DNA of 63,854 nt, counting the filler, from Dugesia japonica (lineage: Eukaryota), in assembly GCA_001938525.1 (NCBI GenBank). It is 5 parts of 5 records of this genome, joined end to end, with 100 filler letters (N's around TTAATTAATTAA, not from the genome) between each part and the next. Parts side by side here need not be neighbours in the genome. Positions count along the whole stretch, not along the records: positions 22,476 to 31,537 come from MQRL01571071.1; 4 more parts are not named here. The stretch is one strand, 5' to 3'. This document shows positions 1-63,854 of this stretch, piece by piece. Position 1 is the first letter of the stretch. Every line of letters begins with the position of its first letter. The translations under genes and the position numbers were made by a program. The notes under the pieces are model-generated. The model saw nothing but the letters and a program-made list of their open reading frames with translations. It was not told the DNA's origin and did not search any database.

Positions 1-93
1 CTTTACATTTTTAGACCTTTGTACAACAGAACATATCTGACGTAAAATGTATAAAACGTTTACAACACAATATGGCTGTATTTGTTTGATATT

Positions 94-1000
94 TTATTTG
101 TTATTTGTTTGCATTGTTTGTGTTTTTATGAAAAACTTTGTTTCATTTTGTCTGTTGAATGTTACGTGTTTTGTTTGTTTGGGTATAGGATATGGTTTCA
201 TTCTTCTTAAATTAACTTTCGTTTCCTTGTCGTTTATGATGAAGATAGCGATATTTTTGTCGATTTTTAGGAGTTTGTCTGGACCTGAATATTTTGATTC
301 GAAGCATGTTGTAAAAGGAATTTTTACTAATGCATAGTTAGTTGTGAGCACTGTTTTGTTTTGTGGTTCGATTTTGTTTTGTTTAAAAGTGCTCATTAAT
401 TCTCTTGGTTTAGCTTCATTATCGGCATTTGCTTTTTTTCTGTGTTAATTGTTTTGTTTTATTTTAGATTAGGAATCAGTGTTTGTTTTCCCCATACCAT
501 TTGGCTTGGGCTATGATTGTTGATTGAGTTTGGGTTATTGCGTAACCCTATCAATATTTGTNGTAATTTCTCGAGCCATGTTCTGTCGTTAGCGATTGTA
601 CGNAGACTTTGTTTTAATGTTNTGTGCAATCTTTCTATCTTCCCGTTACATTGTGGGTTGTATGCAGTCGTTCTGCTCTTTTTTGTGTTGTATTTGGTGC
701 ACCAATTCTTGAACAGTTCGTACTCGAATAGTCTACCTTGATCAGTTATTAGTGTTTTTTGTTGTCCGTATCGAGCGAACCAGTTTAGTTCAATATTTTT
801 GTTGCAGATATTTCTTTTAGTGGTAGTACTTCGAACCAGTTTGTTTTTCTGTCGATTATCGTAAGTAGGTATTTGTATCCGTCGTTTGGTGGTAATGGTC
901 CCACTATATCTACATGTATGACTTCGAATACCTTGCTACTGGGGAAATTGACTTTTTCTGTTTTAATATTTTTTGTTGGGACAACCGGGGTGTATGATAT
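94..1000 (-). mobile_element. Ty3/gypsy integrase fragment (degraded)
   Basis: Minus-strand translation gives FEVIHVDIVGPLPPNDGYKYLLTIIDRKTNWFEV, LITDQGRLFE, TTAYNPQCNGKIERLH (rve D-D-E core) and a C-terminal ESKYSGP (GPY/F-like). Frameshifted. Confidence 0.9.
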
Positions 1001-1449
1001 GTTGAATAGTTTTGTTTCTAAATACTTTTTTTATATTATCAAAATAAAAAATACAGATATTANATTAATGAAATTTTTTTTTAAAAAATTTATTAAATAT
1101 AAAACCACAAATAAATTTACTGTTATGTTATTTTCTTTATACTAAATCGAATCTTTCTCTGGATAAGGATTGATTGTTTCTAATTTTGCTTAAACTATAT
1201 TNNNNNNNNNNNNNNNNNNNNNNNNNNNNNNNNNNNNNNNNNNNNNNNNNNNNNNNNNNNNNNNNNNNNNNNNNNNNNNNNNNNNNNNNNNNNNNNNNNN
1301 NNNNNNNNNNNNNNNNNNNNNNNNNNNNNNNNNNNNNNNNNNNNNNNNNNNNNNNNNNNNNNNNNNNNNNNNNNNNNATACTTGCATGTATGTATGTATA
1401 TGCATGCATTTCATTAAAAAAACATTTTTGTGAAAAAACAATAACATTA

Positions 1450-2350
1450 CATGGTGGATGGACAATTATGTTATGACTATGAGGACGTCCATACGGAACA
1501 CAGAATATTTGTTACAAGATCAAAAATAAAAATTCAAATGACATAAAAAAAGGATTGATACAAGTTAGGACAAAGAGAGGTCAATACAAGAGATAAAACA
1601 GTGGAGCTCCTTTTACATGGATAGAACCTGACATACAGGTTCTGGCATACGAAACTGGAGAGAACAAGACAAAAACAACAGTAACTACAATTGATACTAT
1701 ATGGAACAAAAATTGATGAATCTAATAAGAATGAAAAAGAGCTATTAAATTATAAAAAAGAGATCCGGACTATTTGATATGCCCATAGTTTTCAGTATGC
1801 ACTACTATAAGCATTTCATGTACTATATTCAATACGAAATTGATACAGACCAGTGTGGGGTGGAAATGAGAATCATTGCCAAATGAAACAAGGATCATGT
1901 GTTTTGCATATATTAAAATTCTACCCTTACAAAACCAACGAGATATAATGGATAAAAAGAAGCCGAAAAATTGAGAAAATGAAAGACGTTCTGTCATACG
2001 GTGAATAAAACCCGCCAGAAATTCAAATAAACTGGTCAGGAAAATTCGCTGTGTTGTCAGTAAAACAAGAAAAAAAGCAAAACATGCACATTAGACAATA
2101 TCGGGCTTCTAAAGATTGGATCAACAGCGATCTATTAATAGAATATAATAGAAAAGAGAAATTAACATGAATTATGAAAAGGGGTTTGAACTAGAATATA
2201 TGTTGGTACAGAAATTATCACCATATAAAACGACAAAGACAAATGACAAGATGCGAGAAAGAAAATAGATATCGAATACTAAAACAGAAAATAGTACAAG
2301 AAAAAGGAAGGATAACGACCATCATTAGTACTAGGAGTACTAACGAGATA
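1450..2350 (+). mobile_element. Heavily degraded gypsy pol (RNase H-like) remnant
   Basis: IVFSMHYYKHFMYYIQYEIDTDQ resembles the RNase H motif AIVF..KHF..YL....F.I.TDH; many stops. Confidence 0.45.
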
Positions 2351-3109
2351 AAATAGATTGGAAAAGCAATTTCAGTGCGGGAACCAAAGTGAAAATAAAA
2401 AGTGAAATCAAAATAATAGATAAAGATTCTTGTATATATTCCTATCTAAAGAATGTTGCAAAGTTTCAAAAATTCTTATTTTCGACGATAAATATAAATA
2501 ATTTTCAAATTAATTCGTTCCAGTTGATTGGATATAATCTTCTAAAATGAATGTATGTATTGTTGATATGAGATATATTTGTATCATTTTGATAAAAATA
2601 TAAATTTGATTTAATTCAATTCTTGATTCTAACTAATTAAACTATAAGTTTGTTATCATAATCTTTTATATTCTAACTATTCATGATTATTATATTATTA
2701 TTATTCCATAAATTCTGGATTTATAGTTGATAATGAATTTTCATTGCTATATTTAATAATGTTCATTAACTGTTTATTCGATAGAGAAAGATACTATTAT
2801 GATATGAAAGGAAAAACAGCGGGAGAATAATTCATAACAGTGAACAAATCTGTAATATCTTGAAATGACAACAATAAAGAAATTAGCGATTATTCTTTGT
2901 CCTATTAAGTTGAAAATAAAGTCATGCACTCTCGGTTTAGTCTTGAATGATGAATGAGCCGGTACCTGCTTAAAGTGAACGACCATAATAGTAAGAATGA
3001 TTTAATAAATGTGAAATTGTTTTTTAAAGAAAACCATGCTCAAATTTATTACCGTTTTTGACAATCATATTTTACAAATTTAATGATCATGATTAAAACC
3101 TTGTTATGA

Positions 3110-4340
3110 AGACGTCACGCCCGATCAAGCTAAGAGAAGCCGAAAAGAGTTTGAGTGACGACAGTTGGAGTTTCCGAACAAATACACCGAATGACATGCC
3201 GAATCTGTGGGACTTACTGGGCCTGGAATACTGATACCAAACTCTGGTGGGTTATGCATGGTAAGTTGAAATAGAAGGAAGATTATATACTAACATTGGA
3301 AAAAAGGATATCTCAACAAGAATGACAAAACACAGAGAAATTGGAAAGACCCGGTAGCTTGCGAAAGCGCATTGATAATCAGAAGCAATTATACGATCAA
3401 CAACTGACAACTTTTGTAGTAAAGCAAGAAGAACGGGTAAAGGAATTAGTAAGGCTGCTCATCCGAGCAGTGGAAGTCTCTAAGCAACAAGAGCATTTAA
3501 TTAAGACAATGAGACCCGCTCAACTCAAAGCACTAAATTATACGAAATGTTATCCTCAATGATCGAGACGGTGCTCCAACAGATACTTAGTCCTATGGAT
3601 GATAATATTATTACTATTAAAACGACAGTGTGATTGTCTAAATTTGACAATATAATATTTCTCTTAGTCATTTTGTTCTTTATAAAATTAAGATGCTAAT
3701 ATAAAAAAATTTTAGTTTTGAAATCAATTATGAATTCCTTATTAATGCGATAATTAAATTAAACATTCAAATATTCTACCAATAGATTGTCTAATTATTA
3801 TTCAGTATCTAATGCAAAAAAAATCACAGAAAGCACCTCAATAGCAGATCTTACAAAAAAATCAAGTTTAATGAACCAAAACTCGAGACGGAGATAACCA
3901 AGCTACAACAAAAGAAAACAAGGTTAAAAAATCGACAGATCAAGTTCAAACAAAGACATTTGACGCTGACACAAACCAGCAGAATGATGGCTAATATAAT
4001 TAAGTCATACACCGATCGAGAAAGCATACTCATCACGACGGTTCATACATTAAGTCAAACAATGAAGTAAAATAAAGCAGTTGGAAGAGTTGGGAGTAAT
4101 TAACTTATTGATCCAGACAGGTAGCCAACCATGTGTTAATAAATGTTATTTACTAATTGCCTTACGGTTTTTTATTCATATAAAATTTTGATGGAATGAG
4201 ATACAAAACTGTAGAGACAAAAAAATAAATTGAAAACACAAAACGGGATACCGCATAGTCTCGAATAGACTCGGGTAGATCATCCAACAAATGGAGTGTT
4301 GCTAAATTTCTGACGGCTTTAGGATATCTACCCCTGAAAG
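3110..4340 (+). pseudogene. Unassigned spliced helical-protein family, copy A (probably retroelement/LTR-derived)
   Basis: GC-richer exon-like blocks separated by AT-rich gaps. Block ~3845-4066 encodes EITKLQQKKTRLKNR...NIIKSYTDRESILITTVHTLSQTM and ends at a GTAA donor (4067). Aligns to peptides at 27.1-27.3 kb and 59.6-59.8 kb. Confidence 0.55.
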
Positions 4341-5647
4341 ATANNNNNNNNNNNNNNNNNNNNNNNNNNNNNNNNNNNNNNNNNNNNNNNNNNCATGATG
4401 AAAGTAACAGCGAGGACAAAACAAAATCAAGAGAGATGGAATGAACCATGTTAAAACAACAAAAATCTTGCAATATATATAATTTTGAAAATTAATTTTA
4501 TAATAGTTTTTTACCGCATTAACTAAATTATCAATTCTTAAAAGTATTGCATATTAATATTCGAAGTCAAAAAAAGTTAAAATTATCTCTACATTTATAT
4601 TTTTATTCAAATATATATTTTCCTATAAATTTATGATTTTTTAAATAATAATAATAATAATGATAATAATAATAATNNNNNNNNNNNNNNNNNNNNNNNN
4701 NNNNNNNNNNNNNNNNNNNNNNNNNNNNNNNNNNNNNNNNNNNNNNNNNNNNNNNNNNNNNNNNNNNNNNNNNNNNNNNNNNNNNNNNNNNNNNNNNNNN
4801 NNNNNNNNNNNNNNNNNNNNNNNNNNNNNNNNNNNNNNNNNNNNNNNNNNNNNNNNNNNNNNNNNNNNNNNNNNNNNNNNNNNNNNNNNNNNNNNNNNNN
4901 NTAGGAAAAATAGCTATTTATATAAAATATTGGACAAAATTCATTATTATCATTTTTCTTTAACCAATTACAAATTTAAATGTGAAATATTCAGCAGCCA
5001 ATTAAAATTGAGATTGTATTTTTACTGAATAACGGTTTTCATACATACGAACTTTTATTGAAAAAAATTATTTGTTTTATTAAACTGATTATTAAATTCA
5101 AAAAATATTTAGCTTATATTAATCAAAAAAAATTAAAATAATTAATTAAGGATGACATAGTTATTTATTTATTTAAGTCAATCAACACGAGTAATTTGTT
5201 GAGTGTAATTGATTTCAAAAATCCATTGTGTTCAAGTTTAAAAATTAATTAAAATTTATTTTGAAAATATGTAAACAGCGCCCAGCACTTAATTTTATCA
5301 GTTTTGCCAAAATGTTATTGTTTTTTCACTGCCGTTACTATGTAGTTTAATGGAAAGTTTTTCACGTTTTTTTTATACGACGATTTTTTAAGCAACATTG
5401 AAAAAGTTCTTATCAATAATCCTTGCTAACTTCATTCCATATTGGTGGCATGTTTGTTGTTTATATCAGTACTTCTAAACTAGTAGTCAAATTATAAGGG
5501 AAAATCTCTTTTGATGTTAATATCCTACTGTCCTTAATTTTTTTTTGTTGTCAATGTTGCTGTCTTAATCGATTTTATAGGTACATCTAAATCTGATGGT
5601 TGCTGAATTTTCTTATTAACCATGAGAGATATAAATTTCGCGCTTGT

Positions 5648-5827
5648 TGTTATATAAATGTGGATATTAAATACTAAGATGATTAGCAAGTAAAAATTAT
5701 ATTTGTAATAATATCGATATATTAAAACAAAACAAATTCATTTTAATATTTTGAATATTTAATTCTTAAAATTCAATAATTTGAATTTATATATATTTAA
5801 ATATTACTATAATTTAAATATATCTCA
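5648..5827 (-). repeat. 3' LTR (~180 bp)
   Basis: Aligns end to end with 8443-8622; preceded on the minus strand by the PPT. Confidence 0.88.
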
Positions 5828-8442
5828 TTCCTCCCTTTGCTTTACCGATATTAAGAATTCGGAGTCCTTGTCATTCTGTCTTGGTAAAATCTTTTGATAT
5901 CACTCTCAAATGGTTGGTTAGGTTGTACTGGTAAGGCTGTTTTCTGTTTACTTTTAACTGATATTTCTGTGCTCCATGACTTGTAGGAAAGTTCGTGCCT
6001 TGCTATTCTTTTGACTTGGTTGTACTTTCTTTGAATTTATGTGTTTCCATTTTCATCAAGCAAAGTGTAAGTCCAGTCATTAATTGTCTTTATTAATTTA
6101 AATGGTCCAATATATCGCCTTTTAAAACCATCATGTGCATAGTGTTTTTATCAGCACTTTAACGTCAACTTTAATTTCATCTCTCCATCGATATTTGTCT
6201 TGTTTAGCTGATGTAACTACATTATGGTATATGTTTTCTTACATGGCCATGAATATTCACAATATTTCTTTTTAAATGTTCTACATATTTATCATGATTC
6301 TTTGTGATGTTCGTTTCTCTCCTTTCAGCATTTGACATATCGATTCTAGGTTTCCACACAAATACTATTTTATATAGAGAGCACTTAGTCGTATTTTGTG
6401 TTGTTGTTCGTAATTAATATTCTATTATTGATAACATTGTACTTTAATCTTGAATTTGCCTGTTTTCTAGTACTAAACTAATCATATGTTTAGCGGTTCT
6501 AAATAATCCGTTTNNNNNNNNNNNNNNNNNNNNNNNNNNNNNNNNNNNNNNNNNNNNNNNNNNNNNNNNNNNNNNNNNNNNNNNNNAACTAAATTTACTA
6601 CCACAATCCGAGTGAACTTGACTAGGTATTCCAAACTTGTATATTCAATGTTTCCAAAGAGCTGCACATACAGTTGTATATCTTCAGTTGTTATTTTCGC
6701 AATAAAGAAAAGACAGTACCAATTACATTGTATGAAGCATTTGTATCTTAGATATATTTACCATCTTTTGTTGCAAAGCTAGTATTGGTGGTTCTGTCAA
6801 CCTTTTACGTAGCTTGTAAATTTTCATCTGTCCACTGAAATTTATTTCCTTTTTTAGCATCAAACTTGAGAAGTTCTGATGAATTTGCATAATTATAAAT
6901 GAATAAACTCTTCACCAATTCCACTTGCATCTACATTTTCAGAAATCGTTATTTTATAACATTGATTATCATTATAAATCTCACGAGTCTCTATTGATCT
7001 AAATCCTGTAACACTAATTAAAAGCACGGTCATTGTTAGTTTTTTACTGACTCAGATAGAACTGTTTTTGAAATAAATGGAATCTTAAAATTATGTATTA
7101 TTATTACATTATTAGCCGCATTAACCATTATTTCGTATTTCTTCTTCGTTTTAACTCCAATATATAGATGTATAAATATATTTGCCATAATATAAATTAC
7201 GTGTGTTGTCATTACAGGTATAACTGACATATCTAATTGTATCTTCCCAAATATTCTTCTGCTGTACCATTTGCGCATGTTACTTTTGTCATAAATTTAA
7301 AACTTCTTACAACAAAGTGTTTTGTTTAGATACACTTGGTTAATTCCTGGTTTATAACATTAAAATCAGCGCCCGTATCAAACATAGCATTTACTGGTAT
7401 CCCTGCAATTTGACATTCAAGAATTGGTTTATTTCTTGGTTTTTCTGGCTTTGACATTATTGTTGGTTCATATGTTTTAAGTGTTTCACTTGGCCGTGCT
7501 ATATTTCCTTCGATAAAATTAACATACTTATCCTCGAGTGATGGTTTAAACGTTTTAATTAATTAAGTAGATTTTTGAATGTTCCAAGATGAAATATTTT
7601 ACTTATCGTATTCACTTGATTGATGTAATTTTCTTCTTCTGGTTCCTCATTGTTTACGGATTCTGTTTGCTTCTTTTCTATCTTAAATTGCTTGTTTGTT
7701 TGCAGTTTCTTTTAAGATGATAATTCGCACACCTAAAACAGTTTTTGAATTTGCAGTTTCTAGCTAAATAGTCCTTTTTTAACACATGTAAAGCATGTTA
7801 AATTGTGTCTCATTAGTTCGAAAATTTCATTCTTTAGTTTTTCTATTTCAATTTTCAAATTCTGTTGGCGTATATTACATAATACATTTTCATTCATTTC
7901 GCAGTCATCTGTCATCTTTTCATCTTTTATACTTTCTACTACCTCTTCCAATGATTTTGGTTCCAATATTTTTAGTGCGTTTGCCAATTTTAAATGTCCC
8001 AAATAATTTTATTACGATTTTTTCTTTTTTCAAGATAAAACGCTGTTCTCCATATGAATACGCTTAGCAAAATCCGTCCCCCTCTCAATACTGCATTAAT
8101 TCAAGTATCAAGATAGCTTGGTTAATTTTTGATTGTTTAACATCCAGTAAATTGATAAGATGTTTTTCCAAGTAATCGATATCTACCTTGGTACTTTTAA
8201 AGCTTGGATCACATTTTATTTTGTTCATCAGGTTGTCGTCAAAATATTTACTAAATATAGTAATTCTCTCATCTGCGGTTGTGCTACAAGCGTCGAATAA
8301 AAATTGATAAATTCTTTGACGATTTTTAGGTGATCTCGATTACTTACCGAGCTTTCATTATTTTTTCTGAACTGGGACAGCTTAGCTTCATTTTATTTAA
8401 ACATGCATTTCTGCAGAAAATGTTTCTGCTCATTTGACGCAA

Positions 8443-8622
8443 TGGTATATAAATGTGAATATTAAATATTAAGATGAATTATAAGGTAAATATATATTTG
8501 TAATAAAATTGCAATATTAAAACAAATCAAATTCATTTTAATTATATGAATATTTAATTTTTAATATTCAATAATTTGAATTTTGATATATTTCAATATT
8601 ACTATAATTTAAATATATCACA
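8443..8622 (-). repeat. 5' LTR (~180 bp)
   Basis: Aligns end to end with 5648-5827. Confidence 0.88.
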
Positions 8623-8629
8623 CTGGTAC

Positions 8630-9200
8630 TGTAGATATACATATAATTTCCTAATTTGGAAACCTATTTAGTTCATATTTGAGAATATGATGTAGATTTA
8701 ACAATTTAACTCTGAGATTATGAAAAACCATCGGCAACTGCATATATATTTTTCTATTTAAATTACTGCTATTACGTACATGCTACATCTATGTATTTTC
8801 TAGTAAAGTGATCATGGTCGCGAACTAGTTGTTTTATTGCTTTCTACACAAATGACATATAGTGGTTACAGCAAACTAAATTTCGTGAGCAGAAGTAATC
8901 ATACTTTTCATGTTACCATGTTGTAAATAGTAAGGATTCACTACATTATTGGTTATATTCTCAACGTCTTCTAAAAACTTGAAAACACAGTCTTCCCCGA
9001 TAAATTTGCCTGTGCAGTTTTATACTAGCAACAACCCTGTAGAAATTCGGAGATGTTTCTGATGATGAACCAAATCTTTTGGTAAAACTGATATCAAATC
9101 AGCATAAATAACAAATGAATGAGTCATCATTTTTAATTAATTTTTAAATTCGAAAGTCTGGAACATGGGCATTTTGTACGTGGTAGTTCATGTTTGAATT
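8630..9200 (-). mobile_element. Polinton/adintovirus-type protein-primed PolB, N-terminal/exonuclease-region fragment
   Basis: HSFVIYAD..., FIGEDCVFKFLEDVE, ICHLCRK...LVRDHDHFTRKY and LPMVFHNLR match the PFVIYADFE / GEDCV / CHIC..VRDHDH.TG / PVVFHNL motifs of this family. Confidence 0.85.
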
Positions 9201-9229
9201 TTGCTAATAAGTTGATTTATGTGACTCGA

Positions 9230-9590
9230 AAACTATATTGTCCTTTAATACATTTTAACCCTGTCCAACTATTCAAGCAACAAATCTACTAAACCAAAAG
9301 CTTCGCTCGCTAACTTAGTTTATCAATAGTAACGGGTTTAATGACACGTTCATTAGAGAGACAAAACATCATCTTCTCACACGTATTAGCGAGTATATGC
9401 AATTGAGTAGGAAAGGTTTGGTTTTGAATCATGCCTGTTGTTGGGAAAATAGAAAAGGCATAATAAAATCAATAAGTTTACAGTTTTGAACAGCGATTTT
9501 GGTAACTATTTTGAAAGAATTTCCTGTGAAGCTTTGATAATTGGTCGCATAATTTGTTCTTTAATACTCAGATTGACACATATTATCTTT
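9230..9590 (+). mobile_element. Penelope-like element GIY-YIG endonuclease C-terminal remnant
   Basis: ANLVYQ...FIRETKHHLLTRISEY...FTVLNSDFGNYFERISCEALII resembles VVY...YIGETKRHL.TR..EH...F.IL.....R.I.EAL.I; followed by a hammerhead motif. Confidence 0.75.
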
Positions 9591-9681
9591 TAAATTTATT
9601 TTAATTTTATTTTATTCGATTAATTACAGGAAATGGTTTTATTGGCTAGTATATAACCACTTTCCTAATATTTTTACAACA

Positions 9682-9723
9682 GTAAATGATGATAGACATA
9701 GATTTGTCCGAAACATGTCTTAC
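9682..9723 (+). ncRNA. Minimal type I hammerhead ribozyme motif (mutated), Penelope-associated
   Basis: GTAA-[A]TGATGA-T-AGACA-tagatt-TGTCC-GAAA-CATG-TC-TTAC. Stem I GTAA/TTAC, stem II GACA/TGTC, palindromic ACATGT in place of stem III, GUC cleavage triplet. Core C3 changed to A. Confidence 0.7.
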
Positions 9724-9742
9724 AAATAAAAATTTTATAACA

Positions 9743-9842
9743 NNNNNNNNNNNNNNNNNNNNNNNNNNNNNNNNNNNNNNNNNNNNTTAATTAATTAANN
9801 NNNNNNNNNNNNNNNNNNNNNNNNNNNNNNNNNNNNNNNNNN
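9743..9842. other. Artificial contig-join spacer
   Basis: 44 N + TTAATTAATTAA (stops in all six frames) + 44 N; identical at four positions. Confidence 0.95.
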
Positions 9843-11260
9843 AGATCAAGTTGATGCAGTTAGAAGTTACGCAAGAGTTACAAATCGAAATTATCAGAAA
9901 CCGGTAAATCATACAGAGAATAGACATGTGGAGCAAAGAAAGGAAAAACAAAATATCGAATGTTGGTTATGTCATGAGATTGGTCATACTAAAGCAAATC
10001 GTCCGATATGAAAAGAGGTAGGGTGCTGGAGTTCTCATAAAACAGGACATAAAAGTCGAGATTGTCCAAATAAAAAACCAACAAAATGTTTTAGTTGTGG
10101 AAAGGTTGCAAAAAGTGAGTTGTAAACGATATGGTAATGGTGGACATAAAGAAAGTTGGTGGAAGAGTGCTATACAAATTTGAAAGCGAAAAGAACAAAT
10201 GAGAAATTTATGACCAAGATCAAGAAACCGATATAATCGAGTATATGCGATTGAAGATGAAGATGTCAGTACAAACGATGGAGATACTGACGATGGAAAA
10301 GTATATGAAAGTAATTCTAAAAGGCAGTACCCAAAAGACAGGGCTCCACTAGTAGAGGAGTTGGTTGTTAAATGAAGTTAGAAATTATTCTCAAGGGGTC
10401 GAAAAGTGGGATGATATAGGAAAAGTTACAGAAAAAGTAAACAGGTTCTTAAAGAGGGAAACTTTGTGTATGATAGAAAAGTAGATTGGGTTGAAAAAGT
10501 TGAAGCAGAAAAGAAAACAAATATTTTGTACCATAAATTGCAAGGCAGACTAAGGGATACGGTATCAATTCAAGGAAATAAAATCGAATGTCTATTAGAT
10601 ACATGGGCTCAAATTAACGTGATGAGTTTGAGTTGTTTCAATAAATTACGAGAAGTAAATTTAGAAATGAGAGATGAAAGATTGAGTTGTGCACTTGAAA
10701 TTGTTGGGAAAATTAGAACTGGAGTGATAATTGTTAAGAGTTTCTGAAAATTTTAAGAGTTTCTTAGTTTCTGAAAGAGTAACACCAGATTTGATGAATA
10801 GATATGCAGAAGATGTTTTGATACCAGCTTATGCGAAAAATCGATAACAAAACGGTTTAAAAAAGTCAAAATTTCCATTTGCAATATTGATGCAAAATTT
10901 GGAAGACAAATAAAAACTTTATTGCGATTGAGAAGAGCTTTAAATATTTTGAAGATTAAAGAGGATCAACGGTTATTGAAAATAATTGAAAGTAAAAAAG
11001 ATCTGTCAAGACACAAAATAATCACAAGTGGTGAACCAATCAATGTTAAACCGTATAGACAACCAATGAACTTAGAATCTNNNNNNNNNNNNNNNNNNNN
11101 NNNNNNNNNNNNNNNNNNNNNNNNNNNNNNTAGAATCTAAAATTGAAGAAGCTATCCAAAACCTTTTCGAGAATAATATTATCCGGAAATGCAACTCTCC
11201 ATGGGATACCCCATTGAAGTGTGTTTTGACAAAAGAAAAGAAAGACAATAACCTCTCTGT
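9843..11260 (+). mobile_element. Ty3/gypsy gag-protease-RT fragment (degraded)
   Basis: Zinc knuckles CWLCHEIGHTKAN, CWSSHKTGHKSRDC and CFSCGK; protease CLLDTWAQINVMS; RT N-terminus HKIITSGEPINVKPYRQP...IIRKCNSPWDTP. Confidence 0.9.
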
Positions 11261-11339
11261 AATAGAATTGGTTGCAAAACGATTAGAAATCAGCGTAAAC
11301 TTTGAAAGGATGAGTTGTAGTCTTTGAATAATCATTAAA

Positions 11340-12560
11340 TAATATTTCTTTCTTTATCGGCATCGTATAAAGAGTGGAATCAGTTTGAATCCTATCACAA
11401 AGAGGTTAATGATTCTGAAACGCAGTCTTATTTCTTAATCCATTCAAACAATGCAGATAGTAGATCTGATTCACATCTCATTATTTCTTACATCAACCTA
11501 TTTAGATTCAAATATACAAATATCAGTGTAATGATATTTATTTTTATCATCTAACAATAAAAGATTCTTTTTTGTTCCCCTCAACCTTACTCATATTAAT
11601 TATTTCCAAATTTGGATGTTTCATTACAAATTCATTGTCATCACAACAGAGAGAGAATTCCAATACAAGATAAATATTGAAAGTTTTCCTTTTCAAACTT
11701 CCGGATATTAGACAGCCTTGTTGGCATGTCAGAAGGGTGAAATACAAGTTCACCTAGATATTAATCATATTTTCCCTCAAAATTGCTATCTTTTTAATAA
11801 TATCTTTTCTTTTAATTATTGCAAGAATACCAGATAAAAAGCAAAGATTGTTGCTATTCTTAACGTTAACTATAGCCTTTTTATCTTCTAAATCTTCTAA
11901 ATTCAGCGACTTCCTGACAACCTATTTTTTTTGAAACTTTAGTCAATTTAAAAGAAATTTCTAAAATACGGTTTAATGTCCAACTACTATTTCATTTCTA
12001 ATAACAATTTTCTCATTCAAATGCTTAATGCCTACTTTAAAAAATCATCAGTTAAAGGGACAGCTCTATTAGACAGCCTGCAAGTCTTAATTTTTACATC
12101 CTTAATGAATTCAACTTCTATACCAACTTGAATTTTAATATTTTTCAATTTTTTTAATTAAATAGATAATTTCTTTAATAACTTTTCGGTCAGCAAAACA
12201 TTTCTCATATTATAATTAGAAACATCTAGTTTTAATATTCCAGAATATTTATGTAAATGTCTTCAAACGATAGGATCATCAAGAGTTTTTTTTATCTGAA
12301 CAATATACTAGCATCTTTGCTACCATTTATTCTTCAGTAAAATCTTTGTGTGTTGTAAAAATTGAAATTTTTTTAAATTTTGGATGCTTCAGATTTCCAT
12401 AAAAAGTTGATTTAAAAGTTTTAAATTTTCATAATATTTTAACAACATGAACAGTTTGATCTGCTTCCTATAAAAAATTCCAATAAAATATTTGTCCAAA
12501 CTAAAAAACTTGAAAAGATATTATAGCTTAAAAATCATAAAAAAATTCCCAAATAAATAC
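11340..12560 (-). mobile_element. Polinton/adintovirus-type PolB N-terminal fragment
   Basis: SSWTLNRILEI, KKAIVNVKNSNNLCFLSGILA and HCLNGLRNKTAFQNH; same motifs as the 53.2-53.9 kb ORF. The start region is homologous to 24.5-24.9 kb. Confidence 0.8.
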
Positions 12561-13559
12561 GCAGGGAGAAATCAAACCAAAGTAAGTAATATTACCTAAT
12601 ATGATACTATTTTTAAATTCTCAACTAAATGCATTGGGAATATGTTTCGTTACATCACTAATCGTGTGGGGTTACTAAATGTATGTGGTGTTGACTGCTA
12701 CTATCCCTCTATTGGCTTTTCCAAATGATTTTCCTAGAGAAAGTCCATATAATAATTAATTTCATTAAAATAAAGTTTCGGTCAAATTTATTTTGGTTAA
12801 TATAATAATTCTTTGTATTTGACAGGAGGACCTTTTTTTAACACTCGTCATACTAAAATTACATCCTATCATATAGAATTGTAACACATTACACTAAAAT
12901 AATAGTCCATTACAATAATTATATATGACATAACACAAATTTGCATGTCATAACAGTAAAATATTATTATATCAGACGAAAATTACATTCCATCACACTA
13001 CAATTATATTCCATCCATTGTAATTTTAGTGTAAGTGAATCCGTCAATTTAAACAAAAAAATTTATTTCATGCTGATTACTTATAAAAAAATCGGAACAG
13101 TTAACCTTCAAAAAAAAGTTTAGACCAATAATTTATACCAGTTGTCTTTAATCTTAAAATATGTGAACAATCAAATCGCTTAATATTCTATATCAGTTGA
13201 CCTTAAAAAAATATTCGACGAATCAAAACGCTTAAAAATATATACTAAATTACCTTAATAAAATTCATGAGATAGAGAGGTTGATAGTGCGCCACTATTT
13301 ATTTACTCACTTGCAATAAAAATATTAAAGTCAAATCGAATCCGAGCAATAAAATTTTTTTTATACGCAATTTTGACAATCGCATTAATAATCTTTGTAT
13401 TTTCAACATGATTGATTGGTTGTGTTTATCTTAAATATTAAGACATAATAATTGTAGAGTCTATAACAGTCTGCTACAGTTTCTAGCAAATTGTGTGCCG
13501 CGATGAAATCCAAGTGTGCTGCAAGAGATTAACTTTTAATAAAGTTATAGAATCTAAAA

Positions 13560-13743
13560 CAGTGTCTCACAAACATTTTTAGTCTGCGACACACCAAAAT
13601 ATATATTTTTTCTAGAATCTAGAAAAAGTCTAGATTTTTTGGTAATATACAGAGGAATATATAGAATGGACAAGTATTTAAAACAGAATTAATGATAAAA
13701 TAATTTGGTGTGCCGCGAGAAAAAAAAAGTTTGCGAGACACTG
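13560..13743. mobile_element. hAT (Buster/Charlie-type) MITE
   Basis: TIRs CAGTGTCTCACAAAC / GTTTGCGAGACACTG plus an inner inverted repeat (GCGACACACCAAA / TTTGGTGTGCCGC). Flanks ATCTAAAA / GTCTACTA resemble the NTCTAGAN target. Confidence 0.85.
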
Positions 13744-13886
13744 GTCTACTAGTTACGAAATAAAACATAAATTTTGTTTTTTAATCAACATTTGGGGTCA
13801 TGAAAAATCTCATGAAAAAAATAAGTTATGAACGCAAAAAGTTTACAATAACGAAATTAATTAAATTAAAATGAAATAATATTTAC

Positions 13887-16800
13887 CTTGGAATTAGATC
13901 GGTAGATATCTAAAAGCCAATTTATTCTGCTTACAATTCCATTATTATAATTAAATAAACCAGTTCTTAACTGTAAAGGGATGACGCCTGGATTCTGTAA
14001 AACAAATTTCACAAAATTACAATCAAACTAAATTTTTATTATTTTAAATAAATAAAACCGAACTTTTCCGAAAATTAATAATAAATAATTGCATAAATTA
14101 CCCTTAAAAATTTAATTTTACATTTTTATGGTAATCTTGAAAAAAATTGTCTGTAGAATTACTGTACGATTCTGCAAAATTATGAAATGTTTCCATTGTG
14201 TAGGAATAAATTTAATGAATGTTTAAAAATAGAAAATAATTTTCTATATTTTTTAATATACGACGATGAAAGCATCTCAAATAAAGACAGATTTAATTTC
14301 TAATAGTAATAAAGGACGTAATAGCCCGGAAACAATTCTAAAAACTTACGATTGTTTACAAGATAATTTATTGGCAATAAACGTGATGGAACATGTAGAG
14401 TGACCAAATAAAACTAAAAGATCAAAACAAGTTTTGCGGAAATGAAGTATTATTTGAATAATTATGTTGGTTTTATTAATGNAAANTCTTATCTCAAGCC
14501 CATTGTTGAATATCAACTAAAAGAAGAGAAATTTCAATGATCGTTATGGGAACTGATCTCAACGTAATCAGTGAAACATTAGCAAATAAATAATTGAATT
14601 ATAAAGGTGATACATAAATTTAAAGGTCAACTATTAGAGTGGCTATTCCTAACCGATACTCAGTAAATTGTTCAGGAAAACTAAATAAATGTAAATATTG
14701 AACAAATTATAAAAGGTTACGTATACGATATCTGGCCTAATGTATTTTTACACTTGTACAGATGGTTGAAAAGTATAAATAAATATGATTTTAGTGTGCC
14801 GCCTTTCAAAGTTGGTGAAATGATTCAAAATGTTATATTGTCATGTGTATCAAAAACAGTATCTAAAGACAGAACTAATAACAGCCATCTTACAGAATCA
14901 AAATTTGGATAAACCTAGTTCATTGGTCCATAACTTAATTGTTATGTATAATAAATTACTAATCAATAAAGTTTTAATGCGAAGGATATTGCTGTTTGTT
15001 GATATAAAGTTTATCAAATCTTGGGGCAATGTAAATAGTGTCACTCGTATTTCCTTTTCAACTATTTAGCTCGATTTTTCGTTTTCATTGCAGCTATTGC
15101 CGAAAAGCCTGTTTTACATAAATATGATGTCACAAATGGTAGAAGCACTTTCATTGCTTTGCAATACAATGATTTGTATTCTCCACTAAGATTTATACTA
15201 AATTGAATCATAGCTTCATTTTGGAATTTTTGTTTCAGGGAACTATCACATAGTAATTCTATCAATTTTTCTTTTTCAATAGTCGCTAGTTCATATTAGA
15301 CTTATTCATTATAGTTGAATGAATTTTGAACCCACAAAACCTTTTAGAAATACAGGTTTTTAAAATGATTAGAAAAATGAAGCATTAAACTATCTAAGGG
15401 TTCAAGAAATTTTGCTTGCTTCAATATTGGTTATGTCCCAGAAATCCTTTGAAAGTAAAAATAGATTCAACTTATTTTTTTGTAAATTTGATTTTAATAA
15501 CTTAAAACCTTTTAATGAAAGCTGTTTTTAAAGATTTTAAATAAATAGCCAAGTTTAACAAAAAAAATTATTGTTTATCCACAAATGCTTCTCTTCATGT
15601 TTGTTTTCTTTGAGGCTATTTCTAACTCCACTTCAAACACCCTTTAAATCATTTTTTCACAGAATAGCGAGCGAGTTTCACAGTAATATAGAAGCGAGGT
15701 ATACTTTGATTCTATATTAACGCATAGCCTTTTTGACACTAGAGCTGTTCTGTGAAGCATACAGTGTATACATATATCATGTGGTGCTTTCCTTATGACT
15801 AATGCTTGAAGAACTGCTTTGTGTCCGAACATTGAGTGAGCTCTGTTGGCACAGAGTCCAACGCAGTTATTGCAATGTTTGCTGTTTTCTTCAAACAAAC
15901 TTCCTATTATATTAGAAAATTTAAAAGACGTGGTATAGATTTGCAAAATAATATATCTTCCAATATTTTATTTTCCGTAGTATATCAAACATATACTATG
16001 AAATGGGCATCTTTAACTATATCAGTTGTATGATCTAATTGTTTATCAAAATTCAAAGAGCGCAGACGATGATGATCACAAATATCATCATATACATCAT
16101 CATACGTATAATATTAATTCTTCTTCCGACTGTATTATCAGCAAGCAAAAACTGTTGCAACTGTTTTACATATGATTCGCCGAACATTATTCAAACTATA
16201 TCAGTAACCGCTGGTAAAAGAAATGTTTTTTTTATTGAATGTGGTTTTTTATATTTTACGATTCGATAAGACGAGTGGTGTAAAGTCAATAATGTGTTTG
16301 ATGTAACTGAAATTGTTTTTCTGATCTTTTGCTTCAAAACATTTGCTTATCCACTTTTCTTTGAAAAATTCAATAGGCTTTTCAGCGTATTCAGAATGTA
16401 GAGTTTTTAGGTACCGTTTTAGTTTGACAGTTATCATACTATCTGAAGGTAAAACAGCAAACATATAAGCTTTTTCAAGTCACATAATAACACTTGTATG
16501 TTCTAACCATAAATATGATGGACTATATCGTTTTTATCTTGGAAATTGTATTTCCTTATTCTTTTTGTTTATATTCACCCTTGGTTTAGATTCAGTATCT
16601 CCATTATTGTCTTCCATTTTCCTTTGCTCACTCAGAAATTTATCCATTCGGCTAAGAAATGTTTGATTGATAAAATTTTAGAATATATATAGTATTTAAA
16701 CATAATAATAAAAGTATACTAACGATATTTTTCAAAAAGATATCACTATTCAAATAATTTCAGCTCCTAAAAATGCGTTTCAGTTGAATTTAAACTTATA

Positions 16801-19077
16801 ATTATACAGATATATCGAAATTAAAAGTATAGAAATATAGAATTCATTTAAAATAAAAGCTTTGATCCAAATTTTTGTTTTTTTATTGATATTTGATAAA
16901 AATTCGATATTTCGACTTAGTCTTTTTCAGAAATTGACTTTTATAGAAATATAAGTAAAACAAACTTGCATTCACCAAATTTTTACTGTAACGTTATAAA
17001 ATTTTGTTTTGTTTATTTTTATTAAATATAATAGATATTATTATATGAAAATTATCTCTTCAATTAAACGTTTTGACGCTTCCTCTGACTATAACCTGTG
17101 CCTCCCAGTTTGTAAACCGCTAGTGTAAGAGAATATTGGTAATGAGGATGAATATTTTCTAAGAAGTATGATTTTTAATAATAATAACGAAAATGTATCA
17201 CAAATATGGCTAAAGTGTATATTTTATTGTGACAGAAGTAAATGCTTAAATCGATTTACTAATTTAGTGAATAGTTTTTCTGGATCTATTAATTTGAGAA
17301 ACGTTATACTTAATGAAGTATCTAAAGCCCTATACATAGGAACAATCTTAGGATAGATGAAACAATTGGAGGAAAAAAGAACCAAAGTAGAAACAGGCTA
17401 CAGAAAATTATCGATTAATGAAGCTAAGTTTGATAATTAAAATAATGCCAGAATTTGAAATGGTATAGAATTATAACTGAAAAGTAAAAGAAAAGAAAAG
17501 GAAATTATGGTAGTACTAAAATATTATGATAATATAGATGTATTCAGTATACATAAAATTAATATTAGAACAAATGCAATCAATATGTTATAGAAACTGA
17601 GAATGATGTTCACGGAGCGTATAAACTTCAAGAAATACTAAAAGATTCCAGAAAGTTAATTTGGAAAAGAAAATTGATGAACCTTTGAAAAATGATATTA
17701 TAAAAGAAAGTCATCTTGATATATTTTTTTACTTCTGACAGATAGAAAATGGAATGAAAATAGAAATCGTGTGCGTTGAAAAATTTTAATTGCGAAAAAA
17801 TTTCAATCCATTTTTCCATTTCATCTGCAGATGAATTACTTGTTACAGTTTTTTATTCAATTTATTTCACGAGTCTAGAATTGTTATCAAATTGTTATTA
17901 CCAAGTTCCAATAAAGGAAAAAGATATTCAGAAGAAGAATGCTTTTTGCACAAGATACAACCTAAATGCCAGTAGTCATCAAAGAAGGAAATGTTCTTAT
18001 ACAAGAAATATTAATTAAAATTCTAGCAATACTATTTCATTAATTCTTAAATTAGAATAATGTTTCAATTAGCAAATGGGTTCAAACTTTTGTGTAAACT
18101 TTCTATACTTTATTTTAAATTTTATAATATATATAATAAATAATGCCATTTAAAATAAAATTTTATTGTAATATATTTCGACGGATCAACATTCGCCACC
18201 ATCAGACAAAAATGAAAAAATGAGTTTATTCAGTCTGTATTATTTAAACAAAGAATCAAGCAATTATACTGAATATAAAATGGCTTTAATCATAAGTCTT
18301 AATTTTTCAAATTTTTTCTAATAAAAATATTTTATTCTAATAAAATTTTACTATAATAATAATTTTCCTGTGTTGAATAATCCTGAACATGTTAACAATT
18401 TGTCAAACGGTGTTGGGCCATTCAAGAGCATTATAGTTTTGGTGGTAGTAGCAATATTGCTGAGCATAAAAATAAAAATAAATGTAATGCAAATATTGAA
18501 ATTTCGACTTAATTGAATAAAAAATTTAAATTAAAAAGTTAAAACTTAAAATTAAAAAAATTGAAACGTCTTAAAGATATATTTCCCAATATATTAAATC
18601 TTTTTTGTTTATGGTTTTAATTTCAAAAATTAAAAAGAAAGGTGAAAAATGTGAAAATTTCATTTTCTTTTAACAAATAAATAGTACAAAAATTTGCTTA
18701 CTTTACTACAGTTGTGAGCATCCATTATTTTCACTGCTATAAAAGCTATATCTGATAGCACAATATCTTGTTCTTCCACAATCGTTTGATCACTTGTTAA
18801 TTCGAAACTATTGGTTTGAGTAAAATCGTAAATTGAAACGTTGGCTCTTAAAGATACATTTCCCAATATATTTATATTGGCATACGAAATTTGCTGCAAA
18901 TAATAGTTATAAATATTGTTTAAGTAAACGGNNNNNNNNNNNNNNNNNNNNNNNNNNNNNNNNNNNNNNNNNNNNNNNNNNNNNNNNNNNNNNNNNNNNN
19001 NNNNNNNNNNNNNNNNNNNNNNNNNNNNNNNNNNNNNNNNNNNNNNNNNNNNNNNNNNNNNNNNNNNNNNNNNNNNN

Positions 19078-19146
<69 letters not shown>

Positions 19147-19495
19147 GAGTTAGACGAAGATGAATAAGAAGAAATAACATTAAAAAGAATAGTAAAACAT
19201 TTTCTACAAACCAATCTAATAAATTCATTACTGAAAAAAATATTAGCCATCTCATTCTCCAATTTAGTAAATTTCGATCGTTACACTGAATTTTAATAAA
19301 TACTTTGATTAAATTTTCATTGTCTTACTGCATTTAATACATCTAGGGCACCACTTCTGCTCAAATCCATTGCTATCGTAATAGTTCCACTAGATAAAAT
19401 TCCCGAACAAACCTTGACTCCATCGCCAGGGTTATTATATTTTTGAATATTAATTGTTCCCATAAATGTAGACAAATAGGGCATCGGATTAAAAG
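13887..19495 (-). CDS. Partial multi-exon host gene resembling an ionotropic glutamate receptor (ANF-receptor-fold) amino-terminal domain
   Basis: Phase-compatible GT-AG exons 19495-19329, 19285-19232, 18893-18707, 14171-14122 and 13994-13887 join without stops: ...TIAMDLSRSGALDVLNACNDRNLLNWRMRWLIF...ANVSIYDF...IVLSDIAFIAV...LRTGLFNYNNGIVSRINWLLDIY. This parallels kainate/AMPA ATD motifs (VIFDCS..A..IL.QA, VNMTGF, ALMYDAV, GLTG.I.F....R.D..LDV). Confidence 0.6.
14290..14760 (+). mobile_element. Degraded gypsy gag/protease remnant
   Basis: KPIVEYQL...GTDLNVISETLA...PNRYSVNCSGK resembles a retropepsin and the protease region at 7.3-7.45 kb. Confidence 0.45.
14960..17121 (-). mobile_element. 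hAT Buster/ZBED5-like transposon, degraded transposase
   Basis: MDKFL start near 16647; KLKRYLKTLHSEYAEKPIEFF, CVGLC...IHCMLHRTALVSK, LLYYCETR and KAMKVLLPFVTSYLCKTGFS (hATC dimerisation domain). TIR-like TAGCGGTTTACAAACT near 17121. Confidence 0.9.
16901..16935 (-). ncRNA. Minimal hammerhead ribozyme motif in a short dispersed repeat (copy 1)
   Basis: Minus strand AATTT-CTGAAAA-A-GAC-TAA-GTC-GAAA-TATC-GAATT; same element as 36958-36992 with shared flanks. Confidence 0.6.
17340..17960 (+). mobile_element. Gypsy RT N-terminal remnant
   Basis: YFTSLELLSNCYYQVPIKEKDIQKKNAFCTRY corresponds to FS.LDL..GYYQ.P....D..KTAF.T. Confidence 0.8.
19078..19143. repeat. (AAT)n microsatellite next to a gap
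   Basis: Perfect TAA run; similar tracts at ~32675-32733, 44295-44345 and 50955-50997. Confidence 0.95.
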
Positions 19496-19859
19496 CTAAA
19501 AATTTTTTATTAAATATTTAAATAGTTTATTTTAAAAATGAAATGTTAAAGCCTTCTAAAAGGCAATTATCAAAATTATGAAAACAATCATTTAAATATT
19601 AATATATTTGAATGTTATAGAATCAATTATTTTATTGTATCAATAATATTTATTAATAAAACTTGTTTTAAAAAATATAAAAACAGAAACTTTAAGACAT
19701 TATTCATTATATCAAAATGAAGATGATAGAAACTCTTACTATGGAAAATGCATCTACACTACAAAATACTACACTAACAAAATACTACAAGTATGAGATG
19801 GTGCTCTTTAAGGGAGCAATCAATTATGCTTTACAAGTGCAGTCTGAACAAACTAATGC

Positions 19860-20345
19860 TGAAATATTTCTCAACAAGACCGTATAAAACACATGGTATT
19901 GATGATTTATGACAAATTGATTTGATGAAAATTATCCCATATTCCAGAATCAATAAAGGTTACAAGTATAATTAAACATGTATCGATGTATTCAGTACNN
20001 NNNNNNNNNNNNNNNNNNNNNNNNNNNNNNNNNNNNNNNNNNNNNNNNNNNNNNNNNNNNNNNNNNNNNNNNNNNNNNNNNNNNNNNNNNNNNNNNNNNN
20101 NNNNNNNNNNNNNNNNNNNNNNNNNNNNNNNNTTATTAATAAACTCGAAATTAACTATTATTCTGCATTTTAACAAAAAAAAGCAGCTTATGTTGAAAGA
20201 TTTAATCAAACATTAAGAGATGCATGCTGGTAATAAAACATGGATTCATTTATTACCAAAAACAATAGACATTTATAATCATACAATCCATAAAGGATTA
20301 AAAAGAACAAAACCCGTTGATGTATGCTCTGACAATTCAACGAAA
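19860..20345 (+). mobile_element. Polinton-type retroviral-like integrase fragment
   Basis: KYFSTRPYKTHGIDDL*QIDL...NKGYKY..TCIDVFS and, after the gap, KKAAYVERFNQTLR...WIHLLPKTIDIYNHTIHKGL..KPVDV. Confidence 0.85.
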
Positions 20346-20639
20346 TTATGACTATTGAAAAAAAACTAAAATCAACCAAAAACAATATATAAAAAGCTAT
20401 AAAATACGAAGTTCACTTTTCAATAATTTCAATATCAAATCAATAATTCTATCGATAAACAGTAAATACCGAGAAAAAAATAGTCGGGACTTAAAAATAA
20501 TGATTATAGTACCTTATTTATATGCAATGCATAGTTAGAAATATGGGATATCTAAACAAGAATATGAATTGTGGAATAACCTTTAAAGATTTTCGGTATA
20601 AACATTCCTTCTTTACATTTATGTTTGCTCCTGATATTT

Positions 20640-21200
20640 ATATTTTGAAGTTGATATGTTAATACCTGATAAATTACATGATTACTTAAGTGACTTACTA
20701 TTGCTGCTGAACTTAAAACTAGGTACAAAAATTTTAAAAATTATTATTAATACATCACCGTAAGAAAAACAATGTAATACATTGGAGGTTACTTCAATTG
20801 TATTTATAAATAGGGATTAAAGTGACGAAAATTCATAGGGCTGTAAAGTTTGAACAAGATTATATCTTTAAGGCTTATGTAGATGGAAACACTGCATTAA
20901 GTTCTGATATTAAAATTGAGTTAGAAAAAAATTATTATAAGTTGCTCAACAATAGTCTTAACTTTTATTAATTAACTTAATTAACTTTTGTTAATTAAAT
21001 TAACTTTTTTTTTGTAATTCTGCAAAAAAACTTGTAACCTATACAACGACTTGATTGCTGTCCAGCTTAATGGGGAAATTATTTTTTTGGATAATCCGAA
21101 TTTTAGTGGGCAATCTGTATTATATTTGTCTAAACTCATGATGTATCAACCTCAGTATATTGAATTAGAAAAAAACCGTAAGGAAGAGAATTGTTCTAGA
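20640..21200 (+). mobile_element. Polinton/adintovirus-type PolB polymerase-domain fragment
   Basis: EVDMLIPDKLHDYLSDL, KVTKIHRAVKFEQ, EKNYYKLLNNSL and VLYLSKLMMY; a diverged homolog of 22.6-23.2 kb. Confidence 0.88.
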
Positions 21201-21244
21201 ATTATTGTAAAAATTTAAACAAACATCATTAATTTCACTTAAAC

Positions 21245-21560
21245 AAAACCTTAATTCCGTATTTTGTAGGGTTCGAGCAATTTAATAGATTGGTTATTAT
21301 AATATTAAAATTTAAATTTGCTTTAAAGACATCAAATGAATTATATTTCAATATTGTTTATAGTTATGAATGTAATGGGTGTTTTCTCAGATAAACTGGA
21401 AAAATTTTCTATTATCTCTACACAAAAATTCAGGAACATCGTTATATGAGTATTCGAAGTAATATTGTTGAACATGATTATAAAGTTATTTTAAACTTCA
21501 TATATAAAGCATGTTGCATAACAGGTCAATGTTTGTTTACTGATTGAGCTAAGTTAATTG
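21245..21560 (+). mobile_element. Penelope-like GIY-YIG endonuclease remnant
   Basis: IPYFVG...NIVYSYECNGCFLR*TGKI...LYTKIQEH....SNIVEH matches VVY...C..C...YIGKT...L..R..EH. Confidence 0.75.
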
Positions 21561-22375
21561 CTCAAATCATAATTACAAATATATTTATTATTCCTTTTGT
21601 TGGGGTTTTACCCTTTTTATGTCAATGATTTATGTGATTAAATCTAGGGGGTCGATCTTTATATAAAGTCAAAATCTAGGGTCATTGATCTGGTAAAAAC
21701 CCCGCGATGAATTTAAATTTGGTGTCCCCAAAAAATCCAGATCTTCGGAATGAAGCCGTTGACTCGTAGCTCGAGTACAGACTCGCATTCCTTTAGTTCG
21801 GGTTCGTTCACATGATANTCGCTTAATTTTCTAATCACAATTAGCTTTTACAATTATTCGTTAATAATTATCCGTTATCCTATAATTGATTATAATGTTA
21901 ATAACTATTTAAAAATAGGAAAAAACAAAAAATTTTGTAAGTGAACAATATATTATGATTTAAATTTTCACTGCGGATACAATAATTTAACATTTAACAT
22001 AATTAACATAACTAACGTAGCCTGGATCCCGATCTGGAGCAAGCACGACATTTAGATTGCGGATTAATGATTTGAGGAGTCCATCATGCATGTTTCTTCT
22101 CGAGTCGGAAATCGTTACACCATGAATTATGGAAAAAATAATCACCTTTGTGAAAAAAGAATATTTCAGGTCTACCCAATATTTGTCTGGTTAGAAAAGT
22201 GTTAAAAATTGTGAAATTTTCATCGGTATTTATACCGATTTTTTCTACGCCCCCGTTTATTTTATTGGCGAATATAAATTATAGACGTTTTTATTGACCA
22301 TATGGTTACATGCTTTCTTTTTATTGGTGGTTATTTTTGGATTTTGAAACTATTGGCCAACCTTCAAACCCTCAT

Positions 22376-22475
22376 NNNNNNNNNNNNNNNNNNNNNNNNN
22401 NNNNNNNNNNNNNNNNNNNTTAATTAATTAANNNNNNNNNNNNNNNNNNNNNNNNNNNNNNNNNNNNNNNNNNNN
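22376..22475. other. Artificial contig-join spacer
   Basis: 44 N + TTAATTAATTAA + 44 N. Confidence 0.95.
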
Positions 22476-23843
22476 CTTTAAATGAACCCATTGAGCTTTT
22501 AACCGACAATGATATGTACACTTTCTTTGAAGGTGGAATTAGAGGAGGTTTTACTTTTGTCAATAAGCACTATGTGGCAACATATGATAATACTGGAAAA
22601 ACTTCTTGTTGATTGTAGGACTTTAGACTTAGATTCACTATCTTATGGTTATAGCGTTGAAGTTGATCTGTTGATTCTTAACAATTTACATAACTACTTA
22701 AGTGATTTACTAGTTGCTGCTGAACAACAAATTGTACCAGGTACAAAATTTAAAAAATTACTACTNNNNNNNNNNNNNNNNNNNNNNNNNNNNNNNNNNN
22801 NNNNNNNNNNNNNNNNNNNNNNNNNNNNNNNNNNNNNNNNNNNNNNNNNNNNNNNNNNNNNNNNNNNNNNNNNNNNNNNNNNNNNNNNNNNNNNNNNNNN
22901 NNNNNNNNNNNNNNNNGAAAGTAAAAATGAGTTAGATAAAAATTATTATAAACTACTCAATAATAGTCTTTATGGTAAGACTGTTGAAATCTTAAGAAGA
23001 AAATGAATCTCCGTATCTGTAACTCTGACAAAAAGTTGGTGACCTATACTTCCAAACCGAGTTTTAGGAAAACATTCAAAATTGATAAGGTTCTGATTGC
23101 TGTTCAACTTAATGAAGATTTTATTTGTTTTGACCGTCCAAGTTATATTGGACATTCTGTACTTGATTTATCTAAGCTTAAAATGTATCAGCTTCAGTAT
23201 ATTGACTTTGAAAAATATCGTAAGAAAGAGAAATAATGTATTAATATTGTTGCAGGGGATATAGACAGCTTCTTTCTAGAGGTTAAAGATATTAAATTAG
23301 AGAAATTGTTAGGTTTGCTGGTGAGAGATAATCTTCTTGACACATCAAATTATGCTAAAAATTATCCACTTTATAGCGATAAATTAAATTCTGTTGTAGG
23401 GAAATTTAAAGACGAATCCAAAGGCATAAGGTATAAGGAATGAATTTTCCTGCGACCAAAATGTTACAGTCTTCTTAGCAAAAAAAACTTCTTTGAAGGC
23501 TAAGGGTGTAACATTAAATGGTACTGGCATAAATCATCAGTCATACCTTGATTGTTTTAATAATAATCGAAAGGTCTCAGTAAATCAATTTAGGATTTTT
23601 ANNNNNNNNNNNNNNNNNNNNNNNNNNNNNNNNNNNNNNNNNNNNNNNNNNAAAGGTCTCAGTAAATCAATTTAGGATTTTTAGTAAAGACCACACAATA
23701 TATAGTTCAAACAATTCAAATGTAGTATTAACAAACACAGACGATAAACGAGTATGGGTAGAACAGAATAGAAGTTTACCATAAGGACATTGTGATATAC
23801 CACCTTGTAGTGAAGACGAATCAGAATCAAATCAGACATTGTA
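22476..23843 (+). mobile_element. Polinton/adintovirus-type PolB C-terminal half (pseudogenised)
   Basis: IELLTDNDMYTFFEGGIRGG, YKLLNNSLYGKTVE (motif B), PSYIGHSVLDLSKLKMY, AGDIDSFF (motif C), DTSNY, GKFKDES, LRPKCYS, KAKGV and DDKRVW; stops and frameshifts present. Confidence 0.93.
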
Positions 23844-23999
23844 AGGTAGTGAATTTGTTATTTATTAAATTTAAATTAATTTATTTTTTCAGTATTTTGA
23901 AAGAAATCAATAATGAAACATCAGATAGAATAATCAGATTTTTCATTAAATAAATGTTAGTTTTGAAACTGACTTTATCTTATTATTTTATTGTTTTTT

Positions 24000-24960
24000 A
24001 ATGTTAAGTAAATAAATACTTGTTTTTCAATATAACTTTTTATCTATAAGGTTTCTTGATTTTTAAATACATTTTGCCTACTCAACTTTAAATTCTCTAT
24101 CTAATTGATACCTTGATGTTTGAATTTGAGATACCATTTCTAAATTTCATAATTTCCTCCCAAACTCCCAAAAATTAAGTACATGTTTTTTCTATTAACC
24201 TTTTTATCTATAAGATTTGATGATTTTAGATTTACATATTTGGAATCAGTGAAAGATTCTATATCGAATAGATACCTCTTTGAGATACATTTTTAATTTT
24301 CGAAAAAATGACACCAAAATCTGGGAGGGCGCTGAACATATTCGTTAGAAAGCATTTTTCCCGAGACGATATTGGAACTTTGCATAGTCACTTTTTTCTC
24401 CTGAGTAAAATAATACCAAATTTGAATCGATAGCAGTTCTCTGTGCACAGAGATCTGACTACTAATATCCGAGTTTTGAGATTTTTTCACCACAAAATCT
24501 TTTTCATTTCATCAAGTATTGACTTTGGCAATTTTAGGTTAACATATTTGGAATCAACAAAAATGTCTCTATAGAATAGACTCTTGTTTAACTTATTTGA
24601 GAAGAAATATTTTTTCGAAAACTTTTTAATTGTGAGAAATGATCGCCATAAAATTTTAAGCAGTTTGATATGAAAATCTTTGAAATCTGATATATAGAAC
24701 ATATTTTTTGAAAATTTTAGACTGTTCATTCGAATTCCCAAAGAAATTTGATTTAAAAATTTTAAATTTTCATATTTCTTAAACAACATGAACGTTTAAC
24801 CAATTTCCTATAAAAAATTCTCATTAAAAATTTTCTCCAACTAAAAAGCGTATAAAAAGTATTACCGCCTAAATACATAGTAAATATTTTGCCAATTAAA
24901 ATCAATAGAAAAATTTAAAAACAGTTACCACTTAAAAAGCCTAAAAGATTTTCCTAACTA
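24000..24960 (-). mobile_element. Probable Polinton PolB ORF start/N-terminal extension, degraded
   Basis: MLFKKYENLKFLNQ and its upstream DNA are homologous to the ORF start near 12449 (MLLKYYENLKLLNQ), which leads into PolB motifs. Contains an internal DSKYVNLK repeat. Confidence 0.55.
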
Positions 24961-26746
24961 AATAGATAGGAAAAACAGTTAATCCTATTACATAAAATTT
25001 CACCGATGAAATTAATCTCATGACATAATTTGTGTGCAAAATTTGTTCGCCGCCTTTTTACATTAGAAAAGTTTAAAAACAGTTATGCAATAATTGTCGC
25101 GACAAGATTAATTACATTATGTAACGCACACAAATATGTGCCGCCGCCTATTTACATTAGAAAAATTTAAAAACAGTTATGTCATAATCCGATTACGTTG
25201 GAGGGGGAGGTACTGGATATGTGCTGTTCTTTACTGCCACTATCTATCTTCTTTCAGATGTCCTGTGATCTTACTTTTCTACATGCGATTCTTAAATCGA
25301 ATTAGGAATGAACTATCCAGTATACTATGGAGTGTGATAGTTAATTCATTACAATTTCTTCCTCTCATGCAGTTAACCACTACACATTTAAGTCAACATC
25401 TTGTTCGTGTGTATATGAGAAAATTTTGCATCGATGAGAGTAATATTAGCAACCAAGGTAACCAGTAAGGCCAATAATTAAAACTGGTTTTCCACCACGT
25501 CATCGGTTATTTAAAATAAACGGATTTTCTTTAGAGATGTTTTTTTTGGTTAATCATTAAGGTCATTACTTAAATCGACATCACCTTTAATCTAATCACG
25601 GAGTTATGTTTTACCAATGTTGCTATTATATTTAGGTACACCCACGTGACTTTTAAGAATAATGCTACTATTATTATTATCATGATAATTTTTTCATTAC
25701 GATTATTAGTAACAAAAGGTGGTACCGTTACTAGTATTTTTGTAATAAACGACCTGTGGACCTGATTGACGTTATTTTCGTAATTATTGTCGTCCACATC
25801 TCGGGAATATTTTATTAAAAACACTGTTAATAATATTACCGTTAGCACTAGTGATAGTATGAACAGCAATTCTATTATTCCTATTAGTATCATTGATACT
25901 GCTGACATTTTTAGTATCCAATCCGTTCCTGTGTATTACTGCTATTATTATTAATTGGATTGGTAATATTATTATCCAAGCTATTTTTTTGTATCATTAC
26001 TATTATTATCATTAAAATTAACAATAATATTGTAGCATTATTATTAATTAATTAATATTAATATTAAATTAAATTAATATTAATTACAATTACTATAATT
26101 ACTTTTTACCAACAATACGACCACCCATAGGTTGGGATAATTCTTAATATCCGTCACCTTAGCACTGTTATGATTCGAGTTATCTTATGACCATTCTCGG
26201 TCTCAATATTGGGATTTTAAGTGCAGTTATAATTAAGGTCGCTTTTTGAGTAGTATCTGTATCTAACACTTTCATTACGAATAACATTATTCCAAGAATT
26301 AAGCGGGTCATTTTTCTTTGTCTTAAGGATAAACGCAGTTAATTCTGTTAATTCCATCTAATAATGTCAGAAGTATTCAAAATTACCCTCAGATTGATCC
26401 GAAAGCAGCGCAAAATCACTTGTCTTAAACAGCTGCTCACCGATATCTTATCGTGAGGCCGAATAGAACACCCCGACTAAACCGATCTATGTTGTTTCGC
26501 TGCAATGTTTGCACTTGATCTAAGGGTGGACTTAGACGAGGAATGATCCTCTCGAATATTTTGTAATTCATAATAAAACCTTTTGCACTTAAGTAATATG
26601 ATGCTGTTTTAATGTAAACAGTATTTATCCAAGTTAATTCAGTTACTTATTATAGCAACGTTATTAAATAATTAAACGGATAGTAAAGTAATTTAGTACA
26701 TTTAGATTTTTATGATTTTGATGTTATTAAATTTTCGTTATTAGAG

Positions 26747-27850
26747 ATGGACCACGTATGGGAAACCCGTCTCAATGGACAAACAAATAAAGTCGTATTT
26801 AAGCGCTATCATAATCCGCATGACCGAAATGCAGGAGTGATGCAAGACCACTACAATCTACCGCCTCTCATCACTGATAACGAGCGGGAGTGGGACGCCT
26901 TCGAACGGAACGCGTACTACGTACTCCATAAATATAATTGTGTAACCTAAATATTTTTTAAAAGTTCTTGTTTTACTCTAATGCATTCGTCATTAAATAG
27001 ATCACAGGCTCCGAACAAGAAGTTAAGAGAGTCCAGTGAGCATACAGAGCTAACTTGGGATCTTTATAAGCTCGCGAAACGCCATTGGGAAGCGGATACC
27101 GCGTCTGCCAAAGCCGAGGTTAGACGCTATAAGAAGAGGTGTCTCAATATTTTAGGCAGAGGCAGAGCATCCCAGAATCACGAGACGGTCTGGAAAGCAC
27201 AAGTCAAATCCTTTACCGAGATCATACGGTCCTACCAAGACCGAAAAAATAAATTGGTCGACGATATTCTGAAATTAGGAAAGGCTATGGCACTCGCCCC
27301 TCTCCTAATAGATAAAAGAAATTCAGACGATTTACTCATAAACTCACCTAATTTTTTATTTGAAATAATAAATCATTTCTTTCTAACTCCATTTTTCATG
27401 CAATTTGCTTATCCTAATTTTAATATATCTTCTGTTTTAATGAACCGAATACCTTCTAATTTAGTGCCTCGAATTACCTTTCCGAATAGTTTGAAGAGAT
27501 GTCACCGAATAATGCGTCGCCTGTTACTAGAAAGACATCTTAAGCGTCAAACAGATCGTTCCCTCTTGAAGAATCTTGTTCAGCACGACCAGTTGATAAA
27601 AAAATTAGATTTGGTGATTAAAAAACAGAATGACCTGGCAATCCAAAAAAATACCAGGAAGAACAGACTAAACAACTGTTACAGAGGAAGATCGATTTTC
27701 TCAAACAGTATATCTCTGACCTATTGCGTCAACTGGGTAAGCCAACGTGGGGGCAGTGGGACGATAGTTATGACTAAGCGTCCTTTGATTTTTTGGTTAC
27801 TGATCCGGCCCAGTGGCTAGACCTTGGGGCTCTGGATGAACTGTAATTAA
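26747..27850 (+). CDS. Unassigned spliced helical-protein family, copy B, upstream of a PBS (putatively LTR-encoded)
   Basis: ORF 26747-26941 joins in frame to 27008 via GTAACC...ACAG (66 nt). Contains EVRRYKKR...EIIRSYQDRKNKLVDDILKLGKAM, homologous to copies A and C. Confidence 0.5.
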
Positions 27851-28102
27851 GGAAATCAAATGTAGTCATTATTGATGTTTTGATGAGTTTATTTGATAAA
27901 ATAATAAGGGAAAATAAGGAATCCTAAATAAAGGTGTGCGAGTGCGAACCTCCCGTAAAGGTCGAGGGTCAACCGCTCTACACCGAAGATCTAACTTAGG
28001 GGCATTAGATTTAAATTTTTGAAGGGGTATCCCTGATGGCTGTTTTTTCCTCGGCCATTTTTTTGTTTGCCATCAACTCAGGTGGGACCCCAACAAGAAT
28101 TT

Positions 28103-28116
28103 TGGGGGCTCAGCCG
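28103..28116 (+). promoter_or_regulatory. Primer-binding site, tRNA-Pro-like
   Basis: TGGGGGCTCAGCCG versus the tRNA-Pro PBS TGGGGGCTCGTCCG (12/14); 7 nt after ...CCCCAACA (28095), a plausible LTR end. Confidence 0.7.
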
Positions 28117-28439
28117 TTATTTGAATAAAAGTTTTCATGAAACAAAACTCTGTAAGAGTTGTGAAATAAAATAATAAAAAATATTATTAACAATAATTAT
28201 TAAATGAATAATTAATATGGAAATAAATAAAGTATCAAATAATAAAATTAAGAAATTTATTATCTAAATAACTGATTATGAAACAGGAAGTTGTATGTTG
28301 ATACTGATATTAAGGTAACTATAGGAAATAATAAATAGGAAGGAAGAAAGTAATCGGATTAAATTTAGGAAATAAAATCAATGAAAATTGTTATTTTATA
28401 TTTTCAGTGATCATGTCTAGATATCCACAGAATTCATCA

Positions 28440-29200
28440 CGGAAACTCTCAAAAAGGAAGATAAATTGAAGGAAGATAAATAAAAGGAAGATAAATTAAA
28501 GGAAGTTTATTAGGAAAAAAATAAAGGAAGCTAATCTTGAAGAAAATTTAAGGAAGATAATAAGAAGAATATCCAGTTATACTTATTACGGACACAGTTA
28601 TGGAAAATAGGGATCACCAACTGATAAGTTGAAATCAGAAGATTGATCACCTTTGTAGAAAGCAACCACAACAGTTGCCTAATAACTGTAACTGAAGAAG
28701 AAATTAGGTATTATTGGATATCTTATGCACGCATATTTATGAAAGACTACGCGAAGCCCTAAGTACATTAACCAGTATGTTAACGGAAGACCATGTAGGA
28801 AGGAAGCATAATTAAGCAAGCCTGCGTATGGTAGGGAAAACCCCGGAAGAAATTAAAGGAAGCCTACGCAAGGAAGGAAGATACGTGAAGTCCTAAGCAC
28901 ATTAACCAGTATGATAAAGGAAGGCCACGTAGTAAGCACACTATAGGAAACCTGATTAGAAGAAGAATTAAAGGAAGCCTGAAGCGTTCGGCTGTACATA
29001 AAAGGGTACTCCAAATGTGGCCGCCGATCCCTCAGAAAACGTTTGGTACTCTCCCATAAATTTAGGAAAAGTTTGCATGTTACCCTGGCATTTAAAGGAA
29101 GAAATTAAGGAAGCATTACAGGAAGATTAAAGGAATACTTAATTAAGGAAATTTAAAGGAAGCTCAAAAGAAGACTTAATTAAGGGATATAAAAAGGAAT
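28440..29200 (+). repeat. GGAAG-rich repeated leader between the PBS and gag
   Basis: Many AAGGAAG motifs on one strand; duplicated unit GAAG(C/T)CCTAAG(T/C)ACATTAACCAGTATG at ~28752 and ~28887. Confidence 0.8.
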
Positions 29201-29289
29201 AAGTTAAGTAAAATGGTTGAGGAATTGTGATGACAAATGTAGAGCAGCATGATTTAAAGTAAGTTTAAAATCAGGAAGAGGAGTGATTG

Positions 29290-31196
29290 TCTCCTACGTA
29301 AAGACCATTAGTAGTAAATTTTATTCTAGAGAAATTAAAACTACAAGATATCACAAAACCCAAAACCGAAATACAATAAACAACCAACAAGCCAGACTCT
29401 AACAAAATAGATTCCGGCCCCGAAAATAGAAAATCAGTTTCACGATCTAACTTAACCGGATTATCCACTACAAGTTTAGTTCTAAGAGAAACCCAACTTA
29501 CTTGACACAGGTCATCAAGACAGAAAAAGAAATCGTCATTATATTTGGATCCTGAAGAGAACATTTGCTCTCTCAAGAAACAGGAATTCGACAAACTATC
29601 CCTAGAAACTATCAGTTCAAACAGTAGCCCGAGCGATAAAGAAAATAAATCCATTCTGAAAGCAGCACCGAGTAAAACCCCAGTGGATATTAACAGATCA
29701 AGTGGACTAAGTTATACTTCAGAGGAATCGGATATGATCGAATCAATAATCAACAATCAGGAAAATACAGATTTGTTGTTGGTAAAAACAGGCCACACAG
29801 GGAACAAAATAACCCCATCAATAAATGAAAATAGGAAAATAGAATTTAATCTCATAAAAGACAAAAACATAACAGCCAAAACTGAAAATCAACGACTAGA
29901 ATGGAAAATAAAATTTGATGGCGAACATTTTAGTGGAATACCAAACAAATTAGACGAATTTATCCAAAATTATGAAATGTATGCCAAAACCTGCGGATGG
30001 GATAATGAGGCTAAGAGAAAACGGTTACCAGCATACTTAACAGAAGTAGCCAAAACTGTGTTTTGGGATCACACTAAGGGCATGGAAGCCATTTCCGAGA
30101 CATAGGAAGCAATAGTGAAAATATTGACCGATAATTTCCAAAATTTAAAACTGACGGGTCAGGATTTCGAACAATTCATCAACCAAAAACAACAACGACG
30201 AGAAACCCCACAAGCTTATATGATGGAACTCAAGAGACGAGGCAAATTGGCGCTGGGAGACAAATTAGAGGAAAGTCAAGTGTTGGCTATATTACTAAAT
30301 GTATTAAGAGACGAAAGCGCCAAACTAATGGTAAAACTAAGTAAGCTAGCAACTTTGCATGACGCATTGGCAACGTAGCGAATTGTGGCGGATAGACGAT
30401 CATAACGAGTATTCAAAGTAGAAGGACAAACATAGGAAGCTACACCACGGATATCAAATTTCATACCCAATACACATTCGCTGATAAAAACCCTGACTCC
30501 AGGGCAAGAACGGAACAATAGGAATGATAGATCTAACTACTTCAGAGGAAATGAAGAAGGATTTAATGCACCACGAAATAATTGGCAAAATAACCAGGAT
30601 ATACAATGTAATTATTGTAGAAGACGAAGACAAATAGCCAAGGACTGTAGGAGTAGAAGCAATAATAATAACAATAACCGATTTTGTTCGTACTGCAAGA
30701 AAACCAACCACAATGTAGAAACTTGTTTTCTGAAAACCCAACGGTCTGTTATAAATATAATAGAATAGGTCAAATGGCAAAGGAATGTCCAAATGTAAAC
30801 CAAACAAATTGTTATCGGAATCCGAAGACCAACCTCGATAACTTGATGCATGAAAATGAGAGATTACAACCACGGGTAAACCAAAACAAGGGACAAAATG
30901 ATTGGTTTAAATGGCAAAATCAAGATATGCCAGTACAGCAGAAAAGGTAAGCGAAGAGGAGCCTGCTCAATGAACTACATACGAATCAGTGCAATATGAT
31001 CCTAACCCATAGGCAAATTTATAACCAACACGACGAAACTACGGAGGTAACTGAAATGGAAGACACCAGAAAACGAATAATAATTACATCACCGGAATTC
31101 GAATGGACTAATGAAATTATTTATAAAACCATCGAAGCATCAACAACTGTTACTGGAAGAAGACAAGTAATGAATCAAATGCTCAGGTTGTATTAA
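29290..31196 (+). mobile_element. LTR retrotransposon gag (long N-terminus, three knuckles, in-frame stops)
   Basis: FSGIPNKLDEFIQNYEMYAKTCGWDNEAKRKRLPAYLTEVAK and QKQQRRETPQAYMMEL; knuckles CNYCRRRRQIAKDC, CSYCKKTNHNVETC and CYKYNRIGQMAKEC. Confidence 0.88.
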
Positions 31197-31212
31197 CACC
31201 CACAAGGTTGTC

Positions 31213-31537
31213 ACATATGAAATGTCCGATTTTAGAACTCTTTTTTTAAACATATATATTTTTATGTAATATTTACCATTTAGAACTTATTTATATATCT
31301 TTTTGAAGGTGGAATTTTTGATTATCATTATATATTATTTGTTTTCAAAATATATTTATTTAAATTACTTTTAGACAGCATGGAACACAAGCTAAGAAAT
31401 ACGTAATGCAAACATTATTTTTATATGAATGAAAATTAAAGCATAACCCAACAGAACCTGCATGAAACATTAATTTTGCATTTGGAGAGGGTTCAGCTAA
31501 TGAAAGAACTCTTTGAAGATGGTTCGACAAATTTCAA
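31213..31537 (+). mobile_element. mariner 5' end (TIR and HTH region of transposase)
   Basis: TIR-like AGGTTGTCACATATGAAATGTCCGATTT; TLFLYE*KLKHNPTEPA*NINFAFGEGSANERTL*RWFDKF is a typical mariner HTH. Confidence 0.88.
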
Positions 31538-31637
31538 NNNNNNNNNNNNNNNNNNNNNNNNNNNNNNNNNNNNNNNNNNNNTTAATTAATTAANNNNNNN
31601 NNNNNNNNNNNNNNNNNNNNNNNNNNNNNNNNNNNNN
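31538..31637. other. Artificial contig-join spacer
   Basis: 44 N + TTAATTAATTAA + 44 N. Confidence 0.95.
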
Positions 31638-32380
31638 ATCATTCATTACCGGACAATTTTTTATCATGTGATCCACATGTTCAAATCTGAAGTATCTCAA
31701 GTGTGATCTCTATATATAATTATCACAATATCTACTTATGTGTCCCTTTTCAACATTCAACCATCATTTTCTTTGGACAATCCTGTTTTTAATGACCCAA
31801 TTTATAGCACAACCGACATTACAAACTTTTTCACTTGTACTTTGCATCGCCAATCCTTATCTCGTAAAATTATTTACTTTTTGAATCTTCTCATTTGTCA
31901 ATGTTGCATAATTTCGAACTATATTCCTTATGATTTTCGGTTTAATTTAATAATTTTAACGTCTCCTTGACATTTTCTATCCTCCTTCTTATCCAACTCC
32001 TTATTCATAAATAATTCGTTCACTATCCCTTCAAGTTGTTTAATATATGTCACAATATCATATTTCCCTTGTCAGTACTCCGGAAAATTTTGCATGTTCA
32101 CTATCATGCTTCTTTTGCTATCGAAAGCTTACCGTTAACGATCTTGGAACCCTTCTGCTTATTTCAAAGTTTTATTCTTCCAACAAAGTTTGTTCAATCG
32201 TACACAAGATTTATCATTCTTGCTCCTATCGCTGCATAAGTAAATTTCACTGATGAATTTCTCTAAATCTTCACCACGGCAGTAAATCTTCGGAAGTAAA
32301 GGATGAGTAATAGCATTAGTATTTACCGCTGCTACCGTGTTAGGAATCACAATTATCACTATAATTGGGCAATTCTGAAA
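31638..32380 (-). mobile_element. Degraded gypsy gag fragment
   Basis: LPKIYCRGEDLEKFISE N-terminus and decayed knuckle YFRFEHVDHMIKNCP. Confidence 0.6.
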
Positions 32381-32675
32381 ACACGTTTACCAAAATTTAT
32401 TTTATAATAAATTAAAATCTTACAAAATAGTTGCTTATTACTTTTACAAAATAATACTTATCAGAAGTTATAAAAAATATACAGGAAAGTTTACAAAGAT
32501 TTTTATTTCAAATTCCAATTTAACCAAATTTTACTTTTTTTAAAAAAACTACAACTAAAAATACAAATTGAAATATTTAAACAGAAACACAAAATTTCCC
32601 AAAAGTTCAAATAAACAGATAAAATAACAAAATTCAATCAAACATAAAATTCTACTAAATCACACATTCCTTACG

Positions 32676-32734
<59 letters not shown>

Positions 32735-35700
32735 TGCTTGAAACAGATTATTTAAGTCTGAATGAAATTGAATTAAGAAATCGTTTTCTCGAAATTACAT
32801 AAAAAGTAATAATATTTTAAAATAATTTTGTTAAAACTTCTAAGATTTAACTAAACGGTAGCACATTATAAGATCTTCGATTGATAGCGATGATTTCATA
32901 AATATTGTTTTCATTTACTAATTTTCATTTAAACTTCTTTTCATGTAACATAGTTTAATCGTAAGAGTCTGAAAATATTAATAGTAATACCCAGCATATT
33001 CTATCAAAAACTGGGCGTAATTCACAATTCCAAACAGGTTCTTTCCTTAATTTTACAACTGCATTGTCTCTATTTACATGTTTTAATTTTGGTAAATATC
33101 GATTAACAGAATTAAACAATAAATTTAAATATTTGAAATGTATTTTACTTTTCGCAGGAAATAAAATAATGTGATTAAAATATTTTAGTTTTTTATTCAG
33201 TGTCATCGTAAATTTGAAATTAGAAACAAATATTAATTAAAGTCACATTCTAAAATATTTGATAAATATGTGCTATAAAAAGTACAACTGATCAAATAAC
33301 TGATTACAAGAAAATACAAATTTTTATTTTAATAAAAATTAATAATCAAATATTACAAAAAAATTACGAAACATAATTTTCTTTGTATGTTTTTGTTAAA
33401 TATTAAAATAAAATAATGTCGCGTAATTAATCAATACCCAGGAAAAACAATAAAACCAATTTTCAAATTGTCACCCTCAAAAGGAAGGCATTAACTTCTC
33501 GATAAAAAAACTGACAATAAGTAATTAACAAGAAAATGTATTTCTATAAATAATTTTATATTTTAAAATGAAATTTATTCAGTAAAACAAACTTAAATTA
33601 TGAAATAGGAAAATAATTTGACGATATTATTTATTTATTTTGCAATTGAAAGCTGCTATAATTTCCAATTGATACTGATTTGAAAATTTTGTTTTTATTA
33701 TATCTTAAAAACAGTTAAATTCAAAACTTCTTTTATTAAAATAAATTCCAATTTTTCTAATGAATTTTTAAAGACAATCATGTCAAAATATTGAAATATT
33801 TTATTTATTGCACATTAGATTTGGAAATTATAACTTCGAATATGATTGGTTGATTATCACTGTTTTGGAAAATCGATATATAGCAACAAAAATCAAATTA
33901 GTAATAGGGTCAAACTAGGTCATAAGGACGCCCAAAAACGGATTAAATTTAATGTGGTCATTTTTTCTATATTTCGTTTTAGATAAAATATAATAATTTA
34001 TACAATTTATGTGCAATATATTATTTTTACTAATTTATTTTCATTTCTATTTGAACAATATAATAAATTATAAAAAAAATTAAAATAAAATTATTTTCTT
34101 CTAAAATTCTATATATAATTTAAACAAAATGGAATAATCAATATTACTTTGTGGTAATAAAAACCATTTCTATTAAATAAAATTTTGAAATCTAATTTAA
34201 ATTGATAATAAATACGGATGGATTATTCCACAGAAAATAAAACTATATTTATTATTCTATAGAATTTTTCTTTTAAATTAAGATTTTCTCTAGCTGGTAC
34301 CTTGTAGAGAAATTTCATCAAATAAATTATTTGATATTTAATCGAAACACTAAATATAGACTATTTTAACAACAAATTCAAATAAAGAATTATTTACACA
34401 TATTAGGAAAAAGAAATTAAAACAAAATATTTTTATGTAAAATTTTATTAGTAAAATACACATTTTTACAAAATTGATATTCTTATTTTGTAATTTATCA
34501 TCGACTTTTTTGATAGGATTTAATGGTTTACATAGATTGATTATTTTTATATAGACGTTTTGATTCGATTATATATAATGTACTGGCAATTATACCAGAA
34601 ATACTTTATAATTAACTCTTTAAATATGTTGGGATTTATATGAAGATTTCAAATATTTAAAGGCTCTCAAAATCATTTATATTTAATTTATTTATTTATC
34701 AAATTTCAATGGTTAATTTATTGACTTTTATTAATCGATATAATATTATAGATGTATGTCCTTCGAACAATCCATGTAAGTGTGTTTGAACAATCTATCG
34801 TTAAACAGTAGCAAAAACCAATATTATTAAAACAAACCATTGGTTACAACTTTTATTTGCATTATTATTTATTAATCAAATTTTTTTTGATATTTCATTT
34901 ATAAAAACATTTAAATAGAGCATTCATGAAAAATGCACACTGAATTAGTTTCCATCCTAATAAATTCACAAACACAAATTAATCATAATTTGACAACATT
35001 TGGCCAACCTCTCTTTGATGACACCCAAAGTCTGTTAAACTAAATCATTAGAGTTGATACAATAGATTGAATTCAAAATTGATTTCACTTATTGATTTTA
35101 ATTTTCAAGATTTGGTACTTTTTTAACTACTCAGATTTTCACACTTTGATTACAAATCTGAATCTTACAAGTTCAAATTCTTATTTTAGTTTATATAATA
35201 TTTTAACGTTTACTACTTTCCCACAAACGATATTTTTATTTGGTTTATTTAACTAATAAGATGCAATGAATTGTATTAAATTTCAACTAAAAATGTGCTA
35301 ATTTTAAAAATTTATTAATTTTCTTTTTAAGCTATCAAAATTCCTTCTAAAATCGCAAAATATTTTCTGTTTAACTAGACTTTTTCTCCAGTTTAGATCT
35401 CAACATTATCAATGTTAGGAAAATCGCCCGAAGACAATTTATTTTCAATAAAAAAATGATTAATTTACACATATTTTATTGCCAAAATTCAAAGATAACT
35501 AAAATACCCTAAATAAAACTGATAAAAATTATTTTACCCAATTTTTATTGGTTAATATTTTTATCACAATTAATTAGAGTTTCGAACGAACCTAGGTTTA
35601 GGCTCGGGGATCGGAAAAAAATTCAACGAGCCTTAAAGATAATTTTAAAATATTACTTAATTGATTAAAGCAGTAAATTTTATAGTATACCGATGATATA

Positions 35701-36957
35701 ATTTTCGCAGTGAATAATTTATTATTTATTTAAAATTTTAAATTAATTTATTGATATTGAATTAGTAATCTTAATTAATTTTTTTTTATCAAAATACATT
35801 TAATAAATATATCTATTCAACATTAACAAACATATTTTGCAATATCTAGATTAATTTTGTACTTTTAATGTGGAGTCTAAACTATTAAACAATGAAACCG
35901 AACTGTTTAAAATTTCTTGTAAATTAACAGTACAAAGGAACTATAGTGTGTATTTATCATAACAAAAAATTCTGTGAAAAGAACAAAAGAAATTAAAAAA
36001 AATTATAATTCCAGCTTATCAAAAATCGTTGTCAAATTAAAATGAGTACATTTGGCCCTCCGGATACGATTTATGTCAACTATTCAGAGATAGGTTCAAA
36101 TTGTCGATGAAATTTGATATGGATGCGAGAAAATAAATTTATTTTTAGATAGCATTTCCAGACTTAACCAATATAAATATACATTAATCTAGTCGTTTAG
36201 ATAATCTAAGCTTGATGCATAAAAATATTAGAAAATAAAGGGGAAATTTGCACGGAAATGAGACATAGGTGTAATAAGAGCTTATATAGATACAAATCAA
36301 TTTTGACTATAAGAAAATAACCATAATGTATGATCCTGATTTCATATCTCTAAATATTCATGGTTATTAATTTTATTTGAGTTGATATTTTATTTTAGAC
36401 TTTTCTATTTATTCTTGATATTGATCACACTTTTAATTACTCCTTTGTCTTAATAAAGAATGAATAATAGTTATATAGTGAATATTCTCTGAGGCGAAGA
36501 GTAAAAGAAATTTTCCCCAGACAACTGCTTATTACGACTGATACTGAATTTCAATCTAATCAAAAGGAACTGCAAATATTTACATTTTCTATTATGTTAA
36601 ATAATCATTCATTTTCATTGTTTTATTTTGAGTATTAATTAAAGTGCAAAACAAGTAAAAAAATAGTTGTAAATAAATTATAACAAATTAGTAATAACTT
36701 TATATACAATAAACTGGTATTATTTTTACACACTTTTGCATAGATAACTCCAACATAAGTCAAATATGTTAAACTAGTTGAACTTGATATGATTCTTATG
36801 ATAAATTCCGTTAAAAGTTTTAGATAAATCTTATAAAAACTTTTCTATTGTTTACAAATCTTTATTAGACATCAAGTAATTTAATTTATGAATCAATTAC
36901 TTGTTCATTTAAAGTAAAAGCTTCGATCAAATTGTTTTTTATTGTTTGAAAAAAGTC

Positions 36958-36992
36958 AATTCCTGACGAAGACAAAGTCGAAATATCGATTC
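36958..36992 (+). ncRNA. Minimal hammerhead ribozyme motif in a short dispersed repeat (copy 2)
   Basis: AATTC-CTGACGA-A-GAC-AAA-GTC-GAAA-TATC-GATTC. Intact CUGANGA and GAAA core, 3-bp stem II, ATAT palindrome, AUC triplet. Confidence 0.7.
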
Positions 36993-37793
36993 AATCTCAT
37001 AAAAACAATTAAAAAAATTTTGATTGAAGCTTTTATTTTAAATGAATTCTACAAAACGATCAATGGTTACGTCCAACAATTATTCTCGCAATAATTGCAA
37101 NNNNNNNNNNNNNNNNNNNNNNNNNNNNNNNNNNNNNNNNNNNNNNNNNNNNNNNNNNNNNNNNNNNNNNNNNNNNNNNNNNNNNNNNNNNNNNNNNNNN
37201 NNNNNNNNNNNCAATCATGCATTAAACAATCCTTGCTATTATGAAATAATTAATTTGGTGCTATATTTCTTGTAGTTTATTCATTAATACATGATTAAAA
37301 ATTGTTCAAGCAATAATATTTGATTGCCGCAAGAAATGACTGACAGACTAGATAAAAATGTGTTATCTTCTTCGGTTTTAAAGAAAACTGCATATTAAGC
37401 GAAACATGAAGAAACTAAGCACTTTAAAAATTAGAAATAATAAAAAATACATAGTCAAGAATAAAGACATAAATATGACTTATAAAAGCCAAAATTAATT
37501 TTACTTTTCGTAAAATTTCATATTTATAAAGCTTAATCAATACAAACAAAACCAGTCTACGAGGCATTTAAATCTCAACAAAACTTAACAATTGGGTAAT
37601 TATTTTTCTAATAGATAATTTGAGGAAATTATGGTTGAATTGAATTTTTAAATGACACAAGAAATTGTGAAATTTTCATTTTTTTTCAACACGGACTTTA
37701 AATTTTTAACAATATTTTTCTATTCTGAAATAAAAAATTATTGATTATTTAATAATTTGATTCATGCTATGCGTTAACACTAGATTTAGATAA

Positions 37794-38358
37794 CCCATCA
37801 AATTGACGCGTTACCAATTTTATGCTTAAAAATTCTGAACATGCAAATATTATTCCTTGGACCATGGGTGGGCAACACGAGGCCCGCGGGTTGCATAATT
37901 ATTTGAAAATATTTTGGCCCGCGAGATTCATCGCACTTTTACAAAATAAATATTTCACTATATATTTTTTATATTTCATTTTTAGTGTTATATATTATTT
38001 TACAATGTTCGTTTAATATCATTATTATTATATTATCTATGTTTACATGTAAGAATAATAGTAAACACAATAATAATAACTCATTATGTTATAATTTTTC
38101 ACACCAAAAAAAGTCTATAGATTTAGACTCTAAATCTAATGTGGTTAAATTTTATATAAGGCCCGCGGAGTTATGATGCACTTTCAAAGTGGCCCTTAAG
38201 ATCATTTGGGTTGGTCACCCATGCCTTAGACATTACATATTGATTTTTAATGATATAATGCAGCAAATATATATTTCTACTTGCTATCTCTGGAGCATCT
38301 ATATTTCATTATTTCTAGATGTTGTATACCTATTACGAAAATCTGTCAATTTGATGGG
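37794..38358. mobile_element. piggyBac-type MITE
   Basis: TIRs CCCATCAAATTGAC / GTCAATTTGATGGG; flanks ATAA / TTAA. Confidence 0.85.
37863..38223. mobile_element. hAT MITE nested in the piggyBac MITE
   Basis: TIRs CATGGGTGGGCAAC / GTTGGTCACCCATG, subterminal GGCCCGCG motifs, 8-bp TSD CCTTGGAC / CCTTAGAC. Confidence 0.9.
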
Positions 38359-38769
38359 TTAATTTATATAGATTAATTACTGAGAAATAAAAAAACTGAA
38401 ATATCAATGAATACGAAAAAACAAAACCAAGCAAATGACGGCTGTTTAGTAATAAATACATGAACAAACAAGTTTCAACGAGTTATTTACAATTGTGGCA
38501 TGATAGCAAATAAGTACTTCAAAGGTGAACTTTGCAGAGAAAAGAAGTGATTTTTGAAAGTGAAGCTGCCTTTATTATTTTATAAAACCAGTAAATCCAC
38601 GTGAAAAATAATTTCAATAATGCGTTAAATAAAAAAATAAAAAAGCTATTTGAAAGCTAACCAAAAATTTATTTTCATAAGTTAAGATTTGAATTTTTCA
38701 AGGCATTTTCAAAACCTATCTAAAAATATATTTTATTACATTTATATTTTCCCTATTTGGCTAAATGTA

Positions 38770-40526
38770 TTATGGACAAGTCTCCAAAAGATATGGAATT
38801 GATAAAAAGAATAACCAGCATAAATAAAGACCAATGTACATCGGATTTTGATATAAACAAATTATGCACAAAGGAAGGAAGAATTTGACAATACCAACTA
38901 AATGGATTCAGACGACAGTAAAAACAATAATTATTGCAATACATACCCTAAAAGAAAATGAATGCGTATTATTTCAGATACTGAAATACCNNNNNNNNNN
39001 NNNNNNNNNNNNNNNNNNNNNNNNNNNNNNNNNNNNNNNNNNNNNNNNNNNNNNNNNNNNNNNNNNNNNNNNNNNNNNNNNNNNNNNNNNNNNNNNNNNN
39101 NNNNNNNNNNNNNNNNNNNNNNNNNNNNNNNNNNNNCTAAATCAGACAAAACGTTTTTGATTATGACAGACAAAACGATTTAAATAGTAACCAGTAATTA
39201 ATTATAAAGAGCTCCGTTTTTTAATTAATAAAATGAGAACAATCATCAAACCTTTCGTCAGTCAACTACCAAAAACGATGAAATTTTATAAAAACATGTA
39301 AAAGCAGAGTTTGTAAAAGAGTTGATTTTGATACTAGATTGTAAGACTAGATGAAATAGTCTGCTTACTATGATGGAACGATTCTTTTTACTAATAAGCT
39401 GCATTCAAAAATCAATTATAGATTTGAAATTGACAATCAGTTTCTCTGACTATGAATATATCATCGTTTCATCGGCTANTTCTTCTCTAGTTCCTGTTAA
39501 AGTAGCGGTTAAACTATTGTGTCGCAGTAATACTAATTTGATTACGACTGACGCTACATTTAAACTTTTATTCCATGAACTTCAAAAGTAAAATACACCA
39601 ATAGCTACTGAATTATTAAACGTAATAAAGAAACGTATTTACGAGCGTCGCACCGAAATTTCGGGTATTATTCAATATTTAAATCATGCATTTGAAGTAA
39701 ATAAAGAAACGTGCACACCAGATGGCCAAGAAAAGTTTTCATTTCCAAAACTCACCAAAACTGTGATACTCGAATTCTTACGAAGAAAGGTCATCCAACG
39801 CCCAACTAAAACTCAAATTCTTGTTGAATATAGAACAAGAATACGATTGATTTAATGTAAAAGAGAACGCTAGTAACGAAAATAGTGATGAAGACTATAA
39901 TGATTGTGAAGTTCAAGAAATTAAAGAACACTAGAACCAATTTGGAAATCTTAGTATGAAGGAACTACTTTATCAGGCTATATAAAAAGAAGTAAATTAT
40001 ATGATTTCCGGAAAGAAAACAAAGAAAATCCCAGATAATTCTAATCTTTTAAAAAAGAAATGGCGTTGTTTGAAGAAGGAACACGGGGCAAATATATTCA
40101 ACAAATTTATGATGTTGTATTGTCAAGCTGTTTTACAAGTGTTGAGGCTGAAAGAGTATTTTAAGTTACAGGTAAAATCTGTAAGAAATTTCAAACAAAC
40201 TTGAACGATGAGTAAATTGATGCTTTGTGTTTCCTGCGAACTTATTTTAAAACAATTAAAAATATTAAGAACTAAAGCGCTTATTTAATTTGTGGTGCTA
40301 TATAGTTTTTGTATTTTTCTATTACAATATATTATTTGCTCATGAGTTAAGAATGAAATAAATTTGTTATATTGAAAGAAAATATGAAATAAAGTTCAAT
40401 AATTTAATCCTCCGAATTCTTTTTTGAAGTATCAAATTTTTGGTATTGAAAACCGGGATACCGGTTTTGGTTCCGTAGAAACCGAAATACCGGTTTTCAA
40501 AATTCCTTCTTGTTTTGCACTCCCTA
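38770..40526 (+). mobile_element. hAT transposon, degraded transposase and right end
   Basis: LILDCKTR*NSLLTMMERF, PVKVAVKLLCR and TSVEAERVF...LNDE*IDALCFLRTYF (hATC). The terminus has ATACCGGTTTT subrepeats and ends ...CTCCCTA. Confidence 0.88.
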
Positions 40527-40549
40527 GTTGGCATCACACTTTATAAGTC

Positions 40550-40750
40550 AATATCTAATAAATGCTCTACTATATTTAGGAAAAGATGAAAAATGATAAA
40601 CAGACATTCTTTTGGGCGAATGTGTCGTGCTCAAGATTGTTGAACTATATGTATGCTTTGGCTGAAATATAACTACTGACAGCTTCTTCATAAGAATTTT
40701 CCTTGCTAAAAAGTTGCTTGAAAAAACAACTCTCGCGGAAAGTGTATATC
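40550..40750 (+). mobile_element. piggyBac transposase fragment
   Basis: YLINALLYLGKDE...LGECVVLKIVELY...NITTDSFF....AKKLLEK matches the region around the piggyBac D(N)FF catalytic aspartate. Confidence 0.8.
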
Positions 40751-42375
40751 CAAGATAGAGTTTACATGTACAAAATGTATTGATAAAAACCTATATATTG
40801 TAAAGAAATAATTTACAAAAAAATATTATTTTAATATACCCGTCAAAAAGTCGAATTTCAGTAAATAAAGGTATATAGTCAATGTCCGTAAATCTAGTAT
40901 TAAACAATGTTTAGATTTATAAAATATTTTACTTTCGTTTTCTTTTTATAGAGTCCTGTCAGCATTTATCGAAATGACCATTACTCATTCTTTTCAATAA
41001 GTTGACTGCCAACATCACGCTAAATACATGGAAATACTACGAGTATATTCGTCGTGGATAGTGTGTTATAAAAAAAACATTTAATTTAATTTTAATATAT
41101 TTCATTAGATAAAAGCTAAATCTATACTTTAAAATGATTTAAAGGAGATATATTTATTATCAATATAATTCGTTCATAAATAAAAAACAAATAATTAACA
41201 CATCTTTATGAATAAATTCGAATCAAAAACTCTTGAAAAATTAAAAACTTATGAAAATCAGACAAGCTTCACAAAATATATGCCTGTCATCCTAATCAAT
41301 TTTATTACAAAAATAATTAATTAATTTTACCATTGATGTTAAATTTATAATAATTTAAAATCATTGAAAAATTTTTTCATATATTTTTTTCAATTCGTTT
41401 ATGTATTGAATAACCTAATATTATTATTATCACCACATAAATGTTTCAGATTAACTCAATCATTTATTTAAACATTTAATTTTAAAGTTAAACAACAAAT
41501 ATTAATCATTCAAATAGATTAGCCGTTTCAAAAAATACTTCATTAGAATTTCTTAAATTTCCCAAATGAAATTGAGTTACATCATATATACAGGATGATT
41601 CAAAAAATTCAAAGGATTTATAATAAGTTTATATTTACGGAAATTGATTTTTGTATGTATTAATAATTAATAAATCAAATCAATTTTTAGAATTTTTATA
41701 TTAAATCCAAATGGTTCCTTAACCTAAGGTAGATATAAGTCATCATATTATTCAAACGATAATACTGTACAATGATACATAAGAAAATCAATTCTATTTG
41801 GTATGCCGTCGTTTGAAAACCGATGTCTCACCAGTTGCTAAAAGAGAGTAGCCAGGAACAAGTCTAACAAGAACAATTGATGTTGCATTTATGTTGTACA
41901 TCAAATAATAATATTTTAAAAGCCTATCAATAGAACAATTAATATAAAAAATTCAAATAATCGATATTTAAACTAAATACTTAGTTTACAATATTCATTA
42001 AAAAATTTTGATAAAAATCGTATAAATACACCAAAAATGATTCATGTATTTTATCTATTCATTCTGTCTGATAATTACTGAATTTGCAAAATTAGTTTTT
42101 CTCTAACAGCGAAAACGTAAAATAGAAATTTTGTATAAATAATTTTCTAAATCTAGAATCTGTTTTTATTTAAATTGAATAATTTTATTTAAAAAATATT
42201 TTATTTTTACTAATTTGATTACATATTACATATTTATTTACATTTTATATATTACATATAAAAATATTTTTTTTGAGATATTATAGCATAAAATTCAGAT
42301 ATTAAATATCTTAAACTGTAAATCATAATTACTATTATTTATTATTGTTATTTATTATAGTTATTTATTATTTTA

Positions 42376-42412
<37 letters not shown>

Positions 42413-43610
42413 TTACAATTACAATTATTACAAATAAAAGCTTCGATCAATCTCTTAGACAATCGCATTAGGATACCTGGAATCATGGTGTGTAGAAAAC
42501 GAACCTTTTTTAAAACATGTGGGTTTCAAGGATAGTGCGATAAAGAAATTTTCGTTGATATCGATCAGGATATGCATAGCCTGGCCGAGCACAAATTGGT
42601 GCTTCCATAACGGACAAGCTGGTGCAATAGAGAATTCTGATCAAGAATGTGGCATTGTTTATGACAGTGAGTATGAAATGGAAGAGGTGAAATAAAGTTA
42701 AAAAATTCGGGAGTTTTCTCTGCGCTTTACTTTTTTTGTTTACTTACAGCTTCTCCGCTGGCTGAACCAGGACTCGAATTACCCTAAGGAGGGTTTTCTG
42801 CTCTGAAAATAACTTTTGCCTATCTCAACGTATTAGTACGTATCGTGGTGGTATCTTTTTGTTTTTGATAATATTTTGAATTTTCGAATAAGTATTCGTC
42901 AGAAATCATAGCTCGGCCAAGAAAGAAGTTACAGGGGTTTTAAGGTTAACCAATTAGATTCCTACAGTTTTGAAATTCTTATTGTCGAATAAGAAGAAAT
43001 CAGGTGACAGGACATGAATAATTTACCCAATAAGAACGAAAGAAAATCTAACGATGCTCATTAACCAATAGAAAGAATGGGGGTATACCAGAAAACTGGT
43101 ATACATACCGCTGTAATTCTCAGAAAACTAAATCAAAAATCGAATCAAATAAATTCACTTTTACATTGATACTAAAGAGCAAAAGGTGATTTATAAAAAT
43201 AAAATTATTGCTACGGTTTCCGATTCAGAAATCTGTGAATGAGATAGGAAGGGCCCCAGAAATAATGAAATTACGAAATCTATGAAGGTGTGTGTAATTA
43301 CAAAATATATGATACCCCACGTAGATGTGCAAATGAATTGGAGTGAAATATTACTACGCGAGTGTGTGAATGAATCAGATAGATTTCAGTAGTGGTGTTC
43401 AAACTGACTTAGATAAATAAAATCAATTCTGGTTGTCATGGTGATTTCAATCGCCCTATTTGCTTACTCTGGATCAATTTGCAGTTCATGTTAGTTATGT
43501 TTAGATTATGTACATTAAAAATTTATATAGCAATTGATGAATGATAATATAATTTTCTTTAATTAATTCTTTTTGCTTAACAGTAATGAATTTAATGATT
43601 AGTAATATTT

Positions 43611-44033
43611 GGAACCCGGACATTTGACATAAAATATTTGTGAAATAAAAATTCAAGGTGCTGTCCAATCTAAACATGTGAATATTTGGAAATTTATTGA
43701 ATTCATTAAAAAGAGATGAATGTGAAAACGAGCGATTGATCATACAATTATATGGTGGACACAGAAAAATCAGGCATGAAATTAGGAAAATGTATCTGAT
43801 AAACAATTGTCGAATTGCAAATTTAGTTCGCTCTTATGATGAATTTAAAAGAAACCACGAAGTTCTAGTTAATTTGCAACAGATAGGCAAAGAGCCAGGA
43901 AATGAAGAAAATACTATTAAATAAATAGTTTTTTAATGTCAAATAAGTATTATATCAATTAAATTTTATATCAAAAAAAGTTTGTCAAAAAAATTTTATG
44001 TCAAAATGTTTTTATGTCAAATGTCTGTGGATC
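43611..44033 (+). mobile_element. Mutator-like (MULE) deletion derivative
   Basis: TIRs GACATTTGACATAAAA / TTTTATGTCAAATGTC and a perfect 9-bp TSD GTAATATTT (43602-43610, 44034-44042). Internal HVNIWKFIE...IIQLYGGHRKIR resembles a MULE transposase C-terminus. Confidence 0.88.
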
Positions 44034-44294
44034 GTAATATTTATAGTTGAATAATAGCAATTTGTTAATAATATTGAGTAATAATTAAAATGATAGATTA
44101 AAAATTGTTATTAATGAACCTTTTTAGAAATGTTTAATTAATGTTTCATTATTTNNNNNNNNNNNNNNNNNNNNNNNNNNNNNNNNNNNNNNNNNNNNNN
44201 NNNNNNNNNNNNNNNNNNNNNNNNNNNNNNNNNNNNNNNNNNNNNNNNNNNNNNNNNNNNNNNNNNNNNNNNNNNNNNNNNNNNNNNNNNNNNN

Positions 44295-44348
<54 letters not shown>

Positions 44349-45657
44349 TTATTGATATCAATCAACAGGTAAAGATAATAATAATATAAACCTCTTTAGA
44401 ATAATAAGTCACCCATAAGAACTTTTGACAACTTTAACAATGACTATAACCATAATAATAAACACAATAATCATAATAATTATAATAAGAATAGTGTTGA
44501 TGATGACAATTAAAAATAAGGGCAACAAATGAATGGTTAATGATTGGGATTATTGATGATAGGATATAATTATAATGGGTGGTTATAAGATTTAATGAGA
44601 TATAATAATATGGGTAAGGATAAGTATGATAATAATGTTAACTTGATGATGATATTAGTGCTAGTCCGCGTAAATGAGAATGATAATCAGAATAATTTTA
44701 AGGATAATAAAGAATTATGAACTAAAAGCTCGATTATTTATCCGACTCGCATCATTAAGAACCTACGACAAACTTAGGAAATTTAATACCAACAAGGATA
44801 ATATTTGCGACAAGATACCAATATACATTTCCTATAAAAACAGTCACTTTGATTGCTAGGCTCGCGATGTTGTCTCTCGAACCAGAGCGAGTATTGTTGA
44901 ATTGGGAACCCGAACCAAAGGAATGTAAGCATGCACTTGAACTACGGGTTACGAGTCACCGGCTCCTTTCTGAAAATCTAGAAAGGGAACACTTAACTAA
45001 ATTCTTCGCGTGTTTCACTAGGCCAGGTTACCCTAGATACAATTGCAAATTCAGCTGACTAGATGGAACCCCAACAATATTAATAAATTAAAATTAATGA
45101 ATTTTTCAATATTTTTGATCGAGTAAGTTTATTTTATGAAAAAATCTAAATTATACTAATACATTTTAATTTCTAGAGAAATTCAAAAATTCAACATTTA
45201 AGAAATTGAGTTAGTATTTAATGTTTAATTAAATCTTTATACAATTTATGTAATTTTTGTGAATGATTGACATTAAGATAGTTTTTAAGTAGATATTCGA
45301 TTATTGATTCAAGAGATTAGTTAACCATGGCAATAAATATCAGAAATATATATGCAAATAACTTAAAATAATTTTCTTTTTTTTTACCGAGCATAATTTT
45401 CTAAATCCATATTTATCAATTTTTTTTTTTTTAAAATAATTTTTACATTTACTTCTCTGTTTCAATGATGTTCAAATCTAGTTTTTTATGGATTGCCTAA
45501 TTTCAAGGAAATGAAACATATACAATTTTATGTATTTTACACTTATGTAGAAAAAGTGGATTTTGCTGATTTAAACACAATTTATTTATTTGTAATAATA
45601 AATTTAACAACATCCATATCATATAAACTTGAACTTTTAATATTCAGTATTTAATTT

Positions 45658-45660
<3 letters not shown>

Positions 45661-45690
<30 letters not shown>
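45661..45690. repeat. (TA)n microsatellite
   Basis: 15 TA units. Confidence 0.95.
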
Positions 45691-45694
<4 letters not shown>

Positions 45695-48600
45695 CAAATG
45701 ATTTCTATTTTTTTGATTTTTGAAATGACTTGAATTTTAAAGGAAACCATTGCAATAAGGAAACCACTTGTAATGTTTGGTGTATTTCAATTTTGTTAAT
45801 TTTAATTTTTTAAATTATTGAGTTTTGATTATTTTTTAAAATTGTATTTAATTTCAGTTTATTATATTTTGCAGATCTTTTTTGAATTGGTCCGCTCCAA
45901 CACTTAGGTGCTTGTTCCATCTGTGTTCCATGCTCCAAATAGTTTTAATAATCATATCAAAGAAAATTGATAGAATATTTTATTTTAAATGAATTCTGAA
46001 AAACAATCAATGGTTACGTCCAACAATTATTGTCGCAATAATTATAAAACAAGAATCATATTGTTTATCATCTTTATTCATTTAATTTATATATTTTTTT
46101 TATAAGTAATTATAATAATATAAAATCAAATGAAAAAAGTATAAAAAGACAAAATAACTGGTCCTTTCTTTTGACCATCGTACAACTCCATATGGTTGCG
46201 TCAGATATTATATTTTTTCACTACACTAAAACCACATGGCTAAAATTTAAATTTTAGAACTGCGTCTTTCACAATGATTCCACCATAATGACGCTGACAT
46301 TTTCTTGTTATTTTTATATCCTCTTCTGTGAATCGACTATGAATCATGGAGACTAGATTCGGATTGCAGTTTGACGCCATGAGTGGAATGCACAAATAAT
46401 AAAAAAACCAATAAACATTAGCAAATACAAATTGCTAAGAAATTAAACAAAAAATTGAAACTAATTAAAAATATGAACTCATTTAATTTTTTAATGAAAT
46501 TTTAATAAAAGAATGAAGAACAACAAATTTCTGTACAACTGATCCGCTCCTACTCCAAACAAAAACTAGTTGCTCCATATATTTTGAAAAATATTTTATG
46601 AAGCTTATGCAAATGTATTGGTATAATCGGCGACTATCCAAGCGTTCCTTTAATTCAAACTTGATTATGATTGACTGTTCTTGCAAAACAATTATAATTT
46701 TGGAAAAGCTCTAATCTTGATCCAATATCAAATCTTACGAGTCGATTTTAGGTTTTTTATTATTTTTTTCGAAATAACAATACATGTGTATTAAAAAAAT
46801 ACAATTTTTTATTGTTGCATTTATTGCCAAAATAATTTTTCAATATTCATCTTACCATGTGGGATTTCTTCTGTTACACGTCGATTGAAAAGTACTCCTT
46901 TTAAATGTTTTAATTATAATCAGAATTTGTCTCGTCATTGTCATCTTACTTTCCAGTATATTCAAAAATTTATTCAAATTAAATATTTTTTTAAATTAAA
47001 ATTTTTTAATTTAGATAATTATATAAACAAATTTCCAGGTTGAAAGTATTGATTTTGTTGTCTATAATGAGTGTAATTTATAAATTANNNNNNNNNNNNN
47101 NNNNNNNNNNNNNNNNNNNNNNNNNNNNNNNNNNNNNNNNNNNNNACATTAACAGAGAAAAAAATTACATCAACATTTTTATAATGAAAAAAAATTTCCA
47201 AATTTTACATTTCCCTTCAATAATTTCACGCATTGAAATAATTTCATTTTTACAAAAACCTTCAAAAATATTATCGAAATGATAATCGTATAATTATTAA
47301 TGATTGGATTCAGGAAGTCGGGTAAACTAAATAGTTGAGTAGTAACTCTTTTGATATGAAGTTATTAATGAATACGTCTTGTGTTTGACAGACAACAAAA
47401 ATATTTATGATGAATTTTTTCAATTCTCGGCGTAATTACATTATGTTTCTGATAATAACTAATCTGACAAAATTGAATGATATATACTTTCATAATGNAG
47501 TTAACTGAAATAAATTGGGTAAATTAAGCATTAGTGATGCACGCTAATTCATCAAATGGGAATATAATTATTTTATAAAAATCTAATTTTTAGACTCATA
47601 TTTTTGTAAAACATTTGCCGCTTGTATTTAATATTAAAATTATTAATAAATATTTCATTAATAATTAAAAACTTTACTAAATGTTTTGTCAGATTAAATA
47701 TCATCATCAGGAATGATTTTTTTATCTATGAAAAATTAGATGTTAAATTTTTGCAATATTTTCAAAGAAAATTATGTTTAATACAATATACATTGGAGAG
47801 ACTCACGTCATCTTTGTACAAAAATATAGAATTATCATCGAAGTAATATTGCTAAATATAATATTAGTTATAAATCAATTATTAAAATTGAAAGATTATT
47901 AACCAAAAGTTATATGGGAGACATTAATCCCTAAATAGATTGATTCATAAATTAATGTTTATACAGATCTTTCTGAGTATTTTTTGAAAATTTTAAATAA
48001 ATTTGATTTGTTGAAGACATTACTTAATTGATTATAAAATCAGAATTTTCATTTACAGTTTTGATAAAACTTCTAATTATTCTCCATACCATTATTAACT
48101 CTTGCAGACGCAGAGCACATTGTAAAGTACAATAATTTGAACGTTGGTTTTGAAGGTTATCTTTTGTTTTATTATCACTGAGATTTTTTCGCACATCGTA
48201 GTGCACACATTATTTATTCATCTGCTGACATTATATTCACATTATTTTTCTCATCTGTGTTGTTCTACTTAACAGGATTCTACAAAACATATTTTTTTGA
48301 TCCAAGAATAAAAAGTCAGGNCTAAAAATGTTAAGTTTTATGGAAAATTCAAATTTAGAATATAGGGGGTCGGTCTATTTTTATTAATACTAAGGTTCTC
48401 AATATACTATAAAAAATATCATCATTTCGACCTATTAAATTTTTACCATTTAAAAATTTAAATGAATAAAAAGTTTTGACTAAGTTGCTTTCGATTTTTA
48501 ATTGTAACAAAATATTTTTAAAATAAACTTTTAAAACTAATTTTAACTAATTTATTTATTTAAATAACAATTTATTTATAATGTTAAAGAAGAAGAAAAA

Positions 48601-48699
48601 TCAATCTATAACAATATAATCTAGATTAAAAAATTGAATTATAATACAATAATACAAAAAATTGAAAGGAAACATTAACTAAATTATTGAAAAAAGATG

Positions 48700-49500
48700 A
48701 ATTCATATTTTAGAATCATAAAAAATGCTTTTAACCACTGGCGGTAGCAAGCTGATATTTGAAAAGTTATCAAAATTATTGTANTTGAGAAGATTTCAGA
48801 TGTGATATTGCAAAAGAAAAGGGTTTCTAGAATCATGATAATTAATTGGTTCAAATTTATCGTCTGCAAGTAGGAAATAAAATATTTTGTGGCTTCTTCT
48901 TATGAAAAGAAATAAGCTTACTATCAAAAATTTAATAGGAAAAGTTTATTAAAAGATAAAGAAATTTATACACAAATTTATATTTGAATTGAAAAAACTA
49001 ATTGAAAAATTTAAATTTAAATCGAAAAAATATTTTTCATTTTGCGGAAACGACTGTGTTTATTGATGGTGATTTATCTATAACTGTTGATAAGGTTGGT
49101 ATAAATTACTGGTATATGTTGTGGTTCTGGTACTGGTGAAAAAAGCTAAAGTTGATAAGAATTACAGAAGTAAGAACAAAATTAATTTTTTCTAAAAATA
49201 ATATTATATTGATGGCATTTTTAAATTTTAGATAATTCTGGAAAAATTCAAATTTATTGAAATAAGGATTGATTATATGTTCTCTCATTTAACCACTACT
49301 CTTAATTAAGTAATCGTATTTCAAACATTATAAAAATAAGCAAAAACATTTTGTTTTTAGGTCGCTCAAATTTCATTTATGTTACTTCATTTATTAATAA
49401 TTCCAATCCAACAGATGTGAAAAAAACTGAAAATGGAAGAACTAAAGTTCCATCGTCCGATTTAATTGCTCAATGCTTTGCAGAATCGTGGAAATTATCA
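48700..49500 (+). mobile_element. pogo-type transposase remnant
   Basis: NIFHFAETTVFIDGDLSITVDKVG (cf. I.NMDETPV.FD....TV..KG) and TENGRTKVPSSDLIAQCFAESW (cf. T.SG..K.P....I..WV..AW). Confidence 0.7.
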
Positions 49501-50569
49501 CAAAAATGCCAAAGATAATAAATACTGACAAAATATTTAAGTTTATTTAACGATGTAATCTTCAATTATTGATTAATTCAATCACTTGCCATTCGATTGT
49601 CTCGAAATCGGTTACGACACTATTTTGTAAACTGTTCATAAGAGAAACCCCCACTATGAAAACAATAAATGGGATAAACGGATAAAGAGGTGTCCGTGAA
49701 TCCGATAAAGTATTTTTACATTTCAAAAATAAATTTTTTAAGAATTAAATTTAAAATCTATTTGTAAAAATATTAGATAACTTTTAAATTTTATTTGATA
49801 AAATTAATTGATGGAAATACTTAATTATTTGACTGTGTATTGATGTATTAAATGTTAAATTGAAAACTTAAATCAATTTCCACTTGATTCAATATTTTGT
49901 GAAAATAAATAAAAAGTACAAATAAGTAATTTTCTAATTACTGTGAATAATTTCTCTGGGAATACACAAACTGATATTTCAAAGTACAGAAAATATTTTA
50001 AAATAATTAATTAAAAATTCATAACACTGTGTGCAAAATATGCAAGTAATAAAGTAATGAAGACAGAACAAGAAAATTTTACAGTAACGAAACAAAACAA
50101 AATTCAATTAAAGTCTGATAAATAATTCGAAGTAGTTGTTTCTGTATGAACATTTCTTGAAAAAATAAAAACATGCTCATCAATGATTAAAATAAAAGCG
50201 ACTAATAAATGAAATAGCGCAAAGATTGATGGATCTTTTTAATTATAGATATTTAAAAAACACTATTTTGAAATTAGTACTATTCTGTTCAAAAAGTAAA
50301 GTGATATTTTATTTTTAAACTCACGNGAAAGTCAGTTCGAAAAAACTCTTCTTGTGTGTTGGATCAACTTTTAGTTACATTTGCTATTATTTTCAATTTC
50401 ATTTGGACATCTTTGATATATAGTTTCTTTGTTTATTCGCACCATTTTTTTNNNNNNNNNNNNNNNNNNNNNNNNNNNNNNNNNNNNNNNNNNNNNNNNN
50501 NTTTTTTTACCTTATTTGAATATTAAAATGGGTGATAAAAAAAACGTCAATAATAAATAATAAAACAGT

Positions 50570-50954
50570 TCATTATTTCATGTGAATTAAAAGAAAAATT
50601 TTGTAAAGATTAGAGTGTGAAAGCTTATGCTAAAGGTGTGAAAATTCACATTTTATAAAAAAACATTTTAATAATAATAATACAAATAACGTATGAAAAG
50701 GTATTCGCAAGTATTAAGGTGTAAGATTCAAGTCTATTAAAAACATTTTTTTAATAATAACAATAAAAAACAATGTGTGAAAATTTACAAGACAATATAA
50801 AAATCATTGTTTGCATTTAGGTGTGAATATTGGCGTCAAAGGTGTGAAATTCACACATTAAAANNNNNNNNNNNNNNNNNNNNNNNNNNNNNNNNNNNNN
50901 NNNNNNNNNNNNNNNNNNNNNNNNNNNNNNNNNNNNNNNNNNNNNNNNNNNNNN

Positions 50955-50988
<34 letters not shown>

Positions 50989-51760
50989 TAATAATAACAT
51001 TTAAGAGTAACATTTAATAACATTAAATAATAACATTAATAATGCTATTTTTTTGCTTTAATCTAAATAAATGATTTGCATTAGAAAGTTTTAAATATGC
51101 TTTTAGAAACATTTAATTCTATTTTGGATTTTTTATAAAATTTTTAATTACAGTAANCGTTTTATAATAATAACAAAAAAATAATAATAATTATAATTAT
51201 AATAATAATATTAATAATAACAATAAAATATTAAAATTCATCAATAAGGTCAAGCTTGAATTGTGAAACTTCACGCGTAAACTATGAAGGTTTAGAAGTA
51301 AAAATATATGTAATTATTGAGGCACATCAATAGTTTTACCTCAGAACAAAATAGGTATGGAAAAAAATCTGGATCTAAGGTGTGAAAGTTGATTTTTTAC
51401 ATTAACGTATGAAAATTCAGGCATAAAAAACATTCAGATTGTGAAAGTTCAGTATTTACATCAAAGTGTGAAAATTCACGCATAAAAACATTTATATAAT
51501 AACAATATTTTTATATTGTAATGCATGATGCGCCATTCGCCATGCATAAAACAGAATAGGTGTAAAAAATCTAGATCTAAGGTGTGAAAGTTCATTATTA
51601 ACATTAAGATGTGAAAATTCACACATAAAAAAACATTTAGATTTTCGAAAGTTTGGTGTTTACTTAGAAAAAAACAATAAAAAACCAATTGTTTACTTAA
51701 AGGTGTGAAAATGCATACATCAGGTATTAATTTCCACTGTTTACATTAAAAGTGTGAACC
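50570..51760 (+). repeat. Irregular array of AAGGTGTGAAA(A/G)TTCA-containing units
   Basis: The motif recurs about ten times (e.g. 50633, 50819, 50839, 51377, 51464, 51579, 51700), often followed by CATAAAAAACATT. Confidence 0.8.
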
Positions 51761-53182
51761 ACTTCCGATCGTGTCCGCAGATATCCACCTACTTATACAA
51801 ATAGATAGGANNNNNNNNNNNNNNNNNNNNNNTTACAAATCTACATTTTATAATTTCAAATGCTTTTCGATCGCTCTAAAATTTAGATTCTAAATTAAAT
51901 TGTTGTGAAAAAAGTGGGCCACATTTAACTTTTACCGATAACAAAACTAAAACGTTGAGTGGTAAGTAAAAAAGGCTGACTACACTTGATTTAGACTATA
52001 TTAAGTTTAAAGTGTAAAAAATAGATATAATAAACTTTATTAATTGTTAAAACAAAACAAAAATTTATTTTTTAGCTTATTTTATACAATGTCACTTTAC
52101 AGTCTAATTGTAAAATATATTTTAAACGTAAATGTTGGTGATTAAAAATAAATATTAAAATGAGTTACTGAAAAACTGTTTAAAACCTTGCAGAATTCAC
52201 TGTTCACATTATNNNNNNNNNNNNNNNNNNNNNNNNNNNNNNNNNNNNNNNNNNNNNNNNNNNNNNNNNNNNNNNNNNNNNNNNNNNNNNNNNNNNNNNN
52301 NNNNNNNNNNNNNNNNNNNNNNNNNNNNNNNNNNNNNNNNNNNNNNNTAAAGTAGGCGTGCTGCTTGGAAATTTTATGTTTCATAATGAGCACTGTACTC
52401 ATCTTAACTAACTTCATAAACAGCAGTTGCTAGGTGAAGTTGCATATAGTAGATAAACTAGTGTTTGTTCTCAACAATATCTACTATTTGGACAAGAATT
52501 GGTGAATGGGCAAATGAACAAATTATTTATAAACCTTTCAGGAATTATGAATAGATAATTTTCCCGTTGCTATGATATGTTATTGTACACAAAATTATTT
52601 CATTGAAAACCAGTAAAATATTCTCAATTAATGTCGATATTGTCGATTACATTGTAAAATACAATAGTATCTAATTAACGATATTGCATTGTTTTAAAAA
52701 TCACCAATAAACAACGTTTAAATGACAAATTATTATGAATTATACTGTGATTCGATTAAAAAAANNNNNNNNNNNNNNNNNNNNNNNNNNNNNNNNNNNN
52801 NNNNNNNNNNNNNNNNNNNNNNNNNNNNNNNNNNNNNNNNNNNNNNNNNNNNNNNNNNNNNNNNNNNNNNNNNNNNNNNNNNNNNNNNNNNNNNNNNNNN
52901 NNNNNNNNNNNNNNNNNNNNNNNNNNNNNNNNNNNNNNNNNNNNNNNNNNNNNNNNNNNNNATCCACATATATATCCACCTTATTTTAATAATTAATTTT
53001 GAGTTTTTTCAAATCAAATTCTTTTGATTACAGGTATCGAAAAATCAATGTGAAATAAAAAAACATAGTTATTATATAAATAATTATCGGCAGAATTCAG
53101 TAATGTTTAATAGTTTATCTATTTTTGTAGTATTATAGGAAATAAGGAAATTATTAGAAAGAGTGACTTTAGTATATAAGGG

Positions 53183-53924
53183 TTGCTTGATTTATCATCA
53201 TCAGGTGATGGTGATAAACAACAACTTACATTTGATAAAAAGAATTCTTTTTCAATAGACAGATTGATTGATTCATCATCAATTTGCTATAAACAAATTG
53301 ATGGTGAGCAACAATCTGCTAAGAAAAATATGGAGACGAGAAAACGAAAAAATAAATTTTTGGAAGAAAATGTGGAAAAGGAGAAGAGAAGAAGAATAAC
53401 AACAATTACTGATGAATATGTTAGAAAATCGGATTTTAATGGAGCCTATGTTAGTCTGCAGTTTAAGGTAGAGCAGNGGGAAATGAAAAGTGTTTATGTG
53501 CCTGATTATATCAGAAATAAGGTAGAGGAAGAAGTCGAGAAATTCCAAAACTGTAAAGTTCAATTTGCAATCCATGACGAATTCGAAAAGGAAGGAGATG
53601 AAAATGATCAAGAGAAGGAGATTAAAGAATGGTCATGGTCATATAAAGCCATGGAATATTCAGAAGAGTTTTTACAGAAAATAACGGAAAAAGCAAATGA
53701 AGAAATTGCTACGTATTCCGAATTAAGCAGTGGGTGGAAGATCAAAAGAATACTGGAGTTGAGATTTATTATGGTGAAATTTTCTCCTTTAATTTATCTA
53801 TCTGGACGATCATATATTAAAAGTCCAAAATCATTAGATCAAACAAAAGCTATAGTGAATGTGCACAATATGGACAATATGTGTTTTGTATACAGTATAC
53901 TGGCAGTATTAAAATATGATGTTG
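53183..53924 (+). mobile_element. Polinton/adintovirus-type PolB N-terminal region, open frame truncated by contig end
   Basis: SSGWKIKRILEL...SGRSYIKSPKSL...KAIVNVHNMDNMCFVYSILAVL matches GSGW....I..L...GSSYI.LP......KAIINV.N.DN.CF..SILA.L. Confidence 0.85.
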
Positions 53925-54024
53925 NNNNNNNNNNNNNNNNNNNNNNNNNNNNNNNNNNNNNNNNNNNNTTAATTAATTAANNNNNNNNNNNNNNNNNNNN
54001 NNNNNNNNNNNNNNNNNNNNNNNN
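53925..54024. other. Artificial contig-join spacer
   Basis: 44 N + TTAATTAATTAA + 44 N. Confidence 0.95.
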
Positions 54025-54982
54025 TGCCGCAGGTCTTTTGTATCACAGTCTAAAATAAATCAGAGGTTGATAATAAATCTAAGCTGTTTTATTCAGCAAA
54101 GATTGAAATTTCATTTAACTATTTTGTTGGATCTTCGTCATAATTCCCAGAGAATTTCGTAATTGTATGGGTTAGTAATTCCCTAGACTCCTTAAGTAAA
54201 GCTTCATATATCCTTTTTGCTTTGGTTTCCTGATTTCGAGNNNNNNNNNNNNNNNAGGCTGAATCCAAAGTCTCAATTTCCATTACAAATTTATTCAATA
54301 ATTTCAAAATATAACTAAATCTTAAAACACCGTATTTAAATAAATATTTAGTTTATTTTAAATATTCAACGTAGATAATTATAGTATTTTGGTTAATATA
54401 ATAAGCAATAGCAGTCATAATTCGGAATGCTTCTATTGGTTTGGAGTGTTAAGTACAGCCAAACTTAGGAATAACTTTTCATTACCTGCCATCAATTACC
54501 TAGCACTCAAGCACGACTCTCATTTGTATTGTTAGAATAAATGCTGTATATCTAAAATTTATCTCAATTTTACTCAGGTGAAATTGTAAAATCAACGTTA
54601 AAATTAATTTTTTAAAAATTTAATAGTTAAAATATTTATGGGGTGGGGTGAACATCTCTTGACATAACTTTATTAGAGGGGTCACTGAAAGCTTGACGAG
54701 GGTTAGAACTTTCCGACAGCCTTTAGTTTCTAAATTTGGAAGTGTGCAATCAANNNNNNNNNNNNNNNNNNNNNNNNNNNNNNNNNNNNNNNNNNNNNNN
54801 NNNNNNNNNNNNNNNNATTAAATTAACGTATTATTTTCTATATTTAATATATACATATAATTTTAATTAATATTTATTGACACCAGTTAATTTGAAATAT
54901 AAAATCAGAATAGCATGTAAAATATTTATTAAACAAAACATTAGAGCAGAAACAGTTCTAGCGCTAGAAATCTTTGTACAAA

Positions 54983-57281
54983 TTAATGTCTATTTTGATT
55001 ATAAGGACGAGGACAATCTGGTTGGAGAATATGTGAAAATGTGCAATTATTCCCTGATCTACAGTATCCACTGTTGGCCAGGAACCTGCAAACAGGTCTC
55101 ATTTGTCGAGGACCAAAAGCTCTATTTGTAGGAATATTACAAGGTCTGGTGGGAAATGCCATTCTTTGATGCATAATATGAGGATTATGAATATCCTGAG
55201 GCAATCTTGGAAAATATGGCCTCTGATCAGGAAACCATTGTGGAGCAGGAGGATTAGGAAAATTAGGTGGTGGAATTGTCACATTTTGTGTAGAAGGTAG
55301 ACTTAAAATACCCTCTCTAATTAACTGTTCTCGCAGTGGTTCCAATAACTTGCAAACTTCTTCTGATGTAAGTTTTTCAGGATCTATGTCAGGATAACGG
55401 GATCTAATTATACTTATTAATTTAGTTCTGGTTTGCGGAGTTTCATTATTGCATTCTGTACTAACATTTAACTCTAAAGATACGGGTGTTGAGTGACTTG
55501 GTGATTTGGATACTGTTGAATTTTGAGTCATTGATTTCAATAAATTAGCTACATCAGGTCTTAAAGTTACCTAAAAAATTAAGTAAGTAATTTTGACCAA
55601 TTCATTAAATATTCTACTTGACATTCTTTACCTTCCTTTTCAGTGAAAATAAGTAACTTCGAATTATTATCTTCTTGTAATTGGGGTTTTGATACAGGTT
55701 TTACATGTACAATCTAAAAATAGTAAATTTTAACCACAATTAATTGCTTACATCTTCTAATGGAATCTTTTTTGGTTCTTTCACATCATACGGCTCATTA
55801 TCAGGTTCAGCCGGGGTGTATGGAATGTCATCTTTAGAAAAATAAAATACTTTTAAAACTTTTCGTTCTCGTAATATTTGAATGTTTTGTTCCTTAGAAG
55901 AAACTTCAAGTTTATTTTCTGGAACACCGAATACCGCCAATGGTTTATACCACTAATTTATTGTAATAATGAAGACGAGATAACTGAAGCTTACCTTTTG
56001 CGTTTGAGAATCATCATCAATTTCATCACTGAAAGATTTATGCGCAACATGTTGACGTTCCATCAACCTTTCTTTTTTCTTCATTTCTTCCATGGATACT
56101 TTATTAACATTAACTCTTTCATTTTCATCAAGCTCAAAGTATTTTATTGATTGTAAAACTTCAGCTGGAGCCCATGAAACTCTTTTCTTTTGTTTTTCAG
56201 GTAGAATAGGAATATCAACACTTTTCTTTACACTAACATCTAGCACGGAGTCTTCAGTAAATGATACATCAGAAACCTTCAACTTCTTATAAAAGATTAA
56301 ATTCAGCAAAATAAAATTACTGATTTGTTTGTACTTGACACATCTTGCCTTTTCTTTTTTTTTCTAAGCGGAACAGGATTTTGTGTAATTGAATTAATAA
56401 AGTTTTTACTTTCATGAATTTCAATAACTGAAAAATAAAAATAATAAAAATAAGCACATCAAAATTTACCTTTTCGCTTATCAACAACTGCTGCCGCACT
56501 TACTTTCTGGTGTATTTCGTCAATTCCAGAAAAAAGTTTTTCATCAGATTTTTTAACTAATCTAAAAGTAAATTATGGATGCCAACAATACTTCAACAAT
56601 TTGCAATACTTCTTAGGATTAGATTTATTATCAGGTTCTATATCTTCAACCCCCGCAGTTCTTAAATTAGTATTCCTAACTTTAACTGTCCTCAATTTTT
56701 TTTTATTATCTAAATTTTCATCTTTATCAATTTTAATATCCTTTTTGTCTAATTTTATTTTTTTCAAAGGAACCTCTTCATTACCTAAAAATAACATAAC
56801 ACGTGTGACACTTTTACACATTTTACTTTTAGTTTTTTCTTCAACAACTTTTTTCCATTTTGAAACAATAGATTTTGCAATAGATATTATTTCTATTAAA
56901 TTAATTAATTTATCCTAACATTCGGAAATCATAGAAACCTGAATTGCCATTTTTAGTTAATTTTTTAATTAATTTTGGACAAGCATTTGAAGTTAAATTT
57001 TCAAAAGTTATAGGCAATTTTAAATATAATTGAAGAATTTCAATAATAAAACAAGTAGTATCATTTTTAAGTCCATCTTGAAGCCACTGAAATAAAATAT
57101 TCCACACACCTGACTCGCACAATTTCATTTGAACATCAACAGCTGATACTGACATTATTGCTATGGCCAAATACTTAGGAACAAGTTTATTTTGTGTATT
57201 TTTCATTAAAGCGATAAGTTTATCTATAGAAGATAAACACAAACCGCCGTTGTTATCGAGACAGTGACCAATATACTCCAT
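54983..57281 (-). CDS. PPP1R10: Protein phosphatase 1 nuclear targeting subunit PNUTS (~651 aa from Met 57281; true start may be slightly upstream)
   Basis: Exons 57281-56939, 56892-56827, 56784-56610, 56561-56470, 56427-56321, 56282-55995, 55952-55752, 55713-55618 and 55570-54983 are phase-compatible. They encode a TFIIS-N-like domain (WL...IIEILQLYLKLPITFENL...KLIKKL...IVSKW), the PP1-binding KKRVSW followed by YFELDENERVNVNK, the PAEPDNEPY...PKKIPLED segment and a C-terminal CCCH finger RPVCRFLANSGYCRSGNNCTFSH. Confidence 0.93.
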
Positions 57282-59529
57282 AAAAGAGCCTGGGAAAGAT
57301 GGGCAACTCTATAAATATTAAAAATAAAGACCAATGTTATTTACTTGATTATAAAAACAAATTAATTTTAAATGCATTTAACAAAAGAAAAAGATAAAAT
57401 CGCTTTATATTAAATAAAATGCATAACAACAATAAATCGCTAATGGATACGTTCTGTATAGTAGCAATTTCTGGATTGCAATTTACAGTTGCTCTGTAAA
57501 ATGAAATAAAAAATTACTTATGTAAATGCATTTATATTTAATTGAAATCATTAAACTAATATATTTAAAAACTGTAAAATATCTAAAAATTTTTATATTC
57601 TCATACTTTATCTGACAACATTTAACTTCCGAAATAATGGCGTAAATGTTGAAACTGAAACCAGTATATTATTTAAAACAACAAGATTTAATTACAACAG
57701 TAAAATAACTACTTAAAACTTTTAAAAATGTTTAAATTAAATTTAATTACCTAAACAATATTTAATTTCTAAAATAAATTATGAAATAATTAAATAGCAT
57801 TAATAAAACGGAATTTAAATTTGTTAGATTAATATGAAAAAGAATTTCTGAGACAAATTGGTATGATAAATTATATTAAATCATGTTAATAAATGATATA
57901 TAATATCCAAGGAATTAAAAAGTAAACTAAATTATAAAATTTGAACTAAATTCATTTTAGTTATTTCAATTGATATCATAGAATATTATAAATTTTTCTT
58001 TGGGATTTCCATATTTTTAAAGTACTTTTATTAAAAGTTTTCATTGTCGTAGTTAAATAATTCTTTTTCGATTTAACTTAAAGAAGTAAAATAATACTTG
58101 CAATTGTGATTAAACCATATTAAATTATATAAATCATTGTTCTGGTCTTAGGGATTTTTTATACTAGTCAAAGTTTATGAACCACTTCTTAAATCTATGT
58201 ATTCTCAATATTGATCATCTCAATCTACAAGGCGATTCCTATCATACTTCTCTAAGAATTAACTGGCTTCCACACTATCGTCTTCTCGTGTATATAACGC
58301 GCTCCCGTTTTATTAAAATGGTCCATTTTTTGTAATTTTTAAAACTTCGCAGTTTTTTATTAATACAGCGCGCAGTTGAATGGAACCACACAAAAAATAT
58401 TTGAATTTTTTTAGAAGTTGTCGTGTTAAACTAAATTAAAAGAATTTTTAATGTTTGAAAATGCCTAGGAAATAATTATAGTCAGTACATGAATATACCT
58501 TCCAGTTTTAAGGAATTACTTGTTTTTGTTTGCAAACACAGCAAAGATATTTTGCTTTTGAAATTTATCAAAAAAATTATAGAAAACAAAACTGAAAATA
58601 AACCAACTTTGAGGAAATGCCTAGAAAAGGGAATTATTAAATTTAATAAATTTTCTTATACAAACTAGTAAAATAGTTTTTATTAATATATACTTTTTTT
58701 TCTAACCATTTTTCTTCTAAAAATCTTAATTTTTAATTTAATTTTTGAATTATTTTATTACAATATTAAATCGAAATTTTTTNNNNNNNNNNNNNNNNNN
58801 NNNNNNNNNNNNNNNNNNNNNNNNNNNNNNNNNNAAAAAAACATTACTTAGAGTCAATTTTTCATTCAGAATGAATACTTTTTCTTGATCATCAGAAAGT
58901 TCTTTCAAAAAAATACAAGAACCAATCTCCTGTGAAATTTCCATATGTATCTAAAAGATAAATCTTTTTTTCGTATCTTTCATATCTTTATCAACAGGAT
59001 TTTCATTTATTTCAGTTTCCGTTGCGTCGTATTCAACAATATCTGGACTTCGTTGACATTATTTCAACAAGTTTGAGAAGTTACCTTCTACCTTCAATGC
59101 ACAAAAAATAATACTATTGCTGATTTTCCAGTATTTGGATGTTTGATTCTGGTTAATCTTCTTCATTATATGCCACTTAATTTCATTTTGACAATCTTTT
59201 GATCTATGGTATGACCTGGAAACTACAAGATTTGTGGACGACCATTGTGGACTCTCCTATCCTGTATTCAGCGGGTCTAAGTGGTAACCTGTCTAACAAA
59301 CTTTGGGTCTTATCTTTGGTTCATTTTGACTTTATTCTCCTTATTTATGTTTCCAATAGGAATTCAATAANNNNNNNNNNNNNNNNNNNNNNNNNNNNNN
59401 NNNNNNNNNNNNNATTAATTACATATTAATACACATTAATTACATAGGGAATAGAGTTTATTCTAATTTAGTCATTTTCTTCGCCAAACACGTCCTCGAT
59501 CCTAAAATCATTGAACAGCCTCGTCGGCT

Positions 59530-60530
59530 TGTATTACTCGTTCTTCTCTTCATGAGATCCAGGCCTATAATTCTTGCGCAAAGTCCACACCGTTGCCAAT
59601 AGTGTTGCTTCTCTCTCTGCATATATATTGATCACATGTCTATGTGTCGCAGCTCATCATCAGATAGAACTTCTTTTTGTGTAAAAGTCAATTTCGATCG
59701 ATCAATCGATTGTTATGCTGTCGCAGGATAGTGGTTTTCTTGATCAGTTTTATGGCTTGGGATTTACAACGCCTTTCTGACTCTGTGTCCGCCATCTTTG
59801 CCGGTTTTGCTATTTTTTCCCTATTTACTGAAATTGAAAGTAGTATATTAATAATTTGATATTTTATNNNNNNNNNNNNNNNNNNNNNNNNNNNNNNNNN
59901 NNNNNNNNNNNNNNNNCTGACCTTTTTATTACTTAACTGATATATTGTGATATTAAACTTAAGAATGAAGCTAAAATTGTAACCAATGAAACAGCAAAAT
60001 TACTCTCAGTGTATAAATTGAAATCTGTCGTTATTCACTCGTCGTCAGTGAGTCTGCCATTTCTCGGGAGTGATAGATTTCACTTTCAGAATTATGAGAA
60101 TCGGGTTTGTCGGTTAGGACTCTGGATCTCTCGCCGTTTGTTTTTTCCATTCTTGGATGGAATGTCTTTGTAATTCCAAAAGTTATATTATATTATATTA
60201 GGATCCTCGGAGAAGCAATTTCCCGAGTTGAGCACCCTCATCAATCATCTGCTACTGCCGCCCATAATTCGTTTTCAGCCGATGAAACCAAATGTGGCAT
60301 TCAGTCATCTGCCCGATCATCTACTGTTCAAATCGGCGCATTCTGTAATCGATTTGTTCTGGAGTTGCTCCTCCAATTTTGGATCTGGTAATTTTTCACA
60401 CATATGAGATATAGCTGAAGCCACCATGGGTTTGGATTAGTCCCCTCGGAGGTTATGCTGCCCCAATCTGTGATGGTGTTGAGTGCATTGATATGTTGAA
60501 GAACATACTCTAAATTAAATCGATACAAAC
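59530..60530 (-). pseudogene. Unassigned spliced helical-protein family, copy C
   Basis: Minus strand 59800-59535: KTTILRQHNNRLIDRN*...HVINIYAEREATLLATVWTLRKNY, ending at a GTAA donor. The upstream block has MPHLVSSAENELWAAV, weakly similar to LPPLITDNEREWDAFE of copy B. Confidence 0.55.
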
Positions 60531-62249
60531 TATTATTACTACATTATGTATGAACATTACAGCAAAATTTTCATTTCGTATCAGAGATGCCTATCTCATT
60601 CCCTATTCGATCCTACCGGTGATTCAATAAAAAAACAAAAATAGGCTTCCAATGCTCTGGTAAAGTGATGGGGAATAAATTCCCCAACCTGATGATCGAC
60701 TTTACCCTTGTTTACCTAAATCATCATGATTCGAAATACGAATCATTTAGTATTATCTTATTGTCTATGTTTTATACTTGGAAAATTGTGAGTGTTCATA
60801 ATTTAAGCAAGTAAATTCCTATTAACTAAAAAAATATTTCCCAACTTTAATAAATCAAATTCCTATTAACCCCGAATAATTAATGAGTCGAAATTATATT
60901 AACTAAATCAATCACTTCAGTCCTCAATACTTGATAATCATCCAAGGAATTAAATTTCTATTAATTAAAGTAGTAAAATTTAAATGGGAACATTGATAAG
61001 TCAACTTTATATTGCTTAGATTGGCAATTTATTGATCTGATATGTATTCATTAGATTATTACTTTGATTCTTAGGAAATAAGTTTTTGCAAAAAATAACA
61101 TGATTAGATTTACATACATAATTATCTGAAAATTAGATTTTCATTTAATTTCAGAAATGATTTAATCATAAAATCTATATTGAAGAATTTATCAGTCAAA
61201 TTTATATTATTTAGATAATAATTCAAAATTACAAATTTATTTTAGTTCGATGGTAATTTGTAATTCGATTTGCCCAGTAAATGATCAACTTTAGCTATCA
61301 CTAATCGTATGAAGTAAAATTTAACAAAAAATCAGCATCCTTATTTTCTAGAATTTACATTCCTAATGTTTCCTAGCTTATACAATTCAAACACTTAACT
61401 CATTTAGAGGTGTTTATTGATATCATTGCAAACGTACCTGCAATGATGCAATTTCAACGTCTACTTTAAATGCAGAAAATTCCACTAATATTGGATGTGA
61501 TTTAAACATCATTTAAGTGCATTAATAAATACGAATCTACTTAATGAACCTCACAGACTCACATTACCCACTGAGGGTTGTCATCTAGACATATGGGTAC
61601 ATTTATTTGTGTTTCTGCATGTCGATATTAATTGATGTTTATTACTATTCCAATAACAACTAATTTCCTATGTATACTGAGTGGATTTCTATCGTTATCA
61701 TCAATACAGTCTTAAAAATTCAATAATTGATTATAATAAATTAGTAAAAACTTGAAAATAAATTGAAGCAATCATATTGGCTCCCTATAATATTAGAAAT
61801 TTAATATGAGTAATTTATAACAATTTAATAAGGGAAAACGTAATTTTACTTGATGAATATAATATGTTATAGACAAGGAGTAAAAAATATTTGTGTACAC
61901 ACTTGCACAAATAAGTTACTATAGACTAGCATTCATTATTTCTCTATTTAGTAAGGTACCATCGTATTTTTGTAATACCGTTTTTTTAATAAAAATTAAT
62001 TACATTTAGATTGATTTTACGAGCCAGATGGATTAAATTTAGTGCTAGCTTGGAAGCAATAATTTCGTGCAAAATCAATAAAACCAGAGCAAAGTAATAA
62101 TGTAATTTATTAATTAAATATTTATAAAATTAATAGGATTTCCTCTATTAACAAAAAGCGAATTATCAGGGCTTATGAAAATGAAGAGTATATGAAGACT
62201 GTAGGAAGGCTTTTTAATATTAATAAGGCTTTTTAATATTAATATTATT

Positions 62250-63800
62250 TTTAACTATCAAAAATATATTTTTACCGATTTAATAAAACCGTATCAATTT
62301 CATCCGGAAAAATTGGAGGATACAATAAAAATTAATAAATAAAGAAATGGGGGATGCTCTCTTGTCAGAAATTGACAAGCATCTCGACATAACATTAGAA
62401 GAAATGAAAATGTTTGTCACAAAATAATTGTCATGTTTCTTCAGGAACAATTTCAAATTTTCTGAAGAACACATTCTACACGTCCAAGACTATATATTAT
62501 TAATTGTTAACCATAAACAATGGTAGCACCTTTTGCTCATTAATAGTTTTACTACTGTAATTGCATCTAATAGTAATATTTGACATATTATACACTGATT
62601 TATTATTGTTTTAGTCTCGTGAATTTCTGTCTCATCGTCTGGCTGTGTTATTTCACGGATTCTATATATTAGTCCTACATTTGTTGATTGATTTAGTATT
62701 TTGTCAAACACTTGATACTAAGATTGATTCTCTTCCTGTCCAATTAGTCCACATCTGTTGCATCCAATTTCTGGATTGAGTATACGCCATTGATCCGTCG
62801 TATGATTTAATCTTTGACATTTTCTGACTCTCCCCACCTTTCTTGATTCCTCTACATAATATCTATTCTTGCATCGGATCCATTCGTTTATCCCGTTATA
62901 GTATTGCTTACCACTTGGAATTCTTTCATCTCCAACTAGCCATCCGGAAACATTATTTCCATTAAATCTAACCCAATCACACATTCTGATACTACATTTT
63001 CTATTATTAGCATTGGATACATAAATTGAAGATTTTCATCATGTATTCTACAATTGAGTCTCCCGATTAATTCAATTACCTTTCCCGTTATCATCAAAAT
63101 TTCCACTTAATTTTTTTTATGCTACTAGTCTATGGTTTAAAAACGACTTGCACCTGTATCCAATAAATATTTGATTCCTTTGCCATTAGTTATCAATCCT
63201 TTTATTAATTTTCAATGAATTCCTCTGCTCCTAACTTCTGATAAAATGTACTCTCCCGATATTTTACCCTGGACACTTGAAAATTCCATGTTGTAAATTG
63301 AGGTGACTGATGGTACCTAAGATTGAGTAGTTATACCTCCTGGCAATTCTAATACCTTCGATCTCTGTCAATAACGTCCTTTACTCCGTGTGTTAATCTG
63401 CATTTTTTTCTTACGTAATACTTCCTTTATTAGATGTACGTGACTTTGATGCTCGTCTAGGCTCTTTGAATGAACTAAAATGTCATCACTATATACCGAA
63501 GTAAATGCATGACAGTCTTGCAAACATTTATTCATGTGTCTTTGAAATGTTTGTGAAGCATTTTTAGTTCAAATGGCATACTTTTGTATTCAAATAATTC
63601 AAATGGAGTTATAATACCGTTTATTGTCGGTCTTCCTCATTGAGTAGAATTTGATGATACGCTTTCTTAAGATATAAAGTAGAAAACAATGAACAACCTT
63701 TTCATCTGTTTTCATCTTCCCTGTTAAGTAAATCTTCAATTGGTAATTCATTTTCCAAATCAAAACTAATTTTTGGGGACAGCTTTTATTTAACTACTTC
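62250..63800 (-). mobile_element. Ty3/gypsy pol (RT-RNase H-integrase), degraded
   Basis: YHQILLNEEDR..TVIITPFELFEYKSMPF, ASQTFQRHMNKCL and VYSDDILVHS (YxDD); RNase H and integrase remnants downstream. Confidence 0.88.
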
Positions 63801-63854
63801 AACTCTGATATTTATAAATAATTATCATTGAAAAAAAATGATTGAAACTTAGTA

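Follow-up and report, generated by a model that had tools for sequence, protein, structure and literature searches.

A decayed, probably spliced protein gene just upstream of the LTR 3' end of a Dugesia japonica Gypsy retrotransposon

The retrotransposon and its surroundings

We analysed a gapped, AT-rich stretch of Dugesia japonica DNA of 63,854 nucleotides (the window; assembly GCA_001938525.1), in which the contig at positions 23652-31537 carries part of an LTR retrotransposon. Along the plus strand of this contig lie, in order, a decayed protein gene (26747-27846), a conserved block that forms the 3' end of an LTR (27917-28095), a 9-nt primer binding site (PBS; 28103-28111), an A-rich leader (28112-29200) and a decayed Ty3/Gypsy gag (29218-30790).

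The end block finishes in CCCCAACA at 28088-28095, and the PBS, TGGGGGCTC, starts 7 nt after the CA. We take the PBS to be tRNA-Pro-like; no tRNA gene was found in the window. Searches with nhmmer located two relatives of the block, one on the minus strand at 21598-21830 (E = 1.4e-7 over 21697-21830), which may be a 3' or a solo LTR, and one on the plus strand at 44895-45076 (E = 0.0017 over 44896-45009). Both finish in ACCCCAACA, followed by an AT-rich flank that lacks a PBS. Because the block recurs with its ends at 21598(-) and 45076(+) and no PBS there, sequence comparison fixes and confirms the LTR 3' end at 28095. The pattern of LTR end plus PBS was met at 106 metagenome loci, none of them related by blastn or tblastn, and an Rfam search of 25200-29500 returned nothing.

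The leader is built of tandem and dispersed repeats, among them tandem units of 15 nt and a duplicated stretch of 55 nt. The gag weakly matches the capsid of Drosophila Arc2 (E = 0.01). At ~30607-30790 it has three CCHC knuckles, of which one is canonical and two are degenerate; the third is read in a different frame. From 29506 the gag carries 5 stops in 421 codons. Pfam returned zf-CCHC_5 alone for gag, below the cut-off, and a homolog search with a piece of gag found none. By its LTR 3' end, primer site, capsid and knuckles, the sequence points to a Ty3/Gypsy LTR retrotransposon. An earlier, sequence-only reading of this DNA had listed the terminal motif at 28095, the PBS at 28103, a repeat-rich leader and gag, and all were recovered in that order.

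Upstream of the gene lies a decayed ATT/AAT-like triplet tract at 25600-26200, where the sequence-only reading had placed it, within single-copy contigs. A similar decayed tract occupies 44295-44750; both lie near LTR-like sequence, in opposite orientation. Homology between the two tracts (25.6-26.2 and 44.3-44.8 kb) was rejected, since 7-12 of 150 triplet shuffles reach the same likeness, and a minus-strand frame of 121 codons at 25570-25935 was discounted because it probably arises from triplet periodicity. Further upstream, just before the low-copy region, a very high-copy repeat (23900-25240, summed depth 1e5-1e6) takes most of the X11 RNA reads. A purine run at 25200 was rejected as a polypurine tract because it borders a very high-copy repeat and has no TG after it.

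Several other features were noted on the remaining sequence. Gypsy pol-like remnants (integrase, protease, reverse transcriptase) were recognised by eye at 94-935(-), 10400-11130(+) and 62700-63700(-), on contigs other than that of the focal element; a weak protease match falls at 10.4 kb. Decayed frames at 19700-23800 and 53180-53920 resemble, by eye, the protein-primed polymerase of Polinton/Maverick elements, and Pfam gave no match for 53180-53923. A host gene at 54900-57400(-), which we take to resemble PNUTS/PPP1R10, combines a weak TFIIS helical-bundle match and a CCCH zinc finger with short, AT-rich introns.

A decayed gene and its relatives

The frame at 26747-27646 has one stop in 300 codons against 18.0 expected, a count as low as which was reached in 0 of 5000 block shuffles; the other two frames contain 26 and 25 stops. 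The window has no longer stop-free frame. From the ATG at 26747 a single frame runs on to 27820 with its sole stop at 26945, so that a splice joining 26941 to 27008 alone would give 335 aa, ending at 27820. The acidic C-terminal end at 27846 lies in a different frame, entered by a frame change near 27640-27660 and interrupted by a stop at 27775-27777. The sequence-only reading had drawn an ORF over 26747-27850; its ATG and coding signal hold, but, given these frames and stops, a product of that extent requires a splice, a frameshift and a read-through, and the ORF does not reach 27850 as one spliced frame.

The gene can be divided into three parts. Candidate exon 1, encoding domain A (26747-26920), has 58 codons and a GC content of 0.49. 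The open frame at 27008-27646, marked by its stop counts, charges and multi-copy DNA, comprises a basic helical region B, an AT-rich linker (27323-27490), an Arg-rich helix and a predicted coiled coil; its successive stretches contain 0 stops against 6.1, 3.2 (linker) and 3.7 expected. The 3' part (27643-27846), in another frame, encodes predicted coiled coil and an acidic-aromatic tail, with the final stop at 27844-27846. Regions B and C are predicted to be helical, with up to 8 Arg/Lys per 20 residues.

The lesions (2 stops and one frameshift in ~366 codons) amount to a decay load similar to that of gag. They belong to the genome and are not assembly errors: X1 contigs show 0 differences across 26038-27139, and across 27602-27979 they are gapless with 1 difference. 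At the internal stop at 27775-27777 most other copies, as seen in DNA-run contigs, differ. Contigs of 3/3 DNA runs contain a joint that skips ~169 nt of the coiled-coil region (27494-27664); some copies lack this part or carry a replacement for it.

A HMMER search of 1.84 billion representative proteins, with an X at the stop of the query, gave a single match, P0004 (E = 6e-11). It is identical to residues 1-58 at 27 of 58 positions (47%), ungapped and from the same start Met. P0004 is a singleton, a 94-aa frame from one 512-nt contig, and matches domain A only; its unrelated tail is what a gene caller reading through an intron would give. For exon 1, this homology speaks more strongly than any other result for past selection on the protein.

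No homologs were found for 27008-27817 (148-473 aa searched) or for 27008-27322 (57-184 aa searched), and no relatives were met in metagenome or viral contigs. Pfam gave nothing, or matches below the cut-off, for all gene pieces and for P0004, and a search of PDB sequences gave no match. The ESM Atlas returned no usable match (best 0.82). Domain A was modelled as three strands and one helix (beta-beta-beta-alpha) at pLDDT 69; fold searches with this model yielded nothing at E <= 0.001 (best Z 5.2), and a test for an AP2-like fold placed 6sy0_A at rank 13 with Z 4.2 (51 residues aligned at rmsd 3.6), in the range of the background. A single-sequence model of 27008-27646 reached pLDDT 42. The sequence-only reading had recognised no gag, pol or env motif in the product; the Pfam, PDB, ESM Atlas and fold searches all ended without a family or fold.

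The stop statistics and the outside homolog P0004 exclude a chance open frame, and 26747-27846 is a real but decayed protein gene of no known family. The stop counts and P0004 likewise uphold the earlier view that a protein gene lies just 5' of the LTR 3' end and PBS.

Past selection on the protein had been argued previously from two further copies within the window; it is P0004, rather than these two copies, that supports such selection. Their shared motif occurs at three places (27221, 3996 and 59635 on the minus strand) against 0.47 expected, a count to be read with the motif having been chosen after the fact. The copy at 3831-4067(+) is a borderline protein homolog of region B, with no LTR end before the gap. 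The copy at 59564-59798(-), a decayed frame also lacking an LTR end, resembles the 4-kb copy, with which it shares two collinear pieces in tblastx (E = 0.005), more closely than it resembles the focal gene. In the comparison of region B with the 4-kb copy 9 of 184 shuffles score as well, and in that of the 4-kb with the 59.6-kb copy 6 of 184 do; two other pieces, set against unrelated DNA, reach 11/184 and 6/184. The LTR-end block was found at neither 4 kb nor 59.6 kb. As homologs of the focal gene, the two copies are therefore, on these scores, suggestive but borderline. GC-richer, partly open frames lie 5' of them at 3100-3600(+) and 60100-60700(-), with AT-rich spacers, in the manner of small gene rows; neither shows a significant match to the focal gene.

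Position of the gene relative to the LTR, and its candidate intron

The gene lies on the same strand as gag, and its stop is ~70 nt 5' of the end block. We consider it likely that the gene sits inside a multi-kilobase LTR, the likeliest reading of the locus. Of the earlier proposal to this effect, the position of the gene directly 5' of the LTR 3' end and PBS stands; against it, the related LTR ends share ~170-230 nt that do not include the gene, and no 5' end has emerged, the best match to the expected LTR start having 4 mismatches in 12.

An unlikely alternative is a short LTR of ~170-230 nt, with the gene belonging to another coding repeat hit by the insertion, or to an upstream element that shares the LTR and whose internal region would end, on its 3' side, with the gene. 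The homology of the focal block to its two relatives ends ~170-230 nt before the CA, and upstream of that point the sequences show no relationship, since 75-134 of 150 shuffles reach equal scores. The gene left no trace in 770 nt at the 21-kb relative or in 780 nt at the 45-kb relative. The 45-kb relative begins with TGTTG at 44895, with GTAT before it and ATAT after its CA, and looks like a 182-nt solo LTR. Against a short LTR, the match between the 21-kb and 45-kb relatives extends ~9 nt upstream of the TG, no G-rich purine tract precedes the 27.9-kb block, and no pol lies within the 4.4 kb upstream on the contig. The LTRs of Burro, moreover, add >5 kb in total, according to the portion of PMC6431247 that deals with them.

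Read depth bears on both readings. Summed over contigs in three DNA runs (a measure that is not a copy number, and in which single-copy contigs have ~5-10), depth is 11/25/14 on 26553-26815, the start of exon 1, which is nearly single-copy; 2669/6430/2689 on 27079-27341 in region B; 1185/2936/1248 on 27605-27867 in the 3' part; and ~38000-41000 on the end block. The 3' two thirds of the gene are therefore multi-copy in 3/3 DNA runs, A and B are ~100-fold apart, and depth rises 14- to 33-fold from the 3' part of the gene to the end-block bin. The last of these jumps favours a short LTR, but depth also falls 80-fold in the first leader bin (457/461/597), which is certainly internal, so depth is a poor boundary marker. 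The depth of 11/25/14 does show that exon 1 is not common to most B-bearing copies at 82% identity.

Within the preferred reading of a gene inside a long LTR, we judge it fairly probable from the sequence that the gene contains an intron. The candidate (26921-27007, plus strand, 87 nt) has GT..AG ends and can be removed without loss of frame; the stop at 26945 lies within it, as does an ATG in frame at 26981. At the GT at 26921 a fall in GC from 0.52 to 0.24 coincides with the end of the P0004 homology, and GC recovers at the AG at 27007; the candidate has a GC content of 0.25 against 0.49 in exon 1. In shortness and AT content it is host-like, the introns of the host gene at 54.9-57.4 kb being ~42-55 nt by eye with 19-29% GC. 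Sixteen in-frame GT..AG pairs of 45-120 nt would remove the stop, so spliceability alone means little. The sequence-only reading had used a donor at 26942 (junction 26941/27008); an intron remains plausible, but the 87-nt form is plausibly to be preferred over the 66-nt 26942-27007, since the GC drop and the protein homology both point to 26921. One RNA run, of which 6% was read, gave no depth on 26290-28130 and no junction read, a weak null that says little because 0 of 159 placed reads were 99% alike. The second AT-rich stretch, the linker at 27323-27490, is stop-free, has an acceptor-like end at 27464 and has no GT in 27259-27433; it is either coding or a second intron.

A row of small intron-less genes in U3 would account for part of these observations: A would be a protein of 66 aa ending at the stop at 26945, B would start from the ATG at 26981, and the sequence at 26.3-26.55 kb would be a dead paralog. 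The match of P0004, itself a 94-aa frame, to A alone, the ~100-fold difference in depth between A and B, the in-frame ATG and the paralog-like motif upstream all suit this arrangement. The putative paralog (26298-26546, plus strand), which has 5 stops in 83 codons and an acidic end, shares a 15-residue match (26406-26450) with the 3' part of the gene; 0 of 300 shuffles reach this match, one of 28 comparisons made, and there is no DNA likeness. With this match, the GC-richer stretch at 26.3-26.6 kb, earlier described as a promoter-like block, may instead be a dead paralog. We nevertheless regard separate genes as rather improbable: A and B share one frame, the homology ends exactly at a GT with a fall in GC that is reversed at an AG, and the tail of P0004 would fit read-through of an intron by a gene caller. 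Very improbable is one continuous intron-less gene in which the stop at 26945 is a lesion or, least likely, no gene at all: the AT-rich stretch has a length divisible by 3 and one stop, the copy carries other lesions and the second AT-rich stretch is stop-free, but the GC contrast with exon 1, GT..AG at both edges and the loss of homology at the edge oppose the former, and the stop counts and P0004 exclude chance.

Comparison with known systems and possible role

Complex retroviruses are known to carry protein genes within their LTRs. The focal gene resembles sag/naf of MMTV in that the latter, as the consulted part of PMC9412291 describes it, is an ORF inside U3, in the LTR, with a U3 promoter; MMTV is, however, a vertebrate betaretrovirus in which no sequence likeness to the focal gene was found, and the focal gene has a probable intron. 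Among Gypsy elements, the closest likeness is to Burro/GYPSM1, which are giant Gypsy-like elements of planarians. The portion of PMC6431247 available describes for Schmidtea Burro a gag with CCHC knuckles, and the shared features are a Gypsy gag with three CCHC-like knuckles, two of them degenerate here, a long leader, accessory ORFs, decayed copies and an AT-rich animal genome. The accessory ORFs named in that portion lie, by contrast, in the internal region or polyprotein, and none is named inside an LTR. Burro is marked by a giant polyprotein in which env stands between gag and pol; the focal contig stops at 31537, short of any pol, env or 3' LTR, so that this copy is a candidate member of the group. 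An eLife table of env-bearing elements has LTR coordinates in 1 of its 9 flatworm rows (863 nt) but in none of the six rows from Schmidtea.

Other Gypsy elements carry extra ORFs 5' of gag or 3' of pol, often without homologs, as in the excerpts on sORF1/sORF2 of the MDG1 group (PMC11952523) and on plant elements including Ogre (PMC7264820, PMC6431247). These lie in the internal region, whereas the focal gene lies 5' of the PBS; its product also has no clear sORF2-like membrane helix (top hydropathy 1.4 over 19 residues). The CERV protein of Cer1 in C. elegans is likewise a Gypsy accessory protein made from spliced RNA, and it exports unspliced Cer1 RNA; the abstract (PMC10309623) does not report that it is LTR-encoded, and a function shared with the focal product is our conjecture. 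The original Burro description (Grohme et al., 2018) aside, the literature searched yielded no Gypsy retrotransposon with a gene in its LTR, and the parts consulted of PMC8532177, PMC11410931, PMC13524379 and 10.64898/2025.12.11.693146 make no mention of one.

On balance, we slightly favour the view that the element is a Burro-like Gypsy retrotransposon whose long 5' LTR holds the decayed gene in its U3, with splicing at 26921-27007 and a product that may have been a nuclear regulator; the gene is a dead accessory gene that is probably both LTR-borne and spliced. Under this model, U3 would be templated by the 3' end of unspliced genomic RNA, so that the gene would be copied into both LTRs and the intron kept. 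Translation would proceed from a spliced subgenomic RNA or from a promoter further up in U3, and related lineages would retain the LTR end but exchange the U3 cargo. Survival of the intron through reverse transcription, raised earlier as a puzzle, ceases to be a paradox because retroviruses and LTR retrotransposons package unspliced RNA, as stated in the abstract of PMC10309623.

More tentatively, the product may be a transactivator or an RNA-export factor, a nuclear regulator of the element, since the modelled beta-beta-beta-alpha domain, the Arg/Lys-rich helices, the predicted coiled coil and the acidic-aromatic tail would fit such a role; none of the searches of protein families, the ESM Atlas or structures returned a match that would support a function.

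The dead state of this copy means that it points to a family and not to a working gene, and its 58-residue domain has one relative among the representative proteins searched. It is conceivable, if doubtful, that giant flatworm-type Gypsy elements use their U3 as a swappable gene cassette, in which intron-containing regulator genes (joining a small, novel domain that binds nucleic acids to a coiled coil and an activation tail) are carried in both LTRs and scattered through the genome, as self-contained genes, by solo LTRs. If the gene is present in both LTRs, each solo LTR would leave behind, in a genome where such elements abound, a gene supplied with promoter and end signals of its own, and the element would regulate itself in the manner of a retrovirus.
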